Source: Rhodosorus marinus CCMP1338
Lineage: Eukaryota; Plantae; Rhodophyta
Assembly: GCA_029953675.1 (NCBI GenBank)
Contig: JAMWBK010000010.1
Coordinates: 1,054,001 to 1,118,000 of the forward strand
Reading direction: 5' to 3'
Length of the DNA: 64,000 nt
Below are positions 1-64,000 of this stretch, piece after piece. The translations under genes and the position numbers were made by a program. The notes under the pieces were generated by a model. It did no database searches. It saw only the letters and a list, made by a program, of their open reading frames with translations, and was not told where the DNA came from. Position 1 is the first letter of the stretch, and every line of letters starts with the position of its first letter.

Positions 1-448
1 GTTTCTATTCACCTGCACAACGAAAAGAAACAGCTTGAGAGCGGGGATACGCGATGGTGAAGTCTACCCTCACAAAAATCCACAACTGCTCCCTTCTCTT
101 AGTCTTGGCCAACTCCTGGAAGCAATTGTTCAGCAGCCCGTCGCAAGTTCTTCACCCAAGCAGTAGAGCTCACACGCCCTTACTTTCGATTTCAATTCAG
201 AAGGAAAGTATGCTTACCCTAAGCTCAAGAATCTGAGCTTCTCCGGACAACGCCGTAATAGCCTCCGCCACCTCCGCATCACACGCACCGTACTTCACAA
301 ACGACACATGCTGAGAGATCAGCATTCCAAGCAATCCCACTCCTATGAAGAAGTACAGTACTTCCAGAAAACCCAGAACCTGCCCACCCAGCACCCTCCA
401 TACCAGACTCCGAACATGCAGCTCGTTGTGGACAGGCCTGGAGTCCAT
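1..448 (-). CDS. Partial multi-exon membrane protein, membralin/TMEM259-like (tentative); continues beyond window start
   Basis: ATG at 448 gives MDSRPVHNELHVRSLVWRVLGGQVLGFLEVLYFFIGVGLLGMLISQHVSFVKYGAC, which resembles the membralin N-terminal pattern (HxR...LExLY..hydrophobic..H..FV...C) from memory. A GTAAGC donor follows ...ILELR at ~217, and a further GT..AG intron is likely at ~13-65. Confidence 0.45.
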
Positions 449-3400
449 GACCCGTCTTCGCTCAAAGCTCCAGGTCACACACAAAACACAACTCTCCCGG
501 GGCAACCTTTTCCCACGAAAACACCCGTTCCTCCCTACCCAACTAACCGAACAGGATACCTCGCGACGTCAACTAGAGACTTCTATAAACTAGTACAACC
601 AATTGACTCTGTTTCCTTCCTTAACATGGCCTTTCATCCATTTTTCTAATCATAAAAGTTTTTTTCCACCATCACCATTTCCCCCCCTCCCCTCCGCCTG
701 CCTACTTTTGCCTCCCCTTCCTGTTCCTCTACTGCGCTCCGTAGTGTTCAGACCCTCTGCCAGCGAAGCCTTCAGCCAAATGACAACGTACAAACTTGAT
801 GTGTTTGCCAAGACAAAAAAAAAGCTCTCTTAAAAATGAAATAAATCAACGAGGATTGTCCTCTCGGAGGCAATTGTTTTGAGCAGATTCACAAAATTAT
901 CCAATAAAATGGAAAGGAGCGGTTAGATCCAAATATTTTACATCCAATAGATAATCCTTTTTTGGTTTAACACATGTTATTACTCATATCTTAAAGTGTT
1001 GGAAACTATTACAGAAATTTTGTTAAGTTGTTTTGGGGGTAAATGAACGGGGGTGTGATTTAGTATCCCCCCCAATTTGCCACAATAGGAGGGGGGGAGG
1101 GAGGGGGAACCGGGGGAGACCGGTGTCGGTCTTCCAATCTTTGCGAAAAATTTGTACAGGGGGTAAGAGGATTACCAGGCAACACGACTACGACAAGCGC
1201 ACCCTTCATGATATGAACATTATAAATTAATATTTATGTCAATAGAAAATAAATACTATATGATGTATTTTAGAATTTTATTACGCAGTTTTATATAAGA
1301 TAATTTTGTGCTTCATATTTATTATATAAGTCACTATATGATAAATAGTTTATCCTCCACCTCACCGCCTTTCGTCGTAGGGAATCTCTTTTCCCAAGGG
1401 AACGAGATTTCGAGAACTCGACCACTACTCATACCCCCCTTGTGGGATAGACTCAATGTTTTCATTATTCTAAATTATTTTTGGGGTGAACGTAGTGCCG
1501 CACTGTTTCATTTTACTCTGGTTCTTCAGCAAATCATCCATTGGTCGAGGGTATGAACTACCCACGATATTGTTTTTAAAAATCACTATAGGGATGTAAA
1601 ACTTTTTTCTATTGTTTTTACTTGACCGAGTAGATGCTGGACGAAATCTGGTCATCTATAAAAGGATGAATTGCATAAATAAATTCGAGTCACACGCACG
1701 TTGATCGCTCACGTAAAAAATTTATTTACTATTTCCTCTCTAGGTCAATGGGTCAATCATTATTGTATATCTTCGCAAGATGATTGATTTAGCTAGAATT
1801 CCCCTCGCAGGGCCTCTCTAAGCAGGCACCACTTTTTTGAGCCTTTTTTGAGCTCTTTCCCAAATACATAGTGAGAGACGAGTGGAGAACCGGTTTAACC
1901 TTTTTTAGAACAGAAGACTGACAAAAGTAGGAGGTTATCCTTTTCTTCCTCGCCTTTTGTTGCTTATTTCGGGATGCCCCAGCTACATGCGGCAAGGAAG
2001 GTCGTTCTTCTTGTTTTAAATTTGTGGTTACAATTCTTTTTTCTAAGTCCGCTCTGCAGATTTCTCATTCGTCGAAGAAGCGAGCTTCTGACACGTGTAC
2101 AAAAAAATAATGGAAAAAAAGGCCATGCCTACCCGTGTTCGTCGTCTTCATGGATCGGTGGGGTTTTTGATTGTGAGTTTCGAGATTCTCTTATGTACAT
2201 AATCGCTGCCGAAGTGGGCGTTGTTCAGGAGCGTTGCTGATCTAACAGCGCGAGCTTGAGATACTCTATTCCGCGGAACCCAGGATGACTTGTGTTTCTG
2301 TAATATGTCATTTTGTAACGCCTTAGTCTTAAGATAGCCACGCACTGCCGAATCCTTCGTTTGACACGTAGGAAGCCCTTTAGGAGGACATAGCCTTCGC
2401 TCAGGGTTCACGGGGATCTCATTCCTCAACTGCCACGCAGTAGTTCTGTTGTATGTGCATGGGCATAGATCGGCCGGTGTCTTGCTCAAAGCTGGCGTCA
2501 TCTGCCGCAGGCCTTCCTTACATTGCGATGAGCGCCTCTCGCTCGCACAAATACCCCAAGCGAGGTAGAGACTCGAGAACGACAGTCCATTCCCGCAGAG
2601 CATCGCATACTGCCGACCTTCATTCCCTACCTGCTCGCCTGTGGTTTGGATAAAAAATTCACGCGCGTCAATAGAGAACGCGGTTGAAGGCTACCTGCTG
2701 CATGGACGGAACACTCTTTCTAAAAGTCCAAGGATGAATTGAAATGTTTGCCGATGTTTTGATTCAATACCCTCGCCAAGGCGGAAGAAATGACTTGCTG
2801 ACCAACGCAAACTGTCAAAACCTTTTTTGGAAGGTTCCACAAACTTCGTACAAATAGTTAACGAAAGCAGCAACTGCATGCCCAAACAGAGCGACGGACT
2901 ACAATCAGCAGACTCGCCAGCCCTGCAAAGTGCAAAGTAGGCGACGCGTTCAGCTTGAATTTTTATTCACCAAGCCGCCTCCCTCGCCCTCTTCCCGCAC
3001 GTGCTTCCGCCCACACTTCAGCTCTACCGTTGTCATGCAGAATAATACTAGACCCTTCCACAATGCCGCCCACAACTGCCAAGCGATTTTATTTCAAAAA
3101 CCCAACAAATTCCCGCTTTGTTTTACTACGCCCTCGTTATTGTTCCGGAGGCCCTCGCATAGGGCATCAAAGTTCTAGAGCACCGGCTGGAATCGACGAT
3201 TTGACCATCGGATAGGGCACGTTTTAGGGCAAAACCGTTGAAATTAGTACAGCAATATGCATGGGGCAGAAAGGGCTGGCCCTATGGTCCCATAGGGCGT
3301 GCCCTATTACCTCGTTACGTATCTATCCTCGGCCTGGTTTGTACGAGAGTTACGTTGCTGATCAGAAAGCGAATCCGGTATTGGATTCACAAGCATTTTA

Positions 3401-4968
3401 CCAATCAGATTCCCAACTGCACACAGTTTCTCGCCACACCTCCTAAACCCCAGTGCGCAAAAAAACCAACCCTTTGGTAATCCCGCATGCATGCATGAAT
3501 TTACTGAATACTAAAAGTATCGTCAGGGGCCTGATAATTTTGCAATGCTTCCAAAAAAACCTCTCTAAAAATTTAATATATATACTCTTGTCCCATGATA
3601 CAAACCAGAGAGGGGGTGGTTATTTGGAAGACAAATCTGAGGACTACCCCAACACATCCAGCATCATCCCCCCCATTCGACACATACCGCCCTCCCTTCG
3701 TAAACACACCCTCCCCCCCCCCCGTACTTCCTCGGGTGCTCGTCTCAAATAAAAATTGCGGTGGGAGCGGTGGTAGAAACATCAATTCTCTGTCCGAAAT
3801 AACTTTTCAAGCAAAAACGCTAAAACAATTACCAAATACGAAAGATCGTGGGGCAGGATGGGACGAGGACCGTGCATTCTCGTCACCCAACTGGTAAGAT
3901 TCTAAACGAATTTCATGGCTTGGGCTTAATTTAGAACCATTCATGTAAAATCATTTTAAAAGTCACACGATAAAATAAATATATTCATGAATTTATTCAA
4001 TATTATATCTCTTATTCATAAAATGGACGGAACATGGATATGACAGTGAAAAGTACAAACTTACCGATGTATTGAAGTTTAAAGTGTCATCTATGTTGTT
4101 CCTTAGTTCTAGAAATTTTGATATAATTATTGAAGAAATGGGTACCTAATTGGGAGTGACCCTTGTCGGTGTATCTTGTGAAGAATCTTAGATTATGTTT
4201 ATACGCTCTTACTTTAGACTTATTTGATCTTATTAAAAAAAACAAAAAAACGGCTCGCTTGTTGAAGTCTTTGGTGGGGCCAAGTTGCTACAATGAGGAT
4301 TGAGGCGGCTTGGGCGGGGGCTGGGCCGGGGGAGGGGAGAGTGTCTAGCAGAAGTTTTGTGTTGAAGACTGCTCTTTCCTAGTGACACTGTTTTCGTTGC
4401 TGCGTATATGACGTTCGGGCGGTGCGTGAGTGTAAGTTTCGTAAGGAAAGGTTTCTTAGGGAAGAGGAACGAAGGAGAAGATTAGTCCGTTGAAAATACA
4501 TTAGTTGGGGGAGGGCTTACTCTGGGAAAGCTTTGTGAAAGGAAGGCAACGAACTGAGGGTAAGTTCAGCGGTGCAGTGCGGTTGGGGAAGGTTTGTTTT
4601 TTTTTGGTCGGGAGAGGCCGGCGAGCGAAGCTTGTGTGTCGCTTGAGTACAAACAAGGATATCGGCCTGGCCGTGGTTTGGCTTTTTGGGTTTGGAGTTG
4701 ACCGGTGGGATGACGTGGATTGGTGGGTCTGAATATAACCGACATTGTGCAGCGAAGGGCGTGTTTTGCTAAGTGGCTCTGAAGTTACAAGGATCGATTG
4801 GAATTGTAGCAAGCTAAGAATTTAGTTTGGGTCCGGCCACTTTGGGAAGTACGGCAGCGAGAGTTCATTTTGCAGAGCTGCAGTTTTCCATTCGGAAATC
4901 TGATACTTGAATACTCGAGAAACCAAGGAGTACTCGCTGGATAGGAGGGGAAACAGTCAGGAAGAAAG

Positions 4969-6678
<1,710 letters not shown>

Positions 6679-7413
6679 GTGATGCCCTTTGGTCATCAGG
6701 ATGTAGATCTACGTGTAATTCGACACACTCAAAACTGTTTTATTGTCATGAATACTTAGGTATCGAACTCCGGAAGAGATTGCAAATGCTGCCAGCATGG
6801 CGTTCGCCGCGACAAATAATGCAGAACCGCATGTCTTGCAAGCTAACTCTGCGGGGGCGTTGTGAGACTACCACAGGTTTTCGCCCATAACCATGTAAAA
6901 ATTTTGCGCCTGTCGACGCAGGCACCTTTTGATGAGGGTCACTTGCGTAGTGGCGGCGCAAGGTGTATGTACAAACCGAATTCAGATCTGGCGATAGCTG
7001 AACCTCCACCGTAGTGGAAGTTCACTCGGACAGAATTCGGACGAGAAGCTCGCTAGGATTTTAGAACATTTAGTGGAACGGAGCAGGTGCTTGGAACAAG
7101 TCCTTGCACCCACAAGAGTAGGCTCATGCACTCGTTGTCGTTTCCGACCCTACAGGGTTGCACGAGACGTTTTTAAGTTAAGAAAGGTTTCACGAGCATG
7201 CGCATATTTCAGCTATAAAAGAAAAAACAAGCTTGCTGGAGTAGAAAACCTCGCCAATTCAAAGGGCATGTAGCTCATACAATTGTATGAACTACATGCG
7301 CGTGAACTACATGCCCTTTTGAGGAACCTTCTCAAGTCAGTTTCATGTTTCGATAACCAGAAGCTAGTAGTCGAAACAAAAATTAAATTCCTAGATACTA
7401 GCACATCAGCGCC

Positions 7414-9642
7414 CTACTTGCCAGCATCCTCAAACATTTCAGACTTCCTAGGCAAAATCTTGAAGTCCAGTTTCGGTGTTCTAGAACTCCGATCGCTGCG
7501 GCTATCGCGTGTCCTATTTTGCGCTTGGACCTCGCCTTCAAAGATTGAAAATTCAATCCTCTCGCCGGTCCGACGGTCCGGTTTTCCGCATGCCACTATT
7601 GCGTAGCGGTACATCGTTCTGTTAAGGTCCTCCTGTTCATCATCTTCGTCGTCCTCGGGGACAACCAACGCAGCCGGTGTTTCAGTCTGATTCCAGGGAA
7701 CCTCAGGCTCCTCTTCGTCGCCATTCCATTTTGGCCTCTCAAACATCTTGCGTTCCTCAAGTTCGGCGCCGGAAGCCTCTTCGGGCTCGGCGACTTCCTC
7801 GAGCCACTCGTTCTGTTGCGATCCGGTGATTTCCTCGGCCTCAGCGTTCCTCTCCAATTGCTTCCACTCGTCCTCGTCGATTGCTCTCAATATCTCCTTG
7901 TTCATTTGTACAAGCTTGGCGGAATCCTCTCCGCAACCTTCGATCAGCTTGCTATGGATAACCACACCATACCTACTAACAAGTTCAACAAACATCACCA
8001 GATTCTCTCTGTCATGCACAGTCCCCAGGTATCCAACAACCGCAGCAAACAGTTCAGCTGTGAACGGAATGGAAATGTTTCTCATGCTAGTCAGAAGCCT
8101 TCTAGGATCCTGCCGTTGTTCCAAGGTTTCATCCAGGAGGTCGAATACCAAATCCACCTGTGGCATGCTGTCGTTTGTCCTCATTGAGTGGATGAGATCT
8201 GGAGCTTGATCGACTTTCTTCGTTTCCAGCATGGCATTGGCAATCAAAGCGAACAAGTTGATGCTAGGCGGTACGTTGAACCTTTGAACAAGGCTATGGA
8301 GCTCTACAATCTTCTCGGGGTTGTTGGATTCTCGATAAGCCACCGCCATCCTGGCAAAAGTCTTAAGATTCGGTGCAATGCCCTTCTTCAGCATGCCCTC
8401 AAGAACGAGCTCGGCACCAGGAACATCATCGTCCTTTGTCAATACGTTGATGAGGGTGTTGAATGTCCACACGTCGGGTAAAATACTGTTCTGATTCATC
8501 CTAACAAGAACTCGTTTAGCCCCCTGGGCATCCCCAAGCGCCGCGTATCCTTCCATCAACGAATTAAGCGCCTGCAAGCCAGGCTTGAGACCTCGACTCT
8601 TCATCTCCGCAATCGTACTCTCCGCACCAGCAACATCATCAGCCATGACATAAGCTTGAACCATCATATCCAAAATTTCCGAGTCTGGATATATCCGTTG
8701 GTCCAGCATTCTTGACAACCACCAGCGAACCGCTTTCGTATCGCCAACGTCTGCACACAGGCGAATAATTCTCGAGAACACTCGAGCATCAGGGCTTGTA
8801 TCATTCCTCTCCATCTCCTTCAGCACCGATTCTACGAGGTCGAACTGGCCGTTCCTCCCGTAAACTTTTATTAGAGTATCATAAGTCCACCAGTTCGGAA
8901 CTGCTCCGTTTTCTTTCAAGCGTCGGTAAACTCCTCGAGCTCCTTTCAGATCGTCCTTCAAATCGTAAGCACGGATCATAAAGTTGTAAGTAGCCGTCGT
9001 TCCTTTCTTTTCTGCTTCTTGCATGTCACTAAAAGTAGATTCTAGCTTTTCAATATCCCCATACTTTGCGGCTGCAGCAATCATCTGATTATACGTCCCA
9101 ATGTCACGAATCATTCCCAAGTCCTCCATCCTATCATACCAGACCTTACATTCGTCATATTCTCCCTGTATACTACACACCTTTATCATGTTGTTGTAGG
9201 TCGCGCTTCTGTACGGAATATCTCGCTTTGCCTGTTCCGTGAGGACTATCCTAACATAGTCCATTCCCCTTGGGGGTGGTACATGCTTAGCCAGAGCATG
9301 CATCAAATAGTTACACATCGGTTCGTTTAGGTTCACGTCGGCGTAAATTTCCTCCATTTCCTTGATTACAGCATCCACTCTCCCTGCTTGAAGGTTCTCC
9401 ACAATGTCATCAATTCGAAGGAAAACTTCTTCATCTCTTGCTTCTTGCCGTTTCCTCTTAGCCTCCTTCCTCATCCTCCTCTGCTTCTTCGTGATCATCA
9501 CCCATCTCACCTCAGCACGCCGCCTCTCAGTTATTTCTACAGTAATCCTACCACCCATCAGTCCACAGCTCCCCAACTCACTACTCACAATCCTCCTCCC
9601 CCCGACCGCACTACCGCACACGCCAAATCCAACATGAGCCAT
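7414..9642 (-). CDS. Pentatricopeptide repeat (PPR) protein, probably organelle-targeted
   Basis: Single long ORF with about 10 35-aa repeats (e.g. TYNNMIKVC, TYNQMIAAAAKYGD, TYNFMIRAY, TYDTLIKVYGRNG, TFNTLINVL). First ATG at 9642; acidic C-terminus. Confidence 0.93.
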   Translation of the reverse strand: MAHVGFGVCGSAVGGRRIVSSELGSCGLMGGRITVEITERRRAEVRWVMITKKQRRMRKEAKRKRQEARDEEVFLRIDDIVENLQAGRVDAVIKEMEEIYADVNLNEPMCNYLMHALAKHVPPPRGMDYVRIVLTEQAKRDIPYRSATYNNMIKVCSIQGEYDECKVWYDRMEDLGMIRDIGTYNQMIAAAAKYGDIEKLESTFSDMQEAEKKGTTATYNFMIRAYDLKDDLKGARGVYRRLKENGAVPNWWTYDTLIKVYGRNGQFDLVESVLKEMERNDTSPDARVFSRIIRLCADVGDTKAVRWWLSRMLDQRIYPDSEILDMMVQAYVMADDVAGAESTIAEMKSRGLKPGLQALNSLMEGYAALGDAQGAKRVLVRMNQNSILPDVWTFNTLINVLTKDDDVPGAELVLEGMLKKGIAPNLKTFARMAVAYRESNNPEKIVELHSLVQRFNVPPSINLFALIANAMLETKKVDQAPDLIHSMRTNDSMPQVDLVFDLLDETLEQRQDPRRLLTSMRNISIPFTAELFAAVVGYLGTVHDRENLVMFVELVSRYGVVIHSKLIEGCGEDSAKLVQMNKEILRAIDEDEWKQLERNAEAEEITGSQQNEWLEEVAEPEEASGAELEERKMFERPKWNGDEEEPEVPWNQTETPAALVVPEDDEDDEQEDLNRTMYRYAIVACGKPDRRTGERIEFSIFEGEVQAQNRTRDSRSDRSSRTPKLDFKILPRKSEMFEDAGK

Positions 9643-10517
9643 TCTCACGCCTAAAATTTCCTAACAGAAAACAGGAAAACACCTTCGCGCATTCAGTCCG
9701 ATTTCTGTACAGATTCTAACCAGTTCTACCAGAAACCAACGCACCCTTCCCCAACCCCTTCTCCTCTTCCCGACCACTTCCTCGACAACACCGGCCCGTC
9801 CTAACCCTCAAAGCACCTCGACACAATCTGAGTAGGAACTGGAAAAACGAATGGCCATAACTAGTCCAAATATCCCCAAAAAGATCTGAAAATAGGCTGG
9901 TATCTTTAATATATAAAAATATGACTCTTACTCCTCTATTTTATGTCCGCTCTTGAAATTTGAATGGGAATCCCGTTCACATCTCTCTCATGGCCTGCCC
10001 ACTGTGACTACTGTAACGCGTAAGTGGGCCTTCTCCGTCGTTCCGTTGAGTAGTAGAAGTCTGGCTTTATCATATGAAATAGTAGATATCTAAGCTATTG
10101 TTCTATCTGTACGTCTCATGCAAGGCAGAGACCATAGGACTTTTGCGGTACCTTACCGTGCACACCACCATTTTTTCTCATCTCCTGGGACACTTTTGGC
10201 TTTGCAGGTCGAAACGTCCAGCAGAATAAATCGGATCTCCGGAGGGGCAACGAGACATCATCTCGCCTTTCATATATTTAGACGGCTGTACTCAGCTATT
10301 AACAACCTCATGCCTTCACATCGTCAAGGTCGCGAAGCTGGTTAGCTCTTGGAACACTGTCCCATCTAATGGGACATTTTGTCTGGTCAATCTGTCCCGT
10401 TGAATCAAATCCGAGCTCTCGAGGAAGGAGATGCTATCTGTAGATCTGGAATTGGGGAAGCCCTGGGGAACGCGGGAAAGAGGGAAGAGCAGGAAGCTAG
10501 ATCAGGACTTGTTTAGG

Positions 10518-12566
10518 ATGGCTTGCAACTGTTTTGTGCCGTTTTGTGTGTCTGGCCTGGATCTAAGGGCAAGGCACACACTTTGTGCGGACCAGCGGGG
10601 CTTTAGTCCCGCGTCCGTGAGGAAGCGATGCAGGATTGCGATGAACAATGGTCTGGAGGGAGAGATAATCAATGCAGAAAGGCTGCTCAAACGAGGCCAA
10701 AGTTCGGCAGCGCTTCAGAGTGTGAGGAGGCTTCGTGAGTTTGGAGTAGATTTGAGAATATACAATCGACTTCTCAACGTCTGCGCAGAGAACCGGAACG
10801 TTCACGTCGCCGATCAGATTCTGCAACTAATCAGAGCTGAAGGCAAGGAATTGGATGTTATTAGCTATACGACACTGATCAAACTGTACGTGCGACGGAA
10901 GATGATGGGTAGGGTCGGAGAGGCACTATCCTCAATGCGATCCAAAGGAATCGTGCCAAATATTGTCACGTACAACACCGTTCTCCATGGGTTGCGTAAT
11001 GGTACAGACGTGACCGGGGCTGCGCTGAACATTTTAGCCGAGATGAAAGCTCAGGGAATTAAACCAGATGTATCGACATATTCGTCCATCATAGCAATCC
11101 ATGCGAGGTCCAAGAATCTGGAGGGAGTCTTGGAAGGCATCTCCGAGATGAAAATCAATGATCTTGTCCCCGATGAAAGGCTTTATTCCAAGTTGGTGCG
11201 CTCCTTTGCCCGGGACAGGATGCGCGAAGAGGTTGAACGGCTACTTAAGATGATGAAGGACGATGGGACAGAAGTTGATGCTTCGGGGCGCTGCGCGCTT
11301 GTTCGCCTTTACGCCTTGAAAGGGGATGAACGTGCCGTGAGGAGCATTATGGATATATCTATGACGTCAAGTGCAAGCTCGGCAACGGCATCGTTTAACA
11401 GTGCTCTCATCGGATTCTGTGAAGCAAACGACATGGAGGCCGGCGAGAGGTTCTTCAAGGATATGCGCGACCAGATCGCCATGGATGCATATTCAATTTC
11501 TGCAGTGGTCCGTCTGTGCTCTATGGACGGAGATGCATCGAGAGTAATGAGAATATTCAGAATGATGAAGGAAAGAGGTGTGCTACCAGATCCAGTGGCA
11601 TATAGCAATGTCATCGATGCTCTGGGGAGACTGGGTGATGTAAGGGGGGCTGCGGAAATGTTTTACGAGATGCTGGATCAGGGTATGAAGCCGAATATTA
11701 TAACGTACAACATCCTTCTCAACGTTTTTGCTCGGCAAGGCGAGGTTGAAGCTATGAGACAAGTGTTCAGAAGGATGCAGAGGGACAAGATCGTTCCGAA
11801 CCACGTGACGTACACAACTCTAATTGCTGGTTTTGGAAGAAGTGGAAACGTTGCCGGTGCGGAGAAGCTAGTTGAACAGATGGAGAGTAGAAACTGCCGG
11901 CCCAATGTGGTCACTTTCACTGCGCTCATGAAGTGCTATGCTGACACGGGTGACATCGATGGCGTCGAGGCGACTCGACAGAGAATGCTCGAGCGAAGGG
12001 TCATTCCAAACTTTGCAACGTATAATGTCCTGATAGATGCTTACGGCAAAGCGGGCCAGGTTGAGCGAGCCGAGAGCGCGTATCAGGATATGATCTCTGC
12101 TGATGTGCTGCCAACGGTTGTGACATTCACAACAATGATGAACATGTACCAGTCAGCAGAGAACCACGAAAAGGTTTCGGAAATGTTTGATCTGCTTGTG
12201 AGCATGGGTCTAAAGCCGGGTTTGGTCTCCTACAATCACCTCATTTACGCGTATGGTCGCGGAAGCGACCCAAAGAAAGCGGAGGATGTTCTCCAGCTTA
12301 TGCGAGAATCTGGAATACGCCCGGATGTAGTCACCTACAACTCGTTGATTGCTTCGTATGTGCGATGGGGACTGGTAGACAAGGCAACAGATGTTCTGGA
12401 GAGAATGGAGGAGGAAGGTGTGGAGGCCGATCATGTTTCGTTCTCAACGATATTGTGTGCGACCAGGAACAGAGAAGACTCGAGCGCCGTAGCACGCTTG
12501 AAGGACATGGCGGCAAGCAGGGGCTGCTATATAGATGAGGATCTGTGTGCAGTGGTAGAGTACTGA
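10518..12566 (+). CDS. Pentatricopeptide repeat (PPR) protein (alternative start 10431)
   Basis: Intronless ORF with about 15 canonical P-type PPR repeats (PNIVTYNTVL, PDVSTYSSII, PNIITYNILL, PNHVTYTTLI, PNVVTFTALM, PDVVTYNSLI). N-terminus MACNCFVPF is transit-peptide-like. Confidence 0.95.
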   Translation: MACNCFVPFCVSGLDLRARHTLCADQRGFSPASVRKRCRIAMNNGLEGEIINAERLLKRGQSSAALQSVRRLREFGVDLRIYNRLLNVCAENRNVHVADQILQLIRAEGKELDVISYTTLIKLYVRRKMMGRVGEALSSMRSKGIVPNIVTYNTVLHGLRNGTDVTGAALNILAEMKAQGIKPDVSTYSSIIAIHARSKNLEGVLEGISEMKINDLVPDERLYSKLVRSFARDRMREEVERLLKMMKDDGTEVDASGRCALVRLYALKGDERAVRSIMDISMTSSASSATASFNSALIGFCEANDMEAGERFFKDMRDQIAMDAYSISAVVRLCSMDGDASRVMRIFRMMKERGVLPDPVAYSNVIDALGRLGDVRGAAEMFYEMLDQGMKPNIITYNILLNVFARQGEVEAMRQVFRRMQRDKIVPNHVTYTTLIAGFGRSGNVAGAEKLVEQMESRNCRPNVVTFTALMKCYADTGDIDGVEATRQRMLERRVIPNFATYNVLIDAYGKAGQVERAESAYQDMISADVLPTVVTFTTMMNMYQSAENHEKVSEMFDLLVSMGLKPGLVSYNHLIYAYGRGSDPKKAEDVLQLMRESGIRPDVVTYNSLIASYVRWGLVDKATDVLERMEEEGVEADHVSFSTILCATRNREDSSAVARLKDMAASRGCYIDEDLCAVVEY

Positions 12567-13076
12567 CTGCATAACGTGTATAGGGACTAACTTATTTTCG
12601 GTTGCCTAAGGGAGAACTACGAAGGGAATGGTCGCAAGGTTTCGGCTCAAGGTATCTGAGAGGAGAAGCCTGGGGGGTATTGCGCTTCCCGGGATCGCCG
12701 AAGACTAACCAATCGAAGCTTCTACGCTTATTGGTTCATGACCTACGCATTTGCTCTGGTCTACCAATAGCAATACTGAGTAAATCCGATATCATCCCTA
12801 AGCACTGCGATCTATATTTCCTAGTCTTCGGCTGACAATTTTGAGACTCACTTGGAAGCCCGAAAGCCTACTAGCGTGAACCATTAATAGCATTCCGCGT
12901 AAGGGTCAACCTAAGATTCCAAATCATGGTCCATTTCTCAACTCCTGCGTGTGACCACATCCCTGACATGTCTTACATGGCGCCTACTAGTCCAAGACCG
13001 AGGGTAAAAAACCACTATCCTTGCTAGAAAGAGCGCCTGCGCTAGATGCAGAGGCAGAAGATGAGCAAGATGATCT

Positions 13077-13136
13077 GCACTACATATATGGTCCTCGCAT
13101 GCGTAAAGCCGCATGTGAGGACCATATATGTAGTGC
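13077..13136. repeat. 60-nt near-perfect hairpin (27-bp stem, 6-nt loop)
   Basis: GCACTACATATATGGTCCTCGCATGCG-taaagc-CGCATGTGAGGACCATATATGTAGTGC. 26/27 pairs are Watson-Crick and the remaining one is G-U on the + transcript. Confidence 0.95.
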
Positions 13137-15339
13137 TACTCTTCCCCTCTATTTATTTTTTTTGCTAGGTTTGAGCGGTCGAGTGCAGTAGTAGTCGGTT
13201 CCGTGCGGAGAAAAAATCCCAGCTGGCACGGAAGCTGGTATTCGACGGAAATCGAGAAAGAATCATCGCATGAGCAGCCACACCAAAAAAAAAGTAAAGG
13301 AGCTATAGAGGGGCTCAGAATGGTAGTTGCCCTGTTCCCTATTCCAATGGGATGGCTTCAGCTGGCGGGCACAAAGTGCAAGGACCTCGATACAAATAAC
13401 TAATCGCTGGGGGTTTAACACCCTTGGGGTATTCCCAAAGTCTCTTTACAGAGGGCTACGGGTCCTACATCCTTCCTCGGCTATGCTGAGGTTTCTGAAA
13501 AAACTAGACGCACAGTGAGGACGAAACAAAGAAACCTAGGCATCTCAACAGGCCTATACGAGCCTCAGAATGCAAGCCGTTACACCCTCCATGGAGTCTA
13601 CAATGACCGCCAGGATCCTAACGGACATCTCCGCAAGACGGAAATTGTAAAAACTGGCTCTTCCAGCATCCTCGTCGGTGATCCAGGTCATACGTATCCA
13701 GAAGGGATTTCATTGCCTACTACTGAGGGCATGCCTGATTTTCTCTTTATACGTAGGAAACACATCGTATCGATGACACAAAGTCCACCGACAGAATCGT
13801 ACCTCGCTTAACGCCTACCTCGCTGGACGCCCTCCAGCCGTTTCAGACCCTCCCGCACGTGCTGAACAGTTTCACAATCAGTGTCAGGGAAGCCCCGAAG
13901 ATCAAAGAACATAAAAATCATAATAAGCGTCATCTATAACTTAGTCAATATACAAATAACAATACCGCATTCTGCACAACTAAAAGTATTTTCATCAGAA
14001 AATGACTAGACTCGTATATGACCCTTACGCATAATTCAGGCATGGCTCGAGAACACAAGGGGAGGAACTTGAATGTCCACCCACGGTGTAAGTTTGATCG
14101 TCTTTCTTTTTTTTCACAGAAGATTTTTCAGGGCTCCTAATCAACTGCCTTGTCCGAAGTACCCAAAAATATTTAAAAATTACCATCAGTATCAATCAAA
14201 AACGAATTTTATTAGGTATTAGAATTCTTGTGAAAATTGGACGAACACAGTCCAATGAGGTGTGGGGGCGAGGGAGGGGAGCCCAACTAATGAAAAATAG
14301 TTATAATGTACCTGAAATTGGTGAAAAATAGGACTAGTTCGTAGTAGAATATCCAAATTTTAAAAGGTTTTTTGTTAAAATATCGATTCTGTTCTTCTAG
14401 TTGGCCTATGCAACTATGATCCAGCCAATTCTCGCACTATGAAAATATGTCTTTGAAATAGTTACCAAGTTTCATCTATTTCCCATCGGCCAATTCGTCC
14501 AACTACGCGTTTTATTCTGTTTTTATTGGGTAAACCTGCTCCCTGACGTTTATCCCGAAGTATAATTGGACAAGAAGCTTAATATTCTGTAATTCAAACA
14601 AGCCATCGTCAATATACAAAACAAAACCAAAACAACAAGAACAAATCCGTCTTGCGTGAGGACCTGTACCATGCTGGGAGCAGCAAAGCTTACAACGAGG
14701 GGTAAGACAAAAAGAGCAAATTATTCATTATTCAATTAATATATAATTTAAAACAATATATCAATTGCCATTGGAATCAGTTGTACAGGGGAGGAAGAGT
14801 ATTATTTTAGAAAATGCTTGATATCGTCCAAGGCGAGGAGGATTTTTTCCTTCGTTTTTCTTTTGAATTAAGATGTATATAGATCTATTTATTTTCATTT
14901 TTCATATTTGATACTGGGCTGGAGAAAAAAAAAATTATTGAGTGAACTGACAGATTGACTGACGTTTTTGCTAAGGAGCGTGGTTTTTTTTTGTTTTTGT
15001 GAGTGTCGGGGAGTTTTTTGATCTTTTTTTACAGGGAACTCTTCTTTTTTTTGCGGGGAGGTGATTCTAAAAAAAAACTGCGGGCTATGTGCGGCGGATC
15101 CTGAGGGACAGACTGATTCTGTCGAGGGCGATGATGCTTATTCAGGAATTTTGAAAGCACCACGTTGGGGATGTGTGGATGGTGGCTGGATGGTTGGAAC
15201 GTATAAGAGAGGACTTCGGCCTGCACAAGTTGTAGGTCACTTAGTCTACATTCTATTGTAAGGGCTTTGGAAGCAGTAGTTGGATTGGATGTGATTTTTT
15301 CTTGGTTTTTTGGAGAGTTTATTGAGATTGGTTTGGGTA

Positions 15340-15768
15340 ATGGGTAACGCGGTGTGTGTGATATTGAGAGTTCTTGAGGAAATCGCCTTTACGGCTGAGA
15401 CGAGGAACAAAACACTTTTGAATCGGACGGCTCTGCCAACGAAGGTCAAGCGAGTCTCGGGGAACAAGTTGACTTGTGCCAAGGCTACCTTCAAAAAGAG
15501 CCGGAAGAGGGTCAGCTTTTCCGACGAAGTCGAGGTAGTTTACTTCCGGCAAACGTACCCAGCGACTAGGGATCTGGAGCCAACAGCATCCTGGTCGCAA
15601 GGTGTATGCTCAGTTGAGACTCGGCCGAAGTCGCAGGCAAGAATCGCAGTGAACCGCGGTCAAGCCCCGAGAAGAAAGTCCAGCAAGGGACTGAAGATGA
15701 AAGGCTCACAGTTTTTTCAATCTTGGCATCCAGCTGGGAACGTTCGCAATAGCGGGATCGCATGTTGA
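15340..15768 (+). CDS. Small basic protein with MGNAVC N-terminus and RVxF (KRVSFSDEVEVVYF) motif
   Basis: 142-aa ORF from ATG at 15340. It has a putative myristoylation/palmitoylation N-terminus and a PP1-docking-like RVSF followed by a hydrophobic VVYF motif. No family recognised. Confidence 0.5.
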   Translation: MGNAVCVILRVLEEIAFTAETRNKTLLNRTALPTKVKRVSGNKLTCAKATFKKSRKRVSFSDEVEVVYFRQTYPATRDLEPTASWSQGVCSVETRPKSQARIAVNRGQAPRRKSSKGLKMKGSQFFQSWHPAGNVRNSGIAC

Positions 15769-15988
15769 ATTATTGTAGATCTGTGAACATTAACGGTCTG
15801 TAGTTTGGACCAAACCATTAAATTATACTTCAGTCTATTCCTTGCGGTTTGGGCGTGGGTGCGTCACAAGCATAGCAGTTGTCTCGCCTAAATTCAGCTT
15901 TTAATCCTTTCCGGAATATACTACAGGCCGCTCAGCTGGCAACCCCTCGTTCGGCAATCCGTGATCAATTCTCTGCAAACCAGGACCG

Positions 15989-18900
15989 TCAATAGTTGAT
16001 ATACTTAGGGCACACCTTCTTGATAGTTGGTTCGAGCTTCAGATCGAAAGCAACGCTCTTGAACAAAGCCCTCTCTTTCTCGTAGCGATGAACCTCGACT
16101 GCAATCAGGTTCGATCCTTCCCTTAGAAGGCCATTATAAATTGTCATTCGGAACTCTTCGAACTTGTTCTGCTCGCCTTTGGCGGTGGCCAGAGACTCCG
16201 CAATTGGGGTAGTACTCAAAAGATTCTTGGATAAAACTCTTACTCCGTTGATGTAGGCAATAAAACCGTCTCCATAGCGGAGCTTCAAAGACGCATTCGG
16301 CCCCTCAAGACATTGAATAGCGTCCCCGGAGACGTTAAACGTCTTCCTGAAGTAGTACGAGATGTGACGGTGCTCAAAAATAGTATTCAACTTCGGCACC
16401 GAGTAACCAAATGCTGCCCTAGCCGTCTTCCAAGTGGAATCATCAAAATCATCGCCTCGGAAACTCTGACTAATTGTAGTTGCCTGTACCCCTGTGAACG
16501 TCTCGTCTGTGTACTTCCACTCCTCTTCCCCACTGACAAGTTTACAATGCCCATAGTGGCTCTGCGAGCAGGGACTGACCGCTTTCGGGATGGTATAGTC
16601 CCTCCGAATTCGAAGAGCACTGGGACGGTTCGTCATAGGGCCAGCTGGAAGTCTCACCCGTCGGTAAAAGTCGTCACCCTCGCAGTAGTCGTAGAAGAAG
16701 GGCGTTCCCGCAGGGTAGGATACTTCCCCCCCGCGGCATGGGGCCAGGAAAAAGTTTGGGTTGTCCTCTTCACCTTTATAGTTTCGGTGGTTTTGCTCGA
16801 ACAACAGATCGACTGTACCACTACATGCACCTTCACCGTCCTCATAGTCAATGACGAACTCCTTCGGATACCCCTGACTTGAGGCCAAGCTCACAATGTA
16901 GGCTCTGCCACCAAGAACGTTGAAGTGGAAAACCTCCTGTTTTCGGACGGCCTTCAACTTCTCGCTAGTGGATTCACCTCCATCTGAAAGCCTCGTCAAT
17001 TTCATCGAATACGTGCTGCCGATGTTTGTCGGAATGGCAATTGAAATGCTTCGCTGACATGTGTTTGGACAGAAATTGGAGTAGCTTCCTACCATTACAC
17101 AGCTGTTCGTATTGCGGCTTTGCTGCACGAGCTCTGTAGGGGTCACGTAGCCGCTCCTTCCCCCGAACAGATTTCCGCCCTCGATTCGAATTGCGTAGAA
17201 ATCGAAGCGCCTGTCATTGGCGGTAACAGCGCTGTCAAAGTTGAAAACGTTCGATTGATCGTCCGCGAAGACTCCTATCATTGCAGTCGACGCTCTGAAG
17301 AAGCCGGTTTTCCTCGGGTTTCCAGTATTCATCGAGACCAGCGGATGGCTGCAGTCGGCAAACTTGTCCAGGCGCAAATCAATGAACTGAGTACCGTTCT
17401 CTGTCGAGCTATCCTTCCGACTTCCTTGCATGTCGATAGCTCCGTTCAACGGACAACGATTCCAGGTGTCGCTCTTGCCAACAATGACAGAGTCTCGAAA
17501 TACGAGACTGCTTGTTTCTCTGAAGAAGATTGCAGAATCTCGGTTGTCCACAAGAAAAGCATTTTCAATGACTAAGTTTGTACTTTCGTGCATGAACACC
17601 CCGATCCTATTCCTCCATCCGAGATAGTCCTTGAATACAGCCTGCTGTAGTGGTCTGTAGCCATCTGGATAAGTCTGGAACCCGAAGCCATGGTTGGAAT
17701 GCGCTTCATTCGCCACAAACGAGCCAAGCTCAACCGCTTGTGGATTGAGCCCTTCGTACTCTGGTCTTTCCTTTGATACTCCAGTGACGAATGTTTCCAG
17801 TTCGTACCAGATTCCGGCGAGATCTGATCCCGAACACACGTTGTATTCCACGATGTTGTTAGGGTTAGAAAGCCAGAACATTGATGGCCTGTTGTCTGTT
17901 TGCTTTCTTCCGTCTTTGACAATCAAGTTCTCCTGTACAAAGTTTCGGAACCCAATATTCCTCCTCATAATGTTGCCAACTTCCACTCCGTCCTCGAGGA
18001 CCAAACCGTGCCCGACAATGTGGTGGAAGACGTTGTCCTCCGCGAGCACGTTATCAGTTTGGTGAATGACGAGCCCCCTTTGCAGTCCGTTGTAAATCGT
18101 ATTGCTACTGAAGGAAGATCCTTGCTGATCCCCGCATAAATGGAAGTGCATCGGGTATTTGCCGAGCTCTCCTTCAATTCCCAAGCCGACAATCTCTACT
18201 CCATGAATGGTCTGTGTGTCGAGTGTCTCGTGTATTTGCATGTGGCCTCCATCCTTGCTGTTGCTCTCTCCAATCTCGCTGCTGATGGTAATATCTCGAC
18301 TCAGCAAGCCAACCTCTCCGGCGAGACTGACCGCCTTCCCGTTCTTAGCTGTCACCTGAACTTCCAAGCCCGAATGTTCATAGTTCAGTGCCATGTCAAT
18401 GAATATTTCTGACGTCTGGCACCCAGGTCCACAAGTAACCGCCACAATAGTTGCCATTTCTGCTTCCTCTTCGCTCTCTCCTGTTGCTGAAATCACAATC
18501 CGCATCCCCGGCTTCCAGCACTGGATGACGTCACCTTCCACAACGATCTTATTGGTTCTTCTCGGCACCGTCCGAGCAATCTTAGTCCACGTTTTTTTCA
18601 TGCATGCCTCTCCTCCATGTACGCCGTACATGCGGACTTGCCCCCCGACTAGGGCGAAAGTCCTCTTACCGAGCTCCACACTTTGGCCATCTCTGGTGTA
18701 GCTCAAGGGCTTCCCTTCCGTGAGCAGGAACGAGACCTTCTGACCATCCGTGTGCCCCTCCTCCGCTCCAACATCGAGTCGTCCCTGAACAAGAATGTAG
18801 TCCGCCAAAATAGTGACGTAGGAGGACGGCGCGATTCGCAAAAATCCATTTATTTCCAGGCTTCCTAGTTTCGGAATCCGTTCCGATGTTATCTCAACTG

Positions 18901-19096
18901 CAGTTCCACAGGGGACAAGCACGTCATCCCCAGGCGCAATGCTTCCGTACGTCTCCGCGACAAACTGACTCCATGGGATATAGCTGCTGGTTGAATCCAG
19001 GTACAGAGCCGAGTTGCATGGAAGTCGTCCGAAAATTGCGCTGGCGTTTCCAGCCAAGAACAGAATCAGGATGCCCAAAACCACTCGCAGTCTCAT
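15989..19096 (-). CDS. Secreted G8-domain / parallel beta-helix protein (CEMIP/TMEM2/fibrocystin-like) with C-terminal beta-sandwich domain
   Basis: Intronless, 1035 aa, signal peptide MRLRVVLGILILFLAGNASA. G8 motifs (LGSLEINGFLRI, ILVQGRLDVG), VGLLSRDITI, GGHMQI, LGKYPMHFHLCGD, PbH1 repeats (GLVIHQTDNVLAEDNV, GHGLVLEDG), FWLSNPNN. C-terminal YFRKTF..YGDGFIAYINGVRV..NLIAVEVH. Confidence 0.9.
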   Translation of the reverse strand: MRLRVVLGILILFLAGNASAIFGRLPCNSALYLDSTSSYIPWSQFVAETYGSIAPGDDVLVPCGTAVEITSERIPKLGSLEINGFLRIAPSSYVTILADYILVQGRLDVGAEEGHTDGQKVSFLLTEGKPLSYTRDGQSVELGKRTFALVGGQVRMYGVHGGEACMKKTWTKIARTVPRRTNKIVVEGDVIQCWKPGMRIVISATGESEEEAEMATIVAVTCGPGCQTSEIFIDMALNYEHSGLEVQVTAKNGKAVSLAGEVGLLSRDITISSEIGESNSKDGGHMQIHETLDTQTIHGVEIVGLGIEGELGKYPMHFHLCGDQQGSSFSSNTIYNGLQRGLVIHQTDNVLAEDNVFHHIVGHGLVLEDGVEVGNIMRRNIGFRNFVQENLIVKDGRKQTDNRPSMFWLSNPNNIVEYNVCSGSDLAGIWYELETFVTGVSKERPEYEGLNPQAVELGSFVANEAHSNHGFGFQTYPDGYRPLQQAVFKDYLGWRNRIGVFMHESTNLVIENAFLVDNRDSAIFFRETSSLVFRDSVIVGKSDTWNRCPLNGAIDMQGSRKDSSTENGTQFIDLRLDKFADCSHPLVSMNTGNPRKTGFFRASTAMIGVFADDQSNVFNFDSAVTANDRRFDFYAIRIEGGNLFGGRSGYVTPTELVQQSRNTNSCVMVGSYSNFCPNTCQRSISIAIPTNIGSTYSMKLTRLSDGGESTSEKLKAVRKQEVFHFNVLGGRAYIVSLASSQGYPKEFVIDYEDGEGACSGTVDLLFEQNHRNYKGEEDNPNFFLAPCRGGEVSYPAGTPFFYDYCEGDDFYRRVRLPAGPMTNRPSALRIRRDYTIPKAVSPCSQSHYGHCKLVSGEEEWKYTDETFTGVQATTISQSFRGDDFDDSTWKTARAAFGYSVPKLNTIFEHRHISYYFRKTFNVSGDAIQCLEGPNASLKLRYGDGFIAYINGVRVLSKNLLSTTPIAESLATAKGEQNKFEEFRMTIYNGLLREGSNLIAVEVHRYEKERALFKSVAFDLKLEPTIKKVCPKYINY

Positions 19097-20137
19097 CGTC
19101 GTTCAGGATCAAGCAACTGATTACACTCGGCTCCTCATAAACTGATCCTGCCTGTCCCCCACCCACCCAATAACTTGCAACAGAATTGACACTCACACAC
19201 CCAGCCATGCGTCAAACGCCAATGGAAAGGTCAGTGGTCCGACATGTCCTATGGCTTTAATAACACTCGACATATCCCCAACGTAATAACTAAATGTTAT
19301 CATCCATCGGTGACACCCACTCAACCCTTAATAAGCAACGATTTTGCGACTGGATGAGTGGGGAATTGACAAAAAGAAAAATTGATCCACGGATTCGCGG
19401 GGTTGTCCGCTCCACTCCTTTTTGGTTCCTCTTCATCGGTTTTTGAACTTTTTCTATTCAACACCCTGATCTACCGCAACGAGTAAACTTACCAACAAAA
19501 ACGTCGGTAATTCAATGAACCTCTCTCCTATCGCGCCCTTTTTCAAGGCAAAGTCTAGGTACTCTCGATCTAAAAACATAGCCTCCAGTTTACAACAACC
19601 TTCACCAGCATACGAACACACATCCATCGACCGGCCAAGGAGATCAACCCCGAAAAACTCCCCTGCAAAAGCGTGAAGACTAACAAATCCAAAAAAAAAA
19701 TTGAAGTATTTCAAAGATGTCCCATCTCTCATTGGTGGATCTTAGCCATTTGATCATCGGATGGATCCAAAAACTTAGTTCCCATTGTCACCTGCGTATA
19801 GAGTTTTTACTGTTTTTGTCAACCATTAGGAATCTTGCGCTATTTTATTATTATTGATTTCTGCGCAACAGAGGAACCCTTGCTAGATGGTCTATTTACC
19901 TAACAATTCAGAGAGGAGAAAGTTGGCCAAAGAAAACCAACCGAAAAAATTGGAAAAAGAAGCCAAAGGAAAAGAAATGTTTTTTTCTCGGTCTTTTACC
20001 AATTCGAGAAAAATTAGAAATAGACATGACCGTTCCATGTTTCTGCTTATGTCTAGAACAAAAACTCGGCATAAAAAAAGGGCGTTTCACGCTTGTATTT
20101 GCGTATAAGAAACAAATGAAGAAGGACAATGCTCCTG

Positions 20138-20221
20138 TTCACTATTAACAACCTCCGAAAAACTCGTTTTTTGGTATATGAGCAAGATTTTGATATTTTC
20201 ACTATTAACAACCTCCGAAAA
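20138..20221. repeat. Short direct repeat, 60-bp period
   Basis: TTCACTATTAACAACCTCCGAAAA at 20138-20161 and 20198-20221, with partial similarity continuing downstream (AGATTTTGAT). Confidence 0.85.
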
Positions 20222-23200
20222 TTGTATATTGGCTAGATTTTGATTTTTTTGCTGTGTTTGTTTTTTTTTCTTTCTGAAGAGAGGATTCTACATATCAAAA
20301 AAAGAAACGGAAATGCCTTTTTGCCGTCCGTCCTCATGTTTTGACAAGATGTTGTCAAACCGCGTTGACTCCGGAGTCAAAAAAAATTTAAAAAACAACG
20401 AGAAGTGAAGTGGTGGGACGTGTCCCGTCTATTTCATTGTGCGTTCTGTTCCGTAAATTGGACAGTGGAGTCCCAACGACGAATGGTTCACTTTTACTAT
20501 TTGGAGTTCAATGCAAGTTTTAATAGTCATCTGGGTTTTTGCAAAGGAAAGAAAACTGTAATACGATGAATGTATTTATTTTCTCGAACTGTCAAGCCTG
20601 GGAATGAAGACGGTAGTACGTACGGACGTACTAAGGGGTAGAATTTTGGTATCTGAATGCATATCTTTTTGTTAAAATTAGGTTTGTCGGTGATTAATAT
20701 ACAGAAAAACTGTGATGCTTCAGCCAATCCACGTACTCTGATGGAGAAAAGGTATTACCCCGTCCGTAGATGGTGCAAGCATTTGAGAAGAAGCTAATTT
20801 GAAAACTTTGCAGGGCTCTTTGGAGTTCTCGTGGATTCGAGCTTTAGGGGCTACAGAAAAAATAGCAATTCAAAACTCAACAAATGATTGGTCAATATGA
20901 AATGGCTCTCCAATCATCCTTCGGGAGTCGCATGGTAATCTTTGATTGGTAGCCTATCGTCGATAATTGATCGGGCTTGAAGATTGTATTTAAATATCTT
21001 TTGTTGGGAATTACGCCCGCTGACTCAACGGATAGATTACCAGTTTTCATTTGTTGAATGATTTCTTCTATCTCGCGATCGACAAAGTGAATTGTTCGAT
21101 GAATCGGCATTTATTCCCCCCCGAGGAAGAGATTTACTTGGTGCTACTATGCACAGGCCCATTACAGTCCCTCTGGGTAGGTGTTGTTGTGTGGCCTTAG
21201 GCGATGCCTGGGCTCCGCCTATCGCTCTGATTCTTGAGGCTCGTCATCTATGACTTCGTACAGCATGGACGAGAATCCAAGCAGAAAGTACGGCTCCATT
21301 TCGGTTTTTGGATGGATTTACTGGATGAAGCCAGGGTAGACCAGGAGTCACCAATTCAGAGACGACCCGTAATGCAGACCTTCCTTGAGAGTCTAGCTAG
21401 ATCTGTACATGGTGTCCCAGAAAGAGCACTTCGAAGGAAGTTAGACCAGTATGTGTTTCTTACTGGCGTCCAGTTCCGTTGCTCTGTAAGCCCTTAGAAG
21501 AAAAACTAGTTTGCTCCTTGAAGCTGCAAAACCCCATAGGACGGCACCTACTAGAAAAAGCTGTAGACGAAAATCACTTAAATTTGGTACACATATTTTC
21601 GTTTTAGGAACCGCCTCTTTTCCCGATGTGCAGCGCAGAATTCTCTAATATCAGCAGTCTCATCTGTTCTGAGACATATCAGTTCAGATCATAACAATCA
21701 AGGTGCAAAATTTGTACACCTGCACGCAGCTTTATATCTCGATGAGCATGTGAAGACAAATCTGGATGGTGGCTGGAGGTGAGCGCTTCAAAGCGGCCTT
21801 CGAAACGGGGTACATGAGGAAGAGGTCGGAGACGGTGAAAGTTCCTGGTGCGTACCGTTGCGTCCGAATACGGCGCCACTCGTAATCGCCATTACGCTGC
21901 ACAACGGAGAGCAACTGCGGAAAAAACTTCAACACGCACACACAGCACTGCGGCACTCAGGATATTCGGATGCCCGGTGACCACACGGGGTAGAGGTACT
22001 GCAAACCTCCCACTACTCGTCACGATACAAGTTTGTGAAGGTCGAAATCTGTGGCTGGCAAGAACCAAGCTGCAGTGAGAACCCAGCAGTAGCATATCGT
22101 AATTTGAGACAAGCATGGTAACTCTTGGCAGCACCAAGTGACCTTGCTTGCAAGGTAGGAGCCTATCGACTTCATCTTCGAGCCTCGTCAGTCTGTCAAG
22201 ACGCTTTTCTCTCAGTTTGAAAAGCCTTAGCCGCAGCGGAACCACGAGCCACTGTAAAGCAGACAGCCAAGCAGGTGTATACCAAAGTTAGAACAGAACG
22301 ATCAGTCTCCATCCATTCAATGGGATAAAACAAGCTCACTCCCATCGTGGGCTTTCCCAAGAACGGCGAAACCTGAAACATCTCATGCATGTGAAACCGT
22401 CGCCTCTATTCGCCCGGAAAGACACTACGTCTGTCTCTAGCATGAGAACTAGATCGTTAGACCTTTCGGGGGCAGGCAGATACAAGCCGATGTGGAAACT
22501 CTTCCTCTCATGGGCTCCTGCCCGATGTTGACACGAAACGATTGGATTGAGGGTTGGATACGATTGAAGTGCAATAGTGCTGGATCGTCGCTCCTGTTTG
22601 AGGCTGCTATTGCTCAGTAAAGGCTACGGATTGATCTGTTGATTGAGAGGTTGCGTCCACCTCCCAGAAGATCCTACGAACAAGGAGTATTACACGCTCA
22701 ACCAGCCATCTGCTCACTTCCCTCTGAACGCTTCATTATCCAGCCAAACCATTGCCAACCGTACTTGTGCGTCCAGTCGGGTCATTTTCCCGGGCCTCCA
22801 TTGGCCTCCTTCCCGATTGGAGGCTTACATCCCTTCGCGTCTAGTCATGCTAGTACAACTAGAAACAAGTACTACAAAAGCACAAGCATGTACGAATCAG
22901 TATCTTTCAAAGAGCAGATAGTATTTCGGAGAACCTATTCCATCCAAAAATGGACACACATGGATTAAAAATACTACCAAAAAAATTCCGCCTATGACAG
23001 CCAACGATTGGTCCAATGCATGGGAAGATATTTTGATTTAGGACACGTGTCGATACCGTCGACTTCATTGCACGATTTACTAGTAAGTGACGAATACAAG
23101 AAAGATCTCTTTCTGAGACCTTCTACCACTTCCCACCTGCAACAAACTGCAAATTACGGAAAGGAGATGACACTTAAATATATATTTATAAAAAAATCGA

Positions 23201-23581
23201 ATTTTGACCTAATTTATCTGATTTGCTTCAAGTTAGTACGAATAACAGTACACTCAGTTACCAGGTGGATGAGCAATGCGTGCGGATTGATGTTGAGCAC
23301 GTGGTGACGGTGGGGAGTGGCGGATGGGGGGGGATCATTGCAGACCTCGCGATGAAGACCGCAGGTTGGATCCTGAAAAGTTTTGCCCTGACTAATCTTT
23401 TTTTTTCTGTTGCTTTGATGATCTGCTGAGAAAAGACAGCATTTTGCACTAGCAAGTGACTGATGAGGTGAAAGGCTCCGCGTGTCAGTGGTTCGGAGCT
23501 TGGGGGGCGGTATTGGAAAAGTGGAAAGTACAGGCTCTTTTGTCGGCAGATAGACTATAGGAACAGGGTGCTTGCTGTTCG

Positions 23582-24453
23582 ATGGCGGTCGGATTTGTGT
23601 TCGGTGACCCGCTATGGAGGTGGGAGAGGATGAGGACCGGTGGGAGGGTGTGCAGAAGGGTGACAGTTAATGCGGAAGGTGAACCCCGTGGTGAGGATTT
23701 GGTGCAGGCAATGCGGGAGTATACGAAGAACTCTCAAGAGCTGTCGAATCCGAAAGGTTTAATTCCTTCTCATCAACTAGTTCGGAGAGATGCCGATGGG
23801 GAAACGCTTAAGGAGAGGTTTGTGTACGTAGAGGAACAGGATTGCATAGGGTGCAGTCACTGTGCGATGACTGCTAGGAACACGTTTTTCCTGGAGAATG
23901 ATTACGGGCGGGCTAGAGCGTTTCAACAGGAGGCGGATCCAGATGAGCTCATTTCTGAAGCCATTGACACGTATGCTCGGAGCAACACTATACGACTGCT
24001 TGGCCATGCTGAATTTTCTGACCGCTGCTTTCTTTGCTAATTTTAGCTGCCCGGTGAGCTGCATTTACTTCGTCCCATACGATGAGCTAGTAATTTTGGA
24101 GAAGGAACGAGAAGGCCAAGAGATCAACAATAAGCAACGTTTGGTCGGGACTTCTAACTCGAACAAGAACATTTCAAAATCTAAGGTTTTGTCTAGCGCA
24201 TCGATGAGATGCGAATCATGTCCCCAGCGGGGTTGTCAAAAGTGTCCCATGTATGGTACGTTGTCGGTATATCCCAGACAGCATGTCTGAAGAAGCAAGC
24301 ATAACTCGCATTCTCATTGAACGAGGTGTCAAACTTGACATGAACACAGGCGTCGGGGAGAATCCACAGTATATGGCGAAGCTAGAGGCGAAAGAGAAGA
24401 AAAACAAAGCAAAAAAGCAAGCAGAATCGGGATCGAGGAGGATCTTGTTCTAG
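23582..24453 (+). CDS. Plastid-targeted 4Fe-4S ferredoxin-domain protein related to the DnaJ-Fer (CDJ3-5/DJC76-type) family, J domain absent
   Basis: Exons 23582-23970, 24047-24255, 24350-24453. Motifs FVYVEEQDCIGCSHC, FFLENDYGRARAFQQ, EAIDTCPVSCIYFV and C-terminal CESCPQRGCQKCPMYGVG. N-terminus MAVGFVFG is transit-peptide-like. Confidence 0.85.
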
Positions 24454-26804
24454 AGGCTCTTGTCCTAGACGCGTGTAGCGCGAGCTTATCCTCCTTGAAA
24501 GCTAGGAGACGTCTAATTTATTACCTGGAGTGCCGTCAACCACCTCCCCAACAGAACGAGATTAATCGAGGACTTTCGCAATCGGTTCCTGATCATATGA
24601 GCATTATCGAAATTCGTTCACGGCTGTTGATTCCAGTCGAAACTCATAGTGGATGTGCGAGTTATGGCTCCTATCTGAGAGACCCACATCAACCAACGCT
24701 GACCGGGGAAGACTTCCAGGCATTTAGGCTGTGGTGCGCCAGACCAGTATGTCCACCGCACTAAAACTAGATGCCTGAGAATATCTACTGCGAGCTCAGG
24801 GATAGATCAACCGCTCCGATCAACAGGTGGTATTCCTTCTGGCGTTGGAAAGGGCTCAATCTTCTGATGATGGTCACCACCTACCAACAAAAACACGCAA
24901 TTTCTGCTCTCATCCTTTAGAGCTCGAGTTTGCTGATGTTCCTAATACTCGTATCTCCGGACTAGACCGGACTAGAGAACCCGTGGATCTCGGTGCGAAA
25001 TTCTCGCACAAGGAACATAGTCCCTGACGAGACAATACATCAAGTGGGGTGAGCGGCAACCGTAGATTCGCGAAGGGTGGAACCAACGAAGCACAAAGAT
25101 GGAACGTTGTCTGCATCCTTATCAGCACCACTAGGCAAACCAAGACCAAGCTCGAGCAAATGTTGAGGAATCATCAGCAAGGCAACGCAAAAGGAGTTCT
25201 TGTGGCAGCTCAGCGAAAAGCGCCTTTCATAATTGGAGTCTACGAAAAAGTAAACAGAAATGCAAGATTGGCAAATTGACGAACAGGGCTACTGCAGTTG
25301 TGAGCTGATTGGGTGCCCAACGGAGGGATCGCTGTTTTCTGGCGCGATTCGAAAACGACTGTTGGAGACTGTCAGAAGCAAGTTTCGTCGCCACAGCGCA
25401 CATACCTGTTCGACTGCATTGGTGACTATCCTACGAATGCAGTCCTCAACACATTAAAGCATAATGTAGCGAAACCATCTGGCTGCTAATGTTGACGTTG
25501 ATCTTAACGCTGTTTGGGTGTGGTGAGTTCCGGAGCCACGTTCAGTCCGGAGTCCTGAGATCTCACCCGGCTTTCCTGGTTCACACACAAAAATTCAAAC
25601 AAAAATCCTCGAGCTGGACTTTGAATCCTTCAGACATTTTTCGAATATTGCTCAACAGACATGACCCTAATCTGGGTCGTTTATCCTCCCACTCTCCCAT
25701 CCTCCTCCCATCCCCCTCCCCCCCTCACTACCTGCTCCGAGCATTTGCCATGTGAACTAAACCCACACACACCCTACCCCCCCTAACGTAACCCCACCCC
25801 CCCCCTACAAAAAAATTTAGTTTGTTCGTCAAATCCGTTAGAATTTCCTAAAACGTTCTACAATTTCCCACCCCCACCCCCCCTTTCAAGAAATTTGATC
25901 CAAGAGGCTTATCTCAAGAACCAAATCCACCCCCTTACCTCCCCACAAAAAAGAAATACCGACTGTCAAAAACCAAAAAACCAAATAAAATCCCGATGAA
26001 CCAACTTCGCTGTTAAATCTCCTCACTCTCATGATGAATGGCATTTGAGAACCCCATGCGAGAAAACAAAACCAAAACGTTCAATTTAATTGAAAATTCA
26101 TCTCTTAATCCTATCAATATGAAACGGATACATTCACTGAGAATCTGTTCACTTTTTCCTCAGTAAAAAAAAAGGAAGCTATCTAGTTTGTTTCATTTTT
26201 TAAGTGGGAAATCTATGTGTGTCTATTGAGAGTGTGTGTGGGGGGGGGGAGAGAGGAGTAAATGAAAACTGGGATTGCATATAGGAAAATGAGGGATTTT
26301 TGTGGTTTTTTAGGGAAAGAGAATGGAATGTGAGGAAGGATGCCGGGCGGGGGGAATGGTAATGGGGAGAATGACGGTGGGGGAATACTAATGGGGAGGA
26401 TGATGGTGTTGGGACTATTAATGGGGAGGAGGTGTAGGTATGAGGAAGAGGAGGGTGGGGGGGGGGGGAAGCAGGTTTGGTCACTGGTTGTGTGTGTTTA
26501 GGGTTGGGTTTTAACTGGTTTTTGAAATGGAATACTGGATGGTGTGGGTTGTGAGGAGGAAGAGCTGAAGGGATTTCTGATTTTTGTGGGGTGGGGGAGG
26601 GGCGGTGGCGCGGGAGAAGAGGAGTGGGGGGGGCAGACTAGTGGTGTGTTTTTTTTGTTTCTTTGTTCTTGTTTTCGTACGATGATTGGGTTTGTGATCC
26701 ATCCCTGTGGAGGTGGGGTGGGTCGTTGGGTGACCACTAAGCCTCGAAGGAGTGTTTGTAGTAGGTTCAAGCGGAAGGGGAAAGGTTCGTTTGTGAGGAT
26801 TGCT

Positions 26805-28592
26805 ATGGCTTCGGCTGGGAGGTCAGAAAAGATGATGATGGGAGTGCTATTGGTTCCACAGGCAACGGTTTTTGCATCCTTGACTATCGGATGTGTCCTG
26901 GTCTGGCTCCTGGGTTATTGGGTTTTGGCCTTCATGAAGAGCAAAGCTGAAATGAAGAAATTTAAGGAAACGCACAGGAACGAGGCCGAATACAGATCTT
27001 TGGTCGCAGCCGAGCGCGCGCGAGCCGAGAGGCAACTCAGAGAGCTCGAATCGAAGATGAAGGATTTGACAAAATCTATAGCATCGTTGATAGAGATCAG
27101 GTCTGCCGGGTTTCAGCAGGTACTCTGTGTGAAATACGTTCGGGTGGGGAGACTCGCTTTTCAAACTGATGGCAGCAAATACCGGTTTTTTCCACTAAAG
27201 CGGCTCATTTTCATATCTCCTTGCTGTTAAAAAATCAAGCCTGGCTACGACCGTTGCACTAGAGCAAGGATTAGAAGGGAGGGACGCGAAGTCATCCGAA
27301 GTTTGGAGTCTGTAGCCGTCGCAGATTCAGAGCCGAACCACCTGCACCAAATTGTCGCGGAATCGGATGCGGAAAGAAAGTACTGCCTTATGCTTTTGGA
27401 AAAAGGTGTCGGGCACAATGTCGAGGCGACCAGCTCCCTCGAATTTCTTGCGGTTGAATCAAGCAGAACAGAGAGGTCTCACGTCATTGAAGCGCTGAAA
27501 TCTCGATGTGGCGAAGCTCAGGAAGAGCTTGAAAGGCAGCTCCAGCAGAGGGATCATTTAGAGGTAAAAGCCTGGACAACGTTCGCCTGAACTCGACGGC
27601 AATGGGGACGCACTGCTGATCTAAGCCTTATTTTTTTCTCGTTCCGTGGTTTGGTCTCTCCTTTTCCTTTTTATCTATAGCTCGTTCTGCCAGCCGCGAA
27701 AGCGCATGTAGACTTTTGGATACAGGAAGAGACAAAAGAGTCTAGAGGCGAGATTGAGGAGCTTCTGATCGGCAGGAGTCTGGCGAGCTTGGGAAAACCA
27801 TCGGCTCTAGAAAAGTTGGACTTGATGGGGAGGCGATTGTCCATGGAACTTGAGCACGACTTCAACCTGCTTCACTACCAGCAGTCCGCGCGTACAGAAA
27901 TTCAGCTGTGGGAAGGCCTCATGAACTCTACAGAAGCCCCGTTAGTGCATGTGCCTTCAGAGACTATGGCTTTAGGGACTGTAGGGTCAGAGCCGGCGAC
28001 TTCAGAGACTGTGGCTTCAGAGAGTGTGGATTCAGAGAGTGTGGCTTCAGAGAGTGTGGCTTCAGAGAGTGTGGCTTCAGAGAGTGTGGCTTCAGAGAGT
28101 GTGGCTTCAGAGAGTGTGGCTTCAGAGAGTGTGGCTTCAGAGACTGTGGCTTCAGAGACTGTGGATTCAGAAACTGTGGCTTCAGAGACTGTGGCTTCAG
28201 AGCCCGTGGCTTCAGAGCCAGTGGCTTCAGAGACTTTGGATTCAGAAACTGTGGATTCAGAAACTGTGGATTCAGAAACTGTGGATTCAGAGCCCGTGGC
28301 TTCAGAGCCAGTGGCTTCAGAGACTTTGGATTCAGAAACTGTGGATTCAGAAACTGTGGCTTCAGAGACTGTGACTTCAGAGCGGGTGGCTTCAGAGACT
28401 GCAGATTCAGAGACTGTGGATTCAGAGACTGTGGATTCAGAGCATGTGGTTGCAGAGCATGTGATTTCAGGCACAGAGCATGTGGCTCCAGAGCATGTGA
28501 TTTCAGGCACAGAGCATGTGGCTCCAGAGCATGTGATTTCAGGCACAGAACGTGTGGTTGCAGAGCATGTGGTTGCAGAACGGGGTGGCTGA
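26805..28592 (+). CDS. Membrane-anchored coiled-coil protein with acidic pentapeptide-repeat C-terminus (~502 aa)
   Basis: Exons 26805-27100, 27263-27563, 27681-28592 join in frame (1509 nt). N-terminal hydrophobic segment (VFASLTIGCVLVWLLGYWVLAF), heptad-rich region, then (VASE[S/T/P]/VDSET)n and EHVISGTEHVAP repeats. Confidence 0.7.
28011..28580 (+). repeat. Coding minisatellite: ~29 x 15-bp (GTGG[C/A]TTCAGAGA[G/C]T) plus ~3 x 36-bp units
   Basis: Directly visible tandem array with sub-blocks of variant units (GAGAGT, GAAACT, GAGCCC/GAGCCA) that recur as higher-order duplications. Confidence 0.95.
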
Positions 28593-29173
28593 GAAGCTTC
28601 GGAAGGGGTCCCCACAAGATCCCTGACGCGGTCTTCACTATCCACGATTCTCTTTGTAAAACCATATTTATCCACCGTGGATCATTCCACAGTAGTAGCC
28701 AAGTGCGGGCTAAAGTCGGATCCAGCATCGAAGTTCGGAGCCCCGCGTACGTTTCAGGAACACGAAAACCCTTTAAGAAAACCAGTTTGGCAGGGATCAT
28801 TAACCCACATAGTAAATCTCGAACACAGCGAGAAGCCCGTTGATAGATCGTTCCGACTCGAATGACAATGCGCGTGTCTCGTCCGGGACAAACTCCTTCC
28901 GATCGTCTCTTGTGGTTGCGACGCACTCCGTCAGACCAGAACGGGTGCTCCATCAAATTCGGAAGGGCTCGTGTCGCGCTGGGCCTGCATTGGCGTTCTG
29001 TGTTCTGCGGGGTTCTCGTTGCTCGAGACGGAGAACCGATCAGACAATGCCAACCAACCCAGTCGCGTGCTTCAACAATGGAAGAGAGGCAGGCTGGACC
29101 TGCACACCCTCCCACAGCTATGGGAGAACACAAACTCATCGAAATCGTGAAAGGAGATCGACCCCCAACGCAG

Positions 29174-30575
29174 TTACGAAACACCTGAAGCTGCTCCCGG
29201 CCCTTGCGTCGAATCTGCGCGAGGAGGAATCTTGTGTAGCAAACCGGTAGCGAGTTCACAACCTGCGATACATACCTCCACGTCAGTGTCGACAGCAGAC
29301 GCAGACAAGAACAGAGCTCGGCCCAAAGAATTGCTTACCGAGTAGTCCTTTTCCTCCCCAACTGTCGCTGGGTTTCAGCTCCACCTCTCTCTACATGCAC
29401 GGAACAAGAGAAACAGTTTTTAGGAGGATTCACCAATAGGAGGGCACTGCAGCAAAGCAAACCACATCCAAATCGGCTGTCCTGGAACGGCTACTAAATC
29501 AACGTACCAGTCTTCCAGTTGCAGATGAGTATATGCACAACGTCAAGTATTCTTGTTTTCTCGCAGCTTCCTTTGCCTGTCGATGAACGTTTTGAATCGT
29601 TATTGACGAGATATATGTATGTAGTCGTCGATAGCGGACGCGACTAACGGATTTCTATTCGATCTAAACTATAAACAAGTTTCGAAGGACTTCAACGACT
29701 AGCGTGGAAGCTCTTGGGATTATCCTGGGATTGTTCAAGTCGCTAGTCTGGATGTACCATGAGCTTACCAGGTTGTTCAAATCAGCTTCCTTCTTGAATA
29801 CGTTTGCGGGAGTCCCGACTATGTAATCTATGTCTGGGGTTAGTCCTGGATTGGAGAGTTTCAACTTTGTGAGGATGAAGGAGGTGTACCATCGATTCCG
29901 CAGTAAAGGGGGGTTCCGAACTCACCAGCATCGTCTGCGGGACTCCGTGGGGTGAGGTCAACGACATGCCACAAATAGGTAGATGCTGGATCAAGCTTGT
30001 CGTACTTAACAGCCGCACCCAGGAGGCCCGGTCCGGACCATTTGCTCGGTGTCATCTTTATGTGTCGATCTTGCTGTTCCCCAGTACCGTTGGTGAAAAA
30101 AAAAGACACACATCATAATTTTCAAATTGCTGCTAAGCGAATTTGGTCCAAGCATAGATGCAAACAAAGGCTAATCACCTCGTCTATACAGTTCCATACG
30201 AGAACGTCCACTTCCAGACTCTCGTGGCCCTTCAGAACGTTGCCCAACGGATTACTATGGTCATCACACACCTCTCCGTTCACGGCTATGATGAAATCTT
30301 CAAACGGTGCGAGGCCAGACCTCCAAGCAGGGCCTCCCTGAAACACCTACAAACGTATTTCGCCGAAAACCACACGCAAGACAGGTCAGTTTCTCCTCCT
30401 TTACAGCCTAGAATCCAAAAAGCTTCTCCCCAAACTTGGGCAGACCCGCTGACTAGTGTCATCAAAGACAATTTGCATCGATACTACCTACCCGCATCAC
30501 CCGATAGCCAGAAATTTCGGAGATGTCGATCCCTTGCTGATCTACAGCCTCTTCAGCAGACTCCGCCGCGCCCAT
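29174..30575 (-). CDS. GORASP: Golgi reassembly stacking protein (GRASP55/65, two PDZ-like domains), multi-exon
   Basis: MGAAES (myristoylation) ..GYRVMR|VFQGGPAWRSGLAPFEDFII; KWSGPGLLGAAVKY; LWHVVDLTPRSPADDAG; LTPDIDYIVGTP; ELKPSDSWGGKGLLG|CELATGLLHKIP; stop at 29174-29176. Confidence 0.9.
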
Positions 30576-31661
30576 TGTCTGGGTTCACGTTTCTCACTGG
30601 CAAAAAAAATCCCAACAAGATGGATGAACACCTCTTCTCCGAAAAGCTTCGCTTAACCTGATCTCTACCTTTTGTATGAGCAAAATGCCGTTTGCCAGGT
30701 ACTGTCCCAACAGAACTCCGCGCTTGGACTGCCCGTTTCGTACCAGACATTCCCTCTCATCCGCCTTAACCAAATGTTCCGTTGAAGAAGCGATCGATGT
30801 GTTCTTGTCAAGTACGACCTGGGCTGGTCTATTAGAGGTTTTTCTTCTAGTTGGGGATGGTTACAAGCTCCAAAGCTAAGAAGATGTTTGTAGACACGTG
30901 AAACCGTCGCTCCCATCACACATTTCAGCACAAAACGGGCAAGCTTGCGGAGACTGAAATTTTATCTGAGCTAGAAACGGTTCTATATTGGGTGAAAACT
31001 CGTGAAATGTAGGACCCAACGGGTGCTTAATTCAACTGATTCATCCAACCTCCACTCTCAACGCGAAAGCCTGCCGCCCACGACTACTCCTCTGTTGCCG
31101 TTACGGATGAAGGAACTGTATAAGAAAACTGTTGAGCCTGTAGAGGGAAAGACTGCTTGAACCTACATGAATTCCATCTCTGAAAGAAATTAAGCAGATT
31201 CACACGCACGTGGGCGCTCTCACCTCTCTGCGCGAAGAAGTAGAGCTCCATGCCACACACTCACACCGCTCATCTAAAAACGACGAAATCGTTTTGGACT
31301 GGTGTTAGATTCAAGCTAAAAATGAAAAGGTAGTATTCAATTTACTGACGGTAGCCTTTATTTCACTGCCGGTGAAGTACTGTTGATGCCCTCCACAAAA
31401 AGCCGGATGTAGCGCAAGTCTGGCGTGCTTATACAAGACCCTTTCCTCGGCTACGGCGGTGGGACAAGAAGATCCTCTTTGGCGGAGAATCCGATCTGAA
31501 AGGGGTGTGCTACAACACTTCTGAACTATTCCTTCACACCTGCAAACCCGAACCCAACTTCGCTGACGCACTAGTTAGCTACCATCCGCTTTTGCGGTAA
31601 AGGTTATTTGAGCATCATCGCTAAGCCGGTCGAGTGACCATTGGTAGTTGCCGAAGGCTCT

Positions 31662-31771
31662 GTTGATCTCCACACTTGAATCAGACAGCGACAAAGGCTG
31701 CTGCTAAATATGCTCGTTGATCTCCACACTTGAATCAGACAGCGACAAAGGCTGCTGCTAAATATGCTCGT
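31662..31771. repeat. Perfect 54-bp tandem duplication
   Basis: GTTGATCTCCACACTTGAATCAGACAGCGACAAAGGCTGCTGCTAAATATGCTC occurs at 31662 and 31716. Confidence 0.95.
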
Positions 31772-32987
31772 AAGCGGAAACGCGAAAGCTCTCCTGCTTG
31801 CTATCCAACCCTACCATACGATACTGACACTCCACACACACGCACACACACACACTACAAACACACAAGCTCGTGTCAACAGGAATTTGAAAAGCAGGAT
31901 AATATGGTGCAAGCAGGGCACGCTCCGGGGACAAGGATTGCAATCGATCCTCCTGATCACACCGAAAAGTTGAAGACCTGTACCGCCGCGCATCTGAGCG
32001 TTACAGATATATCCTCACTACAACAAAGCGCGCTGCTGGAGAAAAATTCCATTAGATCTTAAGCCTCAAAACAGATCCAGCGATGATTGTGCTCTGTCGC
32101 GAAGAGCTCTCTTATCGTTCCCTGTAGCAAATCGTTTCTACTCGTAAAACGCAAGTGACTGTCACCTCGTTTATCAAAAAAAAAAGCGGACTTCAAATCG
32201 CTCCTAAAACGTTTGCACATCCGACAATCCTAAATTAGCTTGTTGGACAAGGTATCTGAACGTAATATAGAACTGATAGTTCATATATTTGAATATTTTT
32301 ATATTCTGACCACCTATTTTTAATACAAAAAGCATCCAAATCAAGATCTTGAAGTATCTAAATGGCCGGAGCAAATCGTTTGGAGAAAACTGGGCAGAAT
32401 CCGCCTCGAAAAATTATTGAAATTATGAAACTGGAGAGTTTTTTATAAATATTAATGTGTTTTACATAAAACAAATTAATGAATTAAAATATATTTTGGC
32501 TTAAGTGGGGTTGAAGAGCAAAAAAATACAAAACTTATTGGGGGATTTTTACCCCCTAGATCTAATTGTGCAATCAACCCGAATTTAATATATTACGCTA
32601 AAATTGTAAATATATTATTCTAATATATATTGAACTACCCCTTAGAATATGTTTTCAGCAAAAATCTCGGTGGATTTTTCTCAGCAAAAAAAGGTAAAAA
32701 GTGCTTTTGGTATTCTAAAAACTCATTCCTTTCCTCTTTTTTTCTGTACAGCCTTTTTTTGAGCAGTTCGATATAGAAAGGTGCCTGCTCGATTTTGGAT
32801 CGGTTTCGATGTGGTGCGATGGCGGTTCGTATATGGTGTGAGATTGTGGATCGCAGGGGGTGGGGGTAGGATGTTGAAGAGAGGAGCATCGAAGGGTTTA
32901 GAGTCTCCGCTTCTGTGAGAGGTGGTTTTATTTTGTCAAATCTTTGTTTGTGTGGAAGTGTGTGTGTCTTGCTTCATCCTGGTCAAG

Positions 32988-34685
32988 ATGAAGTTGGATG
33001 TGCTCCTGTTCTTTGCCATTTGGGCAATTGCTCTGAGCAGCGTATCCGCCATCTCGTGCGGGTGTGCAAACTATGAGCTGGAGGTTGCATACAGGTGGGT
33101 TCCGGGGAATGATACAGACTATCCCAGTTCAGCCCATTTTTCTCCAGGAGTGGTGTCAATAGCGACCGCGCCGAGTATGTTTGTGCCCGGCGACACGTCC
33201 TCTGAGGGACTGCGGGACTTGGCAGAGTTTGGCTCCACCAGTCAGCTCGTGAGTGAGCTGGGGAGTAACAGTGATGTATTCTCCTCTGAGACCGTCGCTG
33301 GAACCAGCATTGGTGATGGTGTGGGAGATGTTAGCACGTCAGGACTTGTTTTCGCTTCTGACGGTTATGAAGGACCTATATACTTTTCGTTCGCCTCCAT
33401 GATTGCACCTTCTCCGGACTGGCTGGTTGGACTAACGGGAACAACGAATGTATGTGACGAGAGCACTGGAGAGTTTGTCGATATGGAGAAAATGCTGGCG
33501 CCCTACGACGCCGGCACGGATGGGGGCTCCACGTACACGGCGGCCGACGATCCCTTGGATCCATGGGAACCGATCAGAGTCGCTGAACCTCCATCCGAGA
33601 TGGTGATCGAACAGTATGGATTCCTAAACTTGCGGTTCACGAAGACACTCTGCCCCGGACAGACGGCTACACCGAGCCCCTCGGAGACAGCCACGGAGAA
33701 TCCTACTGTGAGCCCTCCTCCAAGCTCAACAACGACTAGCACGCCCACTGTAGCACCTACAGCAACCCCGACTGAAACTGCGTCTGTCGGCCCTACTGAG
33801 ACCCCGACTGAAACGGCTTCTGGTGGCCCTACTGAGACCCCGACTGAAACGGCGTCTGGTGGCCCTACTGAGACTCCGACTGAAACGGCTTCTGGTGGCC
33901 CTACTGAGACTCCGACTGAAACGGCTTCTGGTGGCCCTACTGAGACTCCGACTGAAACGGCTTCTGGAGGCCCTACTGAGACTCCGACTGAAACGGCTTC
34001 TGGTGGCCCTACTGAGACTCCGACTGAAACGGCTTCTGGTGGCCCTACTGAGAGCCCGACTGAAACGACTTCTGCAAGCCCCACTGCAAGCCCCACTGCA
34101 AGCCCCACTGCAAGCCCTACACCAACGGCGACTCCAGTTTGTTTCCCAGGTGACGCCGTGGTTTCCATGGAGGATGGTAGCAAGAAACCGATGACATTAC
34201 TTGAGGCTGGTGATAGGGTCCTGGTGGCTCGCGGTAAGTTTAGTGATGTTTTTGCGTTCGGGCACAAGGACGCTACGGCTGTGGCAGAATTTGTGAGGAT
34301 TGAAACAGAGAGTGGTCATGCGGTCGAGCTGTCCAGGTCTCACTACATTCTCATTGCTGGCAACCTTGTTCCGGCCAGAAAGGTTCAAGTAGGAGATGAG
34401 CTAACAATCGCTGGCTTTGCTAAATCTCCTGTGAGCTCCACCTCGATCGTGCGCCGTTCTGGATTGTACAGCCCTCATACTTTGGAGGGAACAATTGTTG
34501 TGAACGACATCGAGGCTTCATCGCATACGGAAACCGTGAAACCCTTCGTTGCGGACTTGCTCCTGATGATTCCTAAGCTCTTCTATCGCCTAGGACTCAA
34601 GGAACCGCTTGGATCCATGCTGTACGGATCGACACCGGGCTTACTGCATTCTGCTCTCAGGAAGACCGGTATATCCGCTGCCTAG
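32988..34685 (+). CDS. Secreted Spondin_N + Pro/Thr/Glu mucin-like stalk + Hedgehog-type Hint (Hog) autoprocessing protein
   Basis: Intronless; signal peptide MKLDVLLFFAIWAIALSSVSA. Spondin_N motifs (DYPSSAHFSP, SMIAPSPDWLVG, PYDAGTDGG) are followed by the repeat stalk. Hint block A is CFPGDAVV, block B LSRSHYIL, block F GLYSPHTLEGTIVVN, and a C-terminal SRR-like amphipathic segment follows. Confidence 0.92.
   Translation: MKLDVLLFFAIWAIALSSVSAISCGCANYELEVAYRWVPGNDTDYPSSAHFSPGVVSIATAPSMFVPGDTSSEGLRDLAEFGSTSQLVSELGSNSDVFSSETVAGTSIGDGVGDVSTSGLVFASDGYEGPIYFSFASMIAPSPDWLVGLTGTTNVCDESTGEFVDMEKMLAPYDAGTDGGSTYTAADDPLDPWEPIRVAEPPSEMVIEQYGFLNLRFTKTLCPGQTATPSPSETATENPTVSPPPSSTTTSTPTVAPTATPTETASVGPTETPTETASGGPTETPTETASGGPTETPTETASGGPTETPTETASGGPTETPTETASGGPTETPTETASGGPTETPTETASGGPTESPTETTSASPTASPTASPTASPTPTATPVCFPGDAVVSMEDGSKKPMTLLEAGDRVLVARGKFSDVFAFGHKDATAVAEFVRIETESGHAVELSRSHYILIAGNLVPARKVQVGDELTIAGFAKSPVSSTSIVRRSGLYSPHTLEGTIVVNDIEASSHTETVKPFVADLLLMIPKLFYRLGLKEPLGSMLYGSTPGLLHSALRKTGISAA
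33791..34117 (+). repeat. Coding tandem repeat: 8 x 36-bp (PTETPTETASGG) then ~3 x 12-bp (PTAS)
   Basis: CCCTACTGAG units start at 33791, 33827, 33863, 33899, 33935, 33971, 34007 and 34043. Confidence 0.95.
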
Positions 34686-34849
34686 GTATATATGAATAGG
34701 CGGGATGTTCTCTTGGACGGACTTTGCTAAAGGTGAGAGCTAATCTAGATTATCAGTCAGTGGACTCCTGAACGAGAGCACAGTAGTACAGTCAGATCTA
34801 GTGGCCAAAATAAAGTCAGTGAATAACACACTCATCCTCATGACACATT

Positions 34850-36150
34850 TTCGCTCGTCTCGGGATCAGTCCAAACGCTTCCGCTGTCCTGATCCTCTAC
34901 TTCTCCACTCCACTGCGTCAGCGAATCCTATCTTTCCAAGGCCGGGAGAGTCTCGACCTGCAGCAGTACTCTTCCAAAGCGGCCAATCCTGCAGCAAACC
35001 AGCGCCGTTCGAGTCTCTGAGTTGTCCACGAGAAATTGGAGCTCTCATTGTTTTTGGGACTAGCACTGCGTCTGATGACGTTCGCAGTTAGTCTGGGCTA
35101 CTGCAGGTATACAGCAGCGCGCAACTAGAGGCCCTCCTCTCCGTAGAGGGACTGCCTGAAGATATTCGGCTTCCCCACTAGAAAGGCCTTCATTGTCACC
35201 CCAACAGAGCGGGCGTAAACGAAAGGTTCAGCGGGGTGTTTCCCTAAATGGACGTTGATAAGGCAGCCCTATCGACCCCAGAGCCATAGCCAAACAAGCA
35301 GAGCAACGTGTTTTCTCAAGCTCGAGAGGTCTGGTCATCACACCCTTATGCCCAACTCTGATTGTCAGTAATATCAAACCACCATCATCCACGAGCGCGC
35401 CCCCAATTGGACGAGCTTGTCTGAGACTACTTTGTTGCATCGTCTGCAGTGGATTTTGCTACACATCGCAATAGCTACCCACAGCGCCCTCTAGAAGCTA
35501 TCAATTTGGAATTGCCGCTCTTCGGTAGGCCTAGTCCGTAAGATCAGGCGCCTCCAGGAGGACCCTGACGAATATCACAACCCTGCAATCGGCTGTCTCG
35601 CTCCGATTCATTCCGCGTGCTACCTAGGTCTTCGGATTCATCGACGGCCCAGGCTCGACTTGGCATCGGTACTGTTTTCGCGATCGTGGTGAGACACACT
35701 CGCGTTTCCTCTCTTCGTGGAGTGACAAACTGTGGCGTTCTAAGGCGGCCTTCGCCTTAAAAGCTCGCTCTAGTGGTTTAGCTAGCTTCCTTACTCTCAG
35801 GGTTGTGGTCTACGACTAAACGAATTGGACTATGTTGCCCCTCACCGAATTCGGTGTAGCACCTGAAAGTTATGAAACCGTAAAAGCCACGACGGTATTC
35901 AAAAGATTGAGGCGCGTCAGCCTAGCGGTGCAGCGGGTGTACATTGATCTTTCAATCCCGTGTCCCCTGGCGGCCAGGTACCTTCCTGCGTCCGCTCGTC
36001 GTCGCGGAGCTGCAGCTCGAACAATGCGCCAACTGAAGGAATCGCAATACGCAGAGGCGATGTCAAACTCTGCAATTCGCGATTCGGCGTTAACCTACAG
36101 GTTTGTTCCGCTCATTCTCGAGTGCTTTAGGCTGATAGATAGTGTAGTTC
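34850..36150 (+). mobile_element. Heavily decayed CRE-like non-LTR retrotransposon ORF (end of RT/thumb through RLE), diverged subfamily
   Basis: 35832-36150 encodes VYIDLSIPCPLAARYLPASARRRGAAARTMRQLKESQY..RFVPLILECF, homologous to the RLE region of the copies at 36909-37910. Upstream, a stop-interrupted frame gives LIVFGT..LSVEGLPEDIRL and ARLG, reminiscent of post-RT motifs. The 5' boundary is uncertain. Confidence 0.6.
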
Positions 36151-36316
36151 GCGCTGGCTGCGTATGCGTATGTTCCGTAACGACCCAGGACGTCTGGATC
36201 GCCTCCTCACAGAGCTCTCTTTGACACTGTGGAGTTCGAATGCTGCTTTGTTTGCTGATGCGCGTTATCAGCGTCTTGTTTCTCGCTTCTCAGAGTTGTT
36301 AGCCTCTGAATAAACG

Positions 36317-36590
36317 TTCTAGCCTTTCATTGTGGAAAGCTTTGGTCACGTGGAGACGTCGGGTTTGGAGTGGTTGGGGAAATGTTTTACTGAGCATCCT
36401 GTTGAATACTTGGAACTTTTGCGGCGTTTAAGTGTCTCTCTGTGGCGATATTCGAGCAGCATGCCTGCTGAGGCGCGCCATCAGAGCCTTGGTTTGCAGG
36501 CTTCCCTACCCAGTTCTTAGTTCCTTTCACGCTTTGCGTAGCGCTTTAGGCTATGCTAATAAAACCAGTGAATAAAAGCCAACCAATAAA
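36317..36590 (+). mobile_element. 5'-truncated 3' end of CRE-like retrotransposon (subfamily 1) with AATAAAACC tail
   Basis: PFIVESFGHVETSGLEWLGKCFTEHPVEYLELLRRLSVSLWRYS. The 3' end GCGTAGCGCTTTAGGCTATGCTAATAAAACC is identical to that of the copy at 36909-37535. Confidence 0.9.
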
Positions 36591-36908
36591 CACAAGAGAC
36601 CTCTGTTTCCCCGCCAAAACCTTCGGTGGTTTCTTTACGGTTCCCCCGGATTAATTGGCCTGATGTCTTCCACTTAATTACTCTACTATACGGTGAAGAT
36701 GAACGATATCTTGTACTGCTTCAAACTGTTTCCTCCATTTGAAAACATTTGAAAACAGCTTCAATTATTCTTTTCAGTCCGCCTACCGTATGCCTTGCGC
36801 GTATCGGTCTTACTGTATTTATTACGGTGTTATGATTTACCCCTTCTACATGCTGAGAGCGCATGGGGTCACACTGACCCTGTCCAACAGATTCCTTTGC
36901 AGAATACT

Positions 36909-37535
36909 GGTTTTATTGGTTTTATTGGTTTTATTGGTTTGGTTTTATTAGCATAGCCTAAAGCGCTACGCAAAGCGTGAAAGGAACTAAGAACTCGGTA
37001 GGGAAGCGTGCAAACCAAGGCGCTGATGGCGCGCTGTCCCGAATATCGCCACAGAGAGACACTTAAACGCCGCAAAAGTTCCAAGTATTCAACAGGATGC
37101 TCAGTAAAACATTTCCGCAACCACTCCAAACCCGACTTCTCTACGGGACCAAAGCTTTCCACCATAAAAGGCTGGAACCGGTGGGAGCGACCCTCAGCGC
37201 GAGGCAGACTGGCCGTACTCTCAGCATACCGTCGTTCCTTCACTCGCGAAGGGCCGAAACAGCTGATCCCCGGCGGCGGGAGGCAGCTGTGAGATGGGCG
37301 CTTGCCACAGGGCATGTAATCGCGAGGTCAACATATGCTGAGCGTCTGGCGGCAGCATCGGAGACGAGGAGATCAGCGATACAGCGGGGCGGTGCCGTAT
37401 CCGAGACCGATCTGGGCAGTTTCGATTCCACCTCAACCGTATGCCCTACCCGAGTCAAACATTCGCTGAGAATGTACTTGAAACGAGTGTGACGCCTACG
37501 AATCACGGAACTGCCACTTTTCTCAGAAGTCGTAC
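36909..37535 (-). mobile_element. 5'-truncated CRE-like retrotransposon encoding restriction-like endonuclease domain, (AATAAAACC)n tail
   Basis: RRHTRFKYIL..GHTVEVE..RCIADLLV..YVDLAITCP (PD-(D/E)xK-type RLE pattern), then KERRYAES..HRFQPFMVESFG..LWRYS after a 1-nt frameshift relative to the neighbouring copy. Tail (GGTTTTATT)n at 36909-36950. Confidence 0.88.
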
Positions 37536-37537
37536 CC

Positions 37538-37910
37538 TGAAGCGCTACGCAAGGCGTGTAAAGGAGCTAAGAACTAGGTAGCGAAGCGTGCAAACCCAGG
37601 CGCCTATGGCGCGCCTCGGCATACTGCTCGAATATCGCCACAGAGAGACACTTAAGCGGCGCTAAAGTTCCAAGTATTCAACAGGATGCTCGGTAAAACA
37701 TTTCCGCAACCACTCCAAACCCGAGCTATCCACGTGGCCAAAGCTTTCCACAATGAAAGGCTGGAACCGGTGTGAGCGACCCTCGGCGCGAGGCGGACTG
37801 GCCATACTCACAGCATACCGTCGTTCCCTCACTCGGCGAAGGGCAGAAGCGGCTGCACCCCGGGGCGGGCGGCAGCAGTGAGATGGGCGCTGGCCACAGG
37901 GCATGTTATC
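37538..37910 (-). mobile_element. Second subfamily-1 CRE-like 3' fragment, head-to-tail with the previous copy
   Basis: Near-identical DNA to 36960-37320 (ASALRRVRERRYAV..RFQPFIVESFGHVDSSGLEWLRKCFTEHP). It lacks the final ~10 nt and the tail. Confidence 0.9.
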
Positions 37911-38374
37911 GCTTTTCTCCTTTTTTTGCTGAATAAGATAATTTATTAGTAGTTAACATAGCAAACCACCAGCCTACATCAAACCCTTTACCCTTTCCTC
38001 GATTATCACTGGCAACGAGGGTCTAAATTTCGAGCGCCGGAACGAAACCGGAAGCGGGACTCCCAGCATTAACCGCTTCCTTCCCCCGAATCTAACCAGC
38101 TTCCTCGTCTGCTTGGTATTTACCACTCTCCAGGAACAAGCCTTCATCAGCACGACTGGTTCCTCATCACCAACCTTGAGGCCAGCGAATCCGTCTCTCA
38201 AGCCTCCGGAGGATATTATCCATTCAAAATTTTCGCCTCCAGGATCTTGCCCTTGCCTACGGTGCGAACAATAATTCTCATCAGCGTTGCTCCATCTCCA
38301 TTAACCCAGTCCAAGTGCAACCTCCCCCAGCATGCATTGTGCTCTTGCCGCGATCCGTTGAGTATACGTCCTGC

Positions 38375-38526
38375 GACGTTCGATATTGGTACGTTCGTCT
38401 GAATTGCGATACATAAGAGTTTTTGCGGCCAAACCGCACAATATGTTCGATACTGGGACGTTCGATATTGGCACATTCGTCTGAATTGCGATACGTAAGA
38501 GTTTTTGCGGCCAAACCGCAAAATAC
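38375..38526. repeat. 82-bp-period tandem duplication
   Basis: GACGTTCGATATTGG..TTCGTCTGAATTGCGATAC.TAAGAGTTTTTGCGGCCAAACCGCA at 38375 and 38457. Confidence 0.9.
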
Positions 38527-38842
38527 TTTCCCACAGAAGCTGCGGAACATCTTGAGCGCACAACGGAGGGCAAAATGCAAGTGTGACTCCTGCGAAAACT
38601 TCCACCGCTACTAGTTGTCATGGGTTCACAAGCCAGATTAGTTTTCGCCTGAAGTGTATGGCCGCTACAAAAGTCGTCGCTCCCAGCGACGCCCTCGAGG
38701 ACGTCAACTTAGACAGATCCACTCATCAGATCCCCGGCCACTGGTGGGTGACATGCTTTTATTTGTTTTACGCACATGATCTTAAGCACTAACGCGGGGA
38801 ATAGTATGAGATCCGAACGAGCCAATCTTGCACCTGTACCTC

Positions 38843-39442
38843 CTATTCTGCGCTCATGCACTCTACATCAAGCCTACATACTACAATGTCGGGTCCGGCA
38901 GCGGTTCTGAGTTCGCAACCATCGCCGGCTGTAGTGACCTCGGCCCTAACCGTTTTGCCATCTTCTCTCCTGAGCATGGCGTGTGCAATCCAATATAGAG
39001 GGGAACCATCACAACATCCCGCGTCGTCTGTCAATATCTCGTTGTGGCAGATATGCAAGCTCAACTCCGTCAAAACGGTGTTAGCCGGCAGGCCCCTCTT
39101 CGCCAGCACCTTCCCAACGTTCCTCCGGTTGGGGTACTCCACAGGTTCACGGATGAGCTCCTTCTTCGAGAAGATCCCCCCCCTGATGCTCACTAAGGGT
39201 AATCTTTTCGAGTCGAAGCGCATCCGAATGCACGGTAACCCGTCCGATCTTCGAGCAGTCGAAAAGAAAACAGTACCTTCCGATGTGTTATTGTTCTTGA
39301 AAGCGAACTTTGAGGACACTCCGGTGTCCACGGTGTCAACAAACAGAAAGGTGCTGTCAAAAGCACCTTGACAGGTCTGGGTCTCCCCGGATACCAGGCA
39401 GAGGAAACCCACCGCAAAACAATACCATGCCAAAGACTTCAT
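38843..39442 (-). CDS. Secreted Cys-rich protein of unknown family (paralog of 41714-43093)
   Basis: Intronless ORF, ATG at 39442 (open to a GTG at 39544), signal peptide MKSLAWYCFAVGFLCLVSG. It shares C.R..F, R.GIFS, RR, IC...I, CC...L, A.A and C.L.V.C with the 41714 protein. Confidence 0.8.
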   Translation of the reverse strand: MKSLAWYCFAVGFLCLVSGETQTCQGAFDSTFLFVDTVDTGVSSKFAFKNNNTSEGTVFFSTARRSDGLPCIRMRFDSKRLPLVSIRGGIFSKKELIREPVEYPNRRNVGKVLAKRGLPANTVLTELSLHICHNEILTDDAGCCDGSPLYWIAHAMLRREDGKTVRAEVTTAGDGCELRTAAGPDIVVCRLDVECMSAE

Positions 39443-39550
39443 TTCGTTCACAAGTCTAGTTCTTAGTGGGAGTACGATAGGCTCAACCGACGGATACCAC
39501 CAATAAACACCAAGCAGGAGGAGGAACAAGCTAAAGATCCTCACTCGTGC

Positions 39551-39645
39551 CCTGACAGATACGTTTTCCTCGTCACTTCCGCCTTGACAGATACGCTTTC
39601 CTCCTCACTCCCGCCTTCACAGATACGCTTCCCACCTCACTCTTC
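39551..39645. repeat. 3 x 32-bp tandem repeat upstream of the secreted-protein gene
   Basis: [CT/TT][G/C]ACAGATACG[T/C]TT.CC..[G/C]TCAC units at ~39552, 39584 and 39616. Confidence 0.85.
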
Positions 39646-39769
39646 TCCACCCCCTACTTACGGCTACGAACAGCAAGTAGCATTCCGGTTTTTATATATT
39701 ACCAGCCCGATCCATCATGTAGGATATAGAGCGATGCGGCCCGTGAATGCCTTGCACCAGCGCTCATGC

Positions 39770-40036
39770 CTCCGATCAAACAATTCATTTATGTCCAGCG
39801 TCTTTCCATTTTGTTCTTAAATTTCCTCCCTCCGCAGTTGACAGCCAATCCTCATCAAGAGAACCGACCACATCCGAATTCCAGATTCCCCCCTCCCTCT
39901 ACAGCCGATAGAGCAGTATCCCACCATCCCCTCCCTCCTCGCTCTGATCGCCGGAAAAATTGCGGACACTCGACAAGACTTGTCAATGCAAGATTCTGTT
40001 CGAAAACAAGCCAATGAATGAATTGTTTAATCGGAG
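39770..40036. mobile_element. MITE-like segment bounded by 20-bp inverted repeats
   Basis: CTCCGATCAAACAATTCATT (39770-39789) vs AATGAATTGTTTAATCGGAG (40017-40036), 19/20 match. A similar end (GAATTATTGAATCGGAGACTGAAA) recurs at ~43783-43806. No TSD seen. Confidence 0.5.
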
Positions 40037-40059
40037 ACTGAAAAAAAAACCCCAAAGGG

Positions 40060-40410
40060 GTAAGAAGACTAAGCGCCGCGAAGGTCGCGCGCCTCCAATA
40101 GTGACGCAGTGCGCCACAATAAGAAACTCAAGCGAGTAAACGACGATTGTAGAAGGTCCGGGCGTTCGCCGACTATCTCCCGAAGCCAACGATGTCCACT
40201 GAGTCTACAAACCCAAAGGATGATTAGGGGCACCAGGAGATGTGCGAGAGCGCAAGGACGAACCTCGGGGGTAGATAAAGCACTCGCATATTTCGCCTCT
40301 TTATGGCGACGCATGCTGGCAGCGACATATCCACGGCGCTCTCCCGCGCTGGCAGATAACGAATAGCCTGGGGATTCGGAACAGCAAGGTCAACGTAGCG
40401 AGCAAAAACC
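40060..40410 (-). mobile_element. CRE-like retrotransposon 3' fragment, subfamily 2
   Basis: YVDLAVPNPQAIRYLPA / RRHKEAKYASAL..LVPLII..WLREIVGERPDLLQSSFTRLSFLLWR aligns to YVDLAITCP..KERRY..FQPF..WLRKCFTEHP..RRLSVSLWR. Confidence 0.75.
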
Positions 40411-40511
40411 TTACAAAACAAGTATTGTTTTGTAACGTTTTCGATTGAGGAGAGAAATACTTCTCTCGTGAACGGAAAAAGCGTTTCTACTGGTTTTCCA
40501 CTTGAAGAGTA

Positions 40512-40893
40512 CAGGCATTCTGTGAGCCCGGGAGTGGATACAGCCAATCAGAGACTACCAAAATGTCGTTAGAAGGTCATCGGTTTTCGCAGTCTAAATC
40601 GTCAGCGGATAACTGGCTCCGTAAACGCCGGTGGAGCTCTACTGATTTTTGAGAGACTATGGTCACTGGTCGTTCAGTAACCATTCCACCGTACCACGCT
40701 TGCGTAAACGCGGTGCGTTTAGGGGAAAGTGTGGATGGAATCAGCAGAGAGCATCACTGGATAACATTTTGAAAGAAGAAATTGTAGAGTTACGTAGACG
40801 ATTCTAACCCCCGCTAGCTGTGCAAAATCAAGCAAAAGGCCCTAACGGTTTTTTTTAACGAGCAGCAACACTCCCGTGCTCACAGAATGCCTG
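40512..40893. mobile_element. Tc1/mariner-type MITE candidate (23-bp TIRs starting CAGG)
   Basis: CAGGCATTCTGTGAGCCCGGGAG (40512-40534) vs CTCCCGTGCTCACAGAATGCCTG (40871-40893), 22/23 match. Left flank is TA and right flank CA (degenerate TA TSD). Confidence 0.6.
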
Positions 40894-41039
40894 CACTATG
40901 TCGGTTGGAGTGGATACAGCCAATCAGAGACTACCAAAATGTCGTTAGACGGTCATCGGTTTTCGCAGTCTAAATCGCCAGCGAATAACTCGCTCCGTAA
41001 ACGCCGGTGGAGCTATACTGATTTTTGAGGGGTATGGTC
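40531..41039. repeat. ~134-bp direct repeat pair (40531-40664 and 40907-41039)
   Basis: GGAGTGGATACAGCCAATCAGAGACTACCAAAATGTCGTTAG..GCTCCGTAAACGCCGGTGGAGCT..TATGGTC occurs in both, with scattered substitutions. Confidence 0.92.
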
Positions 41040-41140
41040 GTCGCTCAGAAGAAAAGGCCGTTGATGGGTTGGATGCCAATAAAAAAAACCGGTATTTGGA
41101 TGATCCAGTCAATCCGAGATTCAGTAGTTTCCGTTTAGAT

Positions 41141-41500
41141 CTATGAAATAAGCGCTCACCACCTCTAACCGCAGCCGCTCGTCTCAAGTGGAAGCAGCAT
41201 AATCCCCCCCTACTGCTGGGGTAAAATTCAAACCAGTTCAAGCCCGATAATACCGACACAAGAGTCCTCCCAACCAGCCCCCTACCAGCCCCCTGGTTGG
41301 GAGGTAAAGAACTAGGGAAGGCGTGCAAACCCAGCTGCCTATGGCGCAAGAGGCTGGTAAGGGCTGGTTGGGAGGACTCTTGTGTCGGTATTATCGGGCT
41401 TGAACTGGTTTGAATTTTACCCCAGCAATAGGTGGGGATTATGCTGCTTCACCTTGAGACGAGGGGCTGCGGTTAGAGGTGGTGAGCGCTTATTTCATAG
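41141..41500. repeat. Foldback inverted repeat: ~151-bp arms, ~58-bp spacer
   Basis: 41141-41291 is the reverse complement of 41350-41500 with a handful of mismatches. The spacer contains a ~42-nt piece of the subfamily-1 CRE 3' region. Confidence 0.95.
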
Positions 41501-41713
41501 GTGGTTGCTTTCGTCTATATATAGATTCGGAGGGCGTGTCGCGCAGGCAGGGGGATCAAAGCTGAGTTTGCTTCGGACTTGGTAGCTGGATGAGAATGGG
41601 TGGAGGGGCAGCTAGGGTAAAGTCTTCTGCTCGGCGCGGCGCTGATAGGAGTTTTTGTTCGTCGGTAAGGAGGAATTGGACGGAACGGGTGCGGGTGTTT
41701 GTAGAGAAGAGAG

Positions 41714-43093
41714 ATGTTAAGAGGTATCACACTCGTTGTATTGAGTCTGACGTTGTTGGGTTGCGTCGAATGTTGTGTTGTGAGATGCGACCTTAAAACA
41801 TGTGATCTAGTGCCCGCATTCACGCGATTTGCTTCGGGTATCTTCAATGCGGATTTGGTGGACAAGAACGGCACAGCGCTAGGAGGTATCGAGCTGAGTG
41901 TGGTGGAGAAGGCCGACAGGAACTGCTTTCGGGCGGTTTTTACAACGGTGGAAAATGTTGGTCTTGCGCAGCTCAGGGTAGGAATCTTCTCATCGGCAGA
42001 TGAGTCGCCACCCACTGGACGGGATAGATTCACAAGGAGGAGGGATTTTAGATTCCCGAGGACGACGGGTGTTTCTGGAACCGAGATCACAACGCTTCGA
42101 AAGGGTCGTATAGACATCTGCCCCGAAGACATCTCCGTGGAGGAGTCCAAATCGTGCTGCGGAGAGAGCTTGTTTGATTTGTACGCATATGCTGTGGTCG
42201 TTGTGAATGGAACGCGTGTGCGGGCATACATGAAGCGGCTTGAGGGCTCAACCGTCCCATGCAGAGTGCCAGACCCCAAGAAACCGTTCCGGGAAGTCTG
42301 CACCCTAGAAGTTACCTGCAGCAACAATTGCAACACGGATGAATGCTCGCTCGGAGAAGACTGCGTTCTGCTTGACGAATTTTCCGAAGCGAACTGCGGA
42401 GCTGATTCGGTATTTCGAGCCGCAAATCGCTGACGATGGCCTCTAAACCAATCTTGAAGAGGTTTATCCCTTTCTCGGAGTCCTAACTCTGCAAGTTCCT
42501 GTTGTTCTGTTTAGATTGCTGTTGCGGACACCCAGAACCGGCAATGTATTTGTAAGAAACTTGACTGTGGCACAGAAGCGAATTGCATTGCAGATCGTGC
42601 CTGCATGGATGTCACGATATTTGGAAGATCATGTCCTCCTCGCTTGGTGTGATAAAACTCTATTGCAAGCTCAACATCGAAAACGGCTGTAAATGTCAAA
42701 TGGACGAGGCTAATTCCAGACTGTTTGGTGCTTTTTGTTTTCCAGATTGGGCAGAACCAAAATGGGTTCTGTAGATGCATTATCCCTTGCTCGAACGTCG
42801 AATGCGTGATGCCTGGGTCTAATGGCCAGCCTTTCTCCTGTCTATCATTCGACGAAGTTATCGAGCTCTTTTGCTCCAGGAGGGATTGCACGAACCGTCG
42901 AAATGTATGTATAGAAATGACAATACGCGTTTTTCATATGAGGACTTTTATCGTTGATACTCCAGCGTAGATATCGGATCGCTCACGTTTTCCTCCTGTG
43001 CCATCCAATTTGTTTCACACGCGATAGAGAGTTATTCGCCAACAGCATAACGGGACTTGTGCCGTGAGTTCCACTCCCGTATATCCCTTTTAA
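41714..43093 (+). CDS. Secreted Cys-rich protein (same N-domain family as 38843-39442) extended by exon-encoded Cys modules
   Basis: Exons 41714-42409, 42515-42646, 42746-42904 and probably 43028-43093, all with phase-0 GT-AG introns (branch-like CCTAAC/GCTAAT in introns 1 and 2). Signal peptide MLRGITLVVLSLTLLGCVEC. The last exon is less certain. Confidence 0.75.
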
Positions 43094-43094
43094 C

Positions 43095-43314
43095 TTTTTT
43101 AGCATAGCCTGAAGCGCTACGCAAGGCGTGAAAAGGAACTAAGAACTAAGTAGGGAAGCGTGCAAACCCAGGCGCCTATGAGGCGCCTCGTCAAGCATGC
43201 TGCTCGAATATCAACACTTAAACGCCGCAACAGTTCGAAGTATTCAACCGGATGCTCAGTAAAATATTTCCGCAACCACTCCAAACCCGACTTCTCCACC
43301 TGGCCAAAGCTTTC
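43095..43314 (-). mobile_element. Subfamily-1 CRE-like 3' fragment with short poly(A) tail
   Basis: Same 3' end (GCGTAGCGCTTCAGGCTATGCT) followed by A6. It encodes EKSGLEWLRKYFTEHPVEYFELLRRLSV. Confidence 0.9.
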
Positions 43315-43519
43315 AACACCAATTTCTGCACTCGAGCCGTCAGAGGCGAGATTGTTCCAGCCCGCGGCCTACGGGCGTATGCCTCGGATGACGCCAAGAA
43401 ACCCTCTTGCAACGCCTCGAATTCGCCCTTCAGGAATAGTGTCAACGGCTCGCGGATCTCTGGTGTGCAAACAGAGGCCAGGAGCAGGCGCGGCATCACG
43501 CCCAAGAATTCTCACATGA

Positions 43520-43625
43520 CGGAAAAAGACTAAGCGCCACGAAGGTCGGTGCGCCTCCAAGATCAACAGCAGCGTCCATACACCACAGTTAGAATCTCAA
43601 GCCGGTAGACAAGGATTGAAGATAG
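43520..43625 (-). mobile_element. Subfamily-2 CRE-like 3' fragment
   Basis: AAGACTAAGCGCCACGAAGGTCGGTGCGCCTCCAA..CTCAAGC is homologous to 40065-40150. Confidence 0.65.
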
Positions 43626-43962
43626 CACGGAATATTGTTAACATTGCACAAGGTGTGAGTCCGTAGTTGCTCTCACGGAGGGGGAGCTCAAGACGTGGGA
43701 ACTAAAGCGATCGGGGGGGGGGGGTGGGTGGTTCGGCCGGTATGGAAGTGGGGCAGTTCTCCCCGCCGATCTTTGGTCCGATTGAATTATTGAATCGGAG
43801 ACTGAAAGACAAAGAAAAAACCATTGAGGGGAAAAAGACTAAAATATGGAATGGCTTTATCTACACCCGGGGTTTGGTCTGCCCAGACAAAAAAGGTTCT
43901 TCCCAATCAAACTCTTTCTGTTGGGTGCAATGCTCCGGAGATATTTGGGTAGATGAGCATAG

Positions 43963-44092
43963 CATCAATCTGCCAGAACAGCAAAAAAGCAATTTGGTAT
44001 GAACACGAAGAGCCATCAATCTGCCCAAACACCAAATTTGATATGCGCGCAGTGCCATCAATCTGCCCGAACACCAAATTTGATATGAACAA
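43963..44092. repeat. 3 degenerate tandem units (51- and 42-bp periods)
   Basis: CATCAATCTGCC..AACA..AATTTG.TATG at 43963, 44014 and 44056. Confidence 0.85.
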
Positions 44093-46029
44093 GAAGGGCT
44101 GTTGTGCAAGGGGAACCTATAGCGGGGAACCTATAGAGGGATCATAGTGCGCGCACTGCAAAAGGACGTTGCTTTGAGGAAAAGCTAAATGCCAGAACTG
44201 GTTCTCCCAATGAACAAATCATCAAGAAAACGATCGCCGTGCGCCTATTTCATGTTGGCCTTACATTTAGAGATTAGCCCTGAAAGAAAACCATATGCTA
44301 ATCAGACTTTAAATCACCCCCCTGAAGAAATCCTTTTCACAATCTTATTGTGCTAGCATACCTCCCTGTGACTGTTCCCATTCCACACTATTTTCTTGGT
44401 AAATAAATTTCTATAGGAAACATCTTGGATATTTACCTTCGCTCATCCCGTCGCTGCCAAACACCATACGTTTTCAAAAAAATTCAGATGGGGGGGGGGA
44501 AGCGCGAGTTGATCTTTTGCTTTCGCTTATCTTGTAGCGTTTGCGAAACGTGGAGGTTGCATCAGCCAGGACAAGTGCAACGGGTGTAGCTTAGGTAGTG
44601 AACCCCCACTCACTCCCTTGAACAGCTTGAGCTTTGCCTCTCAAACATTTGGCCGTGGAGTAACTTCGTTAACGCCCGCAACAGAGCAACCCTTCCCAAG
44701 CTATACCAGCTTGAGTGTCTCTAAGCAAAGTGGAACCCCGCGGTTCACGGGACTGAGGATTTTGCCGGATTAGAAGTGGGACTAGTTATGGAACCCTACT
44801 CCAAAACTGCATTCAAAAAAGAAAAGAAGCTGAATCAAAAGAATTTAAGTAGAAATCCCGAGCGAAACTCGATTTCTACCCACCCCTCAACATCATATTT
44901 TAAAACAAAGTACAGGCTCGAGAATCATTGAACAGGTCAAGCTGACACTGATTTCCTCCCTTTCCCACCACCCCACCAAACCCCCCCCCCTCTCCCTCAT
45001 CCCCCCTCATCCCCGCTTAGGGCGAACAAGAGTAATGTAGCCAAAATCAATATTTTCTTATCCGACTTTTACCGCTCCAAACTAGTCAATACAAATGTTT
45101 TCAGATCCCCATCCCGAAGACTATTTATTCAATTTTAATCGTCACCTTTCGTTCCCCACCATAATCCAAAATCGCAATCCCTACCAAAAAAGGTATCTAA
45201 AACAACAAATAAAAAAGACAATCATAAAGATCGAATTTGAAACTGCTCAACCATTACCCCCCCCCCTCCTTTCCTTTCTAGTTTCCATATGTGTAAAAAA
45301 ATTAAACAAATCAAACTAACCCCCCCCCCCGCCAGAAACAAAGTCTTGACCTCAAGAAACCGCAAATCTGTAAACATATGAATATTTATATACAAAACTT
45401 TGAATACCGAGACAGCTGTCTTAACGTATCTTTTCTGTCGGGATGGCCCCGTTGTGGAGCCCGGTTCAGCGATTAGGGCGTTCAGGATATGGACTTTTTT
45501 TTCTCTCTTTAATTGGAGACAATATTTTTTTTTATTTACTCATTGTGTTCTGAAAAATGGAGCAAAAGGAATTTTGTTTTTGTTTGGTTTGAATAAATGG
45601 ACGACCAATGTTACCCTCCTTTTTTCTTTTAACTAAATAGGTTTTTTTGTTGATTTTCTCTCCCTCGCGCCCGCGGGCCAGGTTCTGTAGAATATTGGCG
45701 GATGTTGCACATAGCGAGAGACGGAGGAGGAAATGGTTTGTTTTGGAAGGTCTTCATTTTAGGCTGTTTGCTGTCTGTTTGGTTATTTAGGGTGATGGAC
45801 TGATGTAGTTGCCGTGGGCAACCGAAGAGATGGAGTTTGGGGAGGTGAAGCATGAGCCTTTTCAACGAGGTGGTGTTGAATGTGTTTTGAGCTTTTGGTT
45901 GACCTGATGACTTGACGCGTTCTCGCTTTTGCAGGAAGTAGCGCTTTAGGTTTTGCACCGTGAATCTCGTTCATGGGGCTTGTTCGATAGGATCCTGAGG
46001 GAGAGGCCTTGTAGATACTGCTTGTGAAC

Positions 46030-49000
46030 ATGGAGCCGGAGAACGGCTCCGGATTGAGTGTCGGCAATGGATCGCCTGGTGATGAAAATCTTGAAACCAG
46101 TCGTGCAAATAACAGCACGGCGAGTCAGTTGCATACATCCTTTTCACCTGAGGCCGAAAACAGTACAAAGTCAAACTTTAGCTCGAGAGCCCCTACAGGA
46201 AGATCGGATGCGGATTTCCAGAAGAGCCGAGGTTCATCGTTTGGCTCAAAGGTTTTGAGTAAAGTTTTCTCCTCATCAGAGGTTAAATATGACGTGAAGG
46301 GGGACGATATTACGACGAAGAAGGGCGTTTTCGAGTATCTTTCGACATTTCTTCTCGATGAGGATATGCAAGAGCGCTTGCAGCTCACCAGACGAGCCTT
46401 TGTTTCTTTGGGTAAGTTGCAAGACACAATCCAGAAGGAGCACTCCCATGGCCCTTTTGACGCTTGTTCCACGAGAACCTTTTGACTCATGGGTAGCCTT
46501 TCCTTCTCTATGACAGGTTTGTTCACAATCGTGACATGCATTATCCTGTTCTTTGCGTTCTTCTTCGCAAATGGGAAATGCAGCACCTCAGCGGTCCTGA
46601 CATTGGAACCAACTGGGGAGAACTGTACTACAACATTGTTTTCTCAGACTGCCGATTTTGAGCTAGACACGAATGGCGTCTTTAGAGGGCAACCAAACTT
46701 TGTTCTGAACCAAGGACTGCTCAAAGTCAAGTTGAAAGGCTACGAGGGAAGCGACGAGGAGTTTCTAAGGGACTTGGACCAGGCTTTATCTTTGTTAAGA
46801 GAAGAAACCGAAAGGGTGGGGAGCATGGACGCGGTCCGTACAATGCAGAGGCTCCTTCATGTAGAAGGGCATCTTCCTGATAGACACATGCTTGTTGAGT
46901 GGAACATTGACCCTGGCAACCTACTACGATCTCAGTTTGATCGGATAGAGAATATCGTACTCTATCGGGGACAAGAGGAGTTGTCCATAATCGATAACCC
47001 TGCACTTTGCACGCATGCTTTTGAGAGGGTCTTCATATCAAGCGCTCCCATTCTTCCAAACTCGGCGGAAAGCTACGCCACTGTTCGCATTAAGATTTCC
47101 GCGAATCCCGCTGAAGACAGTGCTCTCGTGGAACCCCCCGTGTGGAGGGTCGGCGAAGGGGTGGACTCGTGCGAAGCCGATCTGGAGCCGAGCAGGGAAA
47201 CCTCTGATGCGTTTGGAAGTATTTTGGGGTTTTTTAGCAGGAAACAGCTGTCCACTGATGAAGAAAGCTTCATACTTGCTTTCGACGTGCTTCAGGTATG
47301 TAACACTAATGTTAAATGGCTTTCGACTTGGGAAGTTCCTAGCTAACCTCCTGGAATTTCCCTAGACCTACACTATTTCCCAATGCAACGAGGAGGGCAG
47401 TGAGACCTGCGATATCGAATCGACCACTTCTGCCGCTGGCTACGAGCTGTTTTACTCTGACGCTCTTGGTGAGATGGACCTGACGTTGGATTTTCCACTC
47501 AGCTCGCGATATTTATTCTTATGCCTGCCTTCTGCTCTTCGTCTCGTAGAGAAACATGCTTTTAGGGACACGATTATTGTTGAGGAGGGGGATGAGAGGC
47601 AAATTATAGTTGTTCCCGAAATTGGCCCTCACCCGGGGATTCCGGAGTGCAATCAGTGCGTAGATGCTTCTACTGACCCGTCAATCGCTGAAATTTGCCA
47701 AAGAAATGTTGCCGTACTGCTGAAGTACTACGAAGTGGATGCGGATGAGCAGCCACAGTATGTACAGTCCGCATATTTGGTTCTGAGAACGCGAGACATT
47801 TGGAATGCGAAATATGGGACTGAGCAAATTCACTGTGGCGTTGAGGTTCGTATCCTTACAGCTGTGATGTTCTTAGGGCTTCAATTTCGAATTCTGCTGA
47901 CACTGTACTTTCTGATGCGATAGAATCTGTTGAGGCCAATTGATGTCCAGAGCGATATTACAATCCCCTTCGCGACTTCCTCCGGTGTGTTTGAGTGCGA
48001 CGTGGTCGTTTGCAAGTCCATTATTGAGCGCCTTGGTACAGCAGAAGCAGTGGCCGAGTTGTTTCTAATTCTTATGTTGGGTATCATTGCTCTGCTGTAC
48101 ATTTGCGTGACTGCCTATAAGAATCTCCCGAGATCAAAACGAGGCATACTGTTTGGAGCCGTTAGTGAGACTTTTGCTTCAGAGGAGATTAAGGAGGTTA
48201 TGGGAAAGAGCTTAGGCCTTAGGATTGCGATCTCCATCGCACTAATTGCGGCTGTGATCGCGACGTTTGTCTGTTTTCTTGTGATACCGGAAACTTGTCG
48301 GCCACTGGAGACGCTGAGCTTTGAACCCCAAACTGACAATAGTGCGTTTATCGTCTTCATCCTCCACAAATTTGTTAACTTGTCACGTTATAGTTGCTCT
48401 TACCGTGATCTTCCCCACGCCTATTTCCAGACGCGAATTGTACGGAAGTTTTACTGACCCAGAACCGAGAGTTGGTCCTTGACAACAATCAGAACTTCGC
48501 TAATACTCCAGGTTTTTCGCCTGGCTCAGCTTTTCACACGGTACTCTTGCGGAGCTACAGCACTGACAGTAGCGGCTTTAGTGAAGACCTTCGAACGACA
48601 AAAATCGCTCTTAATGAGGAATTGTCTGCGACAGACGTAGATCAACTGGATTCTATAGTCAAGCACGAGTTGCTGCTATTCTCGTCGGCCAACCCAGTCC
48701 AAGGTGTCACAATGAGGTACAACTTTGAAAACCTGGCTGCGGGGTCAATTTCCAGCCCTGGGTCGGTAGATGTTCTCGTACGGGCCGGGGGTGACGGGTG
48801 CTATGCGGCGTTGGAAACGAACCTGGAATACGGAAGAATTGGACTCCTCAGGAGAGAATCTCCGCTGCTAGGATTCTCTATACGAGAGGTCAGGAGCTTC
48901 TTCGACGTAGATCAGACGCCTTTTAACCCATGCTTTGAAAGTGATGGAGCTTTTCGGGAAGCTCTGGACACTTTAGTTGCAGACTTTGAACGGGTATCTG

Positions 49001-51279
49001 GAGGAAGTTCACCTTTTCGAATCGACATATTCATGGCGGATTTGATTCTTGTGGACGCATGTAATCGTCCGCAGTACGCAGAAGTGTGCCAGAATGAAGT
49101 GGCACCTGGTAGAGCGGATATTGTCCAAATAGCGGACGGTCGATTCGGACTTGTCTGGCCCACAAACGTTGACTTTGTCGGAGTTGCGGAACTCGTTTCC
49201 GAATGTCCGCAGTGCTCTGCTGCCGCTTTTGATATCTGTGATCGATTTGAGCTGACGGTGAACTTGGTGGACAAAGAAACCGGAGCAAGCCCGTTTGAGA
49301 TATTATTCAAGTTTTCAACTGAGCTGCCATTGAACGGCCTTGGGACTGTCTCTACGGAGAGGTGCTCAGTGCAAGACGTTCTCCTTGACCAAGAAATCGC
49401 ACTGGACGCGCCCTTTGAAACGACTAGCGACCTGTACTCGTGCCAGTATGAAGTGTGCAGCTCCTGGATAAGTAGGGTGGGAACATCCTTCGCCGACACA
49501 GACTTCATTCTCGAGCTGGTTGAGATTGGAATTGGGATAATTTTCCTGATAGTGGGCCTGAGTGCTTTGAGTAGCTGGCGTGGACTTGTAACGAAGACAC
49601 TGCCGAGCAAGACTCGAAACTTCTTGACGATCACATGGGCGTTTTTGATTGGGGCGTTCTTGCTGCTGGCATTTGTGGGGTTGTTCGCCGGTTTTTTTGT
49701 ATTGAACGGTGAATGTACGACAAGTACAACCCTGACTGTGCAGGAGACAGGCGATTCATGTGACCAAGTGATGCTGAGGCAGGACGGCACCTTCGTACTA
49801 GACACAAACGGTCGCTTTAACAGGGAAGCTGGGTTTAGTGGGCGGAACGCTCTGTTCCAGCTCCAGTTTCGTGGCTATAGAGCGACGGAAACTGAACTCC
49901 GGGCATCTGTATCTACCCTTCTGACGTCATTTCGGGAGCTCCTAGAATCTGTTGAGGGGACGGATCTCATCAATGTGTACCGGACGCTCCTATTTAACCC
50001 CGTGAGTGTGCCTGGGAAGGAAGGGTCAATAGCGATGGCCGCCAACATCAACAACCAGTTCTTCGCTCGATGGGTGAATGTCGAATCAGCCGAGGCAAAT
50101 TCCGACCAAGGAAGCTTCCCTCTTGAGGCAATCTGGTTCACTGATGAACAGAAAACCACAATTGACACAGACCTGGATCAGTGCACCAGTGAATCGTCTG
50201 TGGTGAGAGCTCGCGTGACTGAGGAGGAAGTGGAGACACTTGTTAAAGTGATTACCATGGAGAAGAGTGCAGTTGCGCTAGAGCCGAACACATGCCTGAA
50301 CAGTGGCTTGACAGACACGTTTGAAGGAACCACGGTCCTCAGGAGCTTTGTTCCATCAACGGATACTACCAGCAGTTTCGAAGAGACGGACGATCTCCAC
50401 GTCAGTTTCGACTCTGCCCAGGTTTTCGGGCTTGATTTTTGCAACAAAGATCCGAGCAACTGCGAGAGCCGAATTCGACCTCCTGAGTCTATTTCCGAGG
50501 GTCGGAACACGGTTACGATCCCCGCTTCTTGGGAGTTTTTCAGGTCCTTGTACGACGAGGAGTCGGGATTGTACGGGTTCAAATGGGAAACTGGAAGCAA
50601 CGTGGATGCTAGTGGAGAGGAGAGGAAGTTTTTCGTAGTCCCGAACTGGAGCGTTCCCAGAGGTTGCGAGTGCGAAAACCCGGATCGGATCCAGAGTTGT
50701 TCGAAGCAGATCAATCTTGTCCTTCAGTATTATACCCTGGCAGAAGGCGAACCGTTGGAATACGTAACGAGTTTTGCCAAGAAGATTGACATGACTGGAC
50801 TATGGAATTCAGTTGGGTCGGGCAGCAGCTTGCATTGTGACCTCAGCGTCATGACGGGCGCCCTCGGGGACGAGGAGATTCGCGCCATATCGGAGGGACC
50901 GCTGGCTCAGTTTGAGACGGACTTGCAAATATTACAGTGCGAGCAAACTCTTTGTGTTGCCGGGGTAGAAAGATTTGGTGACTCCTACGCGTTGGCGAAG
51001 TTGATCATTGTCTGTCTGACTTTCGGCGTCGTTTTCGTCGTACTAGTCCTGGAATTTCGATCTACCACGTCTAAGAAGGACGCACAACCGGGAACTATGG
51101 CGTCAGCTGACTCAGATGTAGAGAATATCAGCGGTGATTACATCGACCAAGAGAACGGGGATGGGGAATTGCATGAAGCGGATGACCACATATCACCTGA
51201 AACGAGTGATCATGTCGTAACCTCCGTCTCGGTCCCAAATCGAAGTGGGGTAACGAAGTCTGTGCGGATCGTGGACTAA
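46030..51279 (+). CDS. ~1608-aa six-TM protein made of three homologous TM-ectodomain-TM units (unknown family; trimeric-channel-like topology)
   Basis: Exons 46030-46411, 46517-47295, 47366-47468, 47550-47845, 47924-48341, 48431-51279 (4827 nt) give consistent intron phases 1,0,1,0,1. The three units share post-TM1 C..L....C....Q....LD.N..F and pre-TM2 F.T....C....C....R.G motifs. Confidence 0.88.
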
Positions 51280-52434
51280 ATCCAGCAGCGAGCTGCTTGA
51301 ACATAACTTCCCAGTCTGTGGGAATCGTGCACATTGGCTCTTATGTTTTGATATTTCAACTTTGGGCCTACAAACATGTTACATAAAAACTTTTGAATGC
51401 AGTATTTTGGGAAGAATGTGTGTTGTTCACTGGCTTATGCCCATTTCACACGCGAAGCAACTCTTCTCTCCCACTAGCAGAAACGCGTTCATGCGTTGCT
51501 GCTCTCAAAAAAGCGGCGGGCGGAGGGTTGACCGGCTAATCAGCCTCGCCTTCTTTGGGCCCATAGCAGATTTTATCCCCGATTTGATCATGTGACACTA
51601 CTCTCTGCACAAGAATTGAATTCAGCGACTCTGCTCTTCGACTTCGTTGCTGGCTTTCTTTCTTAGTCCTCGACCCTGCCAATTCTGCTCGCCCTCATCA
51701 AACGATTTTTCAATGCCGAATGTGGCAAAAAGCCGGATTCACGCAGTTGATTAATTTTCATTTCCTTTTCAATAGAAAACATTTCCTTTAAATCTCACAA
51801 TAATTAATTTTGCAGAAAAATTTATTAACTTTGACTACTTCACTTTCCTCGAGTTTTAGTACAATTATGGTAACCACATTGATCCTTGATTTTGATGTCA
51901 TTTCCTTTGAAAGTTTGGGAATCATTTGAAAATGTGGGAATTAATCCGCGGTGATTTCAATTGAGTGGTGAAATCCATGCAGAAGTTATTTAATTCGATA
52001 GACCACTAGGCAACGGTGAGTACGCGGATGAGATGTAGGGCACGACTGCACGGTTTGGAAGGGGAGAAGTACTGTGCATTTGGGGTCGAAAATAGTGAAA
52101 GCATGCAATATATAGGCCCCCGAACCAGAAAAGATTCCCCATGCATATTTTCTGGCAGGTTTAGATACTGCGGACCGGCTTAAACCTCTGTGATTGCCTA
52201 TTGAACAGGAAAGGAGCTTGTGAGTTTTGCCTCGGACCCTGGAACGCCTTCTTGAAGCAATGAATGAACTCATTTGTTCTTGTTGGATCACGTCGAACAG
52301 AGTGCTCAAGAAGCTACCCATTGCTCGTTTTATTTTTTGTTTTTTTTCTCTGTGCAGGGATACTTCTACGCAGTACACCACGGGAGGAGAAACGACGTTG
52401 TGCGATACGATTCTGAGACTCTCTCGGCAGTTAT

Positions 52435-54336
52435 ATGATGTCAATAGCTCGACCAGAGCGATCCTCATATGAATCCGGTGGGAGACGGACTCCCTCTCCC
52501 ATGCGAAGTCAGCCGAGGATGTTGGGATCGACGAGGACGAACGGCGTCGAGTCCCCTAGATTTCCATCGAAGTGGGAATCGCCGGTTGCGAAAAGGTCCA
52601 TGGGACTGAATGCTTACCGTAATGAGGTCAACAATAGCGCAGTAGCCTCGGCGACAATGTACATCTTTATGGTCTGCACCGTCCTCGCGATGATCAGCTC
52701 TCTTATTTTCAGCTATTCGTTCCTGGAAAATATCGTTCCAGCAATGATTTTCACCTGTTCAATATCGTTTTGCTTCGCTCTGTACTTTGTCGGAGTTCTC
52801 TCGAATCTACGAAGGAAGTGGTCCTTCGGGATTACAGAACGCGAAGCGAAACTTCTTGCAGTGGATCGAAAAACCGATCTGGTGTACAAGGTACAAGACA
52901 AGGACATTCCCCCTCCCGCGAGGGATTTGGCATCTACCAATCTAAGGAACGCGTCTCTGAGTTGTCTTCTTTAATATCCGTTTCTTGTTTCGTTGGCGAA
53001 AGACGCCGGAATCGTCACCAACCTCAGTGAAACCTCCTGCGTCTGGAGGAAGCCGGCGTTTGAGCACTACTCCACTACGGCTAATGAAATCACCGAGCGA
53101 GACCAACGAAGCCGTCCAGCGCTTCATATCCCCGGATAGATACTCTGGAACGGCGGCAACTCCGTCGCCCGTGGGAAACAGGACGATTTCCGTGGCATCA
53201 ATAGGGAAGTTCCATCATTCGCGAACCTCACCTTTGGATCGCTCGGACGCTTCAAAGGATCCAGGTGCGGCAATGCAGATCGACTACCAATGGAAGGGCA
53301 GCCCTGGAGCTCTCAATCAGTCGTCGCAGTTGTTCAGAAACGTTGAAGCTCTTCGAAGGTGGCTGGCGTTGAAGGTGCTCGTCCCCTTTGCTGAGAGAGA
53401 ATCCCGAATCTCGGAGCAGCTGAAAATTCTCTCATCCACTCCAAACGTTAATCAAACTTCAGCTGCCGCGTTGGTAGCTGAGCGCACGAGTCTGGACAGG
53501 TTGGCGAGATCATCAACCTGATGACTGCTCTTCGGCGAAACCTCCTCTCTGACATCTCCGTATGATCTCCTACAAACAGATATGTGACTGTACCGGGCTA
53601 CTCGAGATCACTCGAATACTGCAGATCTAGGCTCCGCACGTTAGCGGAGGATACGTCCGTCTCCAAGGCCTTGTGGGACTCCGGCTCTGAATGGAAGGGC
53701 AGATCCTTCGAAATGTTCGGCCTAGAGTTGCCGACGGATTCGGAGCTCATCCTCACCGCCTTCGGGGCCTTCTTTGATGAAAGGCTACCACCAAATACCG
53801 CAGCAAAAGGTTCGCTATGGCACGCTATTGCTGTCCCTATTGCGAAAAGGTCAAATCTCCAAACCTCCGATTTTCTAAAGGAATGCTTGCGCTTTCTCCT
53901 TGAACGCGATTTGAACCCCAGCTGCGTTCACGTCGCGGTATATTGCATTTCCGCAATCTGAGGGCTTGGATGGAATAGAACCCTGGAGAGTGCGAGCAGG
54001 AGCAGTGATTTATCGTTCAAGAACGCGACCACCGGAGTTTTCAGTTATCCTACCTGGAGAAAAGGTGAGCATCAAATCTTACCTTTTGCCGGGGGCCATT
54101 TTGTCCAAGTCAAAGCAATCTACCCCCCCGGAAGAAAACCAACATTGACTTGTGCTCTGACTTGTGCTCGTACTTGTGCTCGTTTCCAGGTGGTTCACCC
54201 GTTGAGCGGAAGGCTGAACATCTTTCACGCTATCCTGCTCCTTACTCAAATCCTCCGAGACGATTACGATGGATATGCTGGTCAAATCTATCTAGGTGAT
54301 CCGTCGATCGGGCTTCTTGAGGTCATTGAGAACTGA
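52435..54336 (+). CDS. TMEM209: Transmembrane protein 209 / PNET1-like nuclear envelope protein, multi-exon
   Basis: Two N-terminal TMs and a Ser/Pro-rich middle. C-terminal motifs YCRSRLRTLA..WDSGSEW..LPTDSELILTAFGAFFD, IYRSRTRPPEF and NIFHAILLL..GQIYL..IGLLEVI match the TMEM209 family as recalled. Confidence 0.82.
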
Positions 54337-54963
54337 CGACTGTGAAAGCAACTATTTGACGATGAGTTTCTGGAGACATAAGAAGGCAATGAGTGAGCAT
54401 CTGGCTATAGAAAGGGGTGAACCTGCATCCTTGAGGTCCCCCGCGAAGCTTTTGAAAGCGAGTGGAGGCTCTAGAGTTGAATCACAAGTTTAATATGGAC
54501 AGGCTAATATACATAGTGAACAACGCAGGGGTAAAGGAAAACACACTAATCGAGGACCCGTATTCCGCATTCCGTCACAAGCGAGGAACTGTTGAGCTTC
54601 ACACTTGGCGATACTGGACAAACTTTCGAAGCGTTGAATGGGAATCACGAAATGTCAGACCCCACGAATACGCAACTAAGTGGTATCCCCCTTGGTGTTC
54701 AGGAAGGGCTATTTTTGCACGCACAGGTTGATGTTTCCATTCAGTTCCACCAAACCCTCGTATCCACAGATCAATCGTGGGCACTACCACGTGCTCCTGC
54801 CTTCTCGGCTAGACCTTTGGCGTTACTCATGGTGCTCTCCGGGGGATGATGCCTTTCCGAAACAATCCACACCGAACAAGTTTGATATGTATAGTCCATT
54901 TTGGGTGGTTATCAAACTCCTCAAATGGATGTTCAAAGCCCAGTCTGGGTCTTCCGCACAGCA

Positions 54964-56317
54964 CTAAGTGAATTCGAGCTTTCTCTTGGTCGCAAACTGG
55001 CTGCTGGGCGGAGTCGATCCATCGTCTTTTCGACACGCGGTCCCCGGCGCCCTGAAAGGCGATGCGTTGTTACTCCTGTCTTTCTGGTCCGGGTTAACAA
55101 TCGGGGTCTCGTTCTTCGTGAACTTCTTCAAAAGATCCGCTGCGCTCGAAGGCGGCGGGCCAGTGGTGAAGTAGGGATGCTTCAGAGCGTCCGCCGCGCT
55201 GATTCGTTTCAAAGGATCAAACACCAGGAACTTGTTTAGCAGGTCTAGGGCCTGCTCTGATGCAGCCGTGAAGAGTGCCCTGTGATCCTGTGCTGGGACG
55301 TGCGAAAACTTGACATAGCCTGGAAGGGAGGACATTCCAGGCCATATATCATCATCCGGAGTGCCGCGAGCATGAAAAATTTTCACCAATTGATCGATTT
55401 CGGAGTCACCCGGAAGATAGGGCACTCTGAGCATGAGCTCAGCAAACACACATCCAACAGCCCACATGTCAATTGCTGTGCCATACTGCCGGGCTCCGAA
55501 TAGGAGTTCTGGAGCTCTGTACCAGCGGGTGACAACCTGTTCGCAAGTACAGCAAGTCAGTTGGAATGCTTCTTATAATGGCTGCCTAGAAGAGCATTCT
55601 CCGGCGATTTCTATTCTTCTGGAGAACGCACAATGTGGGTCAGTCTAGGGTTTGGGCTTCCATGTATACGAGCAAGACCGAAATCCGCAAGCTTCAGGTT
55701 CCCATCTGTCCCGAGGAGTATATTGTTGGGCTTTAAATCTCTATGCAGCGTCCAGTGCTTGTGACAGGCTTCAACGCCCCGAAGAATCATCTGCAGACAT
55801 CCCTTAACCTCTGCCTCGGTAATAAATATCTCTCGGCTTCGGATTACAGCATCCAAATCCGTGAGGCAGTACTCAAAGACGAGATTCACGTTTGTATTGC
55901 TTGAGAAAGCGTCTACAAGCTCCTGTGAAAGCGTTTTTAAAGACCGAACTGTCAATAAATCTGGCCTAGAGCAGTATGGTTCAGCGAAAAGGTCCTAAAA
56001 TGTTCTCACAATCACATTTGGGTGCTTAATCTCCTGTAGCAGCTTAATCTCTCTTAGAGCTTCCATTGATATGCCATCCTTGGCCTTACCCTACACAATT
56101 CAAGTGAAAACAAAGACGGGCAAGCTTTCCTTCAAAACAAAAATTCTTTCTCGGCAAAACTAACAAAACAAAAACGCACGCCGTGCTCTTCGCAGCTTAC
56201 CATTCGAACTTTCTTCACGGCAACAATCCGACCCGTACCAACATCCTCCGCTTGTGTTACAACACCTCCCGCACCTTCTCCGAGCTTCTTAATGTTCTTG
56301 TACTTCTTCGAACTCAT
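54964..56317 (-). CDS. CDK7: Cyclin-dependent kinase 7 / CDKD (CAK, TFIIH kinase), multi-exon
   Basis: [64 protein letters not shown]|[41 protein letters not shown]. Confidence 0.93.
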
Positions 56318-57284
56318 ACTTTTAAGTTCTGTTCTCAAAATCCAAAAAGCAAAACCCCAAGAAACAGGAACAAAGACTCCGCTCTCTTCCCATCTCTGTG
56401 ACATTCCAACACACACCCTACGAGCGCGAAATGTATTCTCCAGGTGCGAAAGTCTTTTAGAGAACACTAACGGCTATAGTATCAGTCACTAATCGTCTGG
56501 GATGACGCTAAGTGAGCCGATGTTAGGAGGCAGATCCTCAGAGAGGCTCAGGGATCATAGTGACTTGTCTACTCCTTGTACTCGGACTGTAAGATGTTTG
56601 CCCACGTCTGCACAGTGTCGTGGCGCTGCTGCTGGTTCAATTACGACGACTGAAGAAGCCTCAGTACGCTGAGGCGTGACATACCTTGGATGTATGCGGA
56701 TCGGTCTAGACGTTGGACCGGCTGGTTGATTGGGTAGGCAGCCAAAACCTGTTATCGTGTAGTTGAATACTGACTGCTAGAAAGTTTACAACTTCATTAT
56801 TGGAGAGTTTCAAGGCTGGAGTTGTTCACACGAGCATCTCCATGTGCAAACAGGGGCTCTCGCCCAATGGGACACCCTTTTCCTCCGGTTGGGGCGCATA
56901 TTAAGGAAACGCAGGATTTTGCTCCGGTTATGTATCTATACGTCTGGCAGTAAATCCATAAGAGCCAAAAAGGTCAAGGTCAAGAAGCAGCAGTCTCTTG
57001 TTGCCCAGAGAATCATCCAAATCTTGTCAGCAGTTTTCCAATGTTCAATCATTTTTATTGATTGAACCTTGATATTCTGGATAAGCAAGTCCTAACATCC
57101 CAAAAATTGGCATTGAATATCATGCTTTGGTTTTATTCTGGGACCAGGGGCGGCTGAATATGCGAAAAAATATTTTTTATTGGGTTCAATTGTCTCAAGT
57201 TATGAACTAAGTTCTCCCAAATGTAGGAGATAGTACGAACACATGCGAAAGTGGTTCATGAATTGGTGACGGTTGGGCTTAGCA

Positions 57285-57389
57285 GCGAGATCTGTACGTG
57301 GACATCGCCGACTTGACTGCATGAATAGGATGATGGCGAGATCTGTTTGTAGATATCGCCGACTTGACCGAATGAAAAGGATGATGGCG
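57285..57389. repeat. 51-bp tandem duplication
   Basis: GCGAGATCTGT..GT.GA.ATCGCCGACTTGAC...ATGAA.AGGATGATG at 57285 and 57336. Confidence 0.88.
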
Positions 57390-57595
57390 GGTTCTGCGCG
57401 CAAACCACAGGCTCCCTCGTGCGAAATCCGGTCTTCTGAATGGTGCTCTACTAACCCCTCGTACTTAGGATCTATTGAATTAGGCGCGAAAATGTTGTCA
57501 GTCTGTGGGAGAAAGAGGGTGGTGTGATGCTAGGGGGTTCAGTGGGGCGTAGCTACGACAATGATGGAGATTGGATAGTCGTAGATGGATATTCG

Positions 57596-58510
57596 ATGGC
57601 ACTCTCTGGTCCATGTGTGGTAGGGATCGATGAGGCTGGTAGGGGCCCTGTACTGGGGCCCATGGTGTACGGCGCAGCAGTGTGCGAAGTAGACAAGCAG
57701 GATCGGCTTCGTGATCTTGGATGCGATGGTAGGATCCTTTTACTATGTCAGAGGGGTTCTGATTCTTATAAACCTGCTTAGCCATCTTTCTGAAAACCCC
57801 CTTTTCGCCTTCAAGATTCCAAGGCGATGAGCGAGCAGGACAGAGAGGCGGTGCGCGATCGTCTCCGAGATTCAAGCCTAGTTCAGGCCTACACAAAAGT
57901 TTTGCAAGCTGAGGAGTTGAGCAGATGCATGCTTCGTAAGCGGCCATACAATCTGAATGCGATATCACATGACACGGCTGCTGGATTGGTCAGAGAAATC
58001 CTCAAGGACGGCATAGAAATCGAGCACTTGTACGTTGATACGGTCGGCATACCAGAAAGGTATGAAATCTGGCTGAGGAAAGCGTTTCCAGCGATAAAAG
58101 CCATAACCGTCGCGAAGAAGGCAGATAGTACCTATGCCATCGTCGGGGCAGCAAGCATATTTGCGAAAACGCTTCGTGATCACATCCTGCGATTCTGGGA
58201 TACCCCGGACCTTCATCCAGAGCTTCGAGGAAACTATGGAAGTGGGTATCCTGGAGATCCGGCAACAATCAGCTGGTTGAAGAGAGCGGTAGATCCACAC
58301 TTTGGCTTTCCTGGGCTGGTCAGGTTTAGCTGGAGCACTTCAAAGAACCTCTTGGACGCAACTGGTGCGGTCCAGGTTGAGTTCGAAGAAGAGGATAGCG
58401 AGGCAAATCAGAGCAATATTCTCAACCACTTCAAGCGAAAAACAGGGAAGGAACAACTTCCAAAATATTTCTTGGACAGACGACTTTGCGAAGATAGTAA
58501 TTTTCTTTAA
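57596..58510 (+). CDS. RNASEH2A: Ribonuclease H2 catalytic subunit A (2 exons; alternative start 57524)
   Basis: [18 protein letters not shown]|DSK across intron ~57729-57815, [52 protein letters not shown]. Confidence 0.96.
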
Positions 58511-59536
58511 GCCCTCTCGGCAACTGTAAGTAGAGGACCAAGGCCGAGTGGTGGGAGATGCTCTTGACTTATTACCTTGAAGCCAGCCCCTCTCAACATA
58601 TCCGCAAATGCGTTCTTAGCGGGAAAGCTTACGCTGCTCTTATGCAAATAGCTTTCGGATACACAAAGAGGATAGGCAGGTTAAGGGACGGTATGCTGGG
58701 AGCCCAATGATGGAATAATCATGGAATGAAAGGATCCTACCTATACGTTTCCCGGTGTCCCGAAATCAAGCCTCCGATAATTGGCATAATCGTTGATATG
58801 AAGAGTTCTCTTATTGTTGAGAGGAGTCCCTTTTCGTTTTCATCCGTTCCAGTCAGCTCGAGTATTGCGACTCTGCCATTCTTCTTCAGCACCCGGGCCA
58901 TTTCCTTCAAGCCTGCTTCACGGTCTTGAAAGTTTCGAACTCCGAATGAAACGATCTCGTGGTCAAAGCTTTCCTCCTTGAACTGTGACAGATTCTCTGC
59001 CTTGCCAATCAACAGCTGCACGCGCTCCGTCATTTGCTTCTTCAAAACTTTCTCTTTGCCAATGTCCAACATCTTTTGAGAAGGATCGATTCCAACCACG
59101 TTTACGTGGTCGTTCATTTCAGCTGCTAGGATTGCAACGTCAGCAGTTCCTAAAATGACATTCGGAAATCAGCAAGACACTCTCGTCCCGGGGAACTGAG
59201 CGCGCTAAGCATACCTGTTGCAACATCCAACAACCTACTGACATCTAGCTCAAGTGATTTAATTGCCGTACGTCTCCAGGTGTGATCAAGACCCTGCTTG
59301 TGATTGAGCATGTCAGCAGCTGGTCAATCCAGAACACGCCAAAGGCTAATGGACGGCCTCACCAAGGATATAATAGAGTTCAATAGGTCGTAGGTCGACG
59401 CAATCGCATCGAAAAACTCTCCAGAGCCATCCCTTACCAGGTGATCGGATCCGTGGCTCTCCGCTGCACATACCACTAGGATAACTCCAGCGGCAAGAAC
59501 AACCGCAAATCCACAACCTTTCTTAGTTTCCTTCAT
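58507..59536 (-). CDS. UbiE/MenG/COQ5-family quinone methyltransferase (4 exons) with hydrophobic N-terminus
   Basis: FFDAIASTYDLLNSIISL|GLDHTWRR..LLDVATG|TADVAI, GIDPSQKMLDIG, GKAENL, SFGVRNF, LKEMARVLKKNGRVAILE, TYR|YLHKSSVSFP; stop at 58507-58509. Confidence 0.92.
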
Positions 59537-59785
59537 GTCTTGTTCCTTCTTTCTTTTGCTACTAACACTTGCCAAGTCACTTGTCCATCAGTTCTGCCCC
59601 TTTGACAAGATCAATATCGCGCCTCACACATGATCTCGCGGTCCTGAGGTTGCATGGCTTGATCACAAGGGCTTGGTGACAACGAACAAAGTACTGAACA
59701 TTGGTAGGACGAATGCTTGCTGAGATTAGTCATAACCATAGCTGTCCTGTCGTTTAATAAGAGGTTTTATGTCCTTTTCGGGTGG

Positions 59786-60412
59786 TCATTCTTGACTAGC
59801 TCGTAGTAGAATTTCAATACCGTCAGATGCTTGACTATTTGGGGAGTATCTTCGAGTGCCCCATGCGTTCTCATCCGTTTCCAGAATCTGTGACAGGTTC
59901 AGGGGGGGGGAATCCTCGTACTCGATGTCGGAGGGCGAGTCTTTCCGATAGTCAGCCGGGGGTAGAAGGATCTCTTTGGCTAGAAACGTCTTTGCTTTTT
60001 CTTCCTCCGCTTCAAGTCGCAGAGAGGCTACAGCTGTTTCCCGAGCGTTTGGAGCTAGGAGGGCCCTAAGTCTTTCCTGGAGCTCGCCGCCAGCGGGAAG
60101 CAAGGATTTGGTCTTAACTCGTTTCTGGGACAGAGGAAATTTAAAGTCAGCGCAAACAACTAGGCAGCTCGATTGAACAACAATACGGATGTTCCAAAAC
60201 CTCTATACACGCACCCTGTATCGCTTCCTGGACTTCTTCCTCGTGTCAATAAGCTGCTCTCTGCTTCTGTTACTGTTCCTGTCCAGCTCAGCGAGAGGAG
60301 GCCGTGAGTAAACATCCTCGGCCTCGTTGGCGTCTGATGCTCGCTCAGGCTCCTGCTCCGTAAACACCTCGTCAAATTCAGGAGAGTCATCCGCCGTATT
60401 TTCCATTTCCAA
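59786..60412 (-). CDS. Hypothetical acidic/low-complexity protein (at least 2 exons; may extend upstream)
   Basis: MENTADDSPEFDE..KKSRKRYR is joined by a phase-0 GTGCGT..CCCAG intron to KRVKTKSLLPAGGELQERL..SQE*. No family recognised. Confidence 0.55.
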
Positions 60413-61348
60413 GGAAGCACTAAGAAGAAACTACGTATATAGACGCATCCACGTGTGTAGTAGCAACTCGCTCAGGAGCTCAAATATTCAACGATGGCAG
60501 TGAACCAGTAGCAAAACCCCGGGGCATAACTTCAGTATAGTGTCCTAGGTTCACATCCTCAACCGCAAGCAGTCCAATCCAAAGAATCCCACTCGGCTAT
60601 CAAGATTGGAAAACAGCGAGAACGCTCCTTTTCGAAAACCCGCACCCCAAACTCCCCCTCCAAACTTGGAGATTGAATCCAACAAAAAAGGAGCTAGACA
60701 AGCACTCTCGTTCTGTTTCAACAGCACAAATCGTTCTTCTTCTCACAGAGCTTTCTAAGCCCTAGCTTCCTCCCCATCACTCTTCCCTGCAGTCACGCAC
60801 ATACAAACACCTCCTCATCCTTCAAAAAAAAGAAGCGCGTCCACATTTCACCTGTGTACCATTGGCTACTTCAATCTCCCAAAAAGGATGAAGCAGCCCG
60901 GCCAAGAAACCAAACGACCTGCTATTTGGTTTCGTTCACTTACGCCCCATTCCAACCTATTTTATTCTAAAAAAAATATTTTATAATGACTGAGCTTCCC
61001 TGCGTTAACCAATCAATTTATCTAATTCTATGTCTATCTATCAATATTATCATAGTGACTAGCGACTATGTTCGGCGGGTTCAAATCAAAAATTTCATAT
61101 GAACGAATCATTGATCTACACATGTCCTATTAATTTCCAGCTCAGAATGCGAAACGATATTTCTCTATTTGTTAATGATTTTTGAGCTGCCTGGGACATG
61201 ATTAGCGGACAACGCGGCAAGATTTTTTATCTAAAGTATTTAAATAATTTCATGAATAAGAGGAGAAAAGGCAAGCCTGGAGGGTTTTGTGGTGTTGGAG
61301 GAGATCGGAATAGGTATGCTACCGCGGGATTTTATGGTATTGACGATG

Positions 61349-61770
61349 TCATGCTGAAACATCAGCTGTGCTGAAAGCTGTGCTGGAAGAGTTCGTTACG
61401 GGGAAGTTTTTTGGATGTGAACTGATAGTATGAGCACACAGGAGTAGATTTTGAGTGCTATCCACGAGCTCCGTTCTTGTTCCAGTTTCTGAGGAGCAAG
61501 CATCAGGAGCTGTCCTTAGGATATCCTCCGTGGTAGTACGTACAAGCTTCTTGGAACGGGTACCGCGCCTGCTTGAGAGTAGTGCTCGTTCCAATGGCTG
61601 TATATCTTCTGGACAATATCGTTAGCCAGAACCCAGCGGAAAAAAAAGGAAGCTGTTCTTGGCTGCAAGTGAAAGGAGGCAGTCGTATCACCAGTTCCGT
61701 TCCATGTTTGGACTAGCCTAACTAATTCTTCCACAGTTTCAATGTAGATCTCTCCGAAAGCATGGACCCA
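61349..61770 (-). CDS. Possible hypothetical gene fragment (2 exons)
   Basis: SWVHAFGEIYIETVEELVRLVQTWNGT joins via a GTGATA..GTCCAG intron to EDIQPLERALLS..VSA*. No start exon found. Confidence 0.3.
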
Positions 61771-62500
61771 GCTTGTCTATAAACACCTCAAAGTGCCCCA
61801 TTGAAAATCAGGTAATCTTAAATCAAACTCTCTCATCTTTTAATTATCACACATGATACCGAAACAGTAGGGCATCCTAGGGGAGCAAGCGCCAAGATCC
61901 AGGATCCTCCAAATCTAAATAGACTGAATAAGAGACTGAATACCCGAAATAATTTAGAAATATATAGTCTCGTCGACGATTTTCGACTTCTGGCGATGAA
62001 TTTTTGTCGGCGCATTCGCCCCCCTCCAACAGTAAGCACAATTTTTAATAAAGTAGCATTCCAAAAATTATTTTGGACTTTCTTGATGGAAGCTCTGATT
62101 CCCATCCAGCCCTTGCCCGAAAAAAACCATCGCCCGGAGAATGCAAACGAATGCGCGTACCCCCCTGAATCGATGAGATGAACTTTCCTCATAATTAAAC
62201 AAATCCTATTATTGAATAATTATTGTACATATGTTTTGGCGGGACTTTTGCGTTGGATAGGTTAGGGGTGGCTATAGACGATTGGAAATTTTTTCTCCCC
62301 GACGAATGTGATGCCCTGAATGGGGGCGGAGAAATGGATGTGGAAGCATATTGGGGGCTATTAAGCTTCCACCGGGGTACAGGGCGCAAGGCCTTCGGGG
62401 AGGGGTCTGCGGGGCTGGTGGGATTCTGTCGAAGTTTTTCGCTAGGTGTACATAAGAAAGGCTGGAGTTTTGTTGAGGTATTCTCTGTTTTCAATTGACG

Positions 62501-63304
62501 ATGGTTGGTGAAGATAAGAATCAAGGCTTCGTGGCGGTTGCGAAGCAGTCGCCGTCGGAGTCTTATCAAGTCACGCGCTCCTGGGGACAGAAGAGTGGAA
62601 GCTTTCTGGATAAGAGTGGTAAGATTGGTTGTACATAAGATACTCCCCTGTTGTCGCTTTTTCGACAGAGTTCTGACGTTGAACTTGCGCCCGTTCGCAA
62701 ATTTTTCTGTGCAGCAATCGTGTTCGATTGGGATGACACTCTTTTCGCCTCAAGTGCGATGTCAAGCTACGGACTGTACTCTTCCGAGGAAATCGACTTG
62801 ACCAGTGAAATGCAAGGGCTGCTTATTGAGCTGGAAGAACACGTAATTTCCGTTTTGGAGAAAGCCGTTAGGTTCGGCAAAGTCTGCATTATCACCAACG
62901 CGGACAACGGATGGGTTGCGCTATGTGGAGAGCGGTTCTTCCCCCGTGCGTTGAGCTTTATTGAGAGGAAGGAGATCCCCGTCATCTCGGCAAGACATTT
63001 ATATGAGTCCAAATACCCAACTACTCCGAACAAGTGGAAGGAGGCAGCTTTCGCCGAACATCTAGCTCCCTGGTGCCACCGCGAGGAGGATCTGAACGTT
63101 TTAGTTCTAGGAGATGGCCTTAGTGAGAGACTTGCAGCGCACGCTTTTGCGAGGAATAGAACGCAGGCGCGTGTGAAAACTGTCAAGTTCATCGAGCATC
63201 CAACCATCAAGGAGCTCGTCCAACAGCTTTTCCTTTTAGAAACATCCTTTGATTATATCTGGGAGCACGACGGGACATTTGACATTGACCTCAATTTCCA
63301 GTGA
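62501..63304 (+). CDS. HAD-superfamily protein of the DWDDT subfamily (2 exons)
   Basis: Exons 62501-62618 and 62715-63304. Motif I IVFDWDDTLF, motif II IITNADNGWV, VISAR, WKEAAF, motif IV NVLVLGDGLSERLA, VKTVKFIEHP. Confidence 0.88.
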
Positions 63305-63737
63305 ACAGATGCAGAAGAAGGCCAGCTTCTGCTCCTGTTGAACGAATCAATCCTCTCATTAAAATCTAACTTATACTTGCGGACTAACATGAAATTTGCC
63401 TAGTAACTGGCCAGACTCTGATAACTTGCTAGCCCGCACCAAGCTCAGGAAAAACATGCCAGTACAAGACATGCATCTCAATCTGGCTGAGTCCACCCCG
63501 TCCACAGTACTCCCCTCCAATCGGTTCCATTCCCATTGAGATTGATAAATCAGGCACAAGCGAACCAGATTTCACACGCCGGAGAGTTGCTCGTTTTGGG
63601 GGGGGAAGGAATGTGGGAGTGCCAGCTTGAAGCGGGAGGCAGGAGATTGTCAGGCATCTGAGGCGTCCTCCGATACTATTAGACTGAGCTCTTATTGTAC
63701 GGACGTGTTTTTTGTGTTTGTTTTTCTACCGTTTGAG

Positions 63738-64000
63738 ATGCCTCGACTATCAAAAAGGCTGCCGTCCCTTGAAGCGAATTCTGACGAAGCCAGGGCATCC
63801 AATCGGCGCCTGAAGAAGCAGAAGGTGAGTTGTCCAATTGTGGTTCAGCGTGTCCTTCTGCGGGGGCTAATACGCTGTTTCTCCTGCCCCAGATGAGAGA
63901 GGCGAAGAAGAAGAGAGCACCGGCAGAGGCTTCCGCCGAAAAACTTGCAGCCGAAACTTCGAAGACGGCGAGCTTCGAGGCCGCCTTGGAACAGAGCAAG
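63738..64000 (+). CDS. 5' part of a gene (basic N-terminus), truncated by window end
   Basis: MPRLSKRLPSLEANSDEARASNRRLKKQK, then GTGAGT..CCCCAG intron, then MREAKKKRAPAE.. open to the window end. Confidence 0.6.

Follow-up and report, generated by a model that had tools for sequence, protein, structure and literature searches.

A three-unit, six-helix membrane protein of a red alga belongs to a previously undescribed algal family of two-transmembrane proteins

Several groups of membrane proteins place a large ectodomain between two transmembrane (TM) helices. DEG/ENaC/ASIC channels (PF00858), P2X receptors (PF00864) and PAC/TMEM206 channels (PF15122) are trimers of separate chains, while the members of the CD36/SCARB/LIMP-2 family (PF01130) are not channels and act as receptors for ligands or lipids. 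K2P, TPC and NaV/CaV are natural concatenated channels, in which subunits that come together as separate chains in other channels were fused in tandem and then diverged, so that both stoichiometry and order are fixed, and we know of no fused example of the threefold channel type. P2X receptors occur in some algae and protists (PMC3360091). Here we analysed a 64-kb stretch of DNA (the window) from a Rhodosorus-like red alga. At 46030-51279 on the + strand it carries an expressed nuclear gene with six exons, which encodes three diverged two-TM units in a single chain. Each unit resembles a DEG/ENaC/ASIC subunit in its cytosolic N- and C-termini, its pair of TM helices and its disulfide-rich ectodomain, about 400 aa in length; P2X and PAC likewise have two TM helices and a Cys-containing ectodomain, and CD36/SCARB/LIMP-2 proteins combine two TM helices and cytosolic ends with an ectodomain, again of about 400 aa, that is disulfide-bonded.

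The six exons join into a 4827-nt open reading frame (ORF) of 1608 aa, the same structure that the original prediction had proposed, and all five introns (105, 70, 81, 78 and 89 nt) have GT..AG ends. Exon 1 (46030-46411, + strand, as for all features below) carries the start codon and codes for the N-terminal cytosolic tail (aa 1-126) together with the opening residues of TM1 in unit 1. It corresponds to the N-terminus of P0001, a full-length, transcript-derived orthologue of 1602 aa from Rhodosorus marinus that is collinear with the window protein at 89.8% identity. Exon 2 (46517-47295) completes TM1 and continues halfway into ectodomain 1, and the peptide spanning the exon 1/2 junction (RRAFVSLG/LFTIV, the slash marking the junction) occurs in P0001. 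Exons 3 (47366-47468) and 4 (47550-47845) both encode parts of ectodomain 1, bearing a C-N-x6-C motif and a VVPE...C..C...C motif, respectively. Exon 5 (47924-48341) runs from the end of ectodomain 1 through TM2 of unit 1, a 38-aa cytosolic linker and TM1 of unit 2 into the start of ectodomain 2, and exon 6 (48431-51279) holds the remainder of unit 2, a 28-aa linker, the whole of unit 3 and the C-terminal tail through to the stop codon. Exon 5 thus contains the junction between units 1 and 2 (aa 585-622) and exon 6 that between units 2 and 3 (aa 1037-1064), in agreement with the earlier claim that these are not three genes, and P0001 is full length.

It could be asked whether three neighbouring genes had been misjoined, or whether the locus is a pseudogene or a chance repeat. 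We found nothing in favour of such an artefact, the sole oddity being intron 3 (47469-47549), an 81-nt GT..AG intron that is in frame and stop-free here and that a gene caller could read through. This doubtful in-frame intron is genuine, since it is missing from P0001 and contains an in-frame TAA where it is retained in L001, a 5.2-kb cDNA contig of a relative. A five-exon model of 1635 aa reading through 47469-47549 was rejected, as these 27 residues are missing from P0001 and a stop codon interrupts the same stretch in L001. The L001 contig aligns to 45853-46413, which takes in the 5' UTR, and to 48431-51412, which takes in the 3' UTR. Against an artefact stand the position of both unit junctions inside exons, an ORF that is open through 1608 codons, the span of full-length P0001 and L001 over the whole gene, an overall dN/dS of 0.19 and repeat E-values reaching 4e-29. 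We give it next to no probability, and the transcript evidence has already refuted it: P0001 (1602 aa) and the L001 contig, which crosses both unit junctions, uphold the original proposal of a single gene with a single mRNA. No further paralogues were found within the window by tblastn.

The window protein is a single 1608-aa chain with six TM helices by Kyte-Doolittle hydropathy (aa 127-145, 566-584, 623-641, 1018-1036, 1065-1083 and 1517-1535), and every unit consists of TM1, an ectodomain of about 380-430 aa and TM2. Unit 1 (aa 127-584; 46408-48115) has its TM1, which intron 1 interrupts, at 46408-46569, its ectodomain at 46570-48058 and its TM2 at 48059-48115. The K/R-rich cytosolic linker that follows (aa 585-622; 48116-48229) has the lowest dN/dS of the protein, 0.07. 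Unit 2 (aa 623-1036; 48230-49560) has its TM1 at 48230-48286, its ectodomain, split by intron 5, at 48287-49503, and at 49504-49560 its TM2, in which the acidic residues at the outer end are conserved. A second cytosolic linker (aa 1037-1064; 49561-49644; dN/dS 0.12) leads to unit 3 (aa 1065-1535; 49645-51057), the nearest of the three to the one-unit green-algal proteins described below, with TM1 at 49645-49701, ectodomain 3 at 49702-51000 and TM2 at 51001-51057. The chain ends in an acidic, cytosolic and poorly conserved tail (aa 1536-1608, with the stop codon at the end of 51058-51279). Each ectodomain has exactly 12 cysteines, at matching positions, the cytosolic parts have none, and the K/R bias agrees with an N-in/C-in orientation. 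The termini and both short linkers are therefore cytosolic, and the three large disulfide-type ectodomains face the outside or the lumen of an organelle, which is the layout of two-TM units, Cys-rich ectodomains and cytosolic termini that had been predicted.

Our analysis showed that a single two-TM unit gave rise to all three units, which are ancient paralogues. BLASTP matched units 1 and 3 over their full length with an E-value of 4e-29, units 1 and 2 with 1.6e-7 and units 2 and 3 with 4e-9, at 22-25% identity; this homology is far above chance, and all of the shared motifs and Cys pairs that the original prediction had quoted are in the sequence. Each unit is also 1:1 orthologous to the corresponding unit of P0043, with 314-372 bits for matching units vs 33-107 bits across different ones, and from these scores the unit positions appear to be fixed and non-equivalent in the three-unit lineage. 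All three units are functional and under purifying selection, because dN/dS is low in the ectodomains (0.13-0.17) and linkers (0.07-0.12) compared with the tails (0.54 and 0.32). The linkers are conserved in length and are about 40% identical.

To define the family, we carried out an exhaustive profile search of 1.84 billion representatives (E<=1e-3), with the segments of P0001 that match the window units as queries. This returned 41 relatives, none of them named (their sources call them "hypothetical protein" or leave them unnamed) and none with a Pfam domain. Relatives with one unit and two TM helices occur in Mesostigma, Acetabularia, Neomeris and Pedinella, and these provide the single-unit homologues in other algae that the original prediction had proposed to look for. 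P0004 is a two-unit relative with four TM helices, P0001 and P0043 are three-unit proteins with six, and exon fragments of another three-unit gene lie on one 7.8-kb contig. The family thereby ranges over red algae, green algae (Mesostigma, plus Acetabularia and Neomeris of the Dasycladales) and Pedinella, and in one dasycladalean protein, P0031, a lectin-like head is followed by the C-terminal stalk-plus-TM module by itself. A common pattern runs through the three window units and another 16 units: TM1, C-x14-C...Q....LD..G.W, D..Q....D.CN....C, VVP......C..C......C, PF.L..G.Y.C....C...LERLG.A.AN and TM2. The unit thus defines a previously undescribed algal family with one-, two- and three-unit forms. 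Since one-unit and two-unit members exist, three is not a constant of the family, and the number is fixed in P0001, P0043 and the window protein. Literature searches turned up no relevant description of the family and none of naturally concatenated trimers in algae. It was the exhaustive profile search that revealed the family and not the word-indexed homologue search, which gave two matches for the full protein, one for the family alignment and, for P0037, only the query itself.

We then compared the units with known families and folds. Pfam hmmscan gave no match for any of the three units at E<=10, with ASC, P2X_receptor, TMEM206 and CD36 among the models, and nothing consistent for 10 relatives and all 19 members of A3. 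Searches of PDB sequences with a single unit and with the family profile returned 0 matches. Foldseek searches of the unit 3 model against PDB and BFVD, and of a two-unit model against PDB, gave 0 matches at E<=0.001, where the moderate confidence of the unit 3 AlphaFold model (pLDDT 72.9, 61 residues below 50) means that a remote fold relation could be missed. The best E-value against PDB was about 0.09 (TMq<=0.13), with no channel in the top 50, and the weak pieces at E of about 0.1 (hotdog, LpqH, PelC, and START or lipocalin-like, 60-90 residues) were treated as noise. An HG motif was not conserved in a regular-expression search of all units and relatives, and G[AS]S appears by chance in two P0043 units only; the absence of the canonical ENaC HG/GAS motifs had been noted in the original prediction. 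HAP2-type fusogens, tetraspanins and RND/NPC-type topologies were considered and set aside, as they gave no Pfam or fold match and their TM layout differs.

The window protein is not a relative of ENaC/ASIC, P2X, PAC or CD36. Unlike DEG/ENaC/ASIC channels, it has no detected sequence or fold similarity to that family, no HG/GAS motif and no special conservation of TM2, and in place of three separate chains it has three diverged units in one, with relatives that have one or two. For P2X and PAC, neither Pfam nor PDB sequences nor Foldseek gave a match; the ectodomain of the window units is larger, combines alpha and beta structure and has 12 Cys in each unit, and ATP-site or pore motifs could not be aligned to these units. 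CD36/SCARB/LIMP-2 proteins are single units, again with no sequence or fold match. The suggested relation to ASIC/ENaC, P2X or PAC was therefore not recovered by Foldseek, Pfam or PDB sequence search, and Pfam likewise gave no match to a known non-channel multi-repeat family. The earlier suggestion of a new family agrees with these searches, in which neither Pfam, PDB sequences nor folds gave a match, and with the 41 unnamed relatives.

A rival reading, after the original prediction, is that of a single-chain counterpart of ASIC/ENaC, P2X and PAC, with a pseudo-threefold fold, TM helices lining a central pore and a fixed subunit order. Each unit has the topology of those channels, in which both ends are cytosolic and a disulfide-rich ectodomain sits between two TM helices, the three units are kept 1:1 throughout the three-unit lineage, and the linkers are short and highly constrained. 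In the unit 3 model, TM1 runs straight into beta-strands and a beta-strand leads into a long helix that becomes TM2; beta-strands directly continuous with TM helices are also found in DEG/ENaC/ASIC, and the arrangement is like the palm or lower-body design known from channel structures. In unit 2, the outer end of TM2 carries a conserved acidic cluster, but the charges at the outer mouth are not symmetric between the units. Furthermore, TM2 is conserved no better than the ectodomains (0.32-0.42 vs 0.39-0.43 identity to P0043), neither HG nor G[AS]S is conserved, no channel family (ASC, P2X_receptor, TMEM206) or other Pfam family was matched, PDB sequences and Foldseek gave nothing at the thresholds above, and a two-unit relative does not fit a trimer. 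AlphaFold2 on units 2 and 3 together reached a pTM of only 0.39 (mean pLDDT 60, with a shallow alignment for unit 2), and packing between units was not confidently predicted in this two-unit model. We consider such a channel unlikely; the obligate pseudo-heterotrimeric channel of the original prediction, with no family or fold relation, an unremarkable TM2 and one- and two-unit relatives, is not supported. A related proposal strikes us as more doubtful still: in a new superfamily of two-TM channels or receptors, one-unit algal homologues would form homotrimers (or hexamers), and a red-algal lineage would have fused three diverged subunits, in fixed order, into a natural pseudo-heterotrimer of one chain. 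If true, natural concatenation of a threefold channel-type assembly would be seen here for the first time, on a fold that is not in the PDB. A pore is possible, and no positive evidence for one was obtained.

Another alternative is that the three units are independent of one another, serving multivalent adhesion or matrix binding or acting as three CD36-like handlers of hydrophobic ligands, so that fusion only raises valency or co-expression. Copy number varies from 1 to 2 to 3 across the family, the two-unit model has no confident packing between units, and the TM helices, in which alignment columns conserve only hydrophobicity family-wide, behave as plain anchors. The stalk-plus-TM module standing alone behind a lectin-like head in P0031 fits the same picture, as do the sole fold hints, all at noise level: wraps, 60-90 residues long, of hotdog, START or lipocalin-like type. 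However, independent repeats usually differ in number among relatives and stay alike, and here P0001, P0043 and the window protein all have three units. Pairwise identity between the window units is only 22-25%, although every one of them has an orthologue of its own. Constraint is strongest in the linkers, and CD36 was matched neither in Pfam nor among folds. On balance this alternative is a serious one that we nevertheless think improbable, even though the one-, two- and three-unit forms agree equally well with independent modules.

Our preferred reading, held tentatively and at slightly less than even probability, is that three units of a new family of two-TM surface glycoproteins have been fused into a hetero-oligomer with a ligand-binding or sensing role. 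An ancestral one-unit glycoprotein would have associated with copies of itself, and such units may then have fused head to tail into a hard-wired hetero-oligomer, a step that would be topologically free because both ends are cytosolic. After fusion the three positions would have specialised, and the protein would most likely act as a putative surface or lumenal ligand-binding or sensing complex. Judged by its anatomy and conservation, it is more likely to be a sensor or receptor than a pore. The one-, two- and three-unit series argues that the units work together, and recalls the 1x, 2x and 4x forms of voltage-gated-type channels, although K2P, TPC and NaV/CaV are built of pore-loop or 6-TM units with demonstrated pores, whereas an oligomer of the window protein is only inferred. 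This fusion series offers a ready-made system for the evolution of fixed-order hetero-oligomers, within an unnamed membrane-protein family that has no Pfam model and no solved relative. If the units form a pore, the protein would be a channel of a new class and the first single-chain trimer found in nature; if not, the units would still represent a new two-TM receptor fold.

Conservation concentrates in the juxtamembrane segments, which are the only parts that distant family members match. The most conserved part is a juxtamembrane module made up of the beta-strands after TM1 and the PF.L..G.Y.C....C..LERLG.A.AN helix that enters TM2. In the fused hetero-oligomer, this module would join the ectodomains to the TM hairpins and the constrained cytosolic linkers. 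Within the membrane, TM1 of unit 3 has a GxxxG helix-packing motif that is kept in all three of the three-unit orthologues examined.

The gene lies in eukaryotic nuclear DNA of ~48% GC with short GT..AG introns, and its six exons (46030-46411, 46517-47295, 47366-47468, 47550-47845, 47924-48341, and 48431-51279, all on the + strand) rejoin into a 4827-nt ORF of 1608 aa, the same figures given in the original prediction. This product is collinear with P0001, a 1602-aa three-unit orthologue from the MMETSP0315 transcriptome of Rhodosorus marinus (Rhodophyta, Stylonematophyceae), with 89.8% identity; the alignment is broken only by 5 gapped residues towards the N-terminus and 1 towards the C-terminus. 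A related 5229-nt cDNA contig from a JGI sample (L001, ~91% DNA identity to the window) matches all exons in order, from the 5' UTR (45853) to the 3' UTR (51412), with introns 1, 2, 4, and 5 spliced out and the 81-nt intron 3 (47469-47549) kept. Intron 3 of the window keeps the reading frame and has no stop, so its retention would add 27 residues; the copy in L001 (1444-1524) carries an in-frame TAA, which led the gene caller to break the transcript into two ORFs. A five-exon model reading through 47469-47549 (1635 aa) was rejected, since the 27 residues encoded there are absent from P0001 and the L001 copy has the TAA. The six-exon model is right because two independent transcript-derived sequences, both from strains other than that of the window (a Rhodosorus-like red alga), decide it. 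A single mRNA spans the three units, sometimes with intron 3 retained. The junction of units 1 and 2 falls inside exon 5 and that of units 2 and 3 inside exon 6; P0001 and L001 cover all three units, and the cDNA runs through both junctions, so the proposal of one gene rather than three stands, and there is next to no chance that the gene is an artefact.

Six TM helices were called by hydropathy (aa 127-145, 566-584, 623-641, 1018-1036, 1065-1083, and 1517-1535). The ectodomains between them are 420, 376, and 433 aa long, and the cytosolic linkers 38 and 28 aa. Units 1 and 3 match over their whole length (E 4e-29), and unit 2 matches unit 1 at E 1.6e-7 and unit 3 at E 4e-9, with pairwise identities of 22-25%. 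The anatomy first described, three homologous two-TM, Cys-rich units, is therefore real, and all of the shared motifs listed for it were found in the protein. The Cys count is exactly 12 in every ectodomain, at equivalent positions, and zero in the two tails and the two linkers; the predicted cytosolic flanks are rich in K/R. This pattern fits an N-in/C-in protein with three ectodomains in an oxidising compartment.

To find relatives, 1.84 billion representative proteins were searched exhaustively with a HMMER profile of window unit 3 and P0001 units 1 and 2; only 41 proteins passed E<=1e-3, and none of these carries a Pfam domain or an informative name. Judged by TM count, single-unit homologues with 2 TM do occur in other algae, as in Mesostigma viride (P0009 and P0008/P0052), Acetabularia (P0014), and Neomeris (P0015), as well as P0007, P0017-19, and P0021. 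A distant branch, in which the match is limited to the first ~100 and last ~70 profile positions, includes complete one-unit, 2-TM proteins (P0030, P0037) and others, such as Pedinella P0022, with 1 or 0 TM called and only the juxtamembrane ends matched. The 1143-aa P0004 has two units and 4 TM, and three units with 6 TM are found in P0001 and in P0043 (1526 aa, MMETSP, ~40% identity to the window protein). Fragments P0005, P0013, P0010, P0011, and P0024 resemble unit 1, the unit 1/2 junction, unit 2, and unit 3, and as they lie on one 7814-nt contig they are exons of an additional gene with three units; yet another gene with several units is represented by P0006 and P0016. Exactly three units, as predicted, thus holds for the window protein, P0001, and P0043, but not across the family. 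The family consensus runs from TM1 through C-x14-C, Q....LD..G.W, a long helix, and a variable middle to D..Q....D.CN....C, VVP......C..C......C, an HC motif, PF.L..G.Y.C....C...LERLG.A.AN, and TM2, and conservation peaks beside the membrane. Three proteins from Dasycladales transcriptomes (P0031, P0040, P0027) have only the C-terminal 'PF.L..G.Y.C....C...LERL' stalk and TM helix, preceded in P0031 by a head that, judged by eye, looks like a C-type lectin; this stalk-anchor module is apparently reusable by itself.

Window units score 372, 314, and 372 bits (units 1 to 3) against their own P0043 counterparts vs 33-107 bits between non-corresponding units, which indicates that the triplication predates the lineage split and that the three positions stayed distinct. 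Unit 2 is the most diverged, and unit 3 is closest to the one-unit green-algal proteins. Neither P0004 unit pairs with red-algal unit 1 or 2, suggesting a separate duplication. With L001 as reference, dN/dS was 0.13, 0.15, and 0.17 in the ectodomains, 0.07 and 0.12 in the linkers, and 0.19 in the TM helices, with 0.54 in the N-tail and 0.32 in the C-tail; the low values indicate that every unit, like the linkers, is under purifying selection and that none of these parts is decaying. The linkers keep their lengths at ~40% sequence identity, and a GxxxG in TM1 of unit 3 is kept in all three of the three-unit orthologues. Our best reading, held tentatively, is a fused hetero-oligomer that is not a channel, in which the three units would act jointly in defined, non-equivalent positions. 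Three points argue that they act together: units have been fused repeatedly in the family, the three deeply diverged units each keep a fixed 1:1 orthologue, and the short linkers are strongly constrained; that they are instead independent beads on a string we regard as rather unlikely.

The original prediction also likened the units to ENaC, P2X, and PAC and proposed a single-chain pseudo-trimeric channel. The two-TM topology is all that they share with these channels. None of the window units matched Pfam (E<=10) or PDB sequences; none of 19 units matched Pfam ASC, P2X_receptor, TMEM206, or CD36; and the family profile had 0 matches to PDB sequences. AlphaFold2 modelling of unit 3 from a 19-sequence alignment (mean pLDDT 72.9, pTM 0.66) gave an alpha+beta ectodomain, in which the TM1 helix (2-32) continues into beta-strands (37-65) and strand 438-448 feeds a 41-residue helix (452-492) that becomes TM2. 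Foldseek of this model against PDB gave 0 matches at E<=0.001 (the best had E 0.096 and TMq<=0.13, and all were short stretches of hotdog, LpqH, or START type), and nothing was found in BFVD. A two-unit model of P0002, a 1125-aa orthologue fragment with TM2 of unit 1 plus units 2 and 3, reached mean pLDDT 60.3 and pTM 0.39, a value expected for two folded lobes of unconfident mutual placement; its alignment was shallow for unit 2, so it weighs neither for nor against packing between units. Foldseek found nothing with it. TM2 identity to P0043 (0.32-0.42) is not above that of the ectodomains (0.39-0.43), vs 0.42-0.58 for TM1, and family-wide the TM columns preserve hydrophobicity alone. As anticipated for the ENaC motifs, no conserved HG or G[AS]S was seen across the units and relatives checked. 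The sole suggestive pore feature is an acidic cluster (DTDF.xELxE) conserved at the outer end of unit 2 TM2, with no counterpart in units 1 and 3. Given also that one- and two-unit relatives make three no family-wide constant, a pseudo-trimeric channel seems improbable. The fused hetero-oligomer would more plausibly be of receptor or sensor type than a selective pore, because its TM helices are plain-looking and conservation centres on the juxtamembrane stalk. As membership tests placed it in no known family and the unit model has no PDB counterpart, we class it, as had been suspected, as a family of a new kind and not as a variant of an existing one; "new" here means an undescribed family, not a demonstrated new mechanism.

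No paralogue of the gene was found elsewhere in the 64-kb window. Upstream lie two ORFs of ~235 aa with several Cys each (38843-39544, - strand, with a hydrophobic N-terminus, and 41714-42433, + strand); neither matched Pfam, and they could be small secreted proteins. Adjoining, divergently oriented PPR (pentatricopeptide-repeat) genes occupy 7414-9648 (-) and 10431-12566 (+), and a protein-kinase C-terminal exon (54964-55467, -; CDK-like by eye) and an RNase HII exon (57827-58510, +) are ordinary housekeeping neighbours. A 1035-aa ORF (15989-19096, -) combines a G8 domain with a right-handed beta-helix of the CEMIP type and probably encodes a secreted glycan-binding protein or glycan-cleaving enzyme. 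The 587-aa ORF at 32922-34685 (+) joins an N-terminal Spondin_N domain (E 4e-20) to a Hint module at the C-terminus (E 2e-27), giving a spondin-like head that carries an autoprocessing domain of the hedgehog type, here in a red alga.
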